64,000 nt of DNA from Torpedo marmorata (lineage: Eukaryota). The notes beneath the pieces were generated by a model. That model saw only the letters and a program-made list of their open reading frames with translations. It was not told the DNA's origin and ran no database searches. The stretch spans positions 51,150,001 to 51,214,000 of the forward strand of contig OZ360229.1 in NCBI GenBank assembly GCA_977017645.1, in the 5' to 3' direction. This document shows positions 1 to 64,000 of the stretch, piece by piece (positions within the stretch are counted from its first letter, which is position 1; every line of letters starts with the position of its first letter). Both the position numbers and the translations under genes were made by a program.

Positions 1-301
1 ATTTCTATCACTCCTGCCCCTCCACCCCCCCCCCCCACCCCACACACACACAAAATATTGTGGTCAGGGGTTAACATTTTTTAAAAATATTTTATTTAAA
101 ATTTTAAATCACAAAATACATAAGGTAAAATATAAAATTATCAAAATACATGTGATACATTTTCACCCCCCCTCCCTCCCTCCCCTCCCTCACCCTCCCA
201 CCCCTTCTAATCTACTAGAATAAAAAGAAAGAAAGAAAAAAAGAAAAAGATAGAATAAGGAGAATGTCAATCTAAAAAAAATACATCTATAACTAATTTT
301 A

Positions 302-2902
302 TTATGGAAGATAGGTTCGCCAGTCAGATCTGATGTCCAGAGATCTGCAAATCCTTAAACCAACAACCTTCATATATGGGCTCCATATTTTCAAAAAGAA
401 ATAATATTTATTACGAAGATTATAAGTAATTTTTTCAAGTGGTATAGCTGAACGAAGTTCTGCATGCCATCTCTCTAACCCTAAATCTACATCAGATTTC
501 CAAGTAATAGCAATACATTTCTTAGATACAGCTAAAGCAATTCGCAAAAATTCTATTTGATACATAATTAATTTCATCTTAATACTAACTCTTTTAATAT
601 CTCCAAACAAAAATATCATAGGGTCCATTGGGAATGTAATTTTTAATACTTTATCTAAAAAATTTTTAACTTTCAACCAAAAATCATAAACTTTTGGACA
701 GAACCATGTAGAATGTACAAAAGAACCTTCCTCTCTATTACATCTAAAACATAAGCCTGATAATGTCGTGTTAAATTATTTAAATTTTTTAGGTGTTAAA
801 TACAATTGATGAAAAAAATTATATTGCACTAATCTATATCTAACATTAACAATCTTTGTCATACTTAGTTTACATAATTCTTTCCAATCATCTTGATCTA
901 TTATTACATTTAAATCTGATTCCCATTTTAATCTTGATTTATGAATTCCTACATTAGGGATTTTTCTCTGAAACAGTCTATACATTTGAGAAATAAATTT
1001 ATTTACATCTCCATTAGTAACTAATAATTCTAATTCACTCTGTCTTGGTAAAGTTAAACTATAGCCTAATTTCCCAACCAAAAATGCTCTAATTTGAAAA
1101 TAAACAAAAAGTGTATTATCCAATATATTAAATTTATCTTTCATTCTTTGGAAAGTAATAAATTTACCAGCTTCAAAACAATCATTTATTTTCTTAATTC
1201 CTTTTTTAACCAAATTTTAAATAATTGATTATTAACAGTAAATGGAATAAGTTCATTTTGATATAGAGGCATTTTTGGAGAAATCAACCCTTTTCCTCCT
1301 ATTTCCCTAACCACTCTGTTCCATATTTCTAACAAATGTTTAAAGATAGGAGAATTCTTCCTTCTTGTTAATATTAATTTAGAATTCCATTTTATAAATA
1401 ACTTCTTCTTTGGAATCTTCTCCTATATTATTTTATTCTATTCTAATCCAAGCAGAAGACTTAGTTAAATCAAAAAGTTCATTAACAAATTTTAGTTGAG
1501 CTGCTTTATAGTAATTTTGAAAATTAGGAAGTTGTAAACCACCCATTTCATAATTCCAAGTTAATTTCTCTATACCTACTCTAGCCAACTTTCCTTTCTT
1601 AATTAGGTTTAAATCTTTAAAAAAAATTTTGAGGAATTTCATAAGGAATTGATTGAAAAAGATATTGAATTCTTGGAAAAACATTCATTTTGATACAATT
1701 TACCCTTCCCATTAAAGTTATAGGTAAATCCTTCCAACTCTCTAAATCTTTTTTAATTTTCATAAATAATGGTAAATAATTTAAGTTATACAACTTAACT
1801 AATTTTGTATCAATCTTTATTCCCAAATATTTAATTCCTTTTTTTGACCATTTAAATTGTGCAATTTCTTTATATTTACTATAATCCCCTTGCGTTAATG
1901 CCATAATTTCACTTTTATCAGAATTAATTTTATAACCAGATATTTCCCCGTATTCTCTCAATAAAGCAGTCAATTGTACTAAAGAAGTAATAGGTTTTGT
2001 CATATATATCAATACATCGTCTGCAAATAAACTAATTTTATGCTCTTCTCTTCCGACTTTAATACCTGCAATCATAATATCTTGTCTAATTAATTCTGCC
2101 AAAGTTTCTATTGCTAAAGTAAGCAATGCTGGTGACAAAGGACATCCTTGTCTAGTTGACCTGGTCAAAGGAAATCTTGAAGAAATTTGTCCATTTGTAA
2201 CCACTTTAGCAGATGCTTCTTTATATATAGTTTTAATCCAATTAATAAATGTAGTTCCAAAACCAAATTTCTCCAATACCTTAAATAAAAAATTCCACTC
2301 TAATCTATCAAAAGCCTTTTCAGCATCTAGTGTTAATACTAATGCTAAATCATCCTTTTTTTTATGCACATTAATTAAACTAATTAATCTAGCTATATTA
2401 TCCTTTGAATATCTATTTTTAATAAAACCAGCTTGATCTACATGGATTAAATCTGCCACTCTATTTGCTAAAATTTTTGCCATTATCTTATAATCCACAT
2501 TTAACAATGAAATTGGTCTATATGATTCTGTTTTCAACACATCTTTATCTTTTTTTGGTATAACTATAATTACTGCATTTGAAAATGTATCCGGTAACGA
2601 ATGAGTTTCCGTTATTTGTTTCAAGACATCCATATATGGAGGTAGCAATAAATCTTTAAACTCCTTATAAAATTCTGATGGAAAACCATCTTCCCCTGGA
2701 GATTTACCACTCAGTAAAGAAGTAAGAACCTCATTAACTTCCCTCATTGAAAAAGACGAGTCCAAAAATTCTTTACTTTGCGTATTTAATCTAGGTAACT
2801 TAATTTTAGATAAAAATCTATTAATTTTAGAATCATCTTGATCAATCTGAGATTTATATCAATTCAAGTAATAATCTTTAAAAGAGTCATTTATTTCTCG
2901 AG
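302..2902 (-). pseudogene. L1 ORF2 RT and C-terminal part (frameshifted)
   Basis: ORFs with GKSPGEDGF, YRPISLLNVDYK, LDAEKAFDR, RQGCPLSP, LFADD. Confidence 0.93.
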
Positions 2903-2913
2903 GTTTATACGTT

Positions 2914-5513
2914 TTATTTTTGTTTTTTTTTTGTTTTTTTTTATAATTTTATTTAAATTTTAAAATCACAAAATACATAAATCAAAAATAATATATCATT
3001 CCAAATACATGTGATATATTTCCTCCCCCCTCCCACCCTCCCCTCCCCAACCCCCCCACCACTACTCTAAAAAAAAGAAAAAGAGAAAAAAAAAATTAGT
3101 TATAAAGAAAAAAAAAGAAAAGAATTGAATAATAAAGAATTAAAGAATTAAAGTGAGGAGAAAACAAATTACAAGCTAATTCTATTTATATATTGGAGGT
3201 TAATTTTGCCAGCAGAGCCGACTTCTAGAGAATTAATTCATACCCATAATTCTCATATATGGGCTCCAAATTTTCAAAAAGAAATGATATTTATTACGTA
3301 AATTATATGTAATTTTTTCCAATGGTATACATGAATGTAATTCTGCATGTAATCTATCTAAATTCAAATCTAAATCTGATTTCCAAGTAATAGCAATACA
3401 TTTTTTTGAAACCGCTAAATCAATTCGCAAAAATTCTATTTGATACATATTTAATCTATTTCTAATACTAAATTTTTTAATATCTCCAAATAAAAATAAC
3501 ATAGGGTCCATTGGAACCGTAATATTAAAAATTCTATCCAAAAAATCTTTAACTTTAGACCAAAAGTCCTTAATTTTAGAACATAACCATGTTGAATGAA
3601 CAAACGAACCAATTTCATCTTTACATCTAAAACACATATCTGATAATGCCGGATTAAATTTCTTTAATTTTTTAGGTGTTAAATATAATTGATGAAAAAA
3701 ATTATATTGTACTAATCTATACCTAACATTAATAATTTTAGTCATACTCAATTTACATAAATCTTTCCAATGTTTTTCATCTATATTAATATTTAAGTCT
3801 GATTCCCATCTTAATCTTGATTTATGAAATCCTACCTTAGGCATTTTTCTCTGAAGTAATTTATACATTTGTGATATAAATTTGTTAACATTTCCATTAG
3901 TAATTAATAATTCTAATCCATCCTGTCTTGGAGCTATTAATTGATTCCCCAATTTCTCAACTAAAAATCCTTTAACCTGATAATAAACTAAAATTGTATT
4001 ATCCAATATTCCAAATTTTTCTTTCAGCCTGGAAAATGTAACAAATCTTCCAGCCTCAAAACAATCTTTAATCTTCTTAATTCCTTTTTGAAACCATAAT
4101 TTTAAAAATTGATCATCAATAGAAAAAGGTAATAATAAATTCTGAAACAATGGCGTATTTGGAGATAATAACCCTTTTCATCCTATCTCATTGTCTAACT
4201 GTGTCCAAATTTCCAACAAATGTTTAATAATCGGTGAATTTTTCTTTTTAATTAATAATAATTTAGAATTCCATTTATAAATAATATCTTCTTTATATCT
4301 CTCCCCTATATTATTCAATTCTATATTAATCCAAGCAGTAGATTTAGTTAAATCAAAAAATTCATTAATAAACTTTAATTGAGCTGCCTTATAATAATAT
4401 AAAAAATTGGGGAGTTGTAATCCACCCATCTCATAATTCCAAGTTAATTTATCCATACTTACTCTCGCTAATTTTCCCTTCCATAAAAATTTCCTAATAA
4501 TAATTTTTTAATCTTTAAAAAATTTTTGAGGAATTCCAAAAGGAATAGATTGAAAAAGGTTTTGAACTCTTGGAAAAATATTCATTTTAATACAATTCAC
4601 TCTTCCCATTAAAGTTATAGGTAAATCTTTCCAATTCTCCAAATCTTTCTTTATTTTCTGAAATAAAGGTATATAATTTAATTTATATAAATTTTCCAAT
4701 TTTGTATCTACTTTAACTCCCAATTATTTAATTCCTTCTTTAGCCCATTTAAATCCTGTAACTTCTTTGCATTTAGTATAATCTCCTTGAGATAAAGCCA
4801 TTATTTCACTCTTATCCGAATTTATTTTATAACCAGATATCTCACCATACTCCCTCAATATCTTAGCTAATTGTTGAAGTGATACAATAGATTTCATCAT
4901 ATATATTAATACATCATCTGCAAATAGACTAATTTTATGCTCTTCTGTACCTACTTTAATCCCATTTATATTAATATCTTTCCTAATCATTTCAGCCAAC
5001 GGTTCTATTGCCAATACAAATAAAGCAGGTGATAAAGAGCATCCTTGTCTTGTTGACCTCATCAAAGGGAATTTAGATGATATTTGACCATTTGTAATTA
5101 CTCTAGCTGTAGGTTCTTTATATATAGTTTTAATCCAATTTATAAAAGTATTTCCAAATCCATATTTCACTAAGACCTTAAATAAAAAATTCCATTCTAG
5201 TCTATCAAATGCTTTTTCTGCGTCTAATGTTATCACCAACGGCAAATCTTGTTTCCTTTTTTGCAAATTAATTAAACTTATTAATCTTGCTATATTATCT
5301 TTCGAATATCTATTTTTAATAAATCGTGCTTGATCTGAATGTATTAAAATCGGTAAATACTTAGCTAATCTATTTGTCAAAATTTTTGCCATTATTTTAT
5401 AATCTACATTCAACAATGATATAGGTCTGTATGACTCAGTTTTTAATACATCTCTATCTTTCTTTGGTATAACTGTAATAATAGCATTCAAAAAAGTTTT
5501 CGGTAATAAATGA
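2914..5513 (-). mobile_element. Nested 5'-truncated L1 (related subfamily) inside ORF2 of the outer L1
   Basis: TSD gtttatacgtt at 2903-2913 and 5514-5524; own poly(A) tail (T-run from 2914); RT motifs and zinc knuckle CFRCKDEIGSFVHSTWLC. Confidence 0.93.
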
Positions 5514-5523
5514 GTTTATACGT

Positions 5524-6726
5524 TATTTTCTTAGAATTCTTTTTTATAGCATTTATAGTTCTAGAAGTTTGATCTTTCTTTAATTGCCACGCCAACACTT
5601 TATGTGCTCTTTCTCCCAATTCATAATATCTTTGTTTAGTTCTTTCAATTAATTTTGCCATTTTGTATGTTTGTAACAAAGAATAATGCAATTTTTTTTC
5701 CAACTAAATTACTCCTTTTTTCTTCTGATCTCTTTTTTTGCAAATCCTTCTCCAAACATTCAATCTCCCTCTCCAAATTATCCACCTCTCGAAGATAGTC
5801 CTTCTTAATTTTTGCTGAATAACTTATTATTTGACCTCTTAAATAAGCCTTTAAAGCTTCCCAAATAATAAATTTATTATCAGTCGAATTAGAATTTATT
5901 TGTAAAAATTCCTGAATTTCCCTTCTTATATAATCACAAAAATCCATTATTTTTAATAAAGAAAAATTAAATCTCCACCCCTATATATTTTTTTCTTTTT
6001 CTGGAATTATACAAGACATTAATAAAGGCGAATGATCAGAAATTATTCTCGCTTTATAAGATGCTTGTGTTACTCTATCTTGAACTTGTGAAGACAATAA
6101 AAACAAATCTATCCTAGAATATGAATCATGTCTAAAAGAATAAAAAGGGTAGTCTTTTTCTCTAGGATTCAATTTTCTCCAAATATCTATTAAATTTAAG
6201 TCTTTCATCAAAGTAAGAACACTTTTGGCAATTTTAGATTTAGCAACTGATCTTGATGTTTTATCCATTATCGGATCTAAACAACAGTTACAATCCCCAC
6301 CAATTAAAATATTATCATTAGCTTCTGACAAATGCAAAAAAGAATCTTGAATAAATTGTTCATCATCCGCATTTGGTACATATATATTCATAAGTGTCCA
6401 CAATTCCGAATATATCTGACAATGTATTAAAACATATCTACCTACCACATCTATAACAACAGATTGTATTTTAAAAGGTAACTTTTTATTAACTAATATG
6501 GCTACTCCTCTTGCTTTAGAATTAAATGAAGAAGAACCACTTGACCAACCCATTCTGTTTTTAACTTCTGATGTTCCAAATCTGTCAAATGTGTCTCTTG
6601 TAAAAAAGTTATGTCTACTTTTAACTTTTTAATATGCGCTAAAGTTCTCTTTCTTTTAATCGGGTTATTTAGCCCATTTATATTAATACTTACTACATTT
6701 ATTGTTTTACTATCCATCATTACCAA
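5524..6726 (-). pseudogene. L1 ORF2 N-terminal APE endonuclease and linker of the outer copy
   Basis: SININGLN, FLQETHL, RGVAIL, SRIDLFL, ISDHSP motifs; frame rejoins at 2902 (KITYK|PREINDSF) when the nested L1 is removed. Confidence 0.93.
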
Positions 6727-8247
6727 ATTTTATTAAATCTCTCTCCATCAAATCCACTAGCACCTTCCTCCAGAATCGTAATCTATTTAGGGGTTAACAT
6801 TGATCCCACCATTAATATGCTTTTAATCTGGTGAAACATCTCAAAGATGATCTATGAAGAGTGATTGCTGTCTTAAAAAGAGTTTGAGTTTAGTCTTATT
6901 TATCCCTTGAAGAAAATGTTTGTTTGCCTTTAGGTTAGTTATGCTTTAGATTAATGGCTTATTGCAATTCAGTGAAATCTCTGATAACTATCCTCGGATT
7001 TCAAAAGTCCTTTCACTAATTACGTACTAACCTTTAGTGGAAAGAAGGATGGGAGAAGAGTGATGCAAAGGAAGATGTGACATGAGGCTGTTCTTCTGAG
7101 AGGAACAGTAGGTAAAGCTTTTACTGGAAACAAATGTAAGTAACTTACTCCAGATTAATGTTTGTGCAAAAGGAGCAATCAGAATATTTCTTGAAATAAT
7201 TTTCATGTTGGAGATTAGTTGTTAAGTTGTTCTTTTTAGCAACCACAGAATAATGACTTAACGACAAGTTGAAAGATGAAGGACCATATAGAAGTATTGA
7301 CAATGGTATCTTAGTTTCCTGTAATGGACTGAACTCCCACCTTCTGAAGTTTCCAATTAACAGAATTAATGGAAGAAAATAACATACAGATTATTGCAGC
7401 TCTACTTTTAAAACAGGTATCTATAATCACACTTATGTGAAATAAAATATTTTGCTTCTATTACTTTAGTTTCTTTCTGCACACAAACAATATTTAATCA
7501 ATTAATCATTCATGTAATATACTTAAAATAGTCGTATTTGTGACTGAATCATCACTAAAACACCACGCCTGTTCCCTGCAGTCAAATTACTGATAAAAAT
7601 ACCTTAATAAAAGCAACCTGCAAAGTAATATTGCCCTTGAGTAAAGCAGACTGGTGGCAAAATAAAATTCATTCAAAATAAACTCCACGTGCCTTTTAAA
7701 CATATTTTTGGCAAGGAAGGGAGGCAGAGTGGAAAATGTTTTGCAAATGCTTATCATTATTTCAAATGATAAAAAAAAACATCATTTGAGAGGAGGAACA
7801 GTGTTCCCAATACAGTAGGAAGAGTGTTCGAGATAAAAATGAAATAAATCATTTTGCAATATATATGGCAGTTTCCAAATGTAGCACGAGAAATTGAGTA
7901 GCACTATTAAAATGCTTAAGCTTTAATATCTGCTGGAACTGTGTGAACAATCATGTGTATTTTATTTCTTTAGAAATGTTTCAAAGTAATAAATAGATTT
8001 CAATTGTATGAATTTCCTGCATGCAGATAGCATTCACAAAAGAGTTATGGAAAGTTAATTTAGTCATTACAGTGTCATATTTAACTTGGAGATGACCTAA
8101 AATCAGATCCCTATCAAGTCTTCACAACATTATTTTGACTTTTTTTAAAATCATCCAGCTAAAAGGTTGCTGAGGAAATGGAAAATGATGGTGGAAATAG
8201 CAGTCTAAGAGGATTTCAATATCCAGTTATAAAAAAGAATTCTGAAG

Positions 8248-8508
8248 ACTTATGATGGGTTTAGACAGAGTAAATGCAAGTTGGCTTTTTCCACTGAGGT
8301 TAGGTGAGATACAAACCAGAGGATATGGGTTGAGGGTGAATGCAGGTTCAATTTTAACATTTAAGAAAAATTTGGACAGGTACATGGATGGGAGGGGTAT
8401 GGAGGGATATGGATTGGATGAAGGTCAGTAGGACTAGGCAGAATACTAATTTGGCACAGACTAGAAGGGCCGATGGGCCGGTTCCTGTGCTGTAATATTC
8501 TATGGTTC
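8248..8508 (+). mobile_element. CR1-type LINE 3' end fragment
   Basis: Resembles the 3' end of the CR1 at 42204-42500 (ggacaggtacatggat...gggccgatgggcc...cctgtgctgtaa...tctatg). Confidence 0.65.
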
Positions 8509-8669
8509 CAAAACATAGTGGCAGCAAAGAAGCTAACAACGTACTTCCTTAATGATCTTTGCAAAATTTGACTTGGTCTATTGAAATGTGGAAGCCCAGA
8601 AATTTATTCCATGAACATTTCTGGTTTGTGGCACCAGCTGACCAAACTGTTGTGTCTGAGTCCTAATTA

Positions 8670-10395
8670 CCATATATTTTGGCGTATAAGTCGAGTCTTG
8701 AAACCCTCAAAAATCTCTCAAAAAATGGGGGTCGACTTATACGCCGGATATACTTTTGAGACCTTAAAATCAGCTCAAAAACCGCTCCACGCCGATTCGG
8801 CGTATAAGTCGACCCTTGAAAACCCGATTTGGCGTATAAGTTGACCCTTGAAAAACCAAAACAAAACCCGACTGCAACAAATATTCATTGACATTTTTAT
8901 TGAAAACAACAAGACATTTAGAACCCTTCAAAATCACTTTCACTATCATCGTCTGAGGCAAAGATCTCGGCAAGCACATCCGGGGTCTCACTGTTTAAAC
9001 AGTCATCGTACGGGTCCCAGTCTGTATCTGATGAGGCGGCTTCAGCTTCATCATCAGTATCCCACAATAAATCATCTTCCGTACCATCAATTGCACAAGA
9101 GATACCGCACTTTTTAAACGATTTTATTATAGTCTCTACTTTCACTTGTCCCATGCCTTGAGCACAAAGTCACACAGCACATCAAGCAATGCAGCACGCA
9201 TTGCCCCGCCTTTTGTAAATGATTTTTCTGCACTCGACATCCATGTATTCCACTCTTCATGCACATGGTCTTTGAATGGCTTGTTCAAGCAGACATCGAG
9301 AGGTTGCAATATAGACGTCAAACCACCCGGGATAACCACCATGTAAGTATTATGTTGTGTTAAGCTACTTTTAGTGTTCTCAGTTAAGTGGCTACAAAAC
9401 ATATCCCAGACCAGCAAACTCCGTTCCTTGCATAAACCGCCTGGCCGCCTGTTCCACACATTGTCTATCCATAGTTTTACACCATTTTCATCCATCCATC
9501 CTTTTTCATGAAAATGTACAAAAATACCCGCAGGGAATTTTATTTTAGGTTTAAATTTACGTTTGAAGATTACCATGGGTCTTAACTTTATCCCGTCAGC
9601 CATGCACGATAACACCACAGTAAACCTGGTCCTTTCATGGCCTGTACTCCTGGTTTGCACAGTTTCACACCTTTCCATTCCACTGTTCTATTGCCTATCA
9701 TGTCAAAATTCATGGGGGTTTTGTTCATGTTTCCAATATTTGCCAATGCAAACTTGTGTTTCTGCCAGTTACGTAAAATAAACTGGTAAAAACTTACAAC
9801 TTTATGATCAAGATCTTTTGGTAGTTTCTGAGCAATTTTTGTTTTTTGTCGTAATACCAGATTTTTCCTGTTCATGAAACAGTTGCACCAGCCTACTGTA
9901 GCTTCAAAATCTTTATTGAGTTCTGGGTGTGACTTTGCCCACTTCAGTGCAAATGTTCTTATTTTATTTCGGGTGACTATGTAGCAATCTTGCCTCTGTT
10001 CACGTACCCATGCTGCAACATGATTTTCCAACTCTGGCCAATGAGTGATTCCTCTTCTCATCGAACATTGCCTTTTTGGTATTTTTCTTAAAGTATCTTC
10101 TTTCTTCCTCCAATCTCTTACCAACTTCTCATATATATCAAATTTTCTTGCAGAAGCACAGTTGTTGGTTTGCTTAGCCATTTCTATCACTTTTAATTTA
10201 AAACTCGCCTCATACTTTCATCGTTTCAATTGAGCCTCCATGATAATAATCACCTCCAGCCAATGCCCAGCAGCTCAATCATCGCGATTTTTGGGGGTCG
10301 ACTTATACGCTGGATATACAATAAAACCATTAAAATGAGGATGAAAAAGGGGGGTCAACTTATTCGCAAGTCGACTCATATGCCAAAATATATGG
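8670..10395 (-). mobile_element. pogo-superfamily DNA transposon (POGK/Passer-like), full length, defective
   Basis: 25-bp TIRs ccatatattttggcgtataagtcga (8670-8694) and tcgactcatatgccaaaatatatgg (10371-10395), 2 mismatches; TA on both flanks. Confidence 0.93.
8918..10241 (-). pseudogene. pogo transposase (Brinker-like DBD, CENP-B-type HTH, DDE_1), with a stop and frameshifts
   Basis: YEASFKLKVIEMA, WVREQRQ, IGNMNKTP, GWMD, LLVWD, IPGGLTSILQPLDVCLNKPFK, IKSFKKCGIS, acidic tail. Confidence 0.9.
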
Positions 10396-10944
10396 TAAAT
10401 CAGAATCGCTCCCTCATGTCCATGCATTAATTTGATCAATGTGTAGTATTTTGTTTGCATTCATTCAAATTATAGAATGATGATCTGTTCAAAAAGTCTC
10501 AGCAAGAGACCATGTTTGATCTACAATAGCTGTAATTATTAAGGAAGTCTTCTGGAAGCCACTAACTTCCTTGCCCACTCCCTACCCCTCATTGGTCTGA
10601 CTCATTGACCTGGAAAACAGTTATAATATTTTTTCCATGGTTTTGAAATTAGTTCTTTTGTGTTTGAAGACATTCATGTAACAGTGGTGTAAGTCGAAGC
10701 TGAACATTATCTTGTTCTTGGAAACCTATGACCATGATAAGAAATGGAAATAATGATATAAAGAGGAATTAAAACTATTAGGTGATAAAATTCAATTACG
10801 GACAGGGTTAAAATAAAAGTAAAATATTTTGGCCAACGTTTCTTTCCATCAACTGTTTGTTGTACATTTACAAGGTAATTTTTATCTACACCTTATGCTC
10901 TTCTAACCCTCTTTTTCATTAAAATTTACTTCCTTGATCAAACT

Positions 10945-11020
10945 TTCAAAAACGTAGGTTAATGGGGTGTAATTTGGGTGGCACGGACTTGTAGGGCCAA
11001 ATTGTGCTGTATGTCTAATT
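10945..11020 (+). mobile_element. 3' fragment of tRNA-derived SINE
   Basis: Matches the 3' part of the SINE at 34519-34775 (ggggtgtaatt...ggcacgg...gtgctgtatgtctaa). Confidence 0.55.
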
Positions 11021-13261
11021 TTATTTTATTTTATTTTTTTATCTGCTCTAATCTCTCTGTACCTTTTATTTCAGATATCCAGCAGTTACTTTGATGCGAA
11101 TCTTAGTGCCAGCATTGCTTGTTTCCTCTTCTGATTCTTCTTCCTCTATTTACACCTCCCTCAGGCAGGCAGCTGTGGTTAGCAAGCCTTCACCACCCTC
11201 TCTTAAATGGCAACAACATTTGTATCATCAGGATTCCCTTGGTATCCATCCCATCACCAACGTTGCCTTTATTCTCTCCATTTAAGCACCCCCCCCCACC
11301 CCACAACACACACACACGTACTTGTTTATCACTTTTCCAGGACAGATGAAAGATGATTGCCTAGTGATTTCAACTTCATTTTGTCGCTCTCCAGATCCTG
11401 CCAGACCCGTGAGAATTTCCAATATTTTCCGTTTTCTATTTCATTTCACAAATACTTTTGATGGATTAGCTCCTATCAATACAGGCTGTTGGTGTTTACC
11501 TGATATCCTAGTTGTACCTTTCCTGTGACTTACTTTTGTCCTCGTAGAACTGAACAGAACACTCCAAACTTGACAACTAAAACCTTGGACTAAAATACTT
11601 CTGAAGTGACCTTTAAAAAAAAAAATCTTTTCATTTTTAACAACATTTTTACAATTTGAAATCTTACATTTTTAAAATCACCCAATCTGCCTTTGGAAAT
11701 GCATTCATTTCAAACAACTTTGCCTTCTGTTTCCCCAAAATGTTCCTCCTCACATTTGCCCAGGTTGGAATACATGTGCCACGATGATGGCCACTCCCTC
11801 AACTTGTCCTCCAGCATTCTTCATGGTTCTTTGTCATGCTGAAAATCATTAGCTCCTTATGCCCACATCCAAATTGTTCATGCAAAGGAGGCATTAAGGA
11901 GCAATGACATCTGTACATTGACATCTGCTTTATTCTGTTTTAAGCTTTCTGTTCTTATATACTCCATTCATCTTTGCTCCCTTTTTATCTTTCAGTTTTG
12001 CATCTCTTATTGGCACTTTATCAAATACTTTTTGAAAGTTCAAACATACCATATCTATTGCATTCCCTTTGTTCATTCACTTGGTAATTTCCTTGGAGAA
12101 TTTGATTATAAAAGTCAAGCTTGACCTACCCCTTGCAAATCTGTGTTCACAATGCCTCTGGCTGATTGAAGCACAAATCTGAATTTCCAATTACGTTTAC
12201 AATCATTAAGCATATCCTTAAACACTTTCTGTACATAATTATATTCCTATATTAAAATTGTTAAATAAAAAGCAGATGCTGTTGAGGGGGGTGGGGGGGA
12301 TGATAAATACTGGTGGCATGAAGCATGTGTTTTTTTTGGAACCTATCGTTATCTGATGCAGCAGGTCAATAATAACGTTATTTCCACAGTTAGACTCCCC
12401 AAATGTATGCTTTGGAAAGAAATTCAGAAATCAACACATTCAGAAACAGTGAAGAAAATTGGAAATAAACATTTCATAGTACAGATTAAATTTATTGAAG
12501 GGAGAAATTGGCCAACCGCAAAAACAGGTATAGGATTGGGAAATATGATTAAATTGTTCCCACGCAAAACACTGCAGGCAGCACATTAAATTAATCCAGT
12601 GTGCTGCTTTACATGACTCCTCGTGTAACTCTGCACTGTTCGCAGGTTGTCTGGAGTCCGAAATCACAAGTGCTTCATAACGGTCAAAGGCTGGAGGCAT
12701 CTTTGAAAAAAGATAAAAGCAAAATGTTGTAGCAGCTGGACACCAGAAATAAAAACAGATAATTTTGGAAATGCTCATCAGTTGAATTGATTTTTTTGTT
12801 GTCACATACAGTGAAAAACGTTATCTTGTGTGCCATCTAAGCAAGTCAACCCATACTTAATTACAACAGATAGTGAAAATTAAAACAAAACTGCAGAACA
12901 TAGTGTAACAAAGGTTCAGTTAAAAGTTTCAAGGGCAGCAACATTTTACTAATGAAAAGTCCATTCAATCGTCTGATAATAGCACCATCCACAGAGAAGG
13001 AAACAAATTTAGAGTTTCTTAAATATCAGAGATGCAGAGTTTCTAGGATGTGGAGAAAGATGTGAAAGAAGGAGGGAAGAAAAGGGAAAAACTGAAAGTT
13101 TTCATCCACTCTCGCATATTCACTGATAGCCCCACCCACCTCTGCACAGTCCCATGGCACCACAGATAATGCAACACTTGTCCTATCCCTTCTTGTCATC
13201 CAGGAACACAACATTCTTTCCAGGTTCGGCAGGGATTTATTCTATCAGTTTCAAGTTAGAG

Positions 13262-15215
13262 TTCCAAGCTTAAGCTTGTTTATTTGTCACAAAATACAAC
13301 TACATTGAGAAAGGATCCTCTGCAAACAGACCGACAGGTTATTGCTAACATTCATACAGCCATGTAAAGAGCACAATTTACATACTATAGGATTACAGTG
13401 AAAAAGAAGATCAATTAGCACCAAACAAGAACATTGTTATTGGGTTTATTCGGGATCCCGATGGCCATGGGGATGAAACTATCTTTAAGCCTGTTGATGT
13501 GTGCTTTCACATTCTTGAGCCTTCTCCCCAATGGGAGGAGGGAGAAGAGAGTGTGACAAGGAGGTGATGGGTTTTTCAGTATGTTGGCTGCCTTTCCTAG
13601 ACAGTGGAGATGTAGATGGAGTCCATGGAGGGGAGGGAAGTTTGCATAAGGCTCACCACCTTCACCAGCTTCTGCCAATCTTGAGCAGAGCAGCTCTCAT
13701 ACCATATTGTGATACATATAATGAATTTACTTTTGATGGTGACCCTGTAGAAATTGTTGGGGGGTGGGGGGCATGACAGACTTCTAAGTAAGTGGAGACA
13801 TTGGTGTGCTTTCATACTGTCATGCCAACGTGCTTGTCACAGGTCAAGTCATTGGAGATATTTATTCCTAAGAACTTGAAACTATCTGCTCTTTTGACTT
13901 CAGTGCCATTAATGTGAACTGGGGTGTGGACTCTGCCCCTTTCCTGACGTCAATGATTATCCCCTTCATTTTACTGATGTTGAGAGAGAGGTTGGTACCT
14001 TGGTGCCACACCACAAGACTTTCATTCTCTTTCCTGTATTCTAATTCATCATTATTGATAACTTAACTTCTCTGGTGTCATCAGCAAATTTGAAGATGGA
14101 GTTGGAACAGTATTTAGCTGTACAGTTGTAGGTGTAGAGGGACTGAGTTCACATCCTTGAGGAGCACTGGTGCTGAGTGTGATTGTGGAGGAGGTGTTGT
14201 TACCCATTGTTGTGTGGGAAGGAAAACATTTGGTGGGTTCAAAGAGCAACGAGTCTGGACACAGGCTGAACACAGGAAGGATCTTTATTAAAACACACAT
14301 GGTGATTGCAACAGGGATAACACACACTAGTACTCTCAATCACAAAACACAGTACAATCAGTCACATCGGACTTAACCCTACTGATACTAGCAATTGCTT
14401 ACACTCATACAAACACAGTACAACTCAGTCACATCGGACTTAATACTACTGATACTAGCAACTGTGTATAGACTTATAACAACTAAGGGTTACAATGCAC
14501 TACCCGCCGTTCCTTGTGGGCATGGCTCCAATGCTATCCAACAGCCCTGATCCCTGTGTAGTGCACACCTTACCAACGATTCCTCCAGCGTTGCCCACAG
14601 TTCGCGACCTGGAGTGGAGCATGGTTCATCTCAGGACCGAAGAGCAAAGAGCAAGAGGTACTGCACGTGGTGGACTTTATAGTACAGTAAGCTGGAGGGT
14701 CCACCCAGATGATCTCTAGGTGATTAAAGGGGCCAATGGTCAGGTGTGCACCAATGGGTGGGCAGAGTCCAACCCTGATTGGCAGGTGATGCAACTTCTG
14801 ACTAGGTTCCAGACGGAGAGGTCATGTGACCTCCACAATCCACACTCCCACCAGGTTACAGACAGAGAGATCACATGACTCTACACTACACCCATCTTCA
14901 CTGATTGTTCAAGGATCAATTGCAGAGGAGGGTGCTGAAGCCAAGATCCTGAAGTTTGGGAATGAGTTTGGTGAGGACTATGGTATTGAAGGTGGAGCTG
15001 TAGTCTATGAACAGTAGTCTAACATGTGTCCTTGGCATCCAGGTATTCTAGGGGTGAGTAGAGAGCTAGGGAAGTGGTGTGTGCCATGGATCTGCTTAGC
15101 TGGTAGGCAAATTGAAATTGGTCAAGGTTGGCTGGTAGGCTAAAGTTGATGCGTCAAGACCAAGTCTCTCAAGGCGCTTAATGATGGTGGATGTCAAAGC
15201 CACTGGTCAGTCATT
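13262..15215 (-). mobile_element. Degenerate Rex1/Babar-type LINE, split by a solo LTR
   Basis: Minus-strand remnants [39 protein letters not shown], homologous to the Rex1 at 36253-40912; ends approximate. Confidence 0.8.
14208..14890 (-). mobile_element. Solo LTR (683 bp)
   Basis: TG...CA termini (tgttgtgt...acactaca); 5-bp TSD cccat at 14203-14207 and 14891-14895; AATAAA on minus strand near 14283; internal ~55-bp duplication. Confidence 0.85.
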
Positions 15216-15653
15216 ATTTTTGTGCTCCATTTAGTGCTCACGCTGTAATCTCTCCTACACTGATGAAACTAAACACCTACTTGGTGACAACATCACAGAA
15301 TACCTCTATTTAGTCCAACAGGGAAATACCTGAACTTTAATTCTTCACCTCACTCCTACTTTATCATCTCTATATTATACTATTCTAAGGATGCCCATTG
15401 TTATTTCAAAATCCATGTTAACTTTCAGTACTTAACATTACATTTCACAAGTGAAAACTGAAAATGCTGGAAATGTATCCGCAGGTCAGGCCACATCTGC
15501 TTTAGGTGTACAAATTAAAAACTTGTTCTGTTTTTATTTAGATTTCTAGCATCATCAATTGTATTGATTTTCTCCCATGCTCTGAATTTAAAATCACTTC
15601 CCATACTTCATCTTATATTTACAGCATTCAGATTTTTTCTTTCTATCTCAGGT

Positions 15654-15811
15654 ATACACAGAACTACACATGAGCGCACGCACACATACAGGCACACAGA
15701 CACACACGCATGCACACACAGGCTCACACACACAGGCACACACACACGCACCTGTGCACATATGTGTGTATGCACACACTTACACACACACACAGTTTCT
15801 CTCTCTCTCTC
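15654..15811. repeat. Imperfect (CA)n/(CT)n microsatellite
   Basis: Directly visible. Confidence 0.9.
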
Positions 15812-15900
15812 AATATTCCAAATTTCATTTCCCTTCTCCCATTTACACCTTCTACAGACAGACATTTTGTTAGTGTATTTGTTAGCCTTTCTCACCGTTG

Positions 15901-16273
15901 TTTTTTTAAAAAAATATTTTATTTTTCATTTTCAGAAATTTTCACAAAACATTAATAAACAATCACGAATACTGTATACACAAATTTCAAACGTATGAAG
16001 TACAGAATACATTTCACCCCTTAACCCTCCCTTCCCCACCCAAAAAGAATAAAACTGAGACAAAAGAGAAAGAAAAAGAAAAGAAAACTAAACGTGCTGT
16101 TAGCGCTTACAACTTTTGTCCAGATATTTGGGGATGCCACACCCTTAAAATAATTATACCATACCTCAGGGGTTTGATTACAACTGAGCACCAATGTGCT
16201 CCAAGTATGGTTGCCACACTTTAACAAAGTTATCATACTTATTTCTAAGACTATATGTAATTTTTCCCATGGG
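15901..16273 (-). mobile_element. Short 5'-truncated L1 3' end
   Basis: TSD gcctttctcacc(g/a)ttg at 15885-15900 and 16274-16289; A-rich tail; encodes EKITYSLRNKY-like ORF2 end. Confidence 0.85.
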
Positions 16274-16532
16274 GCCTTTCTCACCATTGTTCATCCAGCA
16301 GCAGCACCTCTCTTTTATTCACTTTGAAAGTCTAAGCCCCATCATAGATCTTCCCTTGATGTGTATTTGCTATGGAAGCATGCGAGTCTTTCACCTCACT
16401 CTCAATTTTGTAAAGTTAAGTTACAACATAAAGCAGAGCGTGGCTTTAGAAAAAGGCAATGCTGCCATCAAATTGACATTGTGCACCAATTGACATCATA
16501 ATTTGACTGAGCACAGGTCATAGGTGTAAGAT

Positions 16533-16646
16533 AAAGGGGAAGAGGATGAGGAGTGACATGTGGAAAGGCATTTTTATGTAGCGTGTGACAAAAGGGGAAG
16601 AGAATGAGGAGTGACATGTGGAAAGGCATTTTTATGTAGCGTGTGA
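16533..16646. repeat. 58-bp tandem duplication at the start of a CR1 remnant (remnant runs to ~16850)
   Basis: aaaggggaagag(g/a)atgaggagtgacatgtggaaaggcatttttatgtagcgtgtga at 16533 and 16591. Confidence 0.85.
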
Positions 16647-18009
16647 TTGGAATCTGCAATGCACTACCTACAGATGTGGGAGAGGCAGATTCTATGTGGC
16701 CTTCCAAAGGAAATTGAATAAAGATATGTAGGGCTATGGAAAAGGAGTCGGAGGGTGAAACTGGAGATTGGCAGGTGTAGAGAGCTGGCTTGAATATGAT
16801 TTGGTCAAGCACCTCTTTCGGTGCTGTAACCTTATATTAATCTTTGATTCTATAAACTTGTGATTTGTATCAGGCATCCATCATTCATGTGTGCACACAC
16901 TTTTGCCAAGATGGAGTACTCCCTCGTCCTTTGAGAAGTGTGCCTGGGCATCTGTACAACGCCACAGTTGCTTAATGGCAGAGGCCATATAAAAACATTT
17001 TTTTTTCCTTTTGTATGCTGGAAATAGAGATTAAATGTTCTCTAGAAGGCATTAGTTCCTCCAGAAGAGAAATAAAATATGTAAAAAAGGAAATGTACTT
17101 ACTACAGAATTAGCTCCATTTTGGCCATGCAGTGATTGTAACATCTAAGTGAAGAATAGGCTTGGCATTCCCAAGAGTTCAAGAACCATATTTCTAACAA
17201 ACATGCAGTAGCACAGAGGAAAAGAGATTATAACAGTGTAAATGTTGGAAAGAAAACCTTAATTAGCCTGCAAATTGTTCACCACTAACCATTGGAGGGC
17301 TTTAATTATTTTGCCTCAGTGAAAATGCCACATTCTGTAATTTATACTTTTTAAATCTATTTCACAAGCAACCACTGTAGTTGATTTAATTCACATGAAT
17401 ATGTATCTTTGTTAAACTTCTTTCCAAATAGTCAAAGGGCAAAAGCGAAGTTTTTTGGTGAAATTTGGTGCATTCTGTTTCGAATTAAACTTTACTTTAA
17501 GTTAATGAATTGCAGCTGGTTTGTATTCTCAAATGTTCCTGCTGGTATTCAGTACAAACATGTATGGTGAAAAGAATAATTAGCTATAGTTTATCATCCA
17601 CCTGATAAATCCCAATGATAAAACTTTACATTTCACCCACAATTGCTGGCAGGGTGTTCTACTTTTCTGATATGGTCATGTCAAGCTCATTAAAAAAAAA
17701 GACTAATTGTAAACAAAATATACTAGTAGCGTTTTAAGTGGTCTCCTTGAAGTTTTCTCCATTTCAAAATATTCATTTAGCAGCTGCCTTCTTTATCATG
17801 GGATTCTGTAAAGCTGTACATCAGAGCTGCGAGATTACTTTAACATAATGATGTCAGAAAGATGGATCTTAACCTCCACAGATCCAAAGGATTTTTTTTT
17901 CCATCCCATATCATTTTTTTTTCCACTGGATACTTCCCCCTTCCCAATATCAACCCCCATCATTCCCTTGGGCCAACACTAGTTGAAGTGGCTATTCAGT
18001 AGGATCAGG

Positions 18010-19155
18010 TCTCCCACAACTACCTTGACTACACTTCCTCACACCCTGTCCCCTGCAAGGATTCTATCCCCTTCTCTCAATTTCTCCATCTCCACCAGAT
18101 CCATTCCCAAGTTGAGGTCTTCCAGTCCAGATCTTCTGAAATGTCTGCCTTCTTCCACAAACGTGGCTTCCCCTCCACCACCATCAACTCAGCCCTCACC
18201 TGCATCTCCTCCATTTCCCGCTCATCTTCCCTGGCCCCCCCTGCCCCCAGATGCAACAAACATAGAATCCCCCTTATCCTCACCTACCACCCCATTATCC
18301 TCTGGAATTTCAGGAACTTACAACAGGATCCCACTACCAGACACATCTTCCCCTCTCCTCCCCTCTCTGCCTTCCGTAGGGACCGCTCCCTCTGTGACTC
18401 CCTCATGCACTCATTCCTCCCCACCAATCCCCGCCCCCCCCCCCCGGCACCTTCCCCTGTGGCCGCAGGAGGTGCCACACTTGCGCCCACACCTTCTCCC
18501 TCACCACGGTCTGGGGCCCCAAACAGACCTTTCAAGTGAAGCAACACTTCACTTGTGTATTCGCAGGACTGATTTACTGCATCCGGTGATCCTTTTGTGG
18601 CCTCTCTACATTGGAGAGACTGGGCACAGATTGGGAGATCGCTTCGCTGAGCACCTTCGTTCCGTCCGCACCAGTGACAGAGAACTCCCAGTAGCCAACC
18701 ATCTCAGTTCTGTGTCACACTCTGATACTCACATATCTGTCCATGGCCTTATGTGCTATCCCACCAAGACCACCCGCAAATTGGTGGAACAACACCTGAT
18801 TTTCCGTCTGGACACTCTCCAGCCAGATGACATTAACATCGACTTTTCTGGTTTCTGCTAATCTGCTCTCCTCTTCCCTTCCCCTTCCCAGTTCTCCTCC
18901 CTCCCTTCCCCTTCTATTCACCAAGCCATCCCTCCTCCCCTTGATCGCTGCTGTCCCCTCCCTCCCTTCTCCACCTATCACCTCCAGCCTTTGCAACCAC
19001 ACCTCCCCCCCTACTCTTTTGTTCGGACGCCTGCCGACATTTTTCCATACCTTGATAAAGGGCTCTAGCCTGAAACGTCGGTTATGTATTTTAACCTTTG
19101 CGATATAAAGGACACTGCTTGACCTGCTGAGTTTCTCCAGCTTTGTGTTTTTACC
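18010..19155 (+). mobile_element. Penelope-like element, 3' part (RT thumb, GIY-YIG endonuclease, terminal region)
   Basis: YLDYTSSHP..KDSIPFSQFL, IPLILTYHP, LYIGETGHRLGDRFAEHLRSV, PVANH; terminal ttgataaagggc...gaaacgtcgg...gacctgctgagtttctccagc. Confidence 0.9.
19046..19090 (+). ncRNA. Minimal type I hammerhead-ribozyme-like motif (Penelope)
   Basis: atacc-TTGATAA-a-gggc(tcta)gcct-GAAA-cGTC-ggttat; core and stems read by eye. Confidence 0.55.
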
Positions 19156-20320
19156 TCATGTTCCTAAACTTTGCTTGTTATTAAAAGGCTTCCAGATGTT
19201 ACTGTTCAGTGGGAAGTATGCCAGATCTTTTTGATATCTCACATAGCATATGTTATGTTCCTTGGATGCAAATCCAGTGCTCATTATATTTAATGGTTCA
19301 AATTGACCACACTGTAAAAGCAGGTATGAAATCTGGGTCAAATTTTCAAACTTTGTCCTGAGTTTCATGCTGAAATATTCAATCTGTCTCATGGGATATT
19401 TTTCATGTAATTTTAAATTAGGTCAGTAGTTTACCAGAAGACTTGGATAGTTCAATGTTGCCCTGATAAAGTGAGCAGCAGCTGAACCAGACCCAAGAAA
19501 GCTAACCTTGTTTTGTTTGATGTGCTCAATCGATTGGACTTTTAAATCTGGCCATACAGTGGATCCTTACTCACTCAGATCTTGGCTATCACATCTTGCA
19601 CACTAACACCAGTCCAAAACAACATTCACAGTAAAAATTCACGTTGACTTTGAAATGTTGGAATGTGTTGATTTTCAGTTTTACAATTGTGACCATACAT
19701 CAAAGGTATTCCATTGGCTGATAAGTATTATGGATCATTTTAAGTTTGGAATGTTCCATAGATGTACAAGACCCTTTTTTTTTCCTTCTTTATTTTCTTC
19801 TTTGTTTCCCTTTCCTTTCAATTTCTTCCATTATTTCATCTCCTTCGTACTTATTTCCTCTTACTACTTTCTCACCTTGCTTTGTCCTTTATTTTTCTTC
19901 CATCAAGGATGGATAATTGAGATCAGTAACTAACAGTCTGATGCAACAGATTCATGATTACATTCAGGTTCACTTCCATGGGATAAGCATATTATTTTCA
20001 AATTGAAGCATCTTTTGCATGAATAAATAAATCTTTAACTCCAAACAAAAGCCTGTCATATCACCTTTGTTACTTTCAGCAGAATTATCTGTCAAGTTAT
20101 TTTTATATGTTGAGATGAAGAAATGTAATTCTGAGATCTAAAATCATATTTTAAACCAAATGTTTTTTTTCACTAAAAATAACATTCATCTGAAAATTGG
20201 GATTGCAGTACTTGAACTGGAAGGAGGATTTTTCAAAAGTACAGTTCATTTCCTTTGTGTGCCATGCTCAATTATTCTCTACATACTTCTTTACATGCTT
20301 CAAGGATCATACAAAGAAGT

Positions 20321-20503
20321 AAACACGAAAATCTGTAGACACCGTAATAATGTAGTAAAAAACACAAAAGCTGGAGAACTCAGCAGGTCAAACAGTGTCT
20401 TTTATGCAGCAAAGGTAGAAATACATAACCGACGTTTCGGGCTTGAGCCCTTCATCAAAGTATGAGAAGATGTAGCAAAGGTAGAAATACATAACCGACG
20501 TTT
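20321..20503 (-). mobile_element. Isolated Penelope terminal repeat with partial tandem duplication
   Basis: Reverse complement of the 19040-19155 terminus; gcaaaggtagaaatacataaccgacgttt repeated at 20409 and 20475. Confidence 0.8.
20421..20463 (-). ncRNA. Minimal hammerhead-ribozyme-like motif (best-preserved copy)
   Basis: Minus strand: atact-TTGATGA-a-GGGC-tcaa-GCCC-GAAA-cGTC-ggttat; perfect stem II; palindromic ACGT at stem III. Confidence 0.65.
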
Positions 20504-21844
20504 AAGTTAGTGTTCCTGGTCCTAAAGGCCACAAGATTAATGCACTGATTGTCACTGATTCAAAATCAATGGTCATTTAATTACAATAGGACTTGGGGAG
20601 GGTGGGGGGTAAGGTGATTGAACAAAAAAAAACGGATATTTAATTAATGAGGTTTAGATAAAATGAGATGTGATCTCATTGAAGGGACTTGGCAAGGTGG
20701 ATGCTGTACAGATATGTCCTGCTGGTGAGGAATTTAGAACTCATGTGTGCAATCTCAGTTTATGAGGTAAGACACTTAAAAATTATAACAGTAATAGAAT
20801 GCAGCTTATGCAAGCAATAAACCACCCACACTTTGCAGATCTACAGTATTAATTTGTCAATGAAAGTCATCCCATATTTTTGGGACATTGATTATAATTC
20901 AGTTAGATTTAGTAATGTTATGGAAAATATCAAAGATAGACCAAGGAGTGAAAGTTGTTAGTTAAGGACAAGCCAAGATATCTTGGCTGAGATATGATTG
21001 ATGAGTAGCAGGCCCTGGAAGTAAATCTGTAACAGACACTTGGTGATATTCAGAGAATTTAGTGAGGGTTCATAGCCAATACATTCCAACAGATATAAAG
21101 GAAGGGACTTCCATACGCTTGATTTTATTGAACATACAAAGCAGAATAAGGAAAAATAGATATCTTAGTCAGAAATGAGAGTTTACGGCTGCACCCGATC
21201 AAAGAGAGGTCAGGAAAAGATGTTGACAAGAAAAGCAAGTAAAATCCTACAGTGAGAGAAGATATTAAGGGAGGAGCAGGCCTTAATGGTAAATAAAGGT
21301 TAATTTAGTGTATTTATGTATATGATGATAAAGGAAGGTGAGGTGAGGGCAATTAGGATTACTATAAATGTTGGTTTTGTCAGCAACACCGCTGCCCTGA
21401 AAGTCAAAATGAAAATAAAATCAAGCAAGAAAACCTACTCACCATAACATTCAGTCCTTTGCTGCTCAGTCTTACAACCAGACAGTTGGTGAATGGATTC
21501 CAAATGGTAAGCAACATGCACTTTGATTCACGTCAGCTGCCAAAAATTAGTACAAGCAACAGAAATATGCTGAATGGACAAAATGGGTTGTCAAATTAGC
21601 ATGAAATGCTAATTTAGAATAGGTGTCACTTAATTGGAGTGCAGAGTTCCAGTTTAGCCCTTCTTTGGCCTTGTTAAACTAAACATATGTTCAGCAGCAG
21701 GAGGGAGTCCCAGGAAGGTTTATATAAGGGGATTATCAACTATATACAGGTTAATTGTTAATGGTACTTCCAAAGTCTGCATCATATTGAAACTTGTAGT
21801 AACTGTTTGGTCCCAGAGGCCAACATTACACATTGTACAAACAT

Positions 21845-22180
21845 AGAACCTATATATTAGGAGCAAGAATGAGCCCCTCAACCCCTTAAGTCTGTTCTGC
21901 TGTTTAATGAGATCATGGCTAATTGGATTGTAATCTCATCTCTGAAATACTGGTGACCTTCCACACTTTTCTTATCAAGGACCTCGCTACCTCTATTTTC
22001 ACTTCCATTTCCTTTTGAGGAAGAAAGTTCCAAATACTCACATCCTCCTGGAATAAGTTCACTCATCTCTGTCTGAAATGGGTGACATATTTTTAAACAT
22101 TGTTCCTTAGTTTTAGACGTTCCTTACAGGGAGAAGCATCCTCTCCACATGAACCCTGTCAAGGCCATTCAAGATCTTAC
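21845..22180 (-). mobile_element. CR1-type LINE 3' remnant
   Basis: Minus-strand KILNGLDRVHVERM; CR1-like 3' UTR. Confidence 0.6.
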
Positions 22181-22194
22181 ACGTTCCAAGACAC

Positions 22195-22405
22195 ACAACC
22201 CTATTACAGTGGCAGCGACACAGGTTCAAATCTGCTGCTGTCTGTAAGGAGTTTAAGTTCTCCCCATGACCTACGTGGGTTGCCTCCGGGTGCTCTGGTT
22301 TTCTCCCTCCCCCCAAAATCTCATGGGGTTTGTAGGTTCATTGGTGTATTTGGGCAGCACAGGCTCATCGGCTGGAAGGGCCTGTTACCATGCTGTATCT
22401 CTAAA
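22195..22405 (+). mobile_element. tRNA-derived V-domain SINE
   Basis: B-box-like ggttcaaatc; V-core cgtgggttgcctccgggtgctctggttttctccc; 3' tail shared with CR1. Confidence 0.75.
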
Positions 22406-23328
22406 AAATACGAGTATAATTCATTTTCTCTTCCCAAGGATAGCCGATGGAGCAAATGTGCATTTTTGTGAGGACAGGAAGCTACATGCTGTTGGCTGCA
22501 CACGTGTCACTATGAGGGACTAACATGCTAATTCAGATCAGAACTGTTTTCCAAATGCATTCCCTTCCCTCCAGCTGCTGTGTAACAATGCAGAGTGAAT
22601 TAAGAAGTAGGTTTCCCAGGGCACTTTCATGTTGACTTCATCTTCATTAATCCACTATGCCATCTGCAATTGAATGACCATGATAAAATGAAGGGTGACT
22701 GGTTGGCCACAAGGGCAACCTGATGCCATTGAATCACCCACTCATATGTGAGCAAAGTGCCTACAATGAACACCATGTTGTCAAATGAAGTGAAACAGAG
22801 TGAGTCTTGCATGATTTTGCTACTTGAAGGAATAATGCAGTACTTGTAGGAATTTGTCTCAAAATGCATGACAGTTTGTTGCATGCTGCACAAAGTTTCT
22901 AACCCTCATCACAGGGAGTATTTACAGAGCAGGTTGAGCATGCACTGTTTAATTTTAGTTTCCCAGTATCTGAAGAATTTTACCTTTCAATTTATGTCCT
23001 CAAAGTCACATCTGATTTGCATATCAGGCACTTGTAAATCTTGCCAGCAATATATTATTCCCTACACAAGACATTCTCAGATACCTGTTATTAAATAATT
23101 ACCTATTTAGACCATGGTGTATTATTTATTCATGCTTACTCCAATTTCTTTCTTAAAATTGGTGAAAAATCATGATTAGGGTGTAAATTTACTAGTAAAA
23201 TTGGTGAATTAAAATCTGGAATTTAAAAATAAATTGTCATCAAAATGGTAGCCATTAAAAAAATTGGATTGTCATAAAACCCCATGAGGTTTGCTAACAT
23301 CCTTCAAAGAAGGAAATTTGCAATCGTT

Positions 23329-23940
23329 TATGGTTTTTACACATAACCGACGTTTTTTTTTCCATCGGCAATTTTCACACCTACCTTCCGGAGTGGCCAT
23401 TCACACAGAACGACCTCTGTACGGATATTGCCGCGTTTTTAGACTTAAGTACCTGAGGTGCGATACTTACGTAGCTGAACGTGGGTCGACGTCGCCCATG
23501 GCGTATAACCTACGTCCGACGCACAGCGTCACAGCATCGACGTCGTCAGTGACGTCATTCATCTGCGTCCAAAAAAGCCTCCAGACAGAAGAGCAAAATT
23601 GCTCGCGGATCTCCGCATCACTCCAATGATCCGACACCGACATCGTGGTCGTCTGCTGCTGGTAGTCTAATGTCTCCTTGCTGCACATTTAAAAATCCCA
23701 CGTTGCAGTGTCGCAAGCTGAACGCGTCATCATGTACATCGTATTCATTAGCCCATTGTTGTGGACCTCCTGCAGTTCAGTTCAGACTGCAGGCAGTCCG
23801 CAATTATGTCTAGGGCTGCCGCAGGAAAAAATTCGGAACGGGAATGAGTCACTCATTTCCGTTCCGAACATTTTACACAGCCGGCGTTGTGGGAATTTTG
23901 CAATAATTTCCCGTTACGCAGTGGCTGTGTAAAAACCATA
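23329..23940. mobile_element. Non-autonomous TIR element (MITE), probably PIF/Harbinger-derived
   Basis: Perfect 15-bp TIR tatggtttttacaca / tgtgtaaaaaccata; CpG-rich; minus-strand WSDAEIRE remnant resembles the start of a Myb/SANT-like domain. Confidence 0.7.
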
Positions 23941-25595
23941 GTTATCTCATTTAGCCTGTTTGTGCCTTCAGACTCATCAAACTGGTTGATTCTTCAATGC
24001 CTTTGTTTGTTCAAGGACAATCAGGGGCAGACAATAAATACTGGCATTGCCCGTGATGTCCACATCCCCTGAGTAAATAAAAAAGATTATGCTGTCAGTG
24101 CAAATATATGCTCCATTATTGATTAGATAGTAATCAATTTGAAAAGTCATGTCATACTTCTTGGCAATTTTCCATTGTTAGTCACAACTAGAAACAATGT
24201 TTAAATGTGGTGCTATTAAACTTACTTTTAGTTCATCATCCAATTTTATTAGGTTTATACTCAAAGGTTAAAAGGTTCCTTTTATTGTCACATAATTATA
24301 CTGACTGATTCTCAGAAAAGGACATGGTTGAGCATTGAATACAGTTGCACCACCATCAGTTTTCATTGTTGTTTTGAATAGTTTTTAAGACACAATCAAG
24401 ATCTTGGATTATATTCCAGTCGATATGTTTTTCCTTGCAGAACATTGCAATTCTAAGTTGCACAATGTATATTTAAATATATATTTAATATATACATTTA
24501 TTGTGACCTGATCTTCAAACCACAGCCAGTGATTGCCGAGAACAGCTGTTGACTCAGGCTAGAATTTATGCTGAAAGCTGAGGAACACCTGTTCAGACCA
24601 CAGACAGAACCATTTGGCCAATCTATGTACTCACCCACTTAAAAGACTTAAGCATCTCCATCTCCAAAGTCAAACTTCAGGTAAGTTACTTCCAGTGGTT
24701 ACAATGAGTTTAGCTGAAGACCAACTCTTGTATGACATTCCTGTCTATTTCAAGGACACCTGCTCACTCACCCCAATCAAAAAACCGACTTAACTCGCCT
24801 TCCCATGTACTCTCTTTCTCCACAAATTAATGAAGGGAAATGGAGGATTTGTTCATAAAAGTTTTTCCATAATCTCTGAATATCCTGGAATATCCTACAA
24901 TAAAGAATTTTGGTAATGCTTGTAATGTAAGAAACATAGTAGCCAATTTGTTCAGGGTAAGTACTCACGCAGATTTTGATAATGGCCAAATAGCATAAAA
25001 CACTCATTAATAACAGAGTTAAGTGAACATTATAACACTGGCCCTGCACCAGGTTACCCACCTGTTCCAGCAGAAGTCCACAAAACAAAGCCTTGTTGAA
25101 TTAAATTAACATGCAGCTTGCAAAGAACCGAACCTTCCCTTGGGGCCTTCTGAACCTTCATTAAACATTTTGAGAGTTTAAAGCATTTAAAACATCTTTG
25201 TTATTTTGAACAAAAGAGGATTGTTAACATTTTAAACTTGATCAAAGCTAACTTTCAACCATTGCTTCACACTGTTTCTCTGCACTTGATATTTAGAGAC
25301 TGGACCACAGACTCTTTCAGATTTCATGATAGATTATAAAATTTTGTTTTTTGAGATGAAGTCTGGCTCTGGGGTTGCTTTATTTTACAAGATGAGACAT
25401 TAATGTGGTTTGTTGATTTAAGAAATAAATACTTTTTTAAAATCAAAATTCCTTTGAGTTCCCAGCCTTGCTGGGAATAAAAATGTGACGAGGATTACAA
25501 ACATAAATTAAATACTTATGTACAAATTTCTTACATGAGACTTAATCTAAATTCAATTGGTGCAAAACTTTGTATGGCAAACCCTTCAAAGCTCA

Positions 25596-26450
25596 TGTTA
25601 TGGACCATGACTGACCATTTGGACTGCGGACGGTCAGCAGGAAGGATGAAGTCTTTTGGAGTATACTGGGGCCAGGTACTGAAAGAGTTAACTTCCCCAG
25701 GACTTGGTGTACCCAGACAGAGAGAGAGAGGGACAAGCTGTGGACAAGATACATTTGTTGCCCTTTTGCAAAAAGCAGGTGCAGATCTCTGCAGAAAAAG
25801 CAGACAGTTGTAAGTTGCAGAGGCTAGAGAACACAGCCAAATCCAGGTTTGTGCAGCCAGAGAAAAGACTGGCAGAATAGCACATGGCCTCCTGTCTCAG
25901 AGAAATTCTGAGGAAAAGCAACTTCTGTGGAGAACAGGCGTGAGATCAGCGAGACTAGCTGTGAGATTCAAGCACACGCCTAAATCAGTGGTATACTGAT
26001 CTGAACTCGCAATCCTTATGAACACACAAGAAGGGGACGTCATCAGAGAAGAAAACAAGTATTTGTAAGCATAAACAGTCATTGTCTCTCTCCAACGTTC
26101 ATTCAGAAGTACTTCTACCAGACACAGAGCTGAATTTGAAGCCTGAACTTAGAGAGTGAATTTTGTAGACTGTATTATTCTTTTTTTTGACTGACTTGTT
26201 TTTTATGACTGAACTGGGGTTTTTGGGGAAAGTTTTTCCATTTTTACATAAGGGTTGGGCACAGACTGTAATGGTCTGGGCTTTACACACACACACACAC
26301 CTTTTAGATAAGAATAGTGTTTATAGACGTTTATAGTGGGGTTAATTGTTGTGAAATTATATGTTTTATTGTGTTTAATAAATATAAATTTCAATTTTAC
26401 CCCTTTTGCATTGCGTCTTCTGTCGTTGCTGGTTTTATTTTTTAGTAACA
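25596..26450 (+). repeat. 5' LTR of copy A
   Basis: tgttatggacc...gtaaca; matches 30616-31530. Confidence 0.93.
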
Positions 26451-26453
26451 AAT

Positions 26454-26471
26454 TGGGGGCTCGTCCTAGGA
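26454..26471 (+). promoter_or_regulatory. Primer-binding site, tRNA-Pro
   Basis: tgggggctcgtcc; perfect TGGGGGCTCGTCCGGGAT in copies B (43772) and C (58025), the known tRNA-Pro PBS. Confidence 0.88.
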
Positions 26472-26582
26472 TTTGAATCAAAATCCATCTTGGTAATTGA
26501 AGGAATCCCAGTTTGGTTTAAGGCATTCCTTTTATAAAGCTAATTAAAAGCTAGTGTGTGTGTAACAAAAAAACCAGCAACA

Positions 26583-28430
26583 ATGGATGTAGAACATTTT
26601 TTGGAATCACCTGAACCTGATACTTTAAAAAAGGCGAAAAAGGAACAGTTAGTAGCTATAGCAACAGAGTTGGGCATTGCTTCTGTAAAACCATCTATGA
26701 AAAAGGCAGAGATTGGGAGAAAAATAGTCAAATACAATATAAAAGAAAAAAAGTTTGAGGAGAGCGTGTTAGAGCAGTTTCCCAAGGGTAAACCTTCTGA
26801 AAACATACAGTTGGAACTAAAGAAATTGGAATTGGAGGCAGCCAGGGAACAAAAGAAATTGGAGATAGCCAGGGAACAAAAGAAATTAGAGGCAGACAGG
26901 GAACAAAAGAAATTAGAATTGGAATTGGAAAAAAGGAAATTAGAATTGGAGGTAGCCAGGGAACAGAAGAGATTAGACTTAGAGAACGAGGAGAAAAATA
27001 GGATATATATGCTGGAAACGATAAAGTTGGAAAATGAGAGGAGACAAGAAGAGCGCCAAGATCAAATTCGTCATCCTGCTGAGGGGTTTTTGGCTAGTAG
27101 AGAAGTTAGGTTGGTTCCTCCATTTGAGGAGGCAGAAATAGATAAGTACTTCCAACATTTTGAGAAAGTGGCTGTGAAATTAAAATGGCCACAAGACCAA
27201 TCGTCTCTTATGTTACAAAGTGTAATAAAAGGAAAAGCTCAGCAAGCTTATTCTACTCTCACCACAGAGCAAGCTGCTGATTATGAAACGGTGAAAAAGG
27301 CTATACTCCAGGCTTATGAGTTAGTTCCAGAGGCTTATAGACAGAAGTTTAGAAATTTAAAAAGATCAGCAACCCAATCTTATACAGAGTTTGCCTATGA
27401 AAAAGTTGTGTGTTTTGACCGGTGGTGCACATCTAAGGAAGTAAACAATGATTACAATCAATTGGGAGAATTGATAATAATCGAGGAGATAAAAAGGTGT
27501 GTTCCTGAGGATATTAAGGCATACTTAGATGAAAAGGAGGTGAAAACTTGGCAAAATTCAGCTAAGTTAGCAGATGAATATGCTTTAACCCACAAGCCTA
27601 AGTGGACGTCAGGTAGAATTTTCCAAAAGGTCACGGTGGATAATCAGAAGCAAGTGGAAAGTAAATTTGGAAGTGGTGTTAAGAAAAGGGATGAAGGAAA
27701 GTGGAAAAGGGAAAACAATTCGGGTCCCATTTGCCACTATTGTAGGAAGGCTGGTCATATGCTAGCAAGCTGTCCAGTGTTGAAAAAGAAGAGAGAAAAG
27801 GATGCAACACCTAATGCTTGTATTCAGAGTGAGAAGATGTATAACACCCAGGAAGGAGATAAATTTACTGACAAAGTTAAAGATGTATTTAAACCTTTTG
27901 TGACTGATGGTTTTTTTTCAGTTAAGACAGGATCAAAACAAGTTCCAGTGAAAATCTTGCGAGATACTGGAGCTGCTCAGTCACTTGTGTTAGATAGTGT
28001 CTTGGAATTTTGTGAAGCTACTTACACCGGTGACATAAATTTAATTAAAGGAATTGGTGGTGAAGTTGAGTTCATTCCTTTGCACAAAATAGTATTGGAC
28101 TCAGACTTGGTGGAAGGACCAGTTATAATAGGAGTGAGATCAGAGTTGCCAGTAGAAGGAGTCTCACTGTTGTTAGGCAATGACTTGGCCAAGGGTAAAG
28201 TAGTTCCTGCAGTGCGAATGACCACTAAGCCAGTCATTGATAAGTCAGAGAAAGACTCTGATATTTATCTGGCATGTGCCATAACCAGGGCCATGTCGAA
28301 GAAAAATGTCACTGTAGAGAAGGCAGTGGAAAATAACTTGGTAAAAGAAAAAGACAGTGATAATCAAGAAAACGTGGAAAAGGTTGAGCAATCTCCTATG
28401 TTACACCCATCCATTGATAAAGACACCTAA
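26583..28430 (+). CDS. Gag (SCAN-like capsid, CCHC knuckle) plus aspartic protease, truncated by a frameshift
   Basis: VKKAILQAYELVPEAYRQKFRNL, CHYCRKAGHMLASC, ILRDTGAAQS, LLLGND. Confidence 0.85.
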   Translation: MDVEHFLESPEPDTLKKAKKEQLVAIATELGIASVKPSMKKAEIGRKIVKYNIKEKKFEESVLEQFPKGKPSENIQLELKKLELEAAREQKKLEIAREQKKLEADREQKKLELELEKRKLELEVAREQKRLDLENEEKNRIYMLETIKLENERRQEERQDQIRHPAEGFLASREVRLVPPFEEAEIDKYFQHFEKVAVKLKWPQDQSSLMLQSVIKGKAQQAYSTLTTEQAADYETVKKAILQAYELVPEAYRQKFRNLKRSATQSYTEFAYEKVVCFDRWCTSKEVNNDYNQLGELIIIEEIKRCVPEDIKAYLDEKEVKTWQNSAKLADEYALTHKPKWTSGRIFQKVTVDNQKQVESKFGSGVKKRDEGKWKRENNSGPICHYCRKAGHMLASCPVLKKKREKDATPNACIQSEKMYNTQEGDKFTDKVKDVFKPFVTDGFFSVKTGSKQVPVKILRDTGAAQSLVLDSVLEFCEATYTGDINLIKGIGGEVEFIPLHKIVLDSDLVEGPVIIGVRSELPVEGVSLLLGNDLAKGKVVPAVRMTTKPVIDKSEKDSDIYLACAITRAMSKKNVTVEKAVENNLVKEKDSDNQENVEKVEQSPMLHPSIDKDT

Positions 28431-30483
28431 AGGCACAGATTTGTCACTATCCCGACAGGAGTTAATAGCAAGGCAAAAGGACGATCCTGATCTTGCTGAG
28501 GTGAGGGATAAGGTTCTCTCTGAAGAGGAGATTAAAAAGGTGCCAGTGGGTTATTATGAAAAAGATGGGGTGTTGATGAGAAAGTGAAGACCATGTGATG
28601 TTCCTGCCAATGAAGAATGGGCAGTAGTGCAGCAGGTTGTGATCCCTAAAGTATATAGGGATGCAATAATAACTTTGGCACATAGTATACCCTTAGGTGG
28701 TCATCTTGGGGTGAAGAAAACTATAAGAAAGATAATGAAACAATTTTATTGGCCCAGTTTGAGAAGGGAGGTTGTAAGCGTTTGCCGGGCCTGTTACACT
28801 TGTCAGGTGGTGGGTAAACCTAATCAGGGTCCCCCGAAGGCACCCTTGCAACCTATCCCTGCTTTCAGTGAGCCTTTCTCGAGAGTAATTGTGGACTGTG
28901 TTGGCCCATTGCCCAAAACCAAAGCGGGGAATGAGTATTTGTTAACAATTATGTGTGCAGCCGCCAGATTTCCAGAGGCCATTCCTCTGAGAAACATTAA
29001 AGCAAAGTCAATTGTAAAGGCTATGGTAAAGTTTTTCACCTTGGTAGGTTTGCCAAGGGAAATTCAATCAGATCAGGGCAGTAATTTCATGTCAGGCGTT
29101 TTCCAACAAGTGGTTGATGGACTAGGAGTTAAACAGATTGTATCCTCTGCGTACCATCCAGAAAGTCAAGGGGCCTTGGAGAGGTTCCATTCGACTTTGA
29201 AAACCATGATTAGAACCTATTGTTGTGAGAAGGAAAAGGATTGGGATGAGGGGGTTCATTTGTTGTTATTTGCAGCGAGGGAGTCTGTCCAAGACTCACT
29301 TGATTTTAGTCCATTTGAGTTAGTTTTCGGACATGAGGTGAGAGGTCCTTTAAGATTATTAAAAGAACAGTGGATTAATCATGATGTGCATTTAAATCTG
29401 TTAGATTATGTTTCCAAATTTAAGGATCGATTGCATAGGGCTTGTAAGATGACAAAGGAGAATTTAAAGGCCACTCAACAGAGAATGAAGGTTTGGTATG
29501 ATTGAAAGGCGAAGATGAGAACTTTTAAACCTGGTGAGAACGTATTAGTTCTGTTTCCCATCCATTCAAATCATCTTAGGGCTAGATTTTCAGGACCCTA
29601 TAGAGTTAAGTCAAAAATTAATGATGTCACCTATGTCATAGAAACACCTAATCGCAGACGAGACACACAGGTCTGTCATGTGAACATGATTAAGCCATAT
29701 TTTGAAAAGGTGCCACACAAAGGGACTGAAAATTTACCAGAGGTACTGGTTATTGACAGGGGTAAGGAGGAGACAGATAAAACCAGTTTCAGAGAGGGTC
29801 ATGGAACTGTTAATTCTCGGGGTTATGTAGTAGGACAGGGGAAGTTGGCACCAGTAGAGGCAAAGGTTGTGACTATTTCCGAGTTCCCTGTTCCAACTGG
29901 TAAGAAAACTCTGAGGAGGTTCCTGGGAATGATTGGCTACTACCGCAAGTTCTGTAAAAACTTTGCTGATCTTGCGCTCCCTCTCACAAATTTGCTTTGA
30001 AAGAAAGAAAAATTTGTATGGTCTACAGGTTGTCAGGAAGCATTTGTCAAATTGAAAGCCATGTTATGCCACCAACCTGTGCTTAAGTCACCTAATTTAG
30101 AACAGCCGTTTTCTTTAGTCGTGGATGCTAGCGATGAAGCTGTGGGTGCGGTGCTGTTACAGAAGAAGAACGAAGAGGACATTGACCATCCGGTATCCCA
30201 CTTCTCGAAGAAGTTCAATGATCATCAAAGGAATTATTCAACCATAGAAAAAGAGTTGTTGACTCTTGTGTTGGCTCTACAACACTTTTATGTGTATATC
30301 TGTACAGCTCAAAAACCATTCATAGTGTATACTGACCATAATCCATTGGTTTTTCTTTGTAAAATGAAAAATAAGAATCGACGGTTGTTCAATTGGAGTC
30401 TAATTTTGCAAGAATATAATTTGGTAATCATTCATATAAAAGGGAAAGATAATGTAATTGCTGATTGTCTTTCTAGATGTTAA
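28431..30483 (+). pseudogene. pol remainder of copy A: integrase, RT C-terminal stub, RNase H
   Basis: HSIPLGGHLG..C..C, DCVGPLP, SDQGSNF, YHPESQGALER, FSGPY, VDASD, YSTIEKE, YTDHNPL, NVIADCLSR. Confidence 0.9.
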
Positions 30484-30615
30484 ACTTTATTAATGAAAAT
30501 AGTTCATATTTTGTATTTGTGGATGAACATTGTAGATTTTGTTTATATTCTGACACCTCAATTACTTTCCTAAATTTTGTTCTTGCAGACCAAAATTTCC
30601 TTTGTGGGTGGGAGG

Positions 30616-31530
30616 TGTTATGGACCATGACTGACCATTTGGACTGCGGACGGTCAGCAGGAAGGATGAAGTCTTTTGGAGTATACACTGGGGCCAGGTA
30701 CTGAAAGAGTTAACTTCCCCAGGACTTGGTGTACCCAGACAGAGAGAGAATCAAGCTGTGGACAAAGATACATTGTTGCACTTTTGGTGTACCCAGACAG
30801 AGAGAGACCAGAGAGAGAGAGACTGTGGACAAGATACATTTGTTGCACTTTTGTAAAAAGCAGGTGCAGATCTCTGCAGAAAAAGCAGACTGTTGTAAGT
30901 TGCAGAGGCTAGAGAACACAGCCAAATCCAGGTTTGTGCAGCCAGAGAAAAGACTGGCAGAATAGCACATGGCCTCCTGTCTCAGAGAAATTCTGAGGAA
31001 AAGCAACTTCTGTGGAGAACAGGCGTGAGATCAGCGAGACTAGCTGTGAGATTCAAGAACACGCCTAAATCAATGGTATGCTGATCTGAACTCGCAATCC
31101 TTATGAACACACAAGAAGGGGACGTCATCAGAGAAGAAAACAAGTATTTGTAAGCATAAACAGTCATTGTCTCTCTCCAACGTTCATTCAGAAGTATTTC
31201 TACCAGACACAGAGCTGAATTTGAAGCCTGAACTTAGAGAGTGAATTTTGTAGACTGTATTATTTATTTTTTTGACTGACTTGTTTTTTATGACTGACCT
31301 GGGGTTTTTGGGGAAAGTTTTTCCATTTTTACATAAGGGTTGGGCACAGACTGTAATGGTCTGGGCTTTAAACACACACACACCTTTTAGATAAGAATAG
31401 TGTTTATAGACGTTTATAGTGGGGTTAATTGTTGTGAAATTATATGTTTAATTGTGTTTAATAAATATAAATTTCAGTTTTACCCCTTTTGCATTGCGTC
31501 TTCTGTCGTTGCTGGTTTGATTTTGTAACA
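30616..31530 (+). repeat. 3' LTR of copy A
   Basis: Follows the PPT; carries an internal ~60-bp duplication absent from the 5' LTR. Confidence 0.93.
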
Positions 31531-32348
31531 CTCACAATTAGTGATGTGGTTTTTAAAAATAAACATCGAACCAAAAGCCCTAACCACATTTCTACCAATT
31601 TAAATGGAAGGTATTTCATCCTGGAATGTAAAGTATGTGCACTAATACTTAGATCAAAGACCTCAGCAATTCATCACTTGATTTGTATGAGGGTCAGCAT
31701 TAGAATAACCTGGTCTTGATATCTGTGGTGACAGAACCTCCACATGTTGCATTATCATTTGCAAAGTTCTGAAAGATTTTTCTCAACTTCAAACGGTTCA
31801 CACTGCAAAACTACCATTTTTGAGCATGTATTTTTGTTGTCCAAATGGAAGCTTATTATTAGACAGCAGAGGATCTAATGTGCATCTTTTGTCCTAAAAA
31901 GTTGATTTCCACGCTGTATAGCAAACCTTTTTTTACTCCAGACATAAATGAAAGGATTAACTAGCACTAGTAAAAAGAGTGATTAGTGCAAAGCAGAAAT
32001 GATTAATTCTTGACTCTGGTCTCTTTTGTCTCACCATCCTTGCTGTGACCCTTCAGTTAACTGATCTTTAACCTGCTGCACAGTTCCCATGGTATTTCTT
32101 GGAGTTTGGAACTGCTGACAGCATTCAGCCTTGGGCTGCATCCTACCAGAAGCCTGTAATCAGTACTGTGTAACTGATCAATTCAGTATGATGTAGAATA
32201 TTGCCATGTCTATGTTACCAAATTATCGCAGTATTTCCAAGTCTTTTATTGTGTGCAACTTGCTTCAAGATTTCTGACCGAGATGTCGGATTTCGTCATG
32301 CACCAACAACATACCTATTTTTACTTGAAACACAAAGAGACTGTACAA

Positions 32349-32563
32349 TACACAAACATGCTGGATAAACTAAGCAGGTCATGCAGCATCCATATGAAGT
32401 AAAGGGTAATCACGGATTCGGGCCTGGGACCTTTGTCAGGCCAAGCGCAAAACATTGGTTGCCCTTTATTTCCTATGGACGCTACGTGGCCTGCTGAGTT
32501 TCTTCAGCACATTTGTGAATTGCACTCAACCCAGCATCTGCAGACGTTCTTGTTTAACACAAA
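32349..32563. mobile_element. Degenerate palindromic element of two inverted Penelope termini
   Basis: tgctggataaactaagcagg...catccata mirrored by tatggacg...cctgctgagtttcttcagca; flanking actgtacaa at 32340 and 32564. Confidence 0.65.
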
Positions 32564-32689
32564 ACTGTACAAAGTGCTCCAGAAAGGGTTTGAAAATAAT
32601 CAAAGCAAGAGGGTAGATAATAGTGCAAAATTTGATTTAAGAAGTGAAAAGAAAAAAAAAATAGTGGAGGAGAGGATTTTTAAAAAACT

Positions 32690-32930
32690 TTCATTTAGAG
32701 ATACAGCACAGTAACAGCCCCTTCCGGCCCATGAGCCCACGCTGCCAAATACACCCCATGTGACCAGTTAACCTACTAATCCCGTATTCTTTGGAATGTG
32801 GGAGGAAACCGGAACACCCAGGAAATCCAACGCATACATGGGGAGAATGTACAAACTCCTTGAAGACAGCGCCATATTCGAACCCAGGTCACGGGCGCCG
32901 TAATAGCGTTGTGCTAACCGCAACACTAAA
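32690..32930 (-). mobile_element. tRNA-derived V-domain SINE
   Basis: Reverse complement of the SINE at 34519; B box gggttcgaat; V-core. Confidence 0.8.
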
Positions 32931-34289
32931 TATGGAGAGTGTTTCAGAGAATTGAAGTAAAGCTGTTGCCAGCTTCCTCATAAATAGTGAGTCAGGAAGT
33001 AGAAGTAGCAAATAATATGATGGACCCCAGGCTGTATTCAGAGGATTCTGGTAATAAAGAAACAAAAGTGCTGAAGTGCTCTGTTAGTCAGCCGTTGTTG
33101 ATGGTGAGGAGTTAATAGTTTGGCTTTGTCATCAAAGTAATAATTGAGAAACTGAGGGGGGAATGGATGAAGAGATCAAAAAGGAAGGTCGATGATGGGG
33201 ATGAATCTAAGAAAGATTAATGAGCAAACGGAATGACAGTGCTAGATGAAAGATAAGTGAGAAATTGGTCTGGAAGAGGTGTTTCGGGAGTAGCACAAGA
33301 TAAGTTTGGTCTCGTCAATATTGCTTGATGTTTCAGATAAGTGGATAGATTATCGAGCTTGCTGCTCATTTTTTAGCTATTGTTTATGAATTTAAGGCTG
33401 TCACAGGCCATGCTCTCTCACTCCTTGTTGCCCCTGTTCAATTCCTGATGGAATTTTGCAGTCTGATAGAGTGGACTTCGCAGTGCAGCTGAGATATCAT
33501 CAGTCACATGACTGGTCTTCGGATGTGTTGATGGTGTCAGTCTTCAAGGTACATTCCCAAAAGTATGCAGTTACGGCTGAAACAGCAATAAAAACAAAAA
33601 CACATTTAAATAATGACCCTCAGAGATGAGCAAGTCATAAAAAAAAAGATATTTTATATAATGCATGTATTTTACTACCTCTGGAAGATGTTTAGCGAGA
33701 AGTGCATCACTTGAAGAGCACATTGAAGGCACTTCAATGCTTCCACTCACATTATGGTAAAAGGGGGCTCTTCAGTTACATTTCCCTACATGGAGGCAAA
33801 CGTGATGATTAAAGCTGGGCCCCAGACCCAAGCTACAAACAGGACGATCCAAGGAGTCCCTAATCACATCCTCATCCGTTGTCAGCTCTGTCCTTTTGTA
33901 ATGATGACGTACTATTCATTCTTGGCTGGAAATAAATATACCACATTTGTCTCCGACTTTAATGTTAATTTTATTTAGTTGTTTGCGTTCCCATTCTTTA
34001 GTTATTTTCTGTCTTCCCTGCACCTCTCTCTTTCTTAGATGATAATGTCAATGAGTTTATTGTCATATACTGTCTATTGTACAATGTATGTATGCACCAA
34101 GATTCTTAAAATGTATATGACAATAAACTTGCTATCATCTCAGAAAATAAATTATATATCTGGAGAAGGGTGGGAATATTTAAGCTAACTCATGTACAGA
34201 ATAATTAAACCCATGAATAGGCTATGTATGAAGATAAAACTGATTCATAGATTGGTCCGTGAAACTTTGGGTGAATATAGGGTAATTTT

Positions 34290-34435
34290 TGAATAATAGG
34301 GGGATTAAGGGTTATGGGGAACAGGCAGGTAAGTGCAGCTGAGTCCACAGCCAGATCAGCCATGATCTTATTGAAAGGTGGAGCAGGCTCAACGGGCCAG
34401 ATGACCGACTCCTGCTCCTATTTCTTACGTTCTGA
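34290..34435 (+). mobile_element. CR1-type 3' end fragment
   Basis: ggattaagggttatggg...cagccatgatcttattgaa...gactcctgctccta. Confidence 0.55.
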
Positions 34436-34518
34436 ATAATTATGACATGAAATCAAATGTACTTACTCACTATTGGTGTCTCATTTAACTCACTATCAGG
34501 GACTGTTTAGTACATCTG

Positions 34519-34775
34519 CAGCACATTAGCGTAGCAGTTAGCGCAACACTGTTACAGCGTCAGCAATCGGGACCGGGGTTTGAATCCCGCACTGTCTGTA
34601 AGGAGTTTGTACGTTCTCCCTGTGTCTGCGTGGGTTTTCCCCAGGGGCTCCGGTTTTCTCCCATCCTTCAAAAAAAACGTACCAGTGGTGTAGGTCAATT
34701 GGGTGTAATTGGGCGGCACGGGCTCGTGGGCCGAAAGGGTCTGTTACCGTGCTGTATGTCTAAATAAATAAAAAT
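34519..34775 (+). mobile_element. tRNA-derived V-domain SINE (HE1-like)
   Basis: A/B-box-like tagcgtagcagttagcgc and gggtttgaatcccg; V-core gtctgcgtgggtt..ctccggtttt; (taaa)n tail. Confidence 0.85.
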
Positions 34776-35326
34776 ATTTATATGAAGTTCAGTAGTCTGC
34801 AGTTAGTTTTGCCAGCATACCAAGCAAGATAAAAGTTCATCAGTAATTCTAATGCAACATACTTTTGAAATGTTTAGAAAACATAGAACAGTACAACACA
34901 GTAAGAAGCTCTTCAACCCACACACCTGCAGTGAACACAATGTCCAATTTAAATGAAAAATGTGAGCCTTGTAATTGATACGTATCCCTCTGTTCCCTGC
35001 ATATTTTGTGTTTAATTTTCTCCCACTCAGACCATCCAGTACTCAAGGGGTGATTTGATTGATGTTTCCAAAATACTCAGGGGGAATGGTGGGGTTGATA
35101 CAAACTCTTTCAACTGGTTGGAGAGTCAAGAGCTCAGGCGCAATGTTCAAAAATCAGGATTGAAGTCAGAAGTGAGAGTGGTAAATATTTAGGTCATCTG
35201 TGCAAATGGTAATTGATGCTGCATCAACATTGATCTTAAATCTTAAAGGAGAATATATTGTGAAACAAAGATTTAAATGGAATTTGGAATAAAGGGCATA
35301 TACATGGGAACCTTTAAATTGATGAT

Positions 35327-35931
35327 TGTAGTGTATTCTAGGTTTAGATATACACAAGCACACGGAGACGTGGTGCTTCATTCATCCTTTATTACTAATC
35401 TAACAATGGTTTCCCGCACCACGCTTTATATAGTGCGTGATGATGTCATGATGTCATACGCGGCGTACCAAGACTGCGTGTATCCACAACACTCTTCCCC
35501 CCCACAGAATATAGATGATTAGACATTCCCAGGTAACAAGTATGTAAAACTACCATAACTACTGAGGTATACTGTGGGAACTACAACTACAAAATATTAT
35601 GTAACAATAGGAACTACAACTACAGAATATCACTAATAATAATAATCATAACATGTCAAGTGTCCCGTTCATGGTACATAGTCTCTCAGATGTTCCGGAG
35701 GACGTCATTGTCGGTGTGATCTTCCACGTTTTCCCTTCTTTCTTCTCTGTGAGTGAGCCTGTAGGGCTCACTGATGTGGTAGTTTTTCTTTCTTTTCTTC
35801 TCCTCCCTTTACTTGTTAGGGAAGTTCGTTTTGATCCTCGTCGCCAATCTGTAGTGTATTCTAGGTTTAGATATACACAAGCACACGGAGACGTGGTGCT
35901 TCATTCATCCTTTATTATTAATCTAACAATG
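35327..35931 (-). mobile_element. TRIM-like miniature LTR element (165-bp LTR, 358-bp internal region); 5' LTR truncated at a Penelope junction
   Basis: Full LTR 35327-35491; partial copy 35850-35931; PPT ggggggaagag abutting 35491; PBS tggcgacgaggat (35846-35834); pol C-terminal remnant RPPEHLRDYV. Confidence 0.8.
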
Positions 35932-37430
35932 ATTAACTTCACTTGTATATCCGCGGGAGTTATCTACTGCATTCGGTGCTCCCTTTGTGACCTTCTCTAC
36001 ATCGGAATGACTGGGCGCAGTCTGGGAGATTGCTTCGCTGAGCACCTTCGCTCTGTCCGCATCAGTGACAGGGATCTCCCAGTGGCCAACCACTTCAATT
36101 CTGCACCCCACTCCCATGCTCCCATGTCTGTCCATGGCTTCATTTACTATTCCACCAAGACCACCCATAAATTGGAGGAACAACACTTGATTTTCCATCT
36201 GGGCACTCTCCAACCGGATGACATTAACATCGACTTCTTCAGTTTCTGCTAGCATACCGAGCCATACCACGACCACACTTCGGCAAGTCTGATCACCTGG
36301 CTGTACTTCTACTCCCAGCGTACAAGCAGAGACTGAAGACCACAGCACCAGTGGTGAGGACGGCGAAAGTATGGAAGAGGGAGGCGGAGGAGCGTCTGCA
36401 GGACTGCTTTGAATCGGTGGACTGGAACATATTCAAGCACTCAGCCATAAACCTAAATGAATATGCAACAGGTGTCACCGACTTCATCAAGACCTGCGTG
36501 GATGAGTGTGTGCCCACGCGCAAATACCGGGTGTTCCCCAACCAGAAGCCCTGGATGAATCAGAGAATTCACAACCTGCTGAGGACGAGAACAAGGGCGT
36601 TTAAGGCCGGGGACCAGGATCTTTACAAGAAGACCAGGCACGACCTGCAGAAGGCCATCTCTGAAGCAAAGTGGAAATTCCGGAGGAAGCTAGAGACAGA
36701 GACAGATACACGCCAGCTATGGCAGGGAGTGCAGGCCATTACAGCCTACAAAGCGAGGGCGAACACTATAGACGGCTGTGATGCTTCACTACCCGATGAG
36801 CTGAACACCTTCTATGCCCGCTTTGAGAAGAAGACCCAAACAGTGCCTACTAGAATCCCTGAAAAGGCTGAGGACCCTGTGATATCTGTCTCTGAGTGAG
36901 ACGTCAGAACATCATTCAAGAGGATGAACCCTCGCAAGGCATCAGGCCCTGACGGCGTACCTGGCAGGGTATTGAAAATCTGCACCAACCAATTAGCCGG
37001 AGTGTTCACGGACATTTTCAACCTCTCATTGCGGTAGTCAGATGTTCCCACCTGCTTCAAAAGGGCATCAATAATCCCGGTACCCAAGAAGAGTAGTGTG
37101 AGTTGCCTCAACGACTACCGCCCAGTAGCACTAACTTCTACTGTGATGAAATGCTTTGAGAGGCTGGTCATGGCCAGAATTAACACATACCTAAGGAAAG
37201 ATCTGGACCCACGGCAATTCGCCTATCGCCACAATCGCTCCACAGCAGATGCAATATCGCTGGCTCTCCACTCAGCTCTGGATCACCTCGAAAACAGCAA
37301 TTCATACATACGGTTGCTCTTCATCGACTACAGCTCGGCCTTCAATACCATTATTCCCTCAGTGCTGGTCAAGAAGCTACAAACTCTAGGCCTCTGTACC
37401 CCCCTCTGCAACTGGATCCTTGACTTTCTC

Positions 37431-39903
37431 TTTTTTTAAATATTTTATTTTAAATTTTCAAATTTTTCACAATAATACAAAATAGTACAAAATATATAGT
37501 AAACATTAATAAATCTAATACAAACAAAACTTGTATTACCGTGTTTCTAACCCCATCTCAACCCACCCTCACTAAAACAACCCACCCTCCACCCTTCCCT
37601 TCCCTTACTCCCTCCCCTTACTAAAAATAAAGAAAAAAGAAAAGAAAGAGAAGACATTGATATTTATCGAAAACATCCGTACGGGTCCACGGCTCAGTGC
37701 GAGACATTCAACAGTCTTTATTCTTTAAATTTAAGAGAGTCAGCAGGGTCTAGGATGTAGAGCAACACATTTAAATATTCATACCTAATAATTGGGTGAA
37801 TGGACGCCAAATTTGCAAAAATACCCCATATTTATTCCTCATATTATATGTTATTCTTTCCAATGGAATACAACTCCGCATCTCTGAGTTCCATCTGTCC
37901 ATACTTAAATTTGTATCCGATTTCCAGGTTACTGCTATACATTTCCTTGCTACTGCTAATGCAATTTTTACAAATTTCAATTGCCATGTAGATAACTTCA
38001 ATTTTGGTCTAGTTCCTTCCACATTTCCCAATAAAAATAAGTCAGGATTGGGTGGAACTGTAACACCTGTAATTTGTTTTAACCGGTTTCCTAACTCTAT
38101 CCAAAAATCTTTAAATTTTGGACATAACCACGTTGAATGTAAAAAGGTTCCCTCTTCTTCACCACATCTAAAACATCTATTTGATATCGTCGAGTTTATC
38201 TTATTCAATTTTTGTGGTGTAAGATATAATTGATGTAAAAAATTATATTGTACCAGTCTATATCTTACATTAACAGTATTAGTCATACTATCTAAACATA
38301 AATCCGACCATCTTTTTTCATCAATTATAACATTAAGATCTTGTTCCCATCTTTGTCTAGATTTATGAAGTCCTCGTTTTAAAGCTCCCCTTTGTAGCAA
38401 AGAATACACTATAGAAGTAAATTTCTTAATATTTCCTTTCCTAATAAGGGTTTCTACCTCACTACAATCTTGTAACAACATATCTGGACCTAATTTTTCT
38501 CTTAAATAACCTCTTAATTGAAAATAGCAAAAAAGAGTATTATTAGGTATTCCATATTTATTCCGTAATTGTATAAATGACATCAATTGATTTCCTTCAT
38601 AACAATCTTCTATCTTCTTTATTCCTTTCAGTGACCAAATATTTAAAAATTGATTATCTTTTGTAAATGGTATAAGATTATTCTGTATCAAAGGCACTTT
38701 GGGTGATATACTTCCTTTCAACCCTATCTCATCATTAACCTTATTCCAAGCATTAATCAAATGTTTTAATAACGGCGTTTCTTTAACACCTGTCAATAGT
38801 TTTGAATTCCATTTGTATATAAATTCTTCTGGTACCTTTTCTCCTATTTCTCCAAGTTCTATTCCAACCCACGCAGGTCTTTCTTCAGTTTCAAAAAAAG
38901 AAGCAACAAATCGCATTTGTGCCGCTCGGTAATAATTCTTAAAATTAGGGAGTTGCAAACCTCCCAATTCATATTTCCATGTTAAATGTTCCATTGAAAC
39001 TCTTGACATTTTACCTTTCCATAGAAATTTTCGCACTTGTTTATTTAAGTCCTGAAAAAAAACCTGTGGTAATAAAATAGGTATAGTCTGATACAAATAC
39101 TGTATCCTTGGAAATATATTAATTTTGATACAGTTAACTCTTCCTATCAGTGTAATTGGTAAATTAATCCATTTTTCTAAATCCTCCTTAATCTTATTAA
39201 GTAATGGTACAAAGTTCCATTTATATAAATTTTTTAGTTTGTTATCTGTCCGAACCCCAAGATATTTTATTCCATTATTTGGCCATTTAAACTGAGTAGT
39301 TCTTTTACATACAGTATAGTCTCCCTCTGTAAGAGGCATAACTTCACTTTTATCCCAATTTATCTTATAACCAGAGACTTTTCCATATTCCTCCAACTTG
39401 AAATGTAATCTTTGCAAAGAAGTCTCAGGCTCTGTCAAGTATATTAAAACATCATCCGCAAATAAACTAATTTTATGTTGCTCTTGACCAACTGTAAATC
39501 CCTTGATTGCTAAATCACTTCTAATAGCCTCTGCTAACGTTTCTATAGCTAATACAAATAAAGCTGGTGACAATGGGCACCCTTGCCGGCTAGATCTTGT
39601 TAAACAAAACGAAGTTGATATTTGTCCATTAGTCACTACTTTAGCTTTTGGAGCGTTATATAATGCTTTAATCCAATCTATATAAGTCTTCCCAAATCCA
39701 AATTTCTCCAAAACTTTGAATAGAAAGTCCCATTCCAACCTGTCAAAAGCTTTCTCTGCATCTAATGCCACTGCTACACTTGGTACTTTTCATTTTTGGG
39801 CTAAATAAATAATACTAAGTAACCTTGCTACATTATCAGCTGCTTGTCTTTTTTTATAAAACCTGTTTGGTCCATATTTACTAATTTTGGCAAAAATTTT
39901 GTT
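37431..39903 (-). mobile_element. 5'-truncated L1 inserted in Rex1
   Basis: 16-bp TSD gatccttgactttctc at 37415-37430 and 39904-39919. Confidence 0.95.
37771..39771 (-). CDS. L1 ORF2 partial (RT core to CCHC), open for 666 aa
   Basis: LDAEKAFDR, RQGCPLSP, LFADD, CFRCGEEEGTFLHSTWLC. Confidence 0.9.
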   Translation of the reverse strand: MALDAEKAFDRLEWDFLFKVLEKFGFGKTYIDWIKALYNAPKAKVVTNGQISTSFCLTRSSRQGCPLSPALFVLAIETLAEAIRSDLAIKGFTVGQEQHKISLFADDVLIYLTEPETSLQRLHFKLEEYGKVSGYKINWDKSEVMPLTEGDYTVCKRTTQFKWPNNGIKYLGVRTDNKLKNLYKWNFVPLLNKIKEDLEKWINLPITLIGRVNCIKINIFPRIQYLYQTIPILLPQVFFQDLNKQVRKFLWKGKMSRVSMEHLTWKYELGGLQLPNFKNYYRAAQMRFVASFFETEERPAWVGIELGEIGEKVPEEFIYKWNSKLLTGVKETPLLKHLINAWNKVNDEIGLKGSISPKVPLIQNNLIPFTKDNQFLNIWSLKGIKKIEDCYEGNQLMSFIQLRNKYGIPNNTLFCYFQLRGYLREKLGPDMLLQDCSEVETLIRKGNIKKFTSIVYSLLQRGALKRGLHKSRQRWEQDLNVIIDEKRWSDLCLDSMTNTVNVRYRLVQYNFLHQLYLTPQKLNKINSTISNRCFRCGEEEGTFLHSTWLCPKFKDFWIELGNRLKQITGVTVPPNPDLFLLGNVEGTRPKLKLSTWQLKFVKIALAVARKCIAVTWKSDTNLSMDRWNSEMRSCIPLERITYNMRNKYGVFLQIWRPFTQLLGMNI

Positions 39904-41722
39904 GATCCTTGACTTTCTCATCGGAAGACCACAGTCAGTACGAATTGGAAACAACGTCTCCTCCTCACTGATTATCAACACAGGCGCACCCCAAGGATGC
40001 GTGCTTAATCCACTGCTCTACTCGTTATACACTCATGACTGTGTGGCCAGGCACAATTCCAATGCCATATAGAAGTTTGCCGATGACACCACAGTTGTTG
40101 GCAGAATCACAAACGGCAATGAGGAAGTGTACAGGAGGGAGATAGATCAGCTCGTTGAATGGTGTAATGGCAACAACCTTGAGCTCAACATCAGTAAAAC
40201 CAAGGAGATGATTGTGGACTTCAGGAGCAAGTCAGGGGAACACGACCCAGTCCTCATCGAGGGCTTAGTCTAAGGAGAGGGTCAAGAACTTCAAATTCCT
40301 GGGTGTCAACATCTCCGAGGATCTGTCCTGGAGCATCCACGTGGATGCAATCACAAAGAAGGCTCGTCAGCGGCTATACTTTGTGAGGTGTTTGCGGAGA
40401 TTCAGTATGTCACCAAAGACTCTCGTAAACTTCTACAGGTGTACCGTGGAGAGCATTCTGGCTGGTTGCATCACTGCCTGGTATGGAGGTGCCAACTCCC
40501 AGGACAAGAGCAAACTCCAGAAGGTTGTTAACTCGGCCTGTGACATCACAGGCACCAAACTTCACTCCATCGAGGACATCTACATGAGGCGGTGTCTTAA
40601 AAAAGCAGCCTCTATCCTCAAGGACCCCCACCACCCAGGCCATGCCCTCTTCACTCTGCTTCCATCGGGAAAATGGTACAGGAGCCTAAAGACGAGCACT
40701 CAACGGCACAAGGACAGCTTCTTCCCTGCTGCCATCAGATTCCTGAACAACAATGAACCAAAGACACTGCCTTACTTTTCGTGCACTATTGTTTATAATT
40801 TTTTATAGTAATGTCGTTAGATGGTTAATATGAATGTTAATTGCACTATGATGCTGCCGCAAAACACCGAATTTCATGACTTGTTCATGACAATAAATTC
40901 TGATTCTGATTCTCTCTCCCATCCCTTTCCCTTTGTCTTCTTTCCTCCAGCTCCCCACCCCCTTCACTCTCCATTCACAGAGCCATCCCTCCACCCCCTG
41001 CTTGCTGGTGTGCCCTCCCTCCCTTAACCACCTATTACCTCTTGCCTGCCTGTAGGACTGTGCTCCTCCCCCTGCCTGTCCCCCCTATCATTTTGTTTGG
41101 GTGCCTGCCAACATTATTTCATACTTTTATGACGGGCTCAAGCTTGAAACGTTGGTTATGTATCTTTAACTTTGCTATTTAAAGTACACTGTTTGACCAA
41201 CTGAGCTTCTCCAGCATTGTGTTTTTACTGTTTATTACAGTTGTGGTGTTTAAGATTATTGATGGGGTGAGGAAAGTGACATAACTTTAAAATTAGAACC
41301 AGGTAGTGATGACACGAAACACTTTGTCATACGATCTGGAAATCTCATAAAAACCAACTCATCTTGGAAGAATTTCAAAGATGCAAGACTTCTATAGAAA
41401 AGCTGAGAAATTCTGTTGCATCTCATTTTAGGGTCATAGATAAATGCAGCAAGGAAACTTTGGCCCACTGAGCCCACGCTAACCATTAACCACCCACTTG
41501 TACTAATCTCACATTAATCCCAATTTTTTGTATTCTTCCTGCCAGCCCCACTGGCTGGGCTGTGCACTGTACCTCCCAACAGCAGCACCACTATGTTGGT
41601 TCATAAAATTGCAGATGCTTTTATGGCTCACACCAGTGTGAGCCTTCCACTGAAAAAAAAACCATGAACTTGTCCAAAATTATATTTGAAACATTAAGCA
41701 CACACTACAGACTTTGGATGGT

Positions 41723-42011
41723 GCAATACAAAAAAGTGCTGGAGAAACTCAGCAGTTCACGCAGCGTCCATAGGAAACAAAGGTATATAACCAATGTTTC
41801 ACGCCTGAGCCCTTTGTCAAGGTATGAGCAGAAAGCAGGCAGGCCTTTTTATTCAGGTATCCTGCCTGCTTTCTGCTCATACCTTGATGAAGGGCTCAGG
41901 TCTGAAATGTTGGTTATACACCTTAGCCTCCTATGGATGCTGAGTGACCTGCTGAGTTTCTCCAGCACTTTTGTGTGTTGCACTAGAATCACAGACTTTC
42001 CTGTTTAACTC
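41723..42011. mobile_element. Palindromic mini-element: two inverted Penelope termini, each with a degenerate hammerhead-like motif
   Basis: ~120-bp inverted arms (about 41721-41843 and 41860-41983); 15-bp direct repeat cagactttggatggt at 41708-41722 and 42012-42026. Confidence 0.8.
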
Positions 42012-43581
42012 CAGACTTTGGATGGTACCGTGCATTCTGCAGTGAGTTCTAAAACTGACTAAGTCAGTATGGTGTCCCTTTAGTAATCCTCAATTTACTG
42101 AGACTGCTCTGTCGTGCTCATAACTTGGGTGCTCTCAGTTTAAAATGCATGATCAGCAACTGATGATGTAATTAGGCTGCCATATATTCCTATAAAAAAG
42201 GACTAAACACTCCCTACCCCGTAACCCTCCACTTTTCCTCCAACCATGTGCCTGTCTAAGAGCCTCTTAAATGCCCCTAATGTTTCAGCCTCCACCACCA
42301 TCCCTGGCAAGGCATTCCAGGCAGCCACAACTCTCTGTGTAAAAATCCTACCCCTGATGTCTCCCCTAAACTTCCTTCCCTTCACTTTGTACACATGTCC
42401 TCTGGTGTTTGCCATTGCTGCCCTGGGAAATAGGTACTGGCTGTCCACACTATCTATGCCTCTCATAATCTTGTAGACCTCTATTAAGTCTCCTCTCATC
42501 CTTCTACGCTCCACAGAGAAAAGTCCCAGCTCTGCTAACCTTGCCTCATAAAACTTGTTTTCAAATCCAGGCAACATCCTGGTAAATCTCCTCTGCACCC
42601 TCTCCATAGCTTCCACATCCTTCCTATAATGAGGTGAACAGAACTGAACACAATACTCTAAGTATGGTCTTACCAGAGATTTGAGGAGTTGCAATATGAC
42701 CTCTCTACTCCTGAACTCAATCCCCCAATTAATGAATCTCAGCATCCCATAGGCCTTCTTAGCTATCCTATCAACCTGTGTGGCGACCTTGAGGGATGTA
42801 TGGATTTGAACCGCAAAGTCCCTCTGTTCATCCACACTCTTATGTAACTGACCATTAACCCTCTAATCAGACTTCTGGTTTGTCCTTCCAAAATGCATCA
42901 CCTCACACTTTGTTATGGACCATGACTGACCATTGGAAGGATGAAGACTTTTGGAGTACACCCTGGGACCAGGTACTGAAAGAGTTAACTTGCCCAGGAT
43001 GGGATGTACTCAGAGAGAGACACACAGAGAGAGAGAGACAGGCTGTGGAAAGATACTTTGTTGCACGTTTGCAAAAGCAGGTGCAAAATTCTGCAAAAAG
43101 CATTCAGTCTGGAGTTGCAAGAGGCCGGAACAACACAGCCAAATCCAGGCATGTGCATCCCAGGGGAAAAGGCAGGGAGAATAGCACATGGCCTCCTGTA
43201 TCAGAAAAATCCTGATTTAAATAAACTTTTGTGGAGAACAGGCATAAGAACAGTGAGACCGGCTGTGATATCCAAGTATACGCCTCAATCAAAACTGATT
43301 TGGAATCGCAATCCTCGTGTACCTACCAAAAGGGAAAGTCATCAGGGAAGAAAAGCAGGAAAAGCATTCATAAGCTTAAACAGTCATTGTCTCTCCCTCC
43401 AATGTTCATTAAGAAGTCCTTTGTGCCAGCACACAGAGCTGAATTTGGACCCTGAACATAGAGAGTGATATTTGTGGACTGTATTTTTGGGACTGACTTA
43501 TTTTTATGACAGACCTGTGGGTTTTGGGGAAGGTTTTCCATTTTTACATGAGCATTGGGGACAGACTGTAATGGTCTGGGG

Positions 43582-43626
<45 letters not shown>

Positions 43627-45297
43627 TAGATAAGAATAGTGTTTATAGATGTTTATAGTGGGGTTAATTGTTAACAAATTATATGTTTAATTGTCTTTAA
43701 AAATATAAATTTCAATTTTACCCCTTTTGCATTGCGTCTTCTGTCATTGCTGGCTTGAATTTGTAACAAATTGGGGGCTCGTCCGGGATTGAATCAAGCT
43801 CAAGCTTGGTAATTGGAGGAATCCTAGTCTGGTTTAAGACGTTCCTTTTGTAAATCTAATTAAAAGCTACTGTGTGTAACAATAAACCAGCAACAATGGA
43901 TGTGGAAATTTTTTTGTAATCACCCGAACCTGATACTTTAAAAAAGGCTAAAAAGGAACAGTTAGTGGCTATCGCAACAGAGTTGGGCATTGCTTCTGTA
44001 AAACCATCAATGAAAAAGGCAGAGATTGGGAGAGAAATTGACAAATACTATATAAAAGGGAAAAAGGTTGAGGAGAGCGTGTTAGAGCAGTTTCCCAAGG
44101 GTAAACCTTCTGAAAACATACAGTTGGAACTAAAGAAATTGTAATTGTAATTGGAAAAAAAGAGATTAGACTTAGAGAGAGAGGAGACAATTAGGCAATA
44201 TGAGCTGGAAAAGATTAAGTTGGAAAATGAGAGGAGACAAGAAGAGCACCAAGATCATATTCATGGTCCTGTTGAGAGGTTTTTGGCGAGTAGAGAAGTT
44301 AGGTTGGTTTCTCCATTTGAGGAGGCGGAAATAGGTAAGTACTTCCAGCATTTTGAGAAGGTGGCTGTGAAATTAAAATGGCCACAAGACCAAGCTTATT
44401 GTACTCTTACCACGGAGCAAGCTGCTGATTATGAAATGGTGAAAAAGGCTATACTCCAGGCTTATGAGTGAGTTCCAGAGGCTTACAGACAGAAGTTTAG
44501 AAATTTAAAAAGATCAGCAACCCAATCTTACACAGAGTTTGCCTATGAAAAGGTTGTGTGTTTTGACTGGTGGTGCACATCTAAGGCGGAAACAATTATT
44601 AAAATCAATTGAGAGAATTGATAATAATTGAGGAGATAAAAAGGTGTGTTCCTGAGGATATTAAGGCATACTTATATAAAAAGGAGGTGAAAACCTGGCA
44701 TAATTCAGCTAAGTTAGCAGATGAATATGCTTTAACCAACAAGCCTAAGTGGACGTCAGGCAGAATTTTCCAAAAGGGCACTGTGGATAATCCCAAACAA
44801 GTGGAAAGTAAATTTGAAAGTGGTGTTAAGGAAAGAGATGAAGGAAAGTGGAAAATGGAAAACCTTTTGGGTCCCATTTGCCACTACTGTAGGAAGGCTG
44901 GTCATATGCTAGCAAGCTGTCCAATGTTGAAAAAGAAGAGAGAAAAGGATGCAACACCTAATTCTTGTATTCAGAGTGAGAAGAGGCATAACACCCAGGA
45001 AGGAGACAAATTTACTGACAAAGTTAGGGATGTATTTAAACCTTTTGTGACTGATGGTTTTGTTTCAGTTAAGGCAGGATCAAAGCAAGTTCCAATGAAA
45101 ATCTTGTGAGATACTGGAGCTGCTCAATCACTTGTGTTAGATAGTGTCTTGGAATTTTGTGAAGCCACTGACACCGGTGAAATGAATTTAATTAAAGGAA
45201 TTGGGGGTGATGTTGAGTCCATTCCTTTGCACAAAATAGTGTTGAACTCATCCTTGGTGGAAGGACCAGTTATAATAGGAGTGAGATCAGAGTTGCC

Positions 45298-46001
45298 CTG
45301 ACTAATCAAGAACCGAACAATCTCTGCCTTAAATATAACCACTGACCTGGCCTCCTGGCCTCCGCAACGGTGTCATAGTCAGACCTTAAACGTCAAGATG
45401 AAATATGTGTTCCACATGAGATAGACATGCTAGGGTTGCAACTCATCTTAAGCAGTTGCTGAACATGGATGATGGCTTTGAATTGTGATGCAAATTAAAT
45501 TGTGCTTTCTGTGACGTGGCACTGACCATTATGCCCAATGGGCTGCTGCCAATTTTAATAGCATCTGAAGGCCAGGACATATGGTGTGATTTTTTTTTTT
45601 TTTAATTTTAAATATTTTATTTAAATTTTTAAATCATACGACTGCTGGAGGCTGGCTCGAACTGGCTGGAGGAGTACCAGGTATCGGAACCGGGATGCGA
45701 AGGGGTGCCGAGGGCAAACTGACCGTGTTGGAGGTTCGGATCTGGAGCTCAGGTTGCCGATCGTTTGGACTGGACTCTGTGTGGCTGCAGAAGCTCTGGA
45801 GGCAAATCTATGGACACTCGGTGACTCTGGGGGGACTCTCTTTTGCTTCTCTTTCTCTGACTGTAAGGAATGTTAGAGGCGCTTAGGCAATTTCTGCCGG
45901 TGGCGAATCTGTCTGCATTGCAGCAGCCAAAAAGAAATTTCATGGAATATGGCACTGTCTTATTACAATGACAATAAATTGAATCTTGAATCTTGAATCT
46001 T
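45298..46001. mobile_element. Composite insertion in the copy B protease region: unknown/CR1-like piece, tiny minus-strand L1 tail (~45590-45639), Rex1-type 3' UTR with (aatcttg)n tail
   Basis: Gypsy sequence stops at gagttgcc and resumes at gaaggagtctc; tail atgacaataaattgaatcttgaatcttg resembles 40885-40912. Confidence 0.65.
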
Positions 46002-47658
46002 GAAGGAGTCTCACAGTTGCTAGACAAAGACTTAGCTGAGGGTAAAGTAGTTCCTGCAATGCTAATGACCACTAAGCCAGCCATTGATAAGTCAGAGAAG
46101 GACTCTGATATTTATCCGGCATGTGCCATAACCAGGGACATGTCGAAGAAAAATGTCACTGTAGAGAAGGCAGTGGAAAATAAATTGTGGAAAAGAAAAA
46201 GTCGGTGATAATCAAAATCACCTGGAAAAGGTTGAGAAATCTCCTGTGTTAGACCGATACACAAATAAGATACACAAATAAGACACCTAAAGGCACATAT
46301 TTGTCACTATCCCGACAGGAACTAATAGCAAGCCAAAAGGAGGATCCAGATCTTGCTGAGGTGAAGGATAAGGTTCTCTCTGAAGAGGAGATTAAGAAGG
46401 TGCCAGTGGGTTATTATGAAAAAGATGGGGTGTTGATGAGAAAGTGGAGACCATGTGATGTTCCTGCCAGTAAAGAATGGGCATAGTGCAGCACGTTGTG
46501 ATCCCTAAGTATATGGGGACGAAATAGTAACTTTGGCTCATAGCACATCCTTAGGTGGTCACTGTAAAAGCCGTAGGCTCATTAACTTACCGTTGTTGCG
46601 GCGCTCCGGTGTCTCGTCGGGCCTTGGAGCGCTCGCGTAGTTCTGTAGGCCGTCCTCGGAGCGCTCCTAGGCCACGTCGGGCCATGGAGCGCTCGCGTTG
46701 TTCTGTAGGCCGTCGTCGGCCCGTTCTTTGATGTGCGCATGCGCGGGAGTGCCGACGGGCGCATGCGCAGTGTGGAGTGATGTCATTGTGCGCGTTGAGG
46801 TCTGGGAAATGTAGTATGCGCGGGGTAGGATGCGCATTGGTTTTAGGAGCTAAGGGGCATGCGCAAATCAAGCATAGAGAGAGAGAAAAGGAAAGAATAA
46901 GATGTTTGGAGGGTGAGTGAGGTCTCCACATCTTTATTGACCGTTTTATAGCGTTTTATAACTTTTACATCGTTCTACAGTGTTTTCATATCGTTTTGGA
47001 ATTGTTTAAAGAATTATTTAAAGGAACTCATCATACATCGTTTACAAGAACTGTTTATATTAAAGTCATTGAAGATTACTGCAAGTCATGTGTGTAAATA
47101 AAGGTTTTTGAACATATTGGACTTTGTTAGTAAATTGATTAAAACGCGTCAAAGACAAGGACCACACTTAGCCTCCAGGTGACTATTGGTGGATCGAAGT
47201 CACCGTAATATAGTCAATAAAGAGCTGGCTGTTTTGGAACAGAAAATTGAAGGAAAGAAGATAGAAAAAACTCTCTGTGCTTTGGACTGATATAAATGGT
47301 GGCCATTTTGGAGATGCCTCGAGTTGGGGGCAGTTTGTAATCCACTTCCATCTGCCATGAGTAACAGCCAGAGAGGGATTTAAAGCTTCAAATCTTATAA
47401 TAAAGTGTCCTATAAATACGGTGGAGAAACCATTTTTGGAAAATCAGTGATATTAGTGACGGATGTTGTGGTTGAAACTCGTTTGTGGATTGCAGCACAT
47501 TACAGTCATTTGAAATGGTAGGCATAAGTCTGTGGACTCCTTCTGTGTATCTTTAGCAAGTAAGAACACAGATTGGAATTGCTGCCGCTGGTCCATTGGG
47601 GACTGTTGTTTGGCTAGTGTTGTGCATGCTTGAAGGAAAGAGGAACAAGACGAGTAAA

Positions 47659-50589
47659 ATGGCCGCAGCAGCCTCTGATATAACAGCTACTGATATATCA
47701 GCAGCTGACGCAGCAACCGCTGATGTTGCTGTTGAGGACCAACGTATTGAAGACATGAAGGTTGCGGATATTAAAGAAGAATTGAAGCGACTGAAAAAGG
47801 ACATAAGTGGAAATAAAAAGGTTCTTATCGAAAGATTGAAGCTGGCAAAGGATGAAGAGGCAGCTTCATTAGTTGAACAAGAAGATAAAATGGAAATGGC
47901 TGAAATTGTGTCAACAAATGATGAAGAAATTGAATTGGTTGAAGATGCAAAGGATATACAATTCGAATTGGATAAAGAGGTAAGTATGAAGACAACATAT
48001 GAACTGCAGGACGAAATACAAGCAAGTGACAGTGTCTCAAATGCTGAAAGCAGGAGAAGCAAAAGAAGTTCTGGTTCGAGCTCCAGAGTTTCTCGTACTT
48101 CAAGTTCTGCATCGTCACGTACAAAGATTGAAGTTGACTTGGCCGCTCTTTTTGCACAACAAAAAACGCTTAAGGAGAAACATATTTTAGAACAAAAGGA
48201 GGAGCAGATAAAACAAAAGGAGGAGCAGCTAAAGGAGCAGCTAAGACAAAAGGAGGAGCAGCTAAAGGAGCAGCTAAGACAAAATGAGAAACAGCTAAAG
48301 CAGCAGCTAAGACAAAATGAGAAGCAGCTAATGGAGCAGCTAAGACAAGAGAAGGAGCAGCTAAGGCAGATAAAAGAACAGCAGGAGCTGGAAGCAAACA
48401 TTGCTATTGCCAAGGCAAAAAAGAAAGCAATAAAAGGCTCAATGGTATCTGGTGCAAGCAGTAAATCATCTAAATTGTCTGATAATAAAAGGTCATATTT
48501 AAAAAAAGAGTCACAGGAAAAGAAACCAACCAAAAGGATAGATATTTTTGAACCAAGGATACAAAACTTACATATACAAGGACAAACCTTTCAAGAGCAT
48601 ATTGGTATCGAGTCACATGTACCAATAGTAACATCTGAAAGCAAAGCTGCGGCTTGGGTTCGGTCGAACGAAGTAGCTTCTTTGTTATATGAGTCAAGCA
48701 TCAGAAATATGGAAGAAACTACACCAGTGAGGTTTCCAGATACATTGCATGCAACAAGAGACGGTGAACAGAGCAATGTATTGTCATCCAAGGAAAGACA
48801 AAATGAAACTGCAGCATCATTGTTTCAGTTACAGTCTCTCTCTTCTTTACCCAAGAAAGAGATACAAACTTTTGATGGTGATCCACTTCAATATCAATCA
48901 TTTATGAGATCTTTCAAACGCAATATTGAAGATAAATGCCAAGATCGTGATGAATGTCTTTATTATTTGGAAATGTTCACAAAGGGACATCCAAAAGAAC
49001 TGGTAAAGAGTTGTAAACAAATGTCATCAAAAAGAGGATTAGACAAAGCTAAGGCTTTATTGGAACAATATTTTGGCAACAAACATCGAATTGCTTTAGC
49101 TTATATGGATAAAGCTCTTAAATGGACATCAATAAAACAAAATGATATAAAGGCTCTGCAAGAATATACTTTGTTTTTAAGAGGATGTTGTAATGCTATG
49201 GAAGAAATCGATAATATTCGTGAGCTTGAAGTGCATAGTAATATGCGAATCATCTTAGAAAAATTACCTTACAAGTTATGGAATAGATGGAGAAATTTGG
49301 CTTGTGATTTACAAGTAAATTATGGTCGAAAAACTACCTTAAAGGATTTGGTAAATTTTCTTGAACAACAGGTGTACGTTGAAACAGATCCACTATTTGG
49401 AAATACCAGAGATAATTCAATGGGCAAAGATGTAAGTAAGTCTAATTCACAGCCTAGTCCGAAATTGAAAAGGAGTACTTTTGCTACTAATGTGTCAGTT
49501 ATAAGTAAAGAAAAGGACAAAGTAAATAAGGAAAAGGAAAGTTTGCCTAATGGAAAGAGTTGTTTGTTCTGTAAAGGTGGACATGCTTTGGAAATGTGTT
49601 TACGATTGGAAAAGAAGGAACATAAGGAAAAGATCGCTTTCTTAAAGGAAAATGGAATATGTTTTAGCTGTCTGTGTAAAGGGCACATCAGTAAAAACTG
49701 CGAGAAGCGAATTAATTGTAACATATGCAATTTGAAACATCCTAGAATTTTGCATATCCATAACAGAAACAATGAATTGGAAAAGGAGCAAACAGAAACA
49801 AAGGAAACAACAGAAAATAATGTTATAACCTTGGTTCAGACAAGTGGTCTTACCGGGGCCGGTGTGGATAACTGCAAACTTTCAATAGTGCCTGTACAAG
49901 TCAAGGCCAAGAAAGGGGATGCAATAGTAAAAACATATGCATTTCTAGACCCAGGCAGCACTGCATCTTTTTGCACGGAAGCACTAATGAATAAACTTAA
50001 TATTCAAGGAAAAAGATCAAGAATTATGTTAAAAACCATGGGACAAGAAAAGGTTGTTGAAACTAACATTGTTTCAGGCTTAGAGGTTGCTGGATTGGAT
50101 GACAAAAAATTTTGTGATCTTCCAAGTGTATATACTCAGAAGACTATGCCTGTGAATGAAGGAAATATTCCTCATCAAAGGGATATCCATCATTTAGCTT
50201 ATCTGTGGAAGGTTTATTTACCTGAAATTAATTCTGAGATAGAAATGCTGATTGATTCAGATGTGCCAAAGGTTTTGTTACCAAAAGAAGTAATAGAGAG
50301 TAAAAGGAATGGACCTTACGCAATCAATGGACCAATGGAAAGAAATAATGATATTGCTCAGGAACAGGTAGCGATAAATATTAATAAAATTTCAGTTGAG
50401 AAAGTTGAAGAGTTAAGCGAAGAGCAAAAAACCGTGAATAAGAAAATCACTTATGAAGAAAAGAAAACAGATCAATGTGAAAATAAATCAATGGTATTTA
50501 AAACAACATTGAAGGAATTAATTTCGTCAGAAATGGATGAAAGTGAAGTATTAGAAGATGTTGCAAATAATACTATTGATCATGTGTAA
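47659..50589 (+). CDS. BEL/Pao Gag-protease polyprotein with N-terminal SAP domain
   Basis: SAP motif MKVADIKEELKRLKKDISGNKKVLIERL; FDGDPLQY (DUF1759-like); three Cys/His knuckles CLFCKGGH, CFSCLCKGH, CNICNLKH; YAFLDPGST protease; frame fully open. Confidence 0.9.
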   Translation: MAAAASDITATDISAADAATADVAVEDQRIEDMKVADIKEELKRLKKDISGNKKVLIERLKLAKDEEAASLVEQEDKMEMAEIVSTNDEEIELVEDAKDIQFELDKEVSMKTTYELQDEIQASDSVSNAESRRSKRSSGSSSRVSRTSSSASSRTKIEVDLAALFAQQKTLKEKHILEQKEEQIKQKEEQLKEQLRQKEEQLKEQLRQNEKQLKQQLRQNEKQLMEQLRQEKEQLRQIKEQQELEANIAIAKAKKKAIKGSMVSGASSKSSKLSDNKRSYLKKESQEKKPTKRIDIFEPRIQNLHIQGQTFQEHIGIESHVPIVTSESKAAAWVRSNEVASLLYESSIRNMEETTPVRFPDTLHATRDGEQSNVLSSKERQNETAASLFQLQSLSSLPKKEIQTFDGDPLQYQSFMRSFKRNIEDKCQDRDECLYYLEMFTKGHPKELVKSCKQMSSKRGLDKAKALLEQYFGNKHRIALAYMDKALKWTSIKQNDIKALQEYTLFLRGCCNAMEEIDNIRELEVHSNMRIILEKLPYKLWNRWRNLACDLQVNYGRKTTLKDLVNFLEQQVYVETDPLFGNTRDNSMGKDVSKSNSQPSPKLKRSTFATNVSVISKEKDKVNKEKESLPNGKSCLFCKGGHALEMCLRLEKKEHKEKIAFLKENGICFSCLCKGHISKNCEKRINCNICNLKHPRILHIHNRNNELEKEQTETKETTENNVITLVQTSGLTGAGVDNCKLSIVPVQVKAKKGDAIVKTYAFLDPGSTASFCTEALMNKLNIQGKRSRIMLKTMGQEKVVETNIVSGLEVAGLDDKKFCDLPSVYTQKTMPVNEGNIPHQRDIHHLAYLWKVYLPEINSEIEMLIDSDVPKVLLPKEVIESKRNGPYAINGPMERNNDIAQEQVAININKISVEKVEELSEEQKTVNKKITYEEKKTDQCENKSMVFKTTLKELISSEMDESEVLEDVANNTIDHV

Positions 50590-50747
50590 TAGAATCAAAT
50601 ACAGGAATAAAACAAGTGACTGAAAACAAATCTGAATGTAGATTTTGTAGTTCAGAGATTACAACAGACAAAGCTAATGAAGAATTATTGCAATGTGATG
50701 TAAAACTGTAGAACACAGAAAATTGTGCTGATGGAATAAAGAATAAT

Positions 50748-51491
50748 GTGAATGATAATTTAATGCAATTGAATTCAGAGAACAAAATGTTGAAAGGGGA
50801 ATTGGAAATATTAGATAATCAAGAAAACAGTAAACAGAAAGATTTAATTGTAAGTAAAACTCGCAATGTCAGAAAGCGGAAGAAAAGAATAACTGCTGAA
50901 GAAATGAATACAGTTATCGAGGAAAGAGATTCAGCATTATCAAAATGTAAAAAGTTGGAGGAAGAGATTAATGTTTTAAAAGAAAACAAGTTATTGGTTA
51001 ATAACTCAAAACAGTTGACTTTAAAAACCAATCAAGAATGTAAATTGAATGTTCAACAATTAACAATGCAGAAAGAATGTGATATTGCATTGCAAAAATG
51101 TAACAAACAAGATGAAGAAATTAAAAAATTTCAAGTTTGTCGCAACAGGATTGACAATGGAAATATCAATGTATCACATGATATTTTGACTTCGGATCAA
51201 ATTATTAATTTCTCGGAAAGAACTGAGACCGAATTGAAAGTTGTGAAATTGGACTTAGAATTGCAGGAAAGAGCAATAGAAACCAGAGTGGTTAAACAGA
51301 CCTGTTTAAAATCGAAAGGATCAGATAAATATTCAAATTCTAATTCTAAGAGTTTAAATTCTTCACATGAGATGTGGAATAATATAGAAAGGAATAAAGT
51401 GAAACGACATGCTGAAGAAGTGCCTTATGTTAAATTCAAAAGAAAAACTGTATCTATTTTGTCTGAGGAGGATTTGAGGTTTACTGGTTGA
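50748..51491 (+). CDS. Coiled-coil ORF with captured MIPOL1-like (mirror-image polydactyly 1) segments
   Basis: RITAEEMNTVIEERDSALSKCKKLEEEI vs recalled human MIPOL1 RITAEEMSALIEERDAALSKCKRLEQEL, with similarity continuing downstream; start codon uncertain. Confidence 0.75.
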   Translation: MNDNLMQLNSENKMLKGELEILDNQENSKQKDLIVSKTRNVRKRKKRITAEEMNTVIEERDSALSKCKKLEEEINVLKENKLLVNNSKQLTLKTNQECKLNVQQLTMQKECDIALQKCNKQDEEIKKFQVCRNRIDNGNINVSHDILTSDQIINFSERTETELKVVKLDLELQERAIETRVVKQTCLKSKGSDKYSNSNSKSLNSSHEMWNNIERNKVKRHAEEVPYVKFKRKTVSILSEEDLRFTG

Positions 51492-51529
51492 CGTTTTGAC
51501 TCGGATTGTGAAGATGGAAGAACTTTAAA

Positions 51530-51712
51530 GAGACATTGTGATTGTTATGGATGGTTCAACTTCAAGAAATTCCTGGTTACTTGGAAAAGATTATTGAGAC
51601 TTTTCAAGACAAAGAGGACTTGTGCGTCAAGTGCGAATTAAAGCTAAGACTGGTTTTCTAAACAGACCTATTAACAAGGTCTGCCGTTTGTTGGAGACAG
51701 AGGAACTTTGAT
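51530..51712 (+). pseudogene. BEL integrase C-terminal remnant (DUF5641-like)
   Basis: Frameshifted DIVIVMDGSTSRNSWLLGK / IIETFQDKRG / VRQVRIKAKTGFLNRPINKVCRLLE. Confidence 0.8.
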
Positions 51713-53898
51713 AAATATAAACTGACTTTATTTGTTGTTGTATATTTCACAGGTTACAGACTTTTGTTGAATCAGAGTTATGGTAAACTCTAGATTTATG
51801 AAGAAGGAAGAAAGAAGATTTGTATTGTTTTGAATGTTATGGTTATTGTTATTTATAATTTATAGTGCAATTATTATTCAAGACATTACGTCTAATTATA
51901 ATAATTAGGGGCCAGTGTAAGAGCCGTAGGCTCATTAACTTACCGTTGTTGCAGCGCTCCGATGTCTCGTCGGGCCTTGGAGCGCTCGCGTAGTTCTGTA
52001 GGCCGTCCTCGGAGCACTCCTAGGCCACGTCGGGCCATGGAGCGCTCGCGTTGTTCTGTAGGCCGTCGTCGGACCGTTCTTTGATGTGCGCATGCGCGGG
52101 AGTGCCGACGGGCGCATGCGCAGTGTGGAGTGACGTCATTGTGCGCGTTGCGGTCTGGGAAATGTAGTATGCGCGGGGTAGGATGCGCATTGGTTTTAGG
52201 AGCTAAGGGGCATGCGCAAATCAAGCATAGAGAGAGAGAAAAGGAAAGAATAAGATGTTTGGAGGGTGAGTGAGGTCTCCACATCTTTATTGACCGTTTT
52301 ATAGCGTTTTATAACTTTTACATCGTTCTACAGTGTTTTCATATCGTTTTGGAATTGTTTAAAGAATTATTTAAAGGAACTCATCATACATCGTTTACAA
52401 GAACTGTTTATATTAAAGTCATTGAAGATTACTGCAAGTCATGTGTGTAAATAAAGGTTTTTGAACATATTGGACTTTGTTAGTAAATTGATTAAAACGC
52501 GTCAAAGACAAGGACCACACTTAGCCTCCAGGTGACTATAGGTGGATCGAAGTCACCGTAATAATCACTTTTGTGTGAATAAAACGATATAGAAGATAAA
52601 GAAACAATTTTATTGGCCCAGTTTGAGAAGGGAGGTTGTAAGCTTTTGCTGGGCCTGTCACACTTGTCAGGCGGTGGGGAAACCTAATTAGGGTCCCCCG
52701 ATGGCACCCTTGCAACCTATCCCTGCTTTCAGTGAACCTTTCTCGAGAGTGATTGTGGACTGTGTTGGCCCATTGCCCAAAACCAAAGCGGGGAATGAGT
52801 ATTTGTTAACAATTATGTGTGCAGCCACCAGATTTCCATAGGCCATTCCTCTGAGAAACATTAAAGCAAAAGCAATTGTAAAGGCTATGGTAAAGTTTTT
52901 CTCCTTGGTAGGTTTGCCAAGGGAAATTCAATCAGATCAGGGTAGTAATTTCATGTCAGGCATATTCCAACAAGTGGTTGATAGACTGGGAGCTAAACAG
53001 ATTTTATCCTCTGCGTACCATCCAGAAAGTCATGGGGCCTTGGAGAGGTTCTATTCGACTTTGAAGCACTTGATTAGAACCTATTGTTATGAGAAGGAAA
53101 GGATTGGGATGAGGGGGTTCATTTTTTGTTATTTGCAGCAAGGGAGCCTGTCCAAGAATCACTTGGTTTTAGTCCATTCGAGTTAGTTTTCGTACATGAA
53201 GAGAGAGGTCCTTTAAGGTTATTAAAAGAAGAGTGGATTAATAGTGATGTGCATTTAAATCTGTTAGATTATGTTTCCAAATTTAAGGATCGGTTGCATA
53301 AAGCTTATAAGATGGCAAAGGAGACTTCAAAGGCCACTCAACAGAGCATGAAGGTTTGGTATGATCGAAAGGCCAAGATGAGAACTTTTAAACCTGGTGA
53401 GAACGTATTAGTTCTGTTTCCCACACATTCAAATCCTCTTAGGGCTAGATTTTCAGGTCCCCATAGAGTTAAGCCAAAAATTAATGAGGTCACCCATGTT
53501 ATAAAACACCTAATTGCAGATGAGACACACAGGTCTGTCATGTGAATAGGATTAAGCCATATTTTGAACAGGTGCCGCACAAAGAGACTGAACATTTACC
53601 AGAGATGCTGGTTATCGACCAGGGTAAGGAGGAGACAGATAAAACCAGTTTCAGAGAGGGTCATGGGACACAGAAATTGATAAGCCTGAGGTTAGAATAT
53701 TCCATGATTTTACGCCATCTGGAGACCAAGTTGGCTCATCTCAAAACTTCCGAAAAGGAAGAGATGAGTTAATTATTTTTTAAATTTATAAATTTATTTC
53801 CCGATGTGCCTCAGAAAATTTCTATAGCTTATCATGATGTGGATGTAGGAGATACAAGACTGATAAAACAGCAACCATATCGAATAAATGCGGAACAG

Positions 53899-54419
53899 GA
53901 GATATTTGAAAACTTAGTATTAAGATGAAATTAAATATGTATCAAATAGAATTTCTGCGAATTGCTTTAGCTGTTTCAAAGAAATGTATTGCTATTACTT
54001 GGAAATCTGATGTAGATTTAGGGTTAGAAAGATGGCATGCAGAACTTCGTTCATGTGTACCACTTGAAAAAATTACTTACAATTTACGTAATAAATATAA
54101 TTTCTTTTTAAAAATTTGGAGCCCATATATGAAAGCTGTCGGTTTAAGGATTTAAAGATCTCTGGACATCGGATCTACTGGCGAACCTAACCTCCATAAT
54201 AAAATTAGTTTATAGATTTTTTTTTTTAGATTGACATTCTCCTTTCTCTATCTTTTTTTTTTCTCTTTTTATTTTTATTTTATTGGATTAGTAGGGATGG
54301 GAGGGTTATGGAGGGGAGGGTGGGGCGGTGAAAATGTATCACAAGTATTTTGAGAATTTTATATTTTACCTTATGTATTTTGTGATTTAAAACTTTAAAT
54401 AAAATATTTTTTAAAAAAA
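53899..54419 (+). mobile_element. Short 5'-truncated L1 in copy B
   Basis: 17-bp TSD gaataaatgcggaacag at 53882-53898 and 54420-54436; same family as the L1 3' end at 79-600. Confidence 0.93.
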
Positions 54420-57056
54420 GAATAAATGCGGAACAGTGCAAACTGGTAGATCAGCAAATTGACTACATAGTAAAGAACAGTATCATTCGAAAGTCTACTT
54501 TCAACTGGAGTTCTCCTTGTGCTTTAGTAACTAAGCCTGATGAACGGTTAGGTTTTGCACTGATTATAGGAAAGAAAATACTGTGACAAAGACAGATGCT
54601 TATCCTATTCCTAAAATAGACGATTGTATAGACAAGGTGGGGAAGGCCAAATTTCTTACAAAAATTGACTTATTGAAACGGTACTGGTGTGTTCCTTTGA
54701 CAAAAATGTCAAGGGAGATTTCTGCATTCGTAACACCTTTTGGGCTGTATGAGTATAATGTTACGCCTTTTGGGATAAAGAATGCTCCAGGAACATTTCA
54801 GAGAATGATTAATTCAGTAATTCAAGGGTTGAAAAACACAGGTGCATACATTGATGATTTAATTGTAAGTAGTGACACCTGGGAAGAGCATGTCTTTCAG
54901 TTAAAACAATTGTTCGAACGACTGTCAAAAACAAATCTCACAGTTAATTTAAATAAAAGTGAGTTAGGACATGCGACTGTTATTTATCTGGGTTATGTAG
55001 TAGGACAGGGGCAGTTGGCGCCAGTGGAGGCAAAGGTTGTGACTATTTCCGAGTTCCCTGTTCCAACTGGTAAGAAAATTCTGAGGAGGTTCCTGGGAAT
55101 GATTGGCTACTACCGCAAGTTCTGTGAAACTTTGCTGATCTTGCGCTCCCTCTCACAAATTTGCTTAGAAAGGGAGAAAACTTTGTATGGTCGACAGGTT
55201 GTCAGGAAGCATTTGTCAAATTGAAAGCCATTTTATGCCACCATCCTCTGCTTAAGTCACCTGATTTAGAACATTCATTTTCTTTAGCCGTGGATGCCAG
55301 CGATGAAGCTGTGGGTGCGGTGCTGTTACAGAGGAAGAACAAAGAAGACATTGACCATCCAGTATCCTACTTCTCGAAGAAGTTCAATGATCATCAAATG
55401 AATTATTCAACCATAGAAAAAGAGTTGTTTGCTCTTGTGTTGGCTCTACAACACTTTGATGTGTATATCTGTACAGCTCATAAAAAACACTCATAGTGCA
55501 CACTGATCATAATCCATTGGTTTTTCTTGGTAAAATGAAAAATAAGAATCGACGGTTGTTGAATTGGAGTCTAATTTTGCAAGAATATGATTTAATAATA
55601 ACACATATAAAAGGGAAAGATAATGTAATAGCTGATTGTCTTTCTAGATGCTAAACTTTATAAATGAAAATAGATCATATTTTTGTGTTTGTAGATTAAC
55701 ATTGTGGATTTTGTTTATATTGTGACACCTCAATTAATTTCTAAAATTTTGTTCTTGCAGACCAAAATTTTCTTTGTGGGTGGGAGGTGTTATGGACCAT
55801 GACTGACCATATGGACTGTAGACAGTCAGCAGGAAGGATTAAGTCTTTTGGAGTACACACTGGGACCAGGTACTGAAAGATTTAACTTTCCCAGGACTGG
55901 GTGTACCCAGAGAGAGACACACAGAGGGAAAGACAGGCTCTGGAAAGATACTTTGTTGCACTTTTGCAAAAGCAGGGGCAAAATTCTGAAAAAAGCATTC
56001 AGTCTGGAGGTGCAAGAGGCTGGAACAACACAGCCAAATCCAGGCTTGTGTATCCCAGGGGAAAAGGCTGGGAGAATAGCACATGGCCTCCTGTATCAGA
56101 AAAATCCTGATTTAAATCAACTTTCGTGGAGAACAGGCGTGAGATCAGCGAGCCGGCTGTGATATCCAAGTATACGCCTCAATCAAAACTGATTTGGAAT
56201 CGCAATCCTCGTGTACCTACCAAAAGGGAAAGTCATCAGGGAAGAAAAGCAGGTCAAGCATTTGTAAGTTTAAACAGTCATTGTCTCTCTCTCCAACGTT
56301 CATTAAGAAGTCTTTCGTGCCAGCACACAGAGCTGAATTTGGACCCTGAAGATAGAGAGTGATTTTTGTCGACTCTATTTTTGGGACTGACTTATTTTTA
56401 TGACTGACCTCGGGGTTTTGGGGAAGGTTTTCCATTTTTACATGAGGGTTTGGCACAGAATGTAATGGTCTGGACTTTATATATACACACACACACACAC
56501 ATACACAGACACACACACACACACATACACAATCTTTAGTTAAGAATAGTGTTTATAGACGTTTATAATGTAGTTAATTGTTAAGAAATTATATGTTTAA
56601 TTGTCTTTAATAAATATAAATTTCAATTTTACCCCTTTTGCATTGCGTCTTCTATGGTGGCTGGTTTGAATTTTTAACAAATATCCGGTTTGAACTCCAT
56701 CTGCCACTTTTCTATCCTCTTGTAACCTTCGACAACCTTCAGCTCCATCCACAACTTCTCCAACCTTCGTGTCATCCGCAAATTTACTGACACCCCCCCA
56801 CCTTCCGCCTCTTCATCCAGGTCATTTATTTAAAAAAAGAGCAGGGGTCCCAGAACAGATCCTTGTGGCCCTCCATTAGTCACCGACCTCCAGGCAGAAT
56901 ACTTTCCTTCCACTACTACTCTCTGCTTTCTTCCTGCAAGACTATTTTTTATCCACACAGCCAAGGTTCCACTGATCCCATGCCTCATGACTTTCTGGAT
57001 GAGTCTCTTGTGGGGGACCATGTCAAATGCCTTGCTAAAATCCATGTAGACCACAT

Positions 57057-60000
57057 TGTTATGGACCATGACTGACCATTTGGACTGCGGACGGTCAGCA
57101 GGAAGGATGAATGAAGTCTTTTGGAGTACACACAGGGACCTGGTACTGAAAGAGTTAACTTGCCCAGGACTTCTTGTACTTACCGAGAGAGAGGCACCAG
57201 GGGGAGACAAACTGTGGAAAAGATATACTTGGTTGGACTTTTGAAAAAAGGCAGGTGAAGACCTCTGCAGGAAGGCCTTAAAGTTCAGTCATGGAAAACT
57301 GATTCAGTGGCAGTTTGGAGTTGCAAAGGCAGGAGAACCCAGAAAAATCCAGGCTTGTTCATCCCAGAGGAAAAGGTTAGGAGAAGTACACAGAGCCTCT
57401 TGAATCAGCAAAATCCAGGCTTGTGCATCCCAAGGGAAAGGTCTGGGAGAAAAACAAGGCCTTGGTGATTCAGCAAAATCCTGAGTTGAAAGCAACTTTT
57501 GTGAAGAACAGGCGTGAGATCAGCGAGACAGGCGGTGAGATCCAAGTACACGCCTCAATCCAAAACGGATTTGGAGTCGCAATCCTTGTGAAATTACCTG
57601 AAGGGAAAATCATCAGAGAAGAAAAGCAGGCCAAGCATTAGTAAGCATAAACAGTCATTGTCTCTCTCCCCAACGTTCATTAAGAAGTCCTTCTTGCCAG
57701 CACACAGAGCTGAATTTGGACCCTGAACATAGAGAGTGAAATTTTGTGGACTGTATTTTTGGGACGGACTTGTTTTTATGACTGACCTGGGATTTTTGGG
57801 GAAGGTTTTCCATTTTTATGTGAGGGTTGGGAACAGACTGTAATGGTCTGGGCTTTACACACACACACACACACTTTTTAGATAAGAATAGTGTTTATAG
57901 AGGTTTATAGTGGGGTTAATTGTTGTGAAATTATATGTTTAATTGTCTTTAATAAATATAAATTTCAATTTTACCCCTTTTGCATTGCGTCTTCTGTCGT
58001 TGCTGGTTTGAATTTGTTACAAATTGGGGGCTCGTCCGGGATTTGAATCAAGATCGATCTTGGTAATTGAAGGAATCCCAGTCTGGTTTAAGACATTCCT
58101 TTTGTTAAGCTAATTAAAAGCTAGAGTATGTGTAACAAAAAACCAGCAACAATGGATGTAGAAATTTTTTTGAAATCACCTGAACCTGATACTTTAAAAA
58201 AGGCGAAAAATGAACAGTTAGTGGCTATAGCAACCGAGTTGGGCATTGCTTCTGTAAAACCATCAATGAAAAAGGCAGAGATTGGGATAAAAATTCTCAA
58301 ATACTATATAAAAGGAAAAAAGTTTGAGGAGAGCATGTTAGAGCAGTTTCCCAAGGGTAAACCTTCTGAAAACATACAGTTGGAACTAAAGAAATTAGAA
58401 GTGGAACAAAAGAGATTAGACTTGGAGGCAGACAGAGATCAAAAGAGATTAGAGAACTAGGAGAAAATTAGGCAATATAAAATGGAAAAGATAAAGTTGG
58501 AAAATGAGAGGAGACAAGAAGAGCACCAAGGTCAAATTCGTCATCCTGTTGAGAGGTTTTTGGCTAGTAGAGAAGTTAGGTTGGTTCCTCCATTTGAGGA
58601 GGCAGAAATAGATAAGTACTTCCAGCATTTTGAGAAGGTGGCTGTGAAATCAAAATGGCCACAAGACCAATGGTCTCTTATGTTACAAAGTGTAATAAAA
58701 GGAAAAGCTCAGCAAGATTATTTTACTCTTACCACAGAGCAAGCTGTTGATTATGAAACGGTGAAGAAGGCTATACTCCAGGCTTATGAATTAGTTCCAG
58801 AGGCTTATTGACAGAAGTTTAGAAATTTAAAAATATCAGCAAACCAATCTTACAGAGTTTGCCTATGAAAAGGTTGTGTGTTTTGACAGGTGGTGCACAT
58901 CTAAGGCGGTAAAAATGATTACAATCAATTGAGAGAATTGATAATCATTGAGGAGATAAAAAGGTGTGTTTCTGAGGATATTAAGGCATACTGAGATGAA
59001 AAGGATGTGAAAACGTGGCAAAATTCAGCTACGTTAGCAGATGAATATGCTTTAACCCACAAGCCTAAGTGGACGTCAGGAAGAATTTTCCAAAAGGGCA
59101 CTGTGGATAATCCCAAGCAAGTGTAAAGTAAATTTGGAAGTGGTGTTAAGGAAAGGGATGAAGGAAAGTGGAATAGGGAAAACCCTTCGGGTCCCATTTG
59201 CCACTACTGTAGGAAGGCTGATCATATGCTAGCAAGCTGTCCAGTGTTGACAAAGAAGAGAGAAAAGGATGCAACAGCTAATGCTTGTATTCAGAGTGAG
59301 ATGAGGCATAACACCCAGGAAGAAGATAAAGTTACCGACAAGGTTAGGGATGTATTTAAACCTTTTGTGACTGATGGTTTTGTTTCAGTTAAAGCAGGAT
59401 CAAAGTAAGTTCCAGTGAAAATCTTGCGAGATACTGTAGCTGCTCAGTCACTTGTGTTAAATAGTGTCTTGGAATATTGTGAAGCTACTGACACCGGTGA
59501 AATGAATTTAATTAAAGGAATTGGGGGTGATGTTGAGTCCATTCCTTTGCACAAAATAGTGTTGGACTCAGCCTTGGTGGAAGGACCTGTTATAATAGGA
59601 GTGAGATCAGAGTTGCCAGTAGAAGGAGTCTCACTGTTGCTAGGCAATGACTTGGCTGAGGGTAAAGTAGTTCCTGCAGTGTGAATGACCACTAAGCGAG
59701 TCATTGATAAGTCAGAGAAAGACTCTGATATTTATCCGGCATGTGCCATAACCAGGGCCATGTCTAAGAAAAATGTCACTGTAGAGAAGGCAGTGGAAAA
59801 TAAATTGGTGAAAGAAAAAGTCAGTGATAATAAAGAACACCTGGAAAAAGTTGAGCAATCTCCTATGTTACACCAATCGACTGATAAGACACCTAAAGGC
59901 ACAGATTTGTCACTATCCCGACAGGAGCTAATAGCAAGGCAAAAGGACGATTCTGATCTAGCTGAGGTGAGGGATAAGGTTCTCTCTGAAGAGGAGATTA

Positions 60001-63000
60001 AAAAGGTGCCAGTGGGTTATTATGAAAATGATGGAGTGTTGATGAGAAAGTGGAGATCATATGATGTTCCTGCCAATGAAGAATGGGTAGTAGTGCAGCA
60101 TGTAGTGATCCCTAAAGTATATAGGGACGAAATAATAACTTTGGCTCTTAGCACACCCTTAGGTGGTCACCTTGGGGTGAAGAAAACTATAAGGAAGATA
60201 ACGAAACACTTTTATTGGCCCAGTTTGAGAAGGGAGGTTGTAAGCTTTTGCCAGAACTGTCACACTTGTCAGGTGGTGGGTAAATCTAATCAGGGTCCCC
60301 CGGTATATCCCTTGCAAACTATCCCTGCTTTCAGTGAGCCTTTCTCGAGAGTGATTGTGGACTGTGTTGGCCCATTGTCCAAAACCAAAGCGGGGAATGA
60401 GTATTTGTTAACAATTATGTGTGCAGCCACCAGATTTCCAGAGGCCATTCCTCTGAGAAACATTAAAGCAAAAGCAATTGTAAAGGCTATGGTAAAGTTT
60501 TTCACCTTGGCAGGTTTGCCAAGAGAAATTCTATCAGATCAGGGCAGTAATTTCATGTCAGGCGTTTTCCAACAAGTGGTTGATGGACTGGGAGTTCAAC
60601 AGATTGTATCCTCTGCGTACCATCCAGAAAGTCAAGGGGCCTTGGAGAGGTTCCATTCGACTTTGAAAAACATGGTTAGAACCTATTGTTGTGAGAAGGA
60701 AAAGGATTGGGATGAGGGGGTTCATTTGTTGTTATTTGCAGCAAGGGTGTCTGTCCAAGAATCACTTGGTTTTAGTCCATTCAAGTTAGTTTTCGGACAT
60801 GAGGTGAGAGGTCCTTTAAGATTATTAAAAGAACAGTGGATTAATAGTGATGTGCATTTAAATCTGTTAGATTATGTTTCCAAATTTAAGGATCGGTTGC
60901 ATAGGGCTTGTGAGATGGCAAAGGAGAATTTAAAGGCCACTCAACAGAGCATGAAGGTTTGGTATGATCGAAAGGCTAAAATTAAAACTTTTAAACCTGG
61001 TGAGAACGTATTTGTTCTGTTTCCCATCCATTCAAATCCTCTTAGGGCTAGATTTTTAGGACCTATAGAGTTAAGTCAAAGATTAATGAGGTTACCTATG
61101 TCATAGAAATACCTCATCGCAGACAAGACACACAGGTCTGTCATGTGAATATGATTAAGCCATATTTTGAACAGGTGCCGCACAAAGAGACTGAATATTT
61201 ACCAGAGGTGCTGGTTATTGATCAGGGTAAGGAGGAGACAGATAAAACCAGTTTCAGAGAGGGTCATGGGACACAGAAATTGATATGCCCGAGGTTAGAA
61301 AATTCCATGATTTTGCGCAGTCTGGAGACAAAGTTGGCTCATTTGAAAACTTCAGAAAAGGAAGAGATGTGTCAATTATTTTTAAAATTACTCCCAATGT
61401 ATCCTATGATATTTTTATTTGGAGATATTAAAAGAATTAGTACCAAGATGAAATTAAATATGTATCAAATAGAATTTTTGCGAATTGCTTTAGCTGTTTC
61501 TAAGAAATGTATTACTATTACTTGGAAATCTGATGTAGACTGAGGGTTAGAAAGGTGGCATGCAGAGCTTCATTCATGTATACCACTTGAAAAAATTACT
61601 TACAATTTACGTAATAAATATCATTTCTCTTTGAAAACATGGAGCCCATATATAAAAACGGTTGGTTTAAGGATTTGAAGATCTCTGGATATCAGATCTG
61701 ACTGGTGATCCTATTTTCCACAATAAAATTAGTTTATAGTTGTTCTTTTTTTCAGATTGGCATTCTCCTTATATCTTTTTCTTTCCTTATTTTCTATTTT
61801 ATAGATTAGTAGGGCTGGGAGGGTTAGGGTGGGGAGGGAGGCTGGGGGGGAGAAAATATATTACATGTATTTTGATAATTTTGCATTTTATACAGTGTAT
61901 TGTGTGATTTAAAATTTTAAATAAAATATTTAAAAAATATATATATATATTTTTAAGATTTATAAATTTATTTCACGATGTGCCTCAGAAAATTTCCATC
62001 ACTTATCATGATGTCGATGTAGGAAATGCAAGACTGATAAAACAGCATCCCTATCGAATCAATCCGGAAAAGTGCAAACTGGTAGATCAGGAAATTGACT
62101 ACATGGTAAAGAACAATATCATTCGAAAGTCTACTTCCAATTGGAGTTCCCCTTGTGTTCTAGTGCCTAAGCCTGATGGAACGGTTAGGTTTTGCACTGA
62201 TTATGGGAAAGTAAATGCTGTAACAAAGACAGATGCTTATCCTATTCCAAGAATAGATAATTGTATAGACAAGGTGGGGAAGGCCAAATTTCTTACAAAA
62301 ATTGATTTATTGCAAGGGTAGTGGTGTGTTCCTTTGACAAAAAGGGCTAGGGAGATTTCTGCATTCGTAACGCATTTTGGGCTGTATGAGTATAATTTTA
62401 TGCCTTTTGGTATGAAGAATGCTCCAGGAACATTTCAGGGAATGATTAATTCAGTAATTCAAGGGTTAAAAAACACAGGTGCTTACATTGATGATTTAAT
62501 TGTAAGTAGTGACACCTGGGAAGAGCATGTCTTTGAGCTAAAACAATTGTTCGAACGACTGTACAAAGCGAATCTCACAGTTAATTTTAGAAAAAGTGAG
62601 TTTGGACATGCGACTGTTATTTATCTGGGTTGTGTAGTTGGACAGGGGCAGTTGGCGCCAGTAGAGGCAAAGGTTGTGATTACTTCTGAGTTCCCTGTTC
62701 CAACTGGTAATAAAACTCTGAGGGGGTTCCTGGGAATGATTGGCTACTACCGCAAGTTCTGTAAAAACTTTGCTGATCTTGCGCTCCCTCTCACAAATTT
62801 GCTTAGAAAGAGAGAAAAATTTGTATGGTCGACAGGTTGTCAGGAAGCATTTGTCAAATTGAAAGCCATGTTATGCCACCAACCTGTGCTTAAGTCACCT
62901 AATTTAGAACAGCCGTTTTCTTTAGCTGTGGATGTCAGCGATGAAGCTGTAGGCACGCACGGTGCTATAACAGAGGAAGAACGAAGAGGACATTGACCAT

Positions 63001-64000
63001 CCGGTATCCTACTTCTCGAAGAAGTTCAATGATCATCAAATGAATTATTCAACCATAGAAAAAGAGTTGTTAGCTCTTGTGTTGGCTCTACAACACTTTG
63101 ATGTTTATATCTGTACAGCTCAAAAACCACTCATAGTGTATACTGACCATAATCCATTGGTTTTTCTTTGTAAAATGCAAAATAAGAATCGACGGTTGTT
63201 GAATTGAAGTCTAATTTTGCAAGAATATGATTTAGTAATAACACATATAAAAGGGAAATATAATGTGATTGTCTTTCTAGATGCTAAACTTTATAAATGA
63301 AAATAGTTCATATTTTGTGTTTGTGGATGAACATTGTGGGTTTTGTTTATATTGTAACACCTCAATTTCCAAAATTTAGTTCTTGCAGACTAAAATTTTC
63401 TTTGTGGGTGGGAGGTGTTATGGACCATGACTGACCATTTGGACTGCAGACGGCCAACAGGAAAGATGAATTAATATTTTGGAGTACACACTGGGACCTG
63501 GTACTGAAAGAGTTAACTTGCCCAGGACTTCTTGTACTTACCAAGAGAGAGGCACCAGGGGGAGACAAACTGTGGAAAAGATATACTTGGTTGGACTTTT
63601 GAAAAAAATCAGGTGAAGACCTCTGCAGGAAGGCCTTAAAGTTCAGTCATGGAAAACTGAATCAGTGGCAGTTTGGCGTTGCAAAGGCGAGAGAACCCAG
63701 AAAAATCCAGGCTTGTGCATCCCAGAGGAAAAGGTTGGGAGAAGAGCACAGAGCTCTTGAATCAGCAAAATCCAGGCTTGTGCATCCCAAGGGAAAGGTC
63801 TGGGAGAAAAACAAGGCCTTGGTGATTCAGCAAAATCCTGAGTTGAAGGCAACTTTTGTGAAGAACAGGCGTGAGATCAGCGAGACAGGCTGTGAGATCC
63901 AAGTACACGCCTCAATCCAAAACGGATTTGGAGTCACAATCCTTGTGAAACTACCTGAAGGGAAAATCATCAGAGAAGAAAAGCAGGCCAAGCATTCGTA
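57057..64000 (+). mobile_element. Gmr1-type Gypsy copy C (3' LTR runs off the window)
   Basis: 5' LTR 57057-58021; PBS 58025; gag 58152 onward; IN in ORF 59685-61106; RT 61980-62996 (YIDD); RH to ~63285; PPT; 3' LTR from 63416. Confidence 0.93.
61390..61947 (+). mobile_element. Short 5'-truncated L1 in copy C
   Basis: TSD tatttttaa(a/g)att at 61377-61389 and 61948-61960; ORF2 C-terminus PMYPMIFLFGDIKRI... Confidence 0.88.

What the first reader, a model, noticed from the sequence alone, without database searches (positions are those of the whole stretch)
50748..51491. BEL/Pao element carries a captured, intronless MIPOL1-like host gene fragment in place of RT-RNase H-integrase
Seen: between the BEL protease and the integrase tail there is no RT, RH or IN core, but a 247-codon open coiled-coil ORF. 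Recalled knowledge: the segment IVSKTRNVRKRKKRITAEEMNTVIEERDSALSKCKKLEEEINVLKENKLLVNNSKQLTLKTNQECKLNVQQLTMQKECDIALQKCNKQDEEIKKFQV aligns over about 95 residues with vertebrate MIPOL1 (IVDRIYKTKECKMRITAEEMSALIEERDAALSKCKRLEQELHHVKEQNQTSANNMRHLTAENNQERALKAKLLSMQQARETAVQQYKKLEEEIQTLRV). Inference: spliced host mRNA was transduced, as in oncogene capture by defective retroviruses. The near-identical LTRs suggest the chimera moved recently using an autonomous BEL helper. I know of no description of such a family.
Basis: partly seen in the sequence, partly recalled or inferred. Interest (0 to 1): 0.9.

Follow-up and report, generated by a model that had tools for sequence, protein, structure and literature searches.

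The report
Retrotransposon spreading a captured circular RNA
In what is likely a ray genome, a jumping gene has swapped its copying enzymes for spliced pieces of three host genes (BRCA1, MIPOL1 and Elongin A), the MIPOL1 piece in a scrambled exon order that likely marks a circular RNA, and has spread to an estimated tens of thousands of copies, likely by borrowing enzymes from an intact sister element.

Summary
A 6.0-kb BEL/Pao element (46563-52563) has about 3.2 kb of RT-RNase H-integrase replaced by 1.1 kb of intronless host sequence from three unlinked genes: BRCA1, MIPOL1 and Elongin A. The MIPOL1 part joins the end of a late exon exactly to the start of an earlier exon (17 of 17 older copies, 0-2 mismatches in 30 nt), the signature of back-splicing. 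The family is huge: 6 cargo copies in 50 preset 10-kb tiles, roughly 60-75 thousand genome-wide (95% range 27-162 thousand). Autonomous elements share its LTR and gag-protease, and the two kinds interleave on a tree, so they recombine. In many copies the cargo is one frame with Gag-protease; it diverged from the host at dN/dS about 1 without a stop (11 expected), so the open frame seems selected more than the protein. This window's copy is broken. LTR capture of host mRNA, three-gene cargo (maize Bs1) and circRNA pseudogenes are known; the combination, scale and frame-only selection were not found in ten searches. The scan noted a similar circRNA capture on other DNA (shark OFD1). Expression is untested.

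The parts
46558..46562 (+). Left target-site duplication (5 bp) inside a Gypsy integrase zinc-finger region
   Evidence: two other Gypsy copies in the window show the empty site
46563..47210 (+). 5' LTR, 648 nt; 96% identical to the LTR of an autonomous BEL (L153)
47557..50589 (+). Gag-protease open frame (1010 codons stop to stop): N-terminal SAP domain, Q/E/K-rich repeat, capsid region, zinc knuckles, aspartic protease; its last ~50 codons already run into BRCA1-derived sequence
50428..50840 (+). BRCA1-derived cargo (one host exon and the start of the large exon, intron removed; 74% nt identity). Older copies hold parts of four BRCA1 exons
50575..50711 (+). Stretch where this copy's long frame is broken: a frameshift near 50581 and a stop just before 50712
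50712..51491 (+).
50841..51145 (+). MIPOL1 exons F (end), G, H spliced together; junctions after 50945 and 51050
51131..51160 (+). Back-splice-order junction after 51145: end of exon H joined in frame to the start of upstream exon B
51146..51290 (+). MIPOL1 exon B (start) and exon C (part), with an 81-nt in-frame deletion across the B|C junction
51290..51502 (+). Elongin A (ELOA)-derived cargo, two pieces (78% and 85% nt identity). Older copies hold parts of five ELOA exons
51530..51915 (+). BEL integrase tail (DUF5641 region of the sister element, out of frame here), 3' untranslated region and polypurine tract
   Evidence: polypurine tract read
51916..52563 (+). 3' LTR, 648 nt, 8 mismatches to the 5' LTR
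52564..52568 (+). Right target-site duplication (one mismatch)

Best explanation
This is one copy of a very abundant non-autonomous BEL/Pao retrotransposon whose RT-RNase H-integrase region is replaced by spliced pieces of BRCA1, MIPOL1 and Elongin A, the MIPOL1 piece likely copied from a circular RNA, and which is likely mobilised by the autonomous sister family that shares its LTR. Inferred steps: (1) in an ancestral BEL particle, reverse transcriptase switched from the integrase tail onto three co-packaged host RNAs (in one or several rounds) and back, reading one of them across a back-splice junction; (2) the chimera kept LTRs, Gag and protease, so it supplies its own coat and borrows RT and integrase; (3) co-packaging with the helper keeps exchanging the backbone around the cargo, so the cassette has stayed matched to an evolving helper while drifting about 21-26% from the host genes and shrinking by in-frame deletions; (4) what selection keeps is mainly an open frame running to near the 3' LTR, likely because translation to the end protects the RNA from nonsense-mediated decay or helps its own Gag package it, rather than the cargo's amino acids.
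For: Three unlinked single host loci on contigs C61, C40, C41 with GT-AG introns; older copies match 4, 6 and 5 exons at 90-98% with no intron. H|B junction: 0-2 mismatches of 30 in 17 of 17 older copies, against 10-12 for the linear A|B and 12-14 for H|I; one contiguous 587-nt alignment at 95-96% to the permuted exon order. No second host copy of exon B, C or H in the 327-kb gene interval outside elements. Exons B-H total 780 nt with no stop in two turns. Helper: 10 of 10 fetched long-ORF BEL loci align to the window element on both sides of the cargo; one scanned has RT, Pao RNase H region, integrase and DUF5641. Gag-protease tree of 33 rows: young cargo copies and autonomous copies need 5 label changes, at least 3 forced by well supported branches, one clade rejected (p-AU 0.0001). 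Older cargo copies have a backbone only 72-76% like today's helper, young ones 92-95%. Cargo versus host omega 0.90-1.02 over 356-358 codons in 3 of 3 copies, Gag-protease 0.41-0.45 in 4 of 4 comparisons; 11.2 stops expected, 0 seen, 0 of 20000 simulations stop-free. LTR pairs 97-100% identical in 17 of 17 young copies and the window. Copy number.
Against: No RNA evidence: the host circle and the element's transcript were not observed. Microhomology at the switch points is weak (about 4 of 6 nt at BRCA1-MIPOL1; short linkers of unknown origin at BEL-BRCA1 and MIPOL1-ELOA). In the window itself the H|B junction has 12 mismatches of 30 and is only clear through the long alignment and the older copies. 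Among 18 young copies the unascertained cargo gives omega 0.70 (BRCA1 part 0.58, rest 0.82) against 0.44 for the backbone, so mild protein constraint is not excluded; those copies were chosen for long frames. Against one older copy (L119) 2 of 8 deletions came out as non-multiples of three, and 1 of 11 against L169. The NMD or cis-packaging reason for the open frame is inference only.
Confidence: 0.8

Rival explanations
1. The H-to-B junction came from a linear RNA with repeated exons (trans-splicing, or a lost tandem duplication of exons B-H), not from a circle. Everything else stands.
For: The cargo covers only 587 of 780 nt of the possible circle, so it never reads the same exon twice. Dong 2016 warns that non-colinear junctions in pseudogenes can arise otherwise.
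Against: No duplicated exon B, C or H in the present host gene interval. Exons B-H are flanked by introns of about 50 and 62 kb, and an exonic circ-Mipol1 is reported in mouse, exons not stated (PMC9888537).
Confidence: 0.12
2. The cargo tail is kept as a protein: the BRCA1-MIPOL1-ELOA peptide released or carried by Gag-protease helps particle assembly or interferes with a host pathway, and this drove the family's success.
For: One frame of 1,200 codons or more in 52 of the 150 best hits; no stop fixed in a long branch; omega below 1 among young copies, most in the BRCA1 part; cargo copies outnumber same-family pol copies 6 to 1 in the preset tiles.
Against: Omega about 1 against the host over 0.7 substitutions per codon; eight deletions removed large parts, including the Elongin A Pfam domain and half of exon B-C; no recognised domain remains.
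Confidence: 0.2
3. The scrambled order is an ordinary extra template jump on a linear MIPOL1 mRNA that happened to land at exon ends.
For: The cassette has four other switch points, so jumps were frequent. Exons A and H both end in AG, a 2-nt microhomology.
Against: The other four switch points all fall inside exons; this one hits an exon end and an exon start to the base. With about ten boundaries in 2 kb of coding sequence, chance is of order 1e-3 or less (my estimate, not a call).
Confidence: 0.03
4. A LINE first made a processed (chimeric) pseudogene, which inserted into or was then picked up by a BEL element; or the cargo is a late insertion in this copy only.
For: LINE-driven retrocopies are the default in vertebrates (preprint); short linkers of unknown origin at two junctions.
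Against: No poly(A) or target duplication around the cargo, all pieces are internal coding fragments, the pol loss coincides with the cargo ends, and junctions are shared by all copies examined. The single-copy version is refuted.
Confidence: 0.05

Closest known systems
LTR-mediated retroposition in animals (Tan et al. 2016, PMC5131818; passages and section 10 read)
   Same: Partial, intronless host fragments between discontinuous LTR-element halves; several parent genes in one chimera, including a two-gene case in a Drosophila Pao element; secondary spread as a non-autonomous element.
   Different: Those cases are young and low in copy number in the passages read; here three genes, a back-splice junction, tens of thousands of copies, a long-lived lineage and a maintained frame.
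Maize Bs1 (known to me only through Tan 2016 passages; the primary paper was not held)
   Same: Three unlinked host genes in one defective LTR element, shared switch points, hybrid open frame.
   Different: Bs1 has 1-5 copies and is a plant element; this is a vertebrate BEL/Pao family with about 10,000 times more copies, a circRNA-order piece, and a helper with which it still recombines.
Mouse circRFWD2-derived pseudogenes (Dong et al. 2016, PMC4897178; part 1 of 2, the main text, read)
   Same: Non-colinear exon junction fixed in DNA, no poly(A), LTR association, multiple copies.
   Different: 33 high-confidence copies and a mechanism called mysterious there; here the circle-order piece lies inside a complete LTR element, in frame with Gag-protease, with its helper identified.
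Co-evolving autonomous and non-autonomous LTR families in wheat, RLC_Angela and Wilma/Sabrina/WHAM (PMC9744471; passages read)
   Same: Gag-bearing non-autonomous families at high copy number that track their helpers by sequence exchange.
   Different: No captured host-gene cassette is described in the passages read.
MIPOL1 as top retrocopy parent in cartilaginous fishes (bioRxiv 10.64898/2026.06.26.734816; passages and section 6 read, supplements closed)
   Same: Notes the excess of MIPOL1 retrocopies in this lineage.
   Different: Treats it as formation bias plus selective filtering under LINE activity; no BEL carrier, exon scrambling, BRCA1 or ELOA in the main text (0 occurrences). This family is a likely explanation, untested on their data.

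Membership tests
BEL/Pao LTR retrotransposon | Paired LTRs beginning TG and a 5-bp target duplication | tested here: met
   648-nt LTRs, 5-bp duplication with one mismatch; 5-bp duplications visible in many other copies. The 5-bp rule is recalled.
BEL/Pao LTR retrotransposon | BEL-type Gag (DUF1759) and protease | tested here: met
   DUF1759 over cut-off in young copy L061 and sister L153; not reported for the window copy itself, protease E=0.02; 93% nt identity to the sister.
BEL/Pao LTR retrotransposon (autonomous) | RT, Pao RNase H region (PF05380), integrase core in one long frame | tested here: not met
   Absent from the window element; present in sister L153. The window element is a non-autonomous derivative.
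Non-autonomous LTR family | Many dispersed copies with the same internal structure and young LTR pairs | tested here: met
Non-autonomous LTR family | Autonomous partner sharing LTR and active at the same time | tested here: met
   LTR 96% shared; LTR pairs 98-100% in 9 of 10 autonomous loci (one had no pair in the stretch). Actual mobilisation not shown.
LTR-mediated retrocopy (Tan 2016) | Intronless partial host mRNA replacing internal element sequence, no poly(A) | tested here: met
   12 spliced junctions across three genes in older copies, counting the back-splice one.
LTR-mediated retrocopy (Tan 2016) | Microsimilarity at switch points | tested here: inconclusive
   Weak at BRCA1-MIPOL1; linkers at two other junctions; the helper of that time is not in hand.
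circRNA-derived pseudogene (Dong 2016) | Exact non-colinear exon end to upstream exon start junction | tested here: met
   17 of 17 older copies, 0-2 mismatches of 30.
circRNA-derived pseudogene (Dong 2016) | Only exons that lie within the circle are present | tested here: met
   Cargo holds F, G, H, B, C, start of D; searches with exon A and exon I-J sequence found only the single host locus.
circRNA-derived pseudogene (Dong 2016) | The matching circular RNA is expressed by the host | not testable with these tools
   No RNA holder listed; only contigs could be laid.

The most novel reading that the evidence does not exclude
A host circular RNA junction, stitched between BRCA1 and Elongin A fragments, has become a heritable cassette that rides a vertebrate BEL lineage as an alternative to pol: it swaps backbones with the helper, outnumbers it several-fold, makes up about 5% of a 6.2-Gb genome, and is held open by selection on translation alone (or yields a Gag-fused host-mimic peptide). 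It would be the largest known amplification of a circRNA-derived sequence and a natural long-term experiment separating selection for an open frame from selection for a protein.
Probability: 0.55. Interest if true: 0.88.

Novelty: new variant of a known kind. Interest (0 to 1): 0.78.

Why it matters
It ties circRNA retrotransposition, left unexplained by Dong 2016, to a concrete carrier with its helper, and gives a dated series of copies from 95% to 76% host identity. It shows that gene capture by an LTR element can scale to a major genome component in a vertebrate. It likely explains why MIPOL1 tops a 2026 retrocopy survey of cartilaginous fishes, which warns against reading retrocopy counts as selection on host function. 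Tens of thousands of BRCA1, MIPOL1 and ELOA fragments could also draw transposon-silencing small RNAs onto three host genes, a testable cost that may explain the cargo's fast drift away from the host sequence (inference).

Tried and rejected
Pfam and PDB sequence searches of the window ORF found nothing informative (weak Fer4_11, vimentin E=0.03); the local Pfam copy did not report the two families precomputed for MIPOL1. Expression: no RNA holder listed; X6, guessed RNA, covered an intronic repeat and the cargo in about the same proportion as the DNA run, so it was not used. Contig depth in X1 (millions on the cargo, 6-18 on single-copy BRCA1 exon) fits a very large family but was not used as a copy number. 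Presence in other organisms (coded B, C, E) is suggested by contigs over 24-30 of 30 bins but no piece spans the cassette, so host range is left open. A protein search for annotated Gag-cargo fusions of 729-2321 aa returned one unrelated MIPOL1-type bird protein, with only 7989 candidates scored. Nei-Gojobori omega (0.55-0.68 versus host, 0.37 among young copies) was set aside: it ignores the strong transition and AT bias, and the F-G-H part was the query that picked those copies (one search shows the bias); that part was dropped. IQ-TREE omega values were not captured. An ELOA exon join was wrong and fixed; ELOA numbers are not used. An ELOA paralogue on C25 (68-78%) was rejected as donor. 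A shared 3-nt gap with one ray MIPOL1 protein was considered as a sign of cross-species transfer and dropped as probably independent slippage (not tested further). No structure or complex was predicted: the cargo is low-complexity coiled coil and disordered sequence and no binding claim is made.

Full report
Observation. It lies in a 6,001-nt element with 648-nt LTRs that differ at 8 positions and a 5-bp target duplication, inserted in a Gypsy integrase. Upstream is a 1,010-codon Gag-protease frame. A search of longer proteins gave 16 hits, all with the same two Pfam marks and nearly all named MIPOL1, the best from rays (E=6.8e-32). The pairwise alignment showed two MIPOL1 pieces in swapped order: residues 449-550, then 295-375. 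The genome is 6.2 Gb; the nearest proteins are from rays, so a ray is inferred.

Host gene and the junction. The host MIPOL1 gene is a single locus on C40. I fetched the 327 kb between its large exon and its penultimate exon and mapped exons B to I at GT-AG boundaries (exon E start corrected). An older class of copies, found because they score best against MIPOL1, aligns over 583-589 nt at 90-96% to the order end of F, G, H, B, C, start of D (9 of the 12 older loci tried; the other three are partial). At the H|B join, 17 of 17 older copies have 0-2 mismatches in 30 nt; the linear joins A|B and H|I give 10-14 and the exon-intron controls 7-11. The window copy follows the same order at 79% with an 81-nt deletion; its junction falls after 51145. 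Exons B-H total 780 nt and read without a stop through two turns. There is no second host copy of B, C or H in the interval outside elements. A donor joined exactly to an upstream acceptor is the definition used for circRNA-derived pseudogenes (PMC4897178). An exonic circ-Mipol1 is listed in mouse (PMC9888537, passages), exons not given. That the source was a circle is inference; I put it near 0.85.

Two more cargo genes. The stretch before MIPOL1 is BRCA1: 6 of 6 hits, best E=1.9e-75. The host gene is single on C61; older copies hold the end of one exon, two whole exons and 400 nt of the large exon, introns removed, at 87-100%. The stretch after MIPOL1 is Elongin A: PDB 8oev chain M, E=1e-54, Pfam Elongin_A; five exons of a C41 locus at 91-98%. 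In window coordinates BRCA1 covers about 50428-50840, MIPOL1 about 50841-51290 and ELOA 51290-51502. All three are sense and in their own coding frames. Switch points lie inside exons; microhomology is weak and two joins carry short linkers.

Helper and exchange. A DUF5641 search gave 23,994 first-look candidates, some in frames of about 2,040 codons. Ten such loci all match the window element from the 5' LTR side to position 3865 and from 4968 on (one, L162, only from 2331); LTR identity is 79-97%; the 3,190 nt between hold RT, RNase H and integrase. Older cargo copies have backbones 72-76% like these helpers and LTR pairs of 82-88% where a credible pair was found (4 of 8). Young copies have backbones 92-95% like the helpers and LTR pairs of 97-100%. 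On a Gag-protease tree of 33 rows the young cargo and autonomous copies interleave; one clade is rejected (p-AU 0.0001). The cassette therefore keeps moving onto helper backbones, as LTR exchange does in wheat families (PMC9744471, passages). Mobilisation itself is not shown.

Copy number. First-look candidates: 3,054 (DNA), 32,155 (97-aa query), 57,438 (whole MIPOL1); these are not counts. In 50 tiles of 10 kb at preset round positions on large contigs there were 6 cargo copies and 1 same-family pol region: about 75,000 genome-wide, 95% range 27,000-162,000; 25,412 of 500,000 bases (5.1%) match the element at 80% or more, helper and solo LTR included. Adding 624 kb around four host loci (5 full copies) gives about 61,000 (30,000-109,000). 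The long-ELOA older class is rare: 136 matches among 178 candidates for the domain, host exons included. Intermediates exist (82-86% to host).

Selection. In 52 of the 150 best hits the cargo lies in a frame of 1,200 codons or more (counted); 19 of 20 fetched copies show one frame from Gag to the cargo stop at 1,268-1,383 codons, and one is longer. With a codon model that allows transition bias, cargo versus host has omega 0.90-1.02 at 0.7 substitutions per codon, while Gag-protease between old copies and the helper has 0.41-0.45 (likelihood ratio 26-43). The drift is AT-ward (C to T 26%, G to A 26%); it should have made 11 stops and made none. Eight deletions separate young from old copies; all eight are multiples of three against L169 (where three further gaps, one out of frame, lie in that copy's own damaged stretch), six of eight against L119. 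Against this reading, among 18 young copies the unascertained cargo has omega 0.70 and the BRCA1 part 0.58, backbone 0.44. So the frame is clearly kept; the protein is weakly kept at most. My preferred reason is RNA-level: BEL elements use one long frame, and a stop after protease would leave a long untranslated tail open to nonsense-mediated decay or lose cis-packaging. This is inference from general knowledge.

What is known. Tan 2016 describes template-switch capture by LTR elements, a two-gene Pao case, and Bs1 with three genes and 1-5 copies. Dong 2016 describes 33 LTR-associated circRFWD2 pseudogenes. A 2026 preprint lists MIPOL1 first among retrocopy parents in cartilaginous fishes with no carrier named; its supplements are closed and may name species and counts. 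Ten searches (listings only unless stated) found no description of this family; subscription journals and repeat libraries such as Repbase or Dfam were not searchable, and a consensus may exist there unnoticed. The scan's own notes hold a similar case on other DNA, a shark LTR element with an OFD1 back-splice junction (e1-9078387), unchecked by me, and no note on this sequence.

Verdict. Real, larger than reported, a new variant of known kinds. Shown: three-gene intronless cargo, exact non-colinear junction, helper, exchange, very high copy number, frame kept open. Inferred: circular source, mobilisation in trans, reason for the open frame. Untested: expression.

Noticed in passing
window 43900-55650, 26500-30450, 58100-63300: Three copies of a Gypsy family with integrase before RT and a weak SCAN match in Gag (E=0.007); this order is that of Gmr1-like elements (recalled).
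   Followed up: no
window 47746-47841; L153, L061: SAP domain at the N-terminus of the BEL Gag, over the Pfam cut-off, in both cargo and autonomous copies.
   Followed up: no
window 48190-48400: Q/E/K-rich tandem repeat in Gag whose unit number varies among copies and accounts for most of the spread in frame length.
   Followed up: no
G000:C42:9563886-9564965: An older copy with the MIPOL1 piece repeated at 405-nt spacing, so the H|B junction occurs at least twice; the units skip exons C-E, so an internal duplication is more likely than a second turn of the circle.
   Followed up: no
G000:C40:64323001-64649800; G000:C41:38915401-38940000: The host MIPOL1 gene itself holds four cargo copies in its introns, and three cargo pieces lie within about 80 kb upstream of the captured ELOA exons.
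   Followed up: partly
L204 (host BRCA1 large exon) and host MIPOL1 exons C, H: The cargo keeps older states that the host genes have since lost (a 9-nt BRCA1 stretch; two MIPOL1 residues shared with other rays), so the capture may predate this species.
   Followed up: partly
G000:C25:175318134-175337565: A second Elongin A-like gene, 68-78% identical to the cargo, not the donor.
   Followed up: partly
P0052, residues 1-185: This public ray BRCA1 isoform starts with a segment unlike the RING domain of P0053 and resembling a retrotransposon Gag (recalled resemblance); possibly an exonised element or a model error.
   Followed up: no
L062, L067: L062 appears to be a tandem array sharing an LTR; L067 has a 1,567-codon frame and a rearranged 5' half.
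   Followed up: no
window 53898-54426: A LINE-like 3' fragment inserted in the same Gypsy copy, inverted relative to copies at 76-633 and 3032-3514.
   Followed up: no
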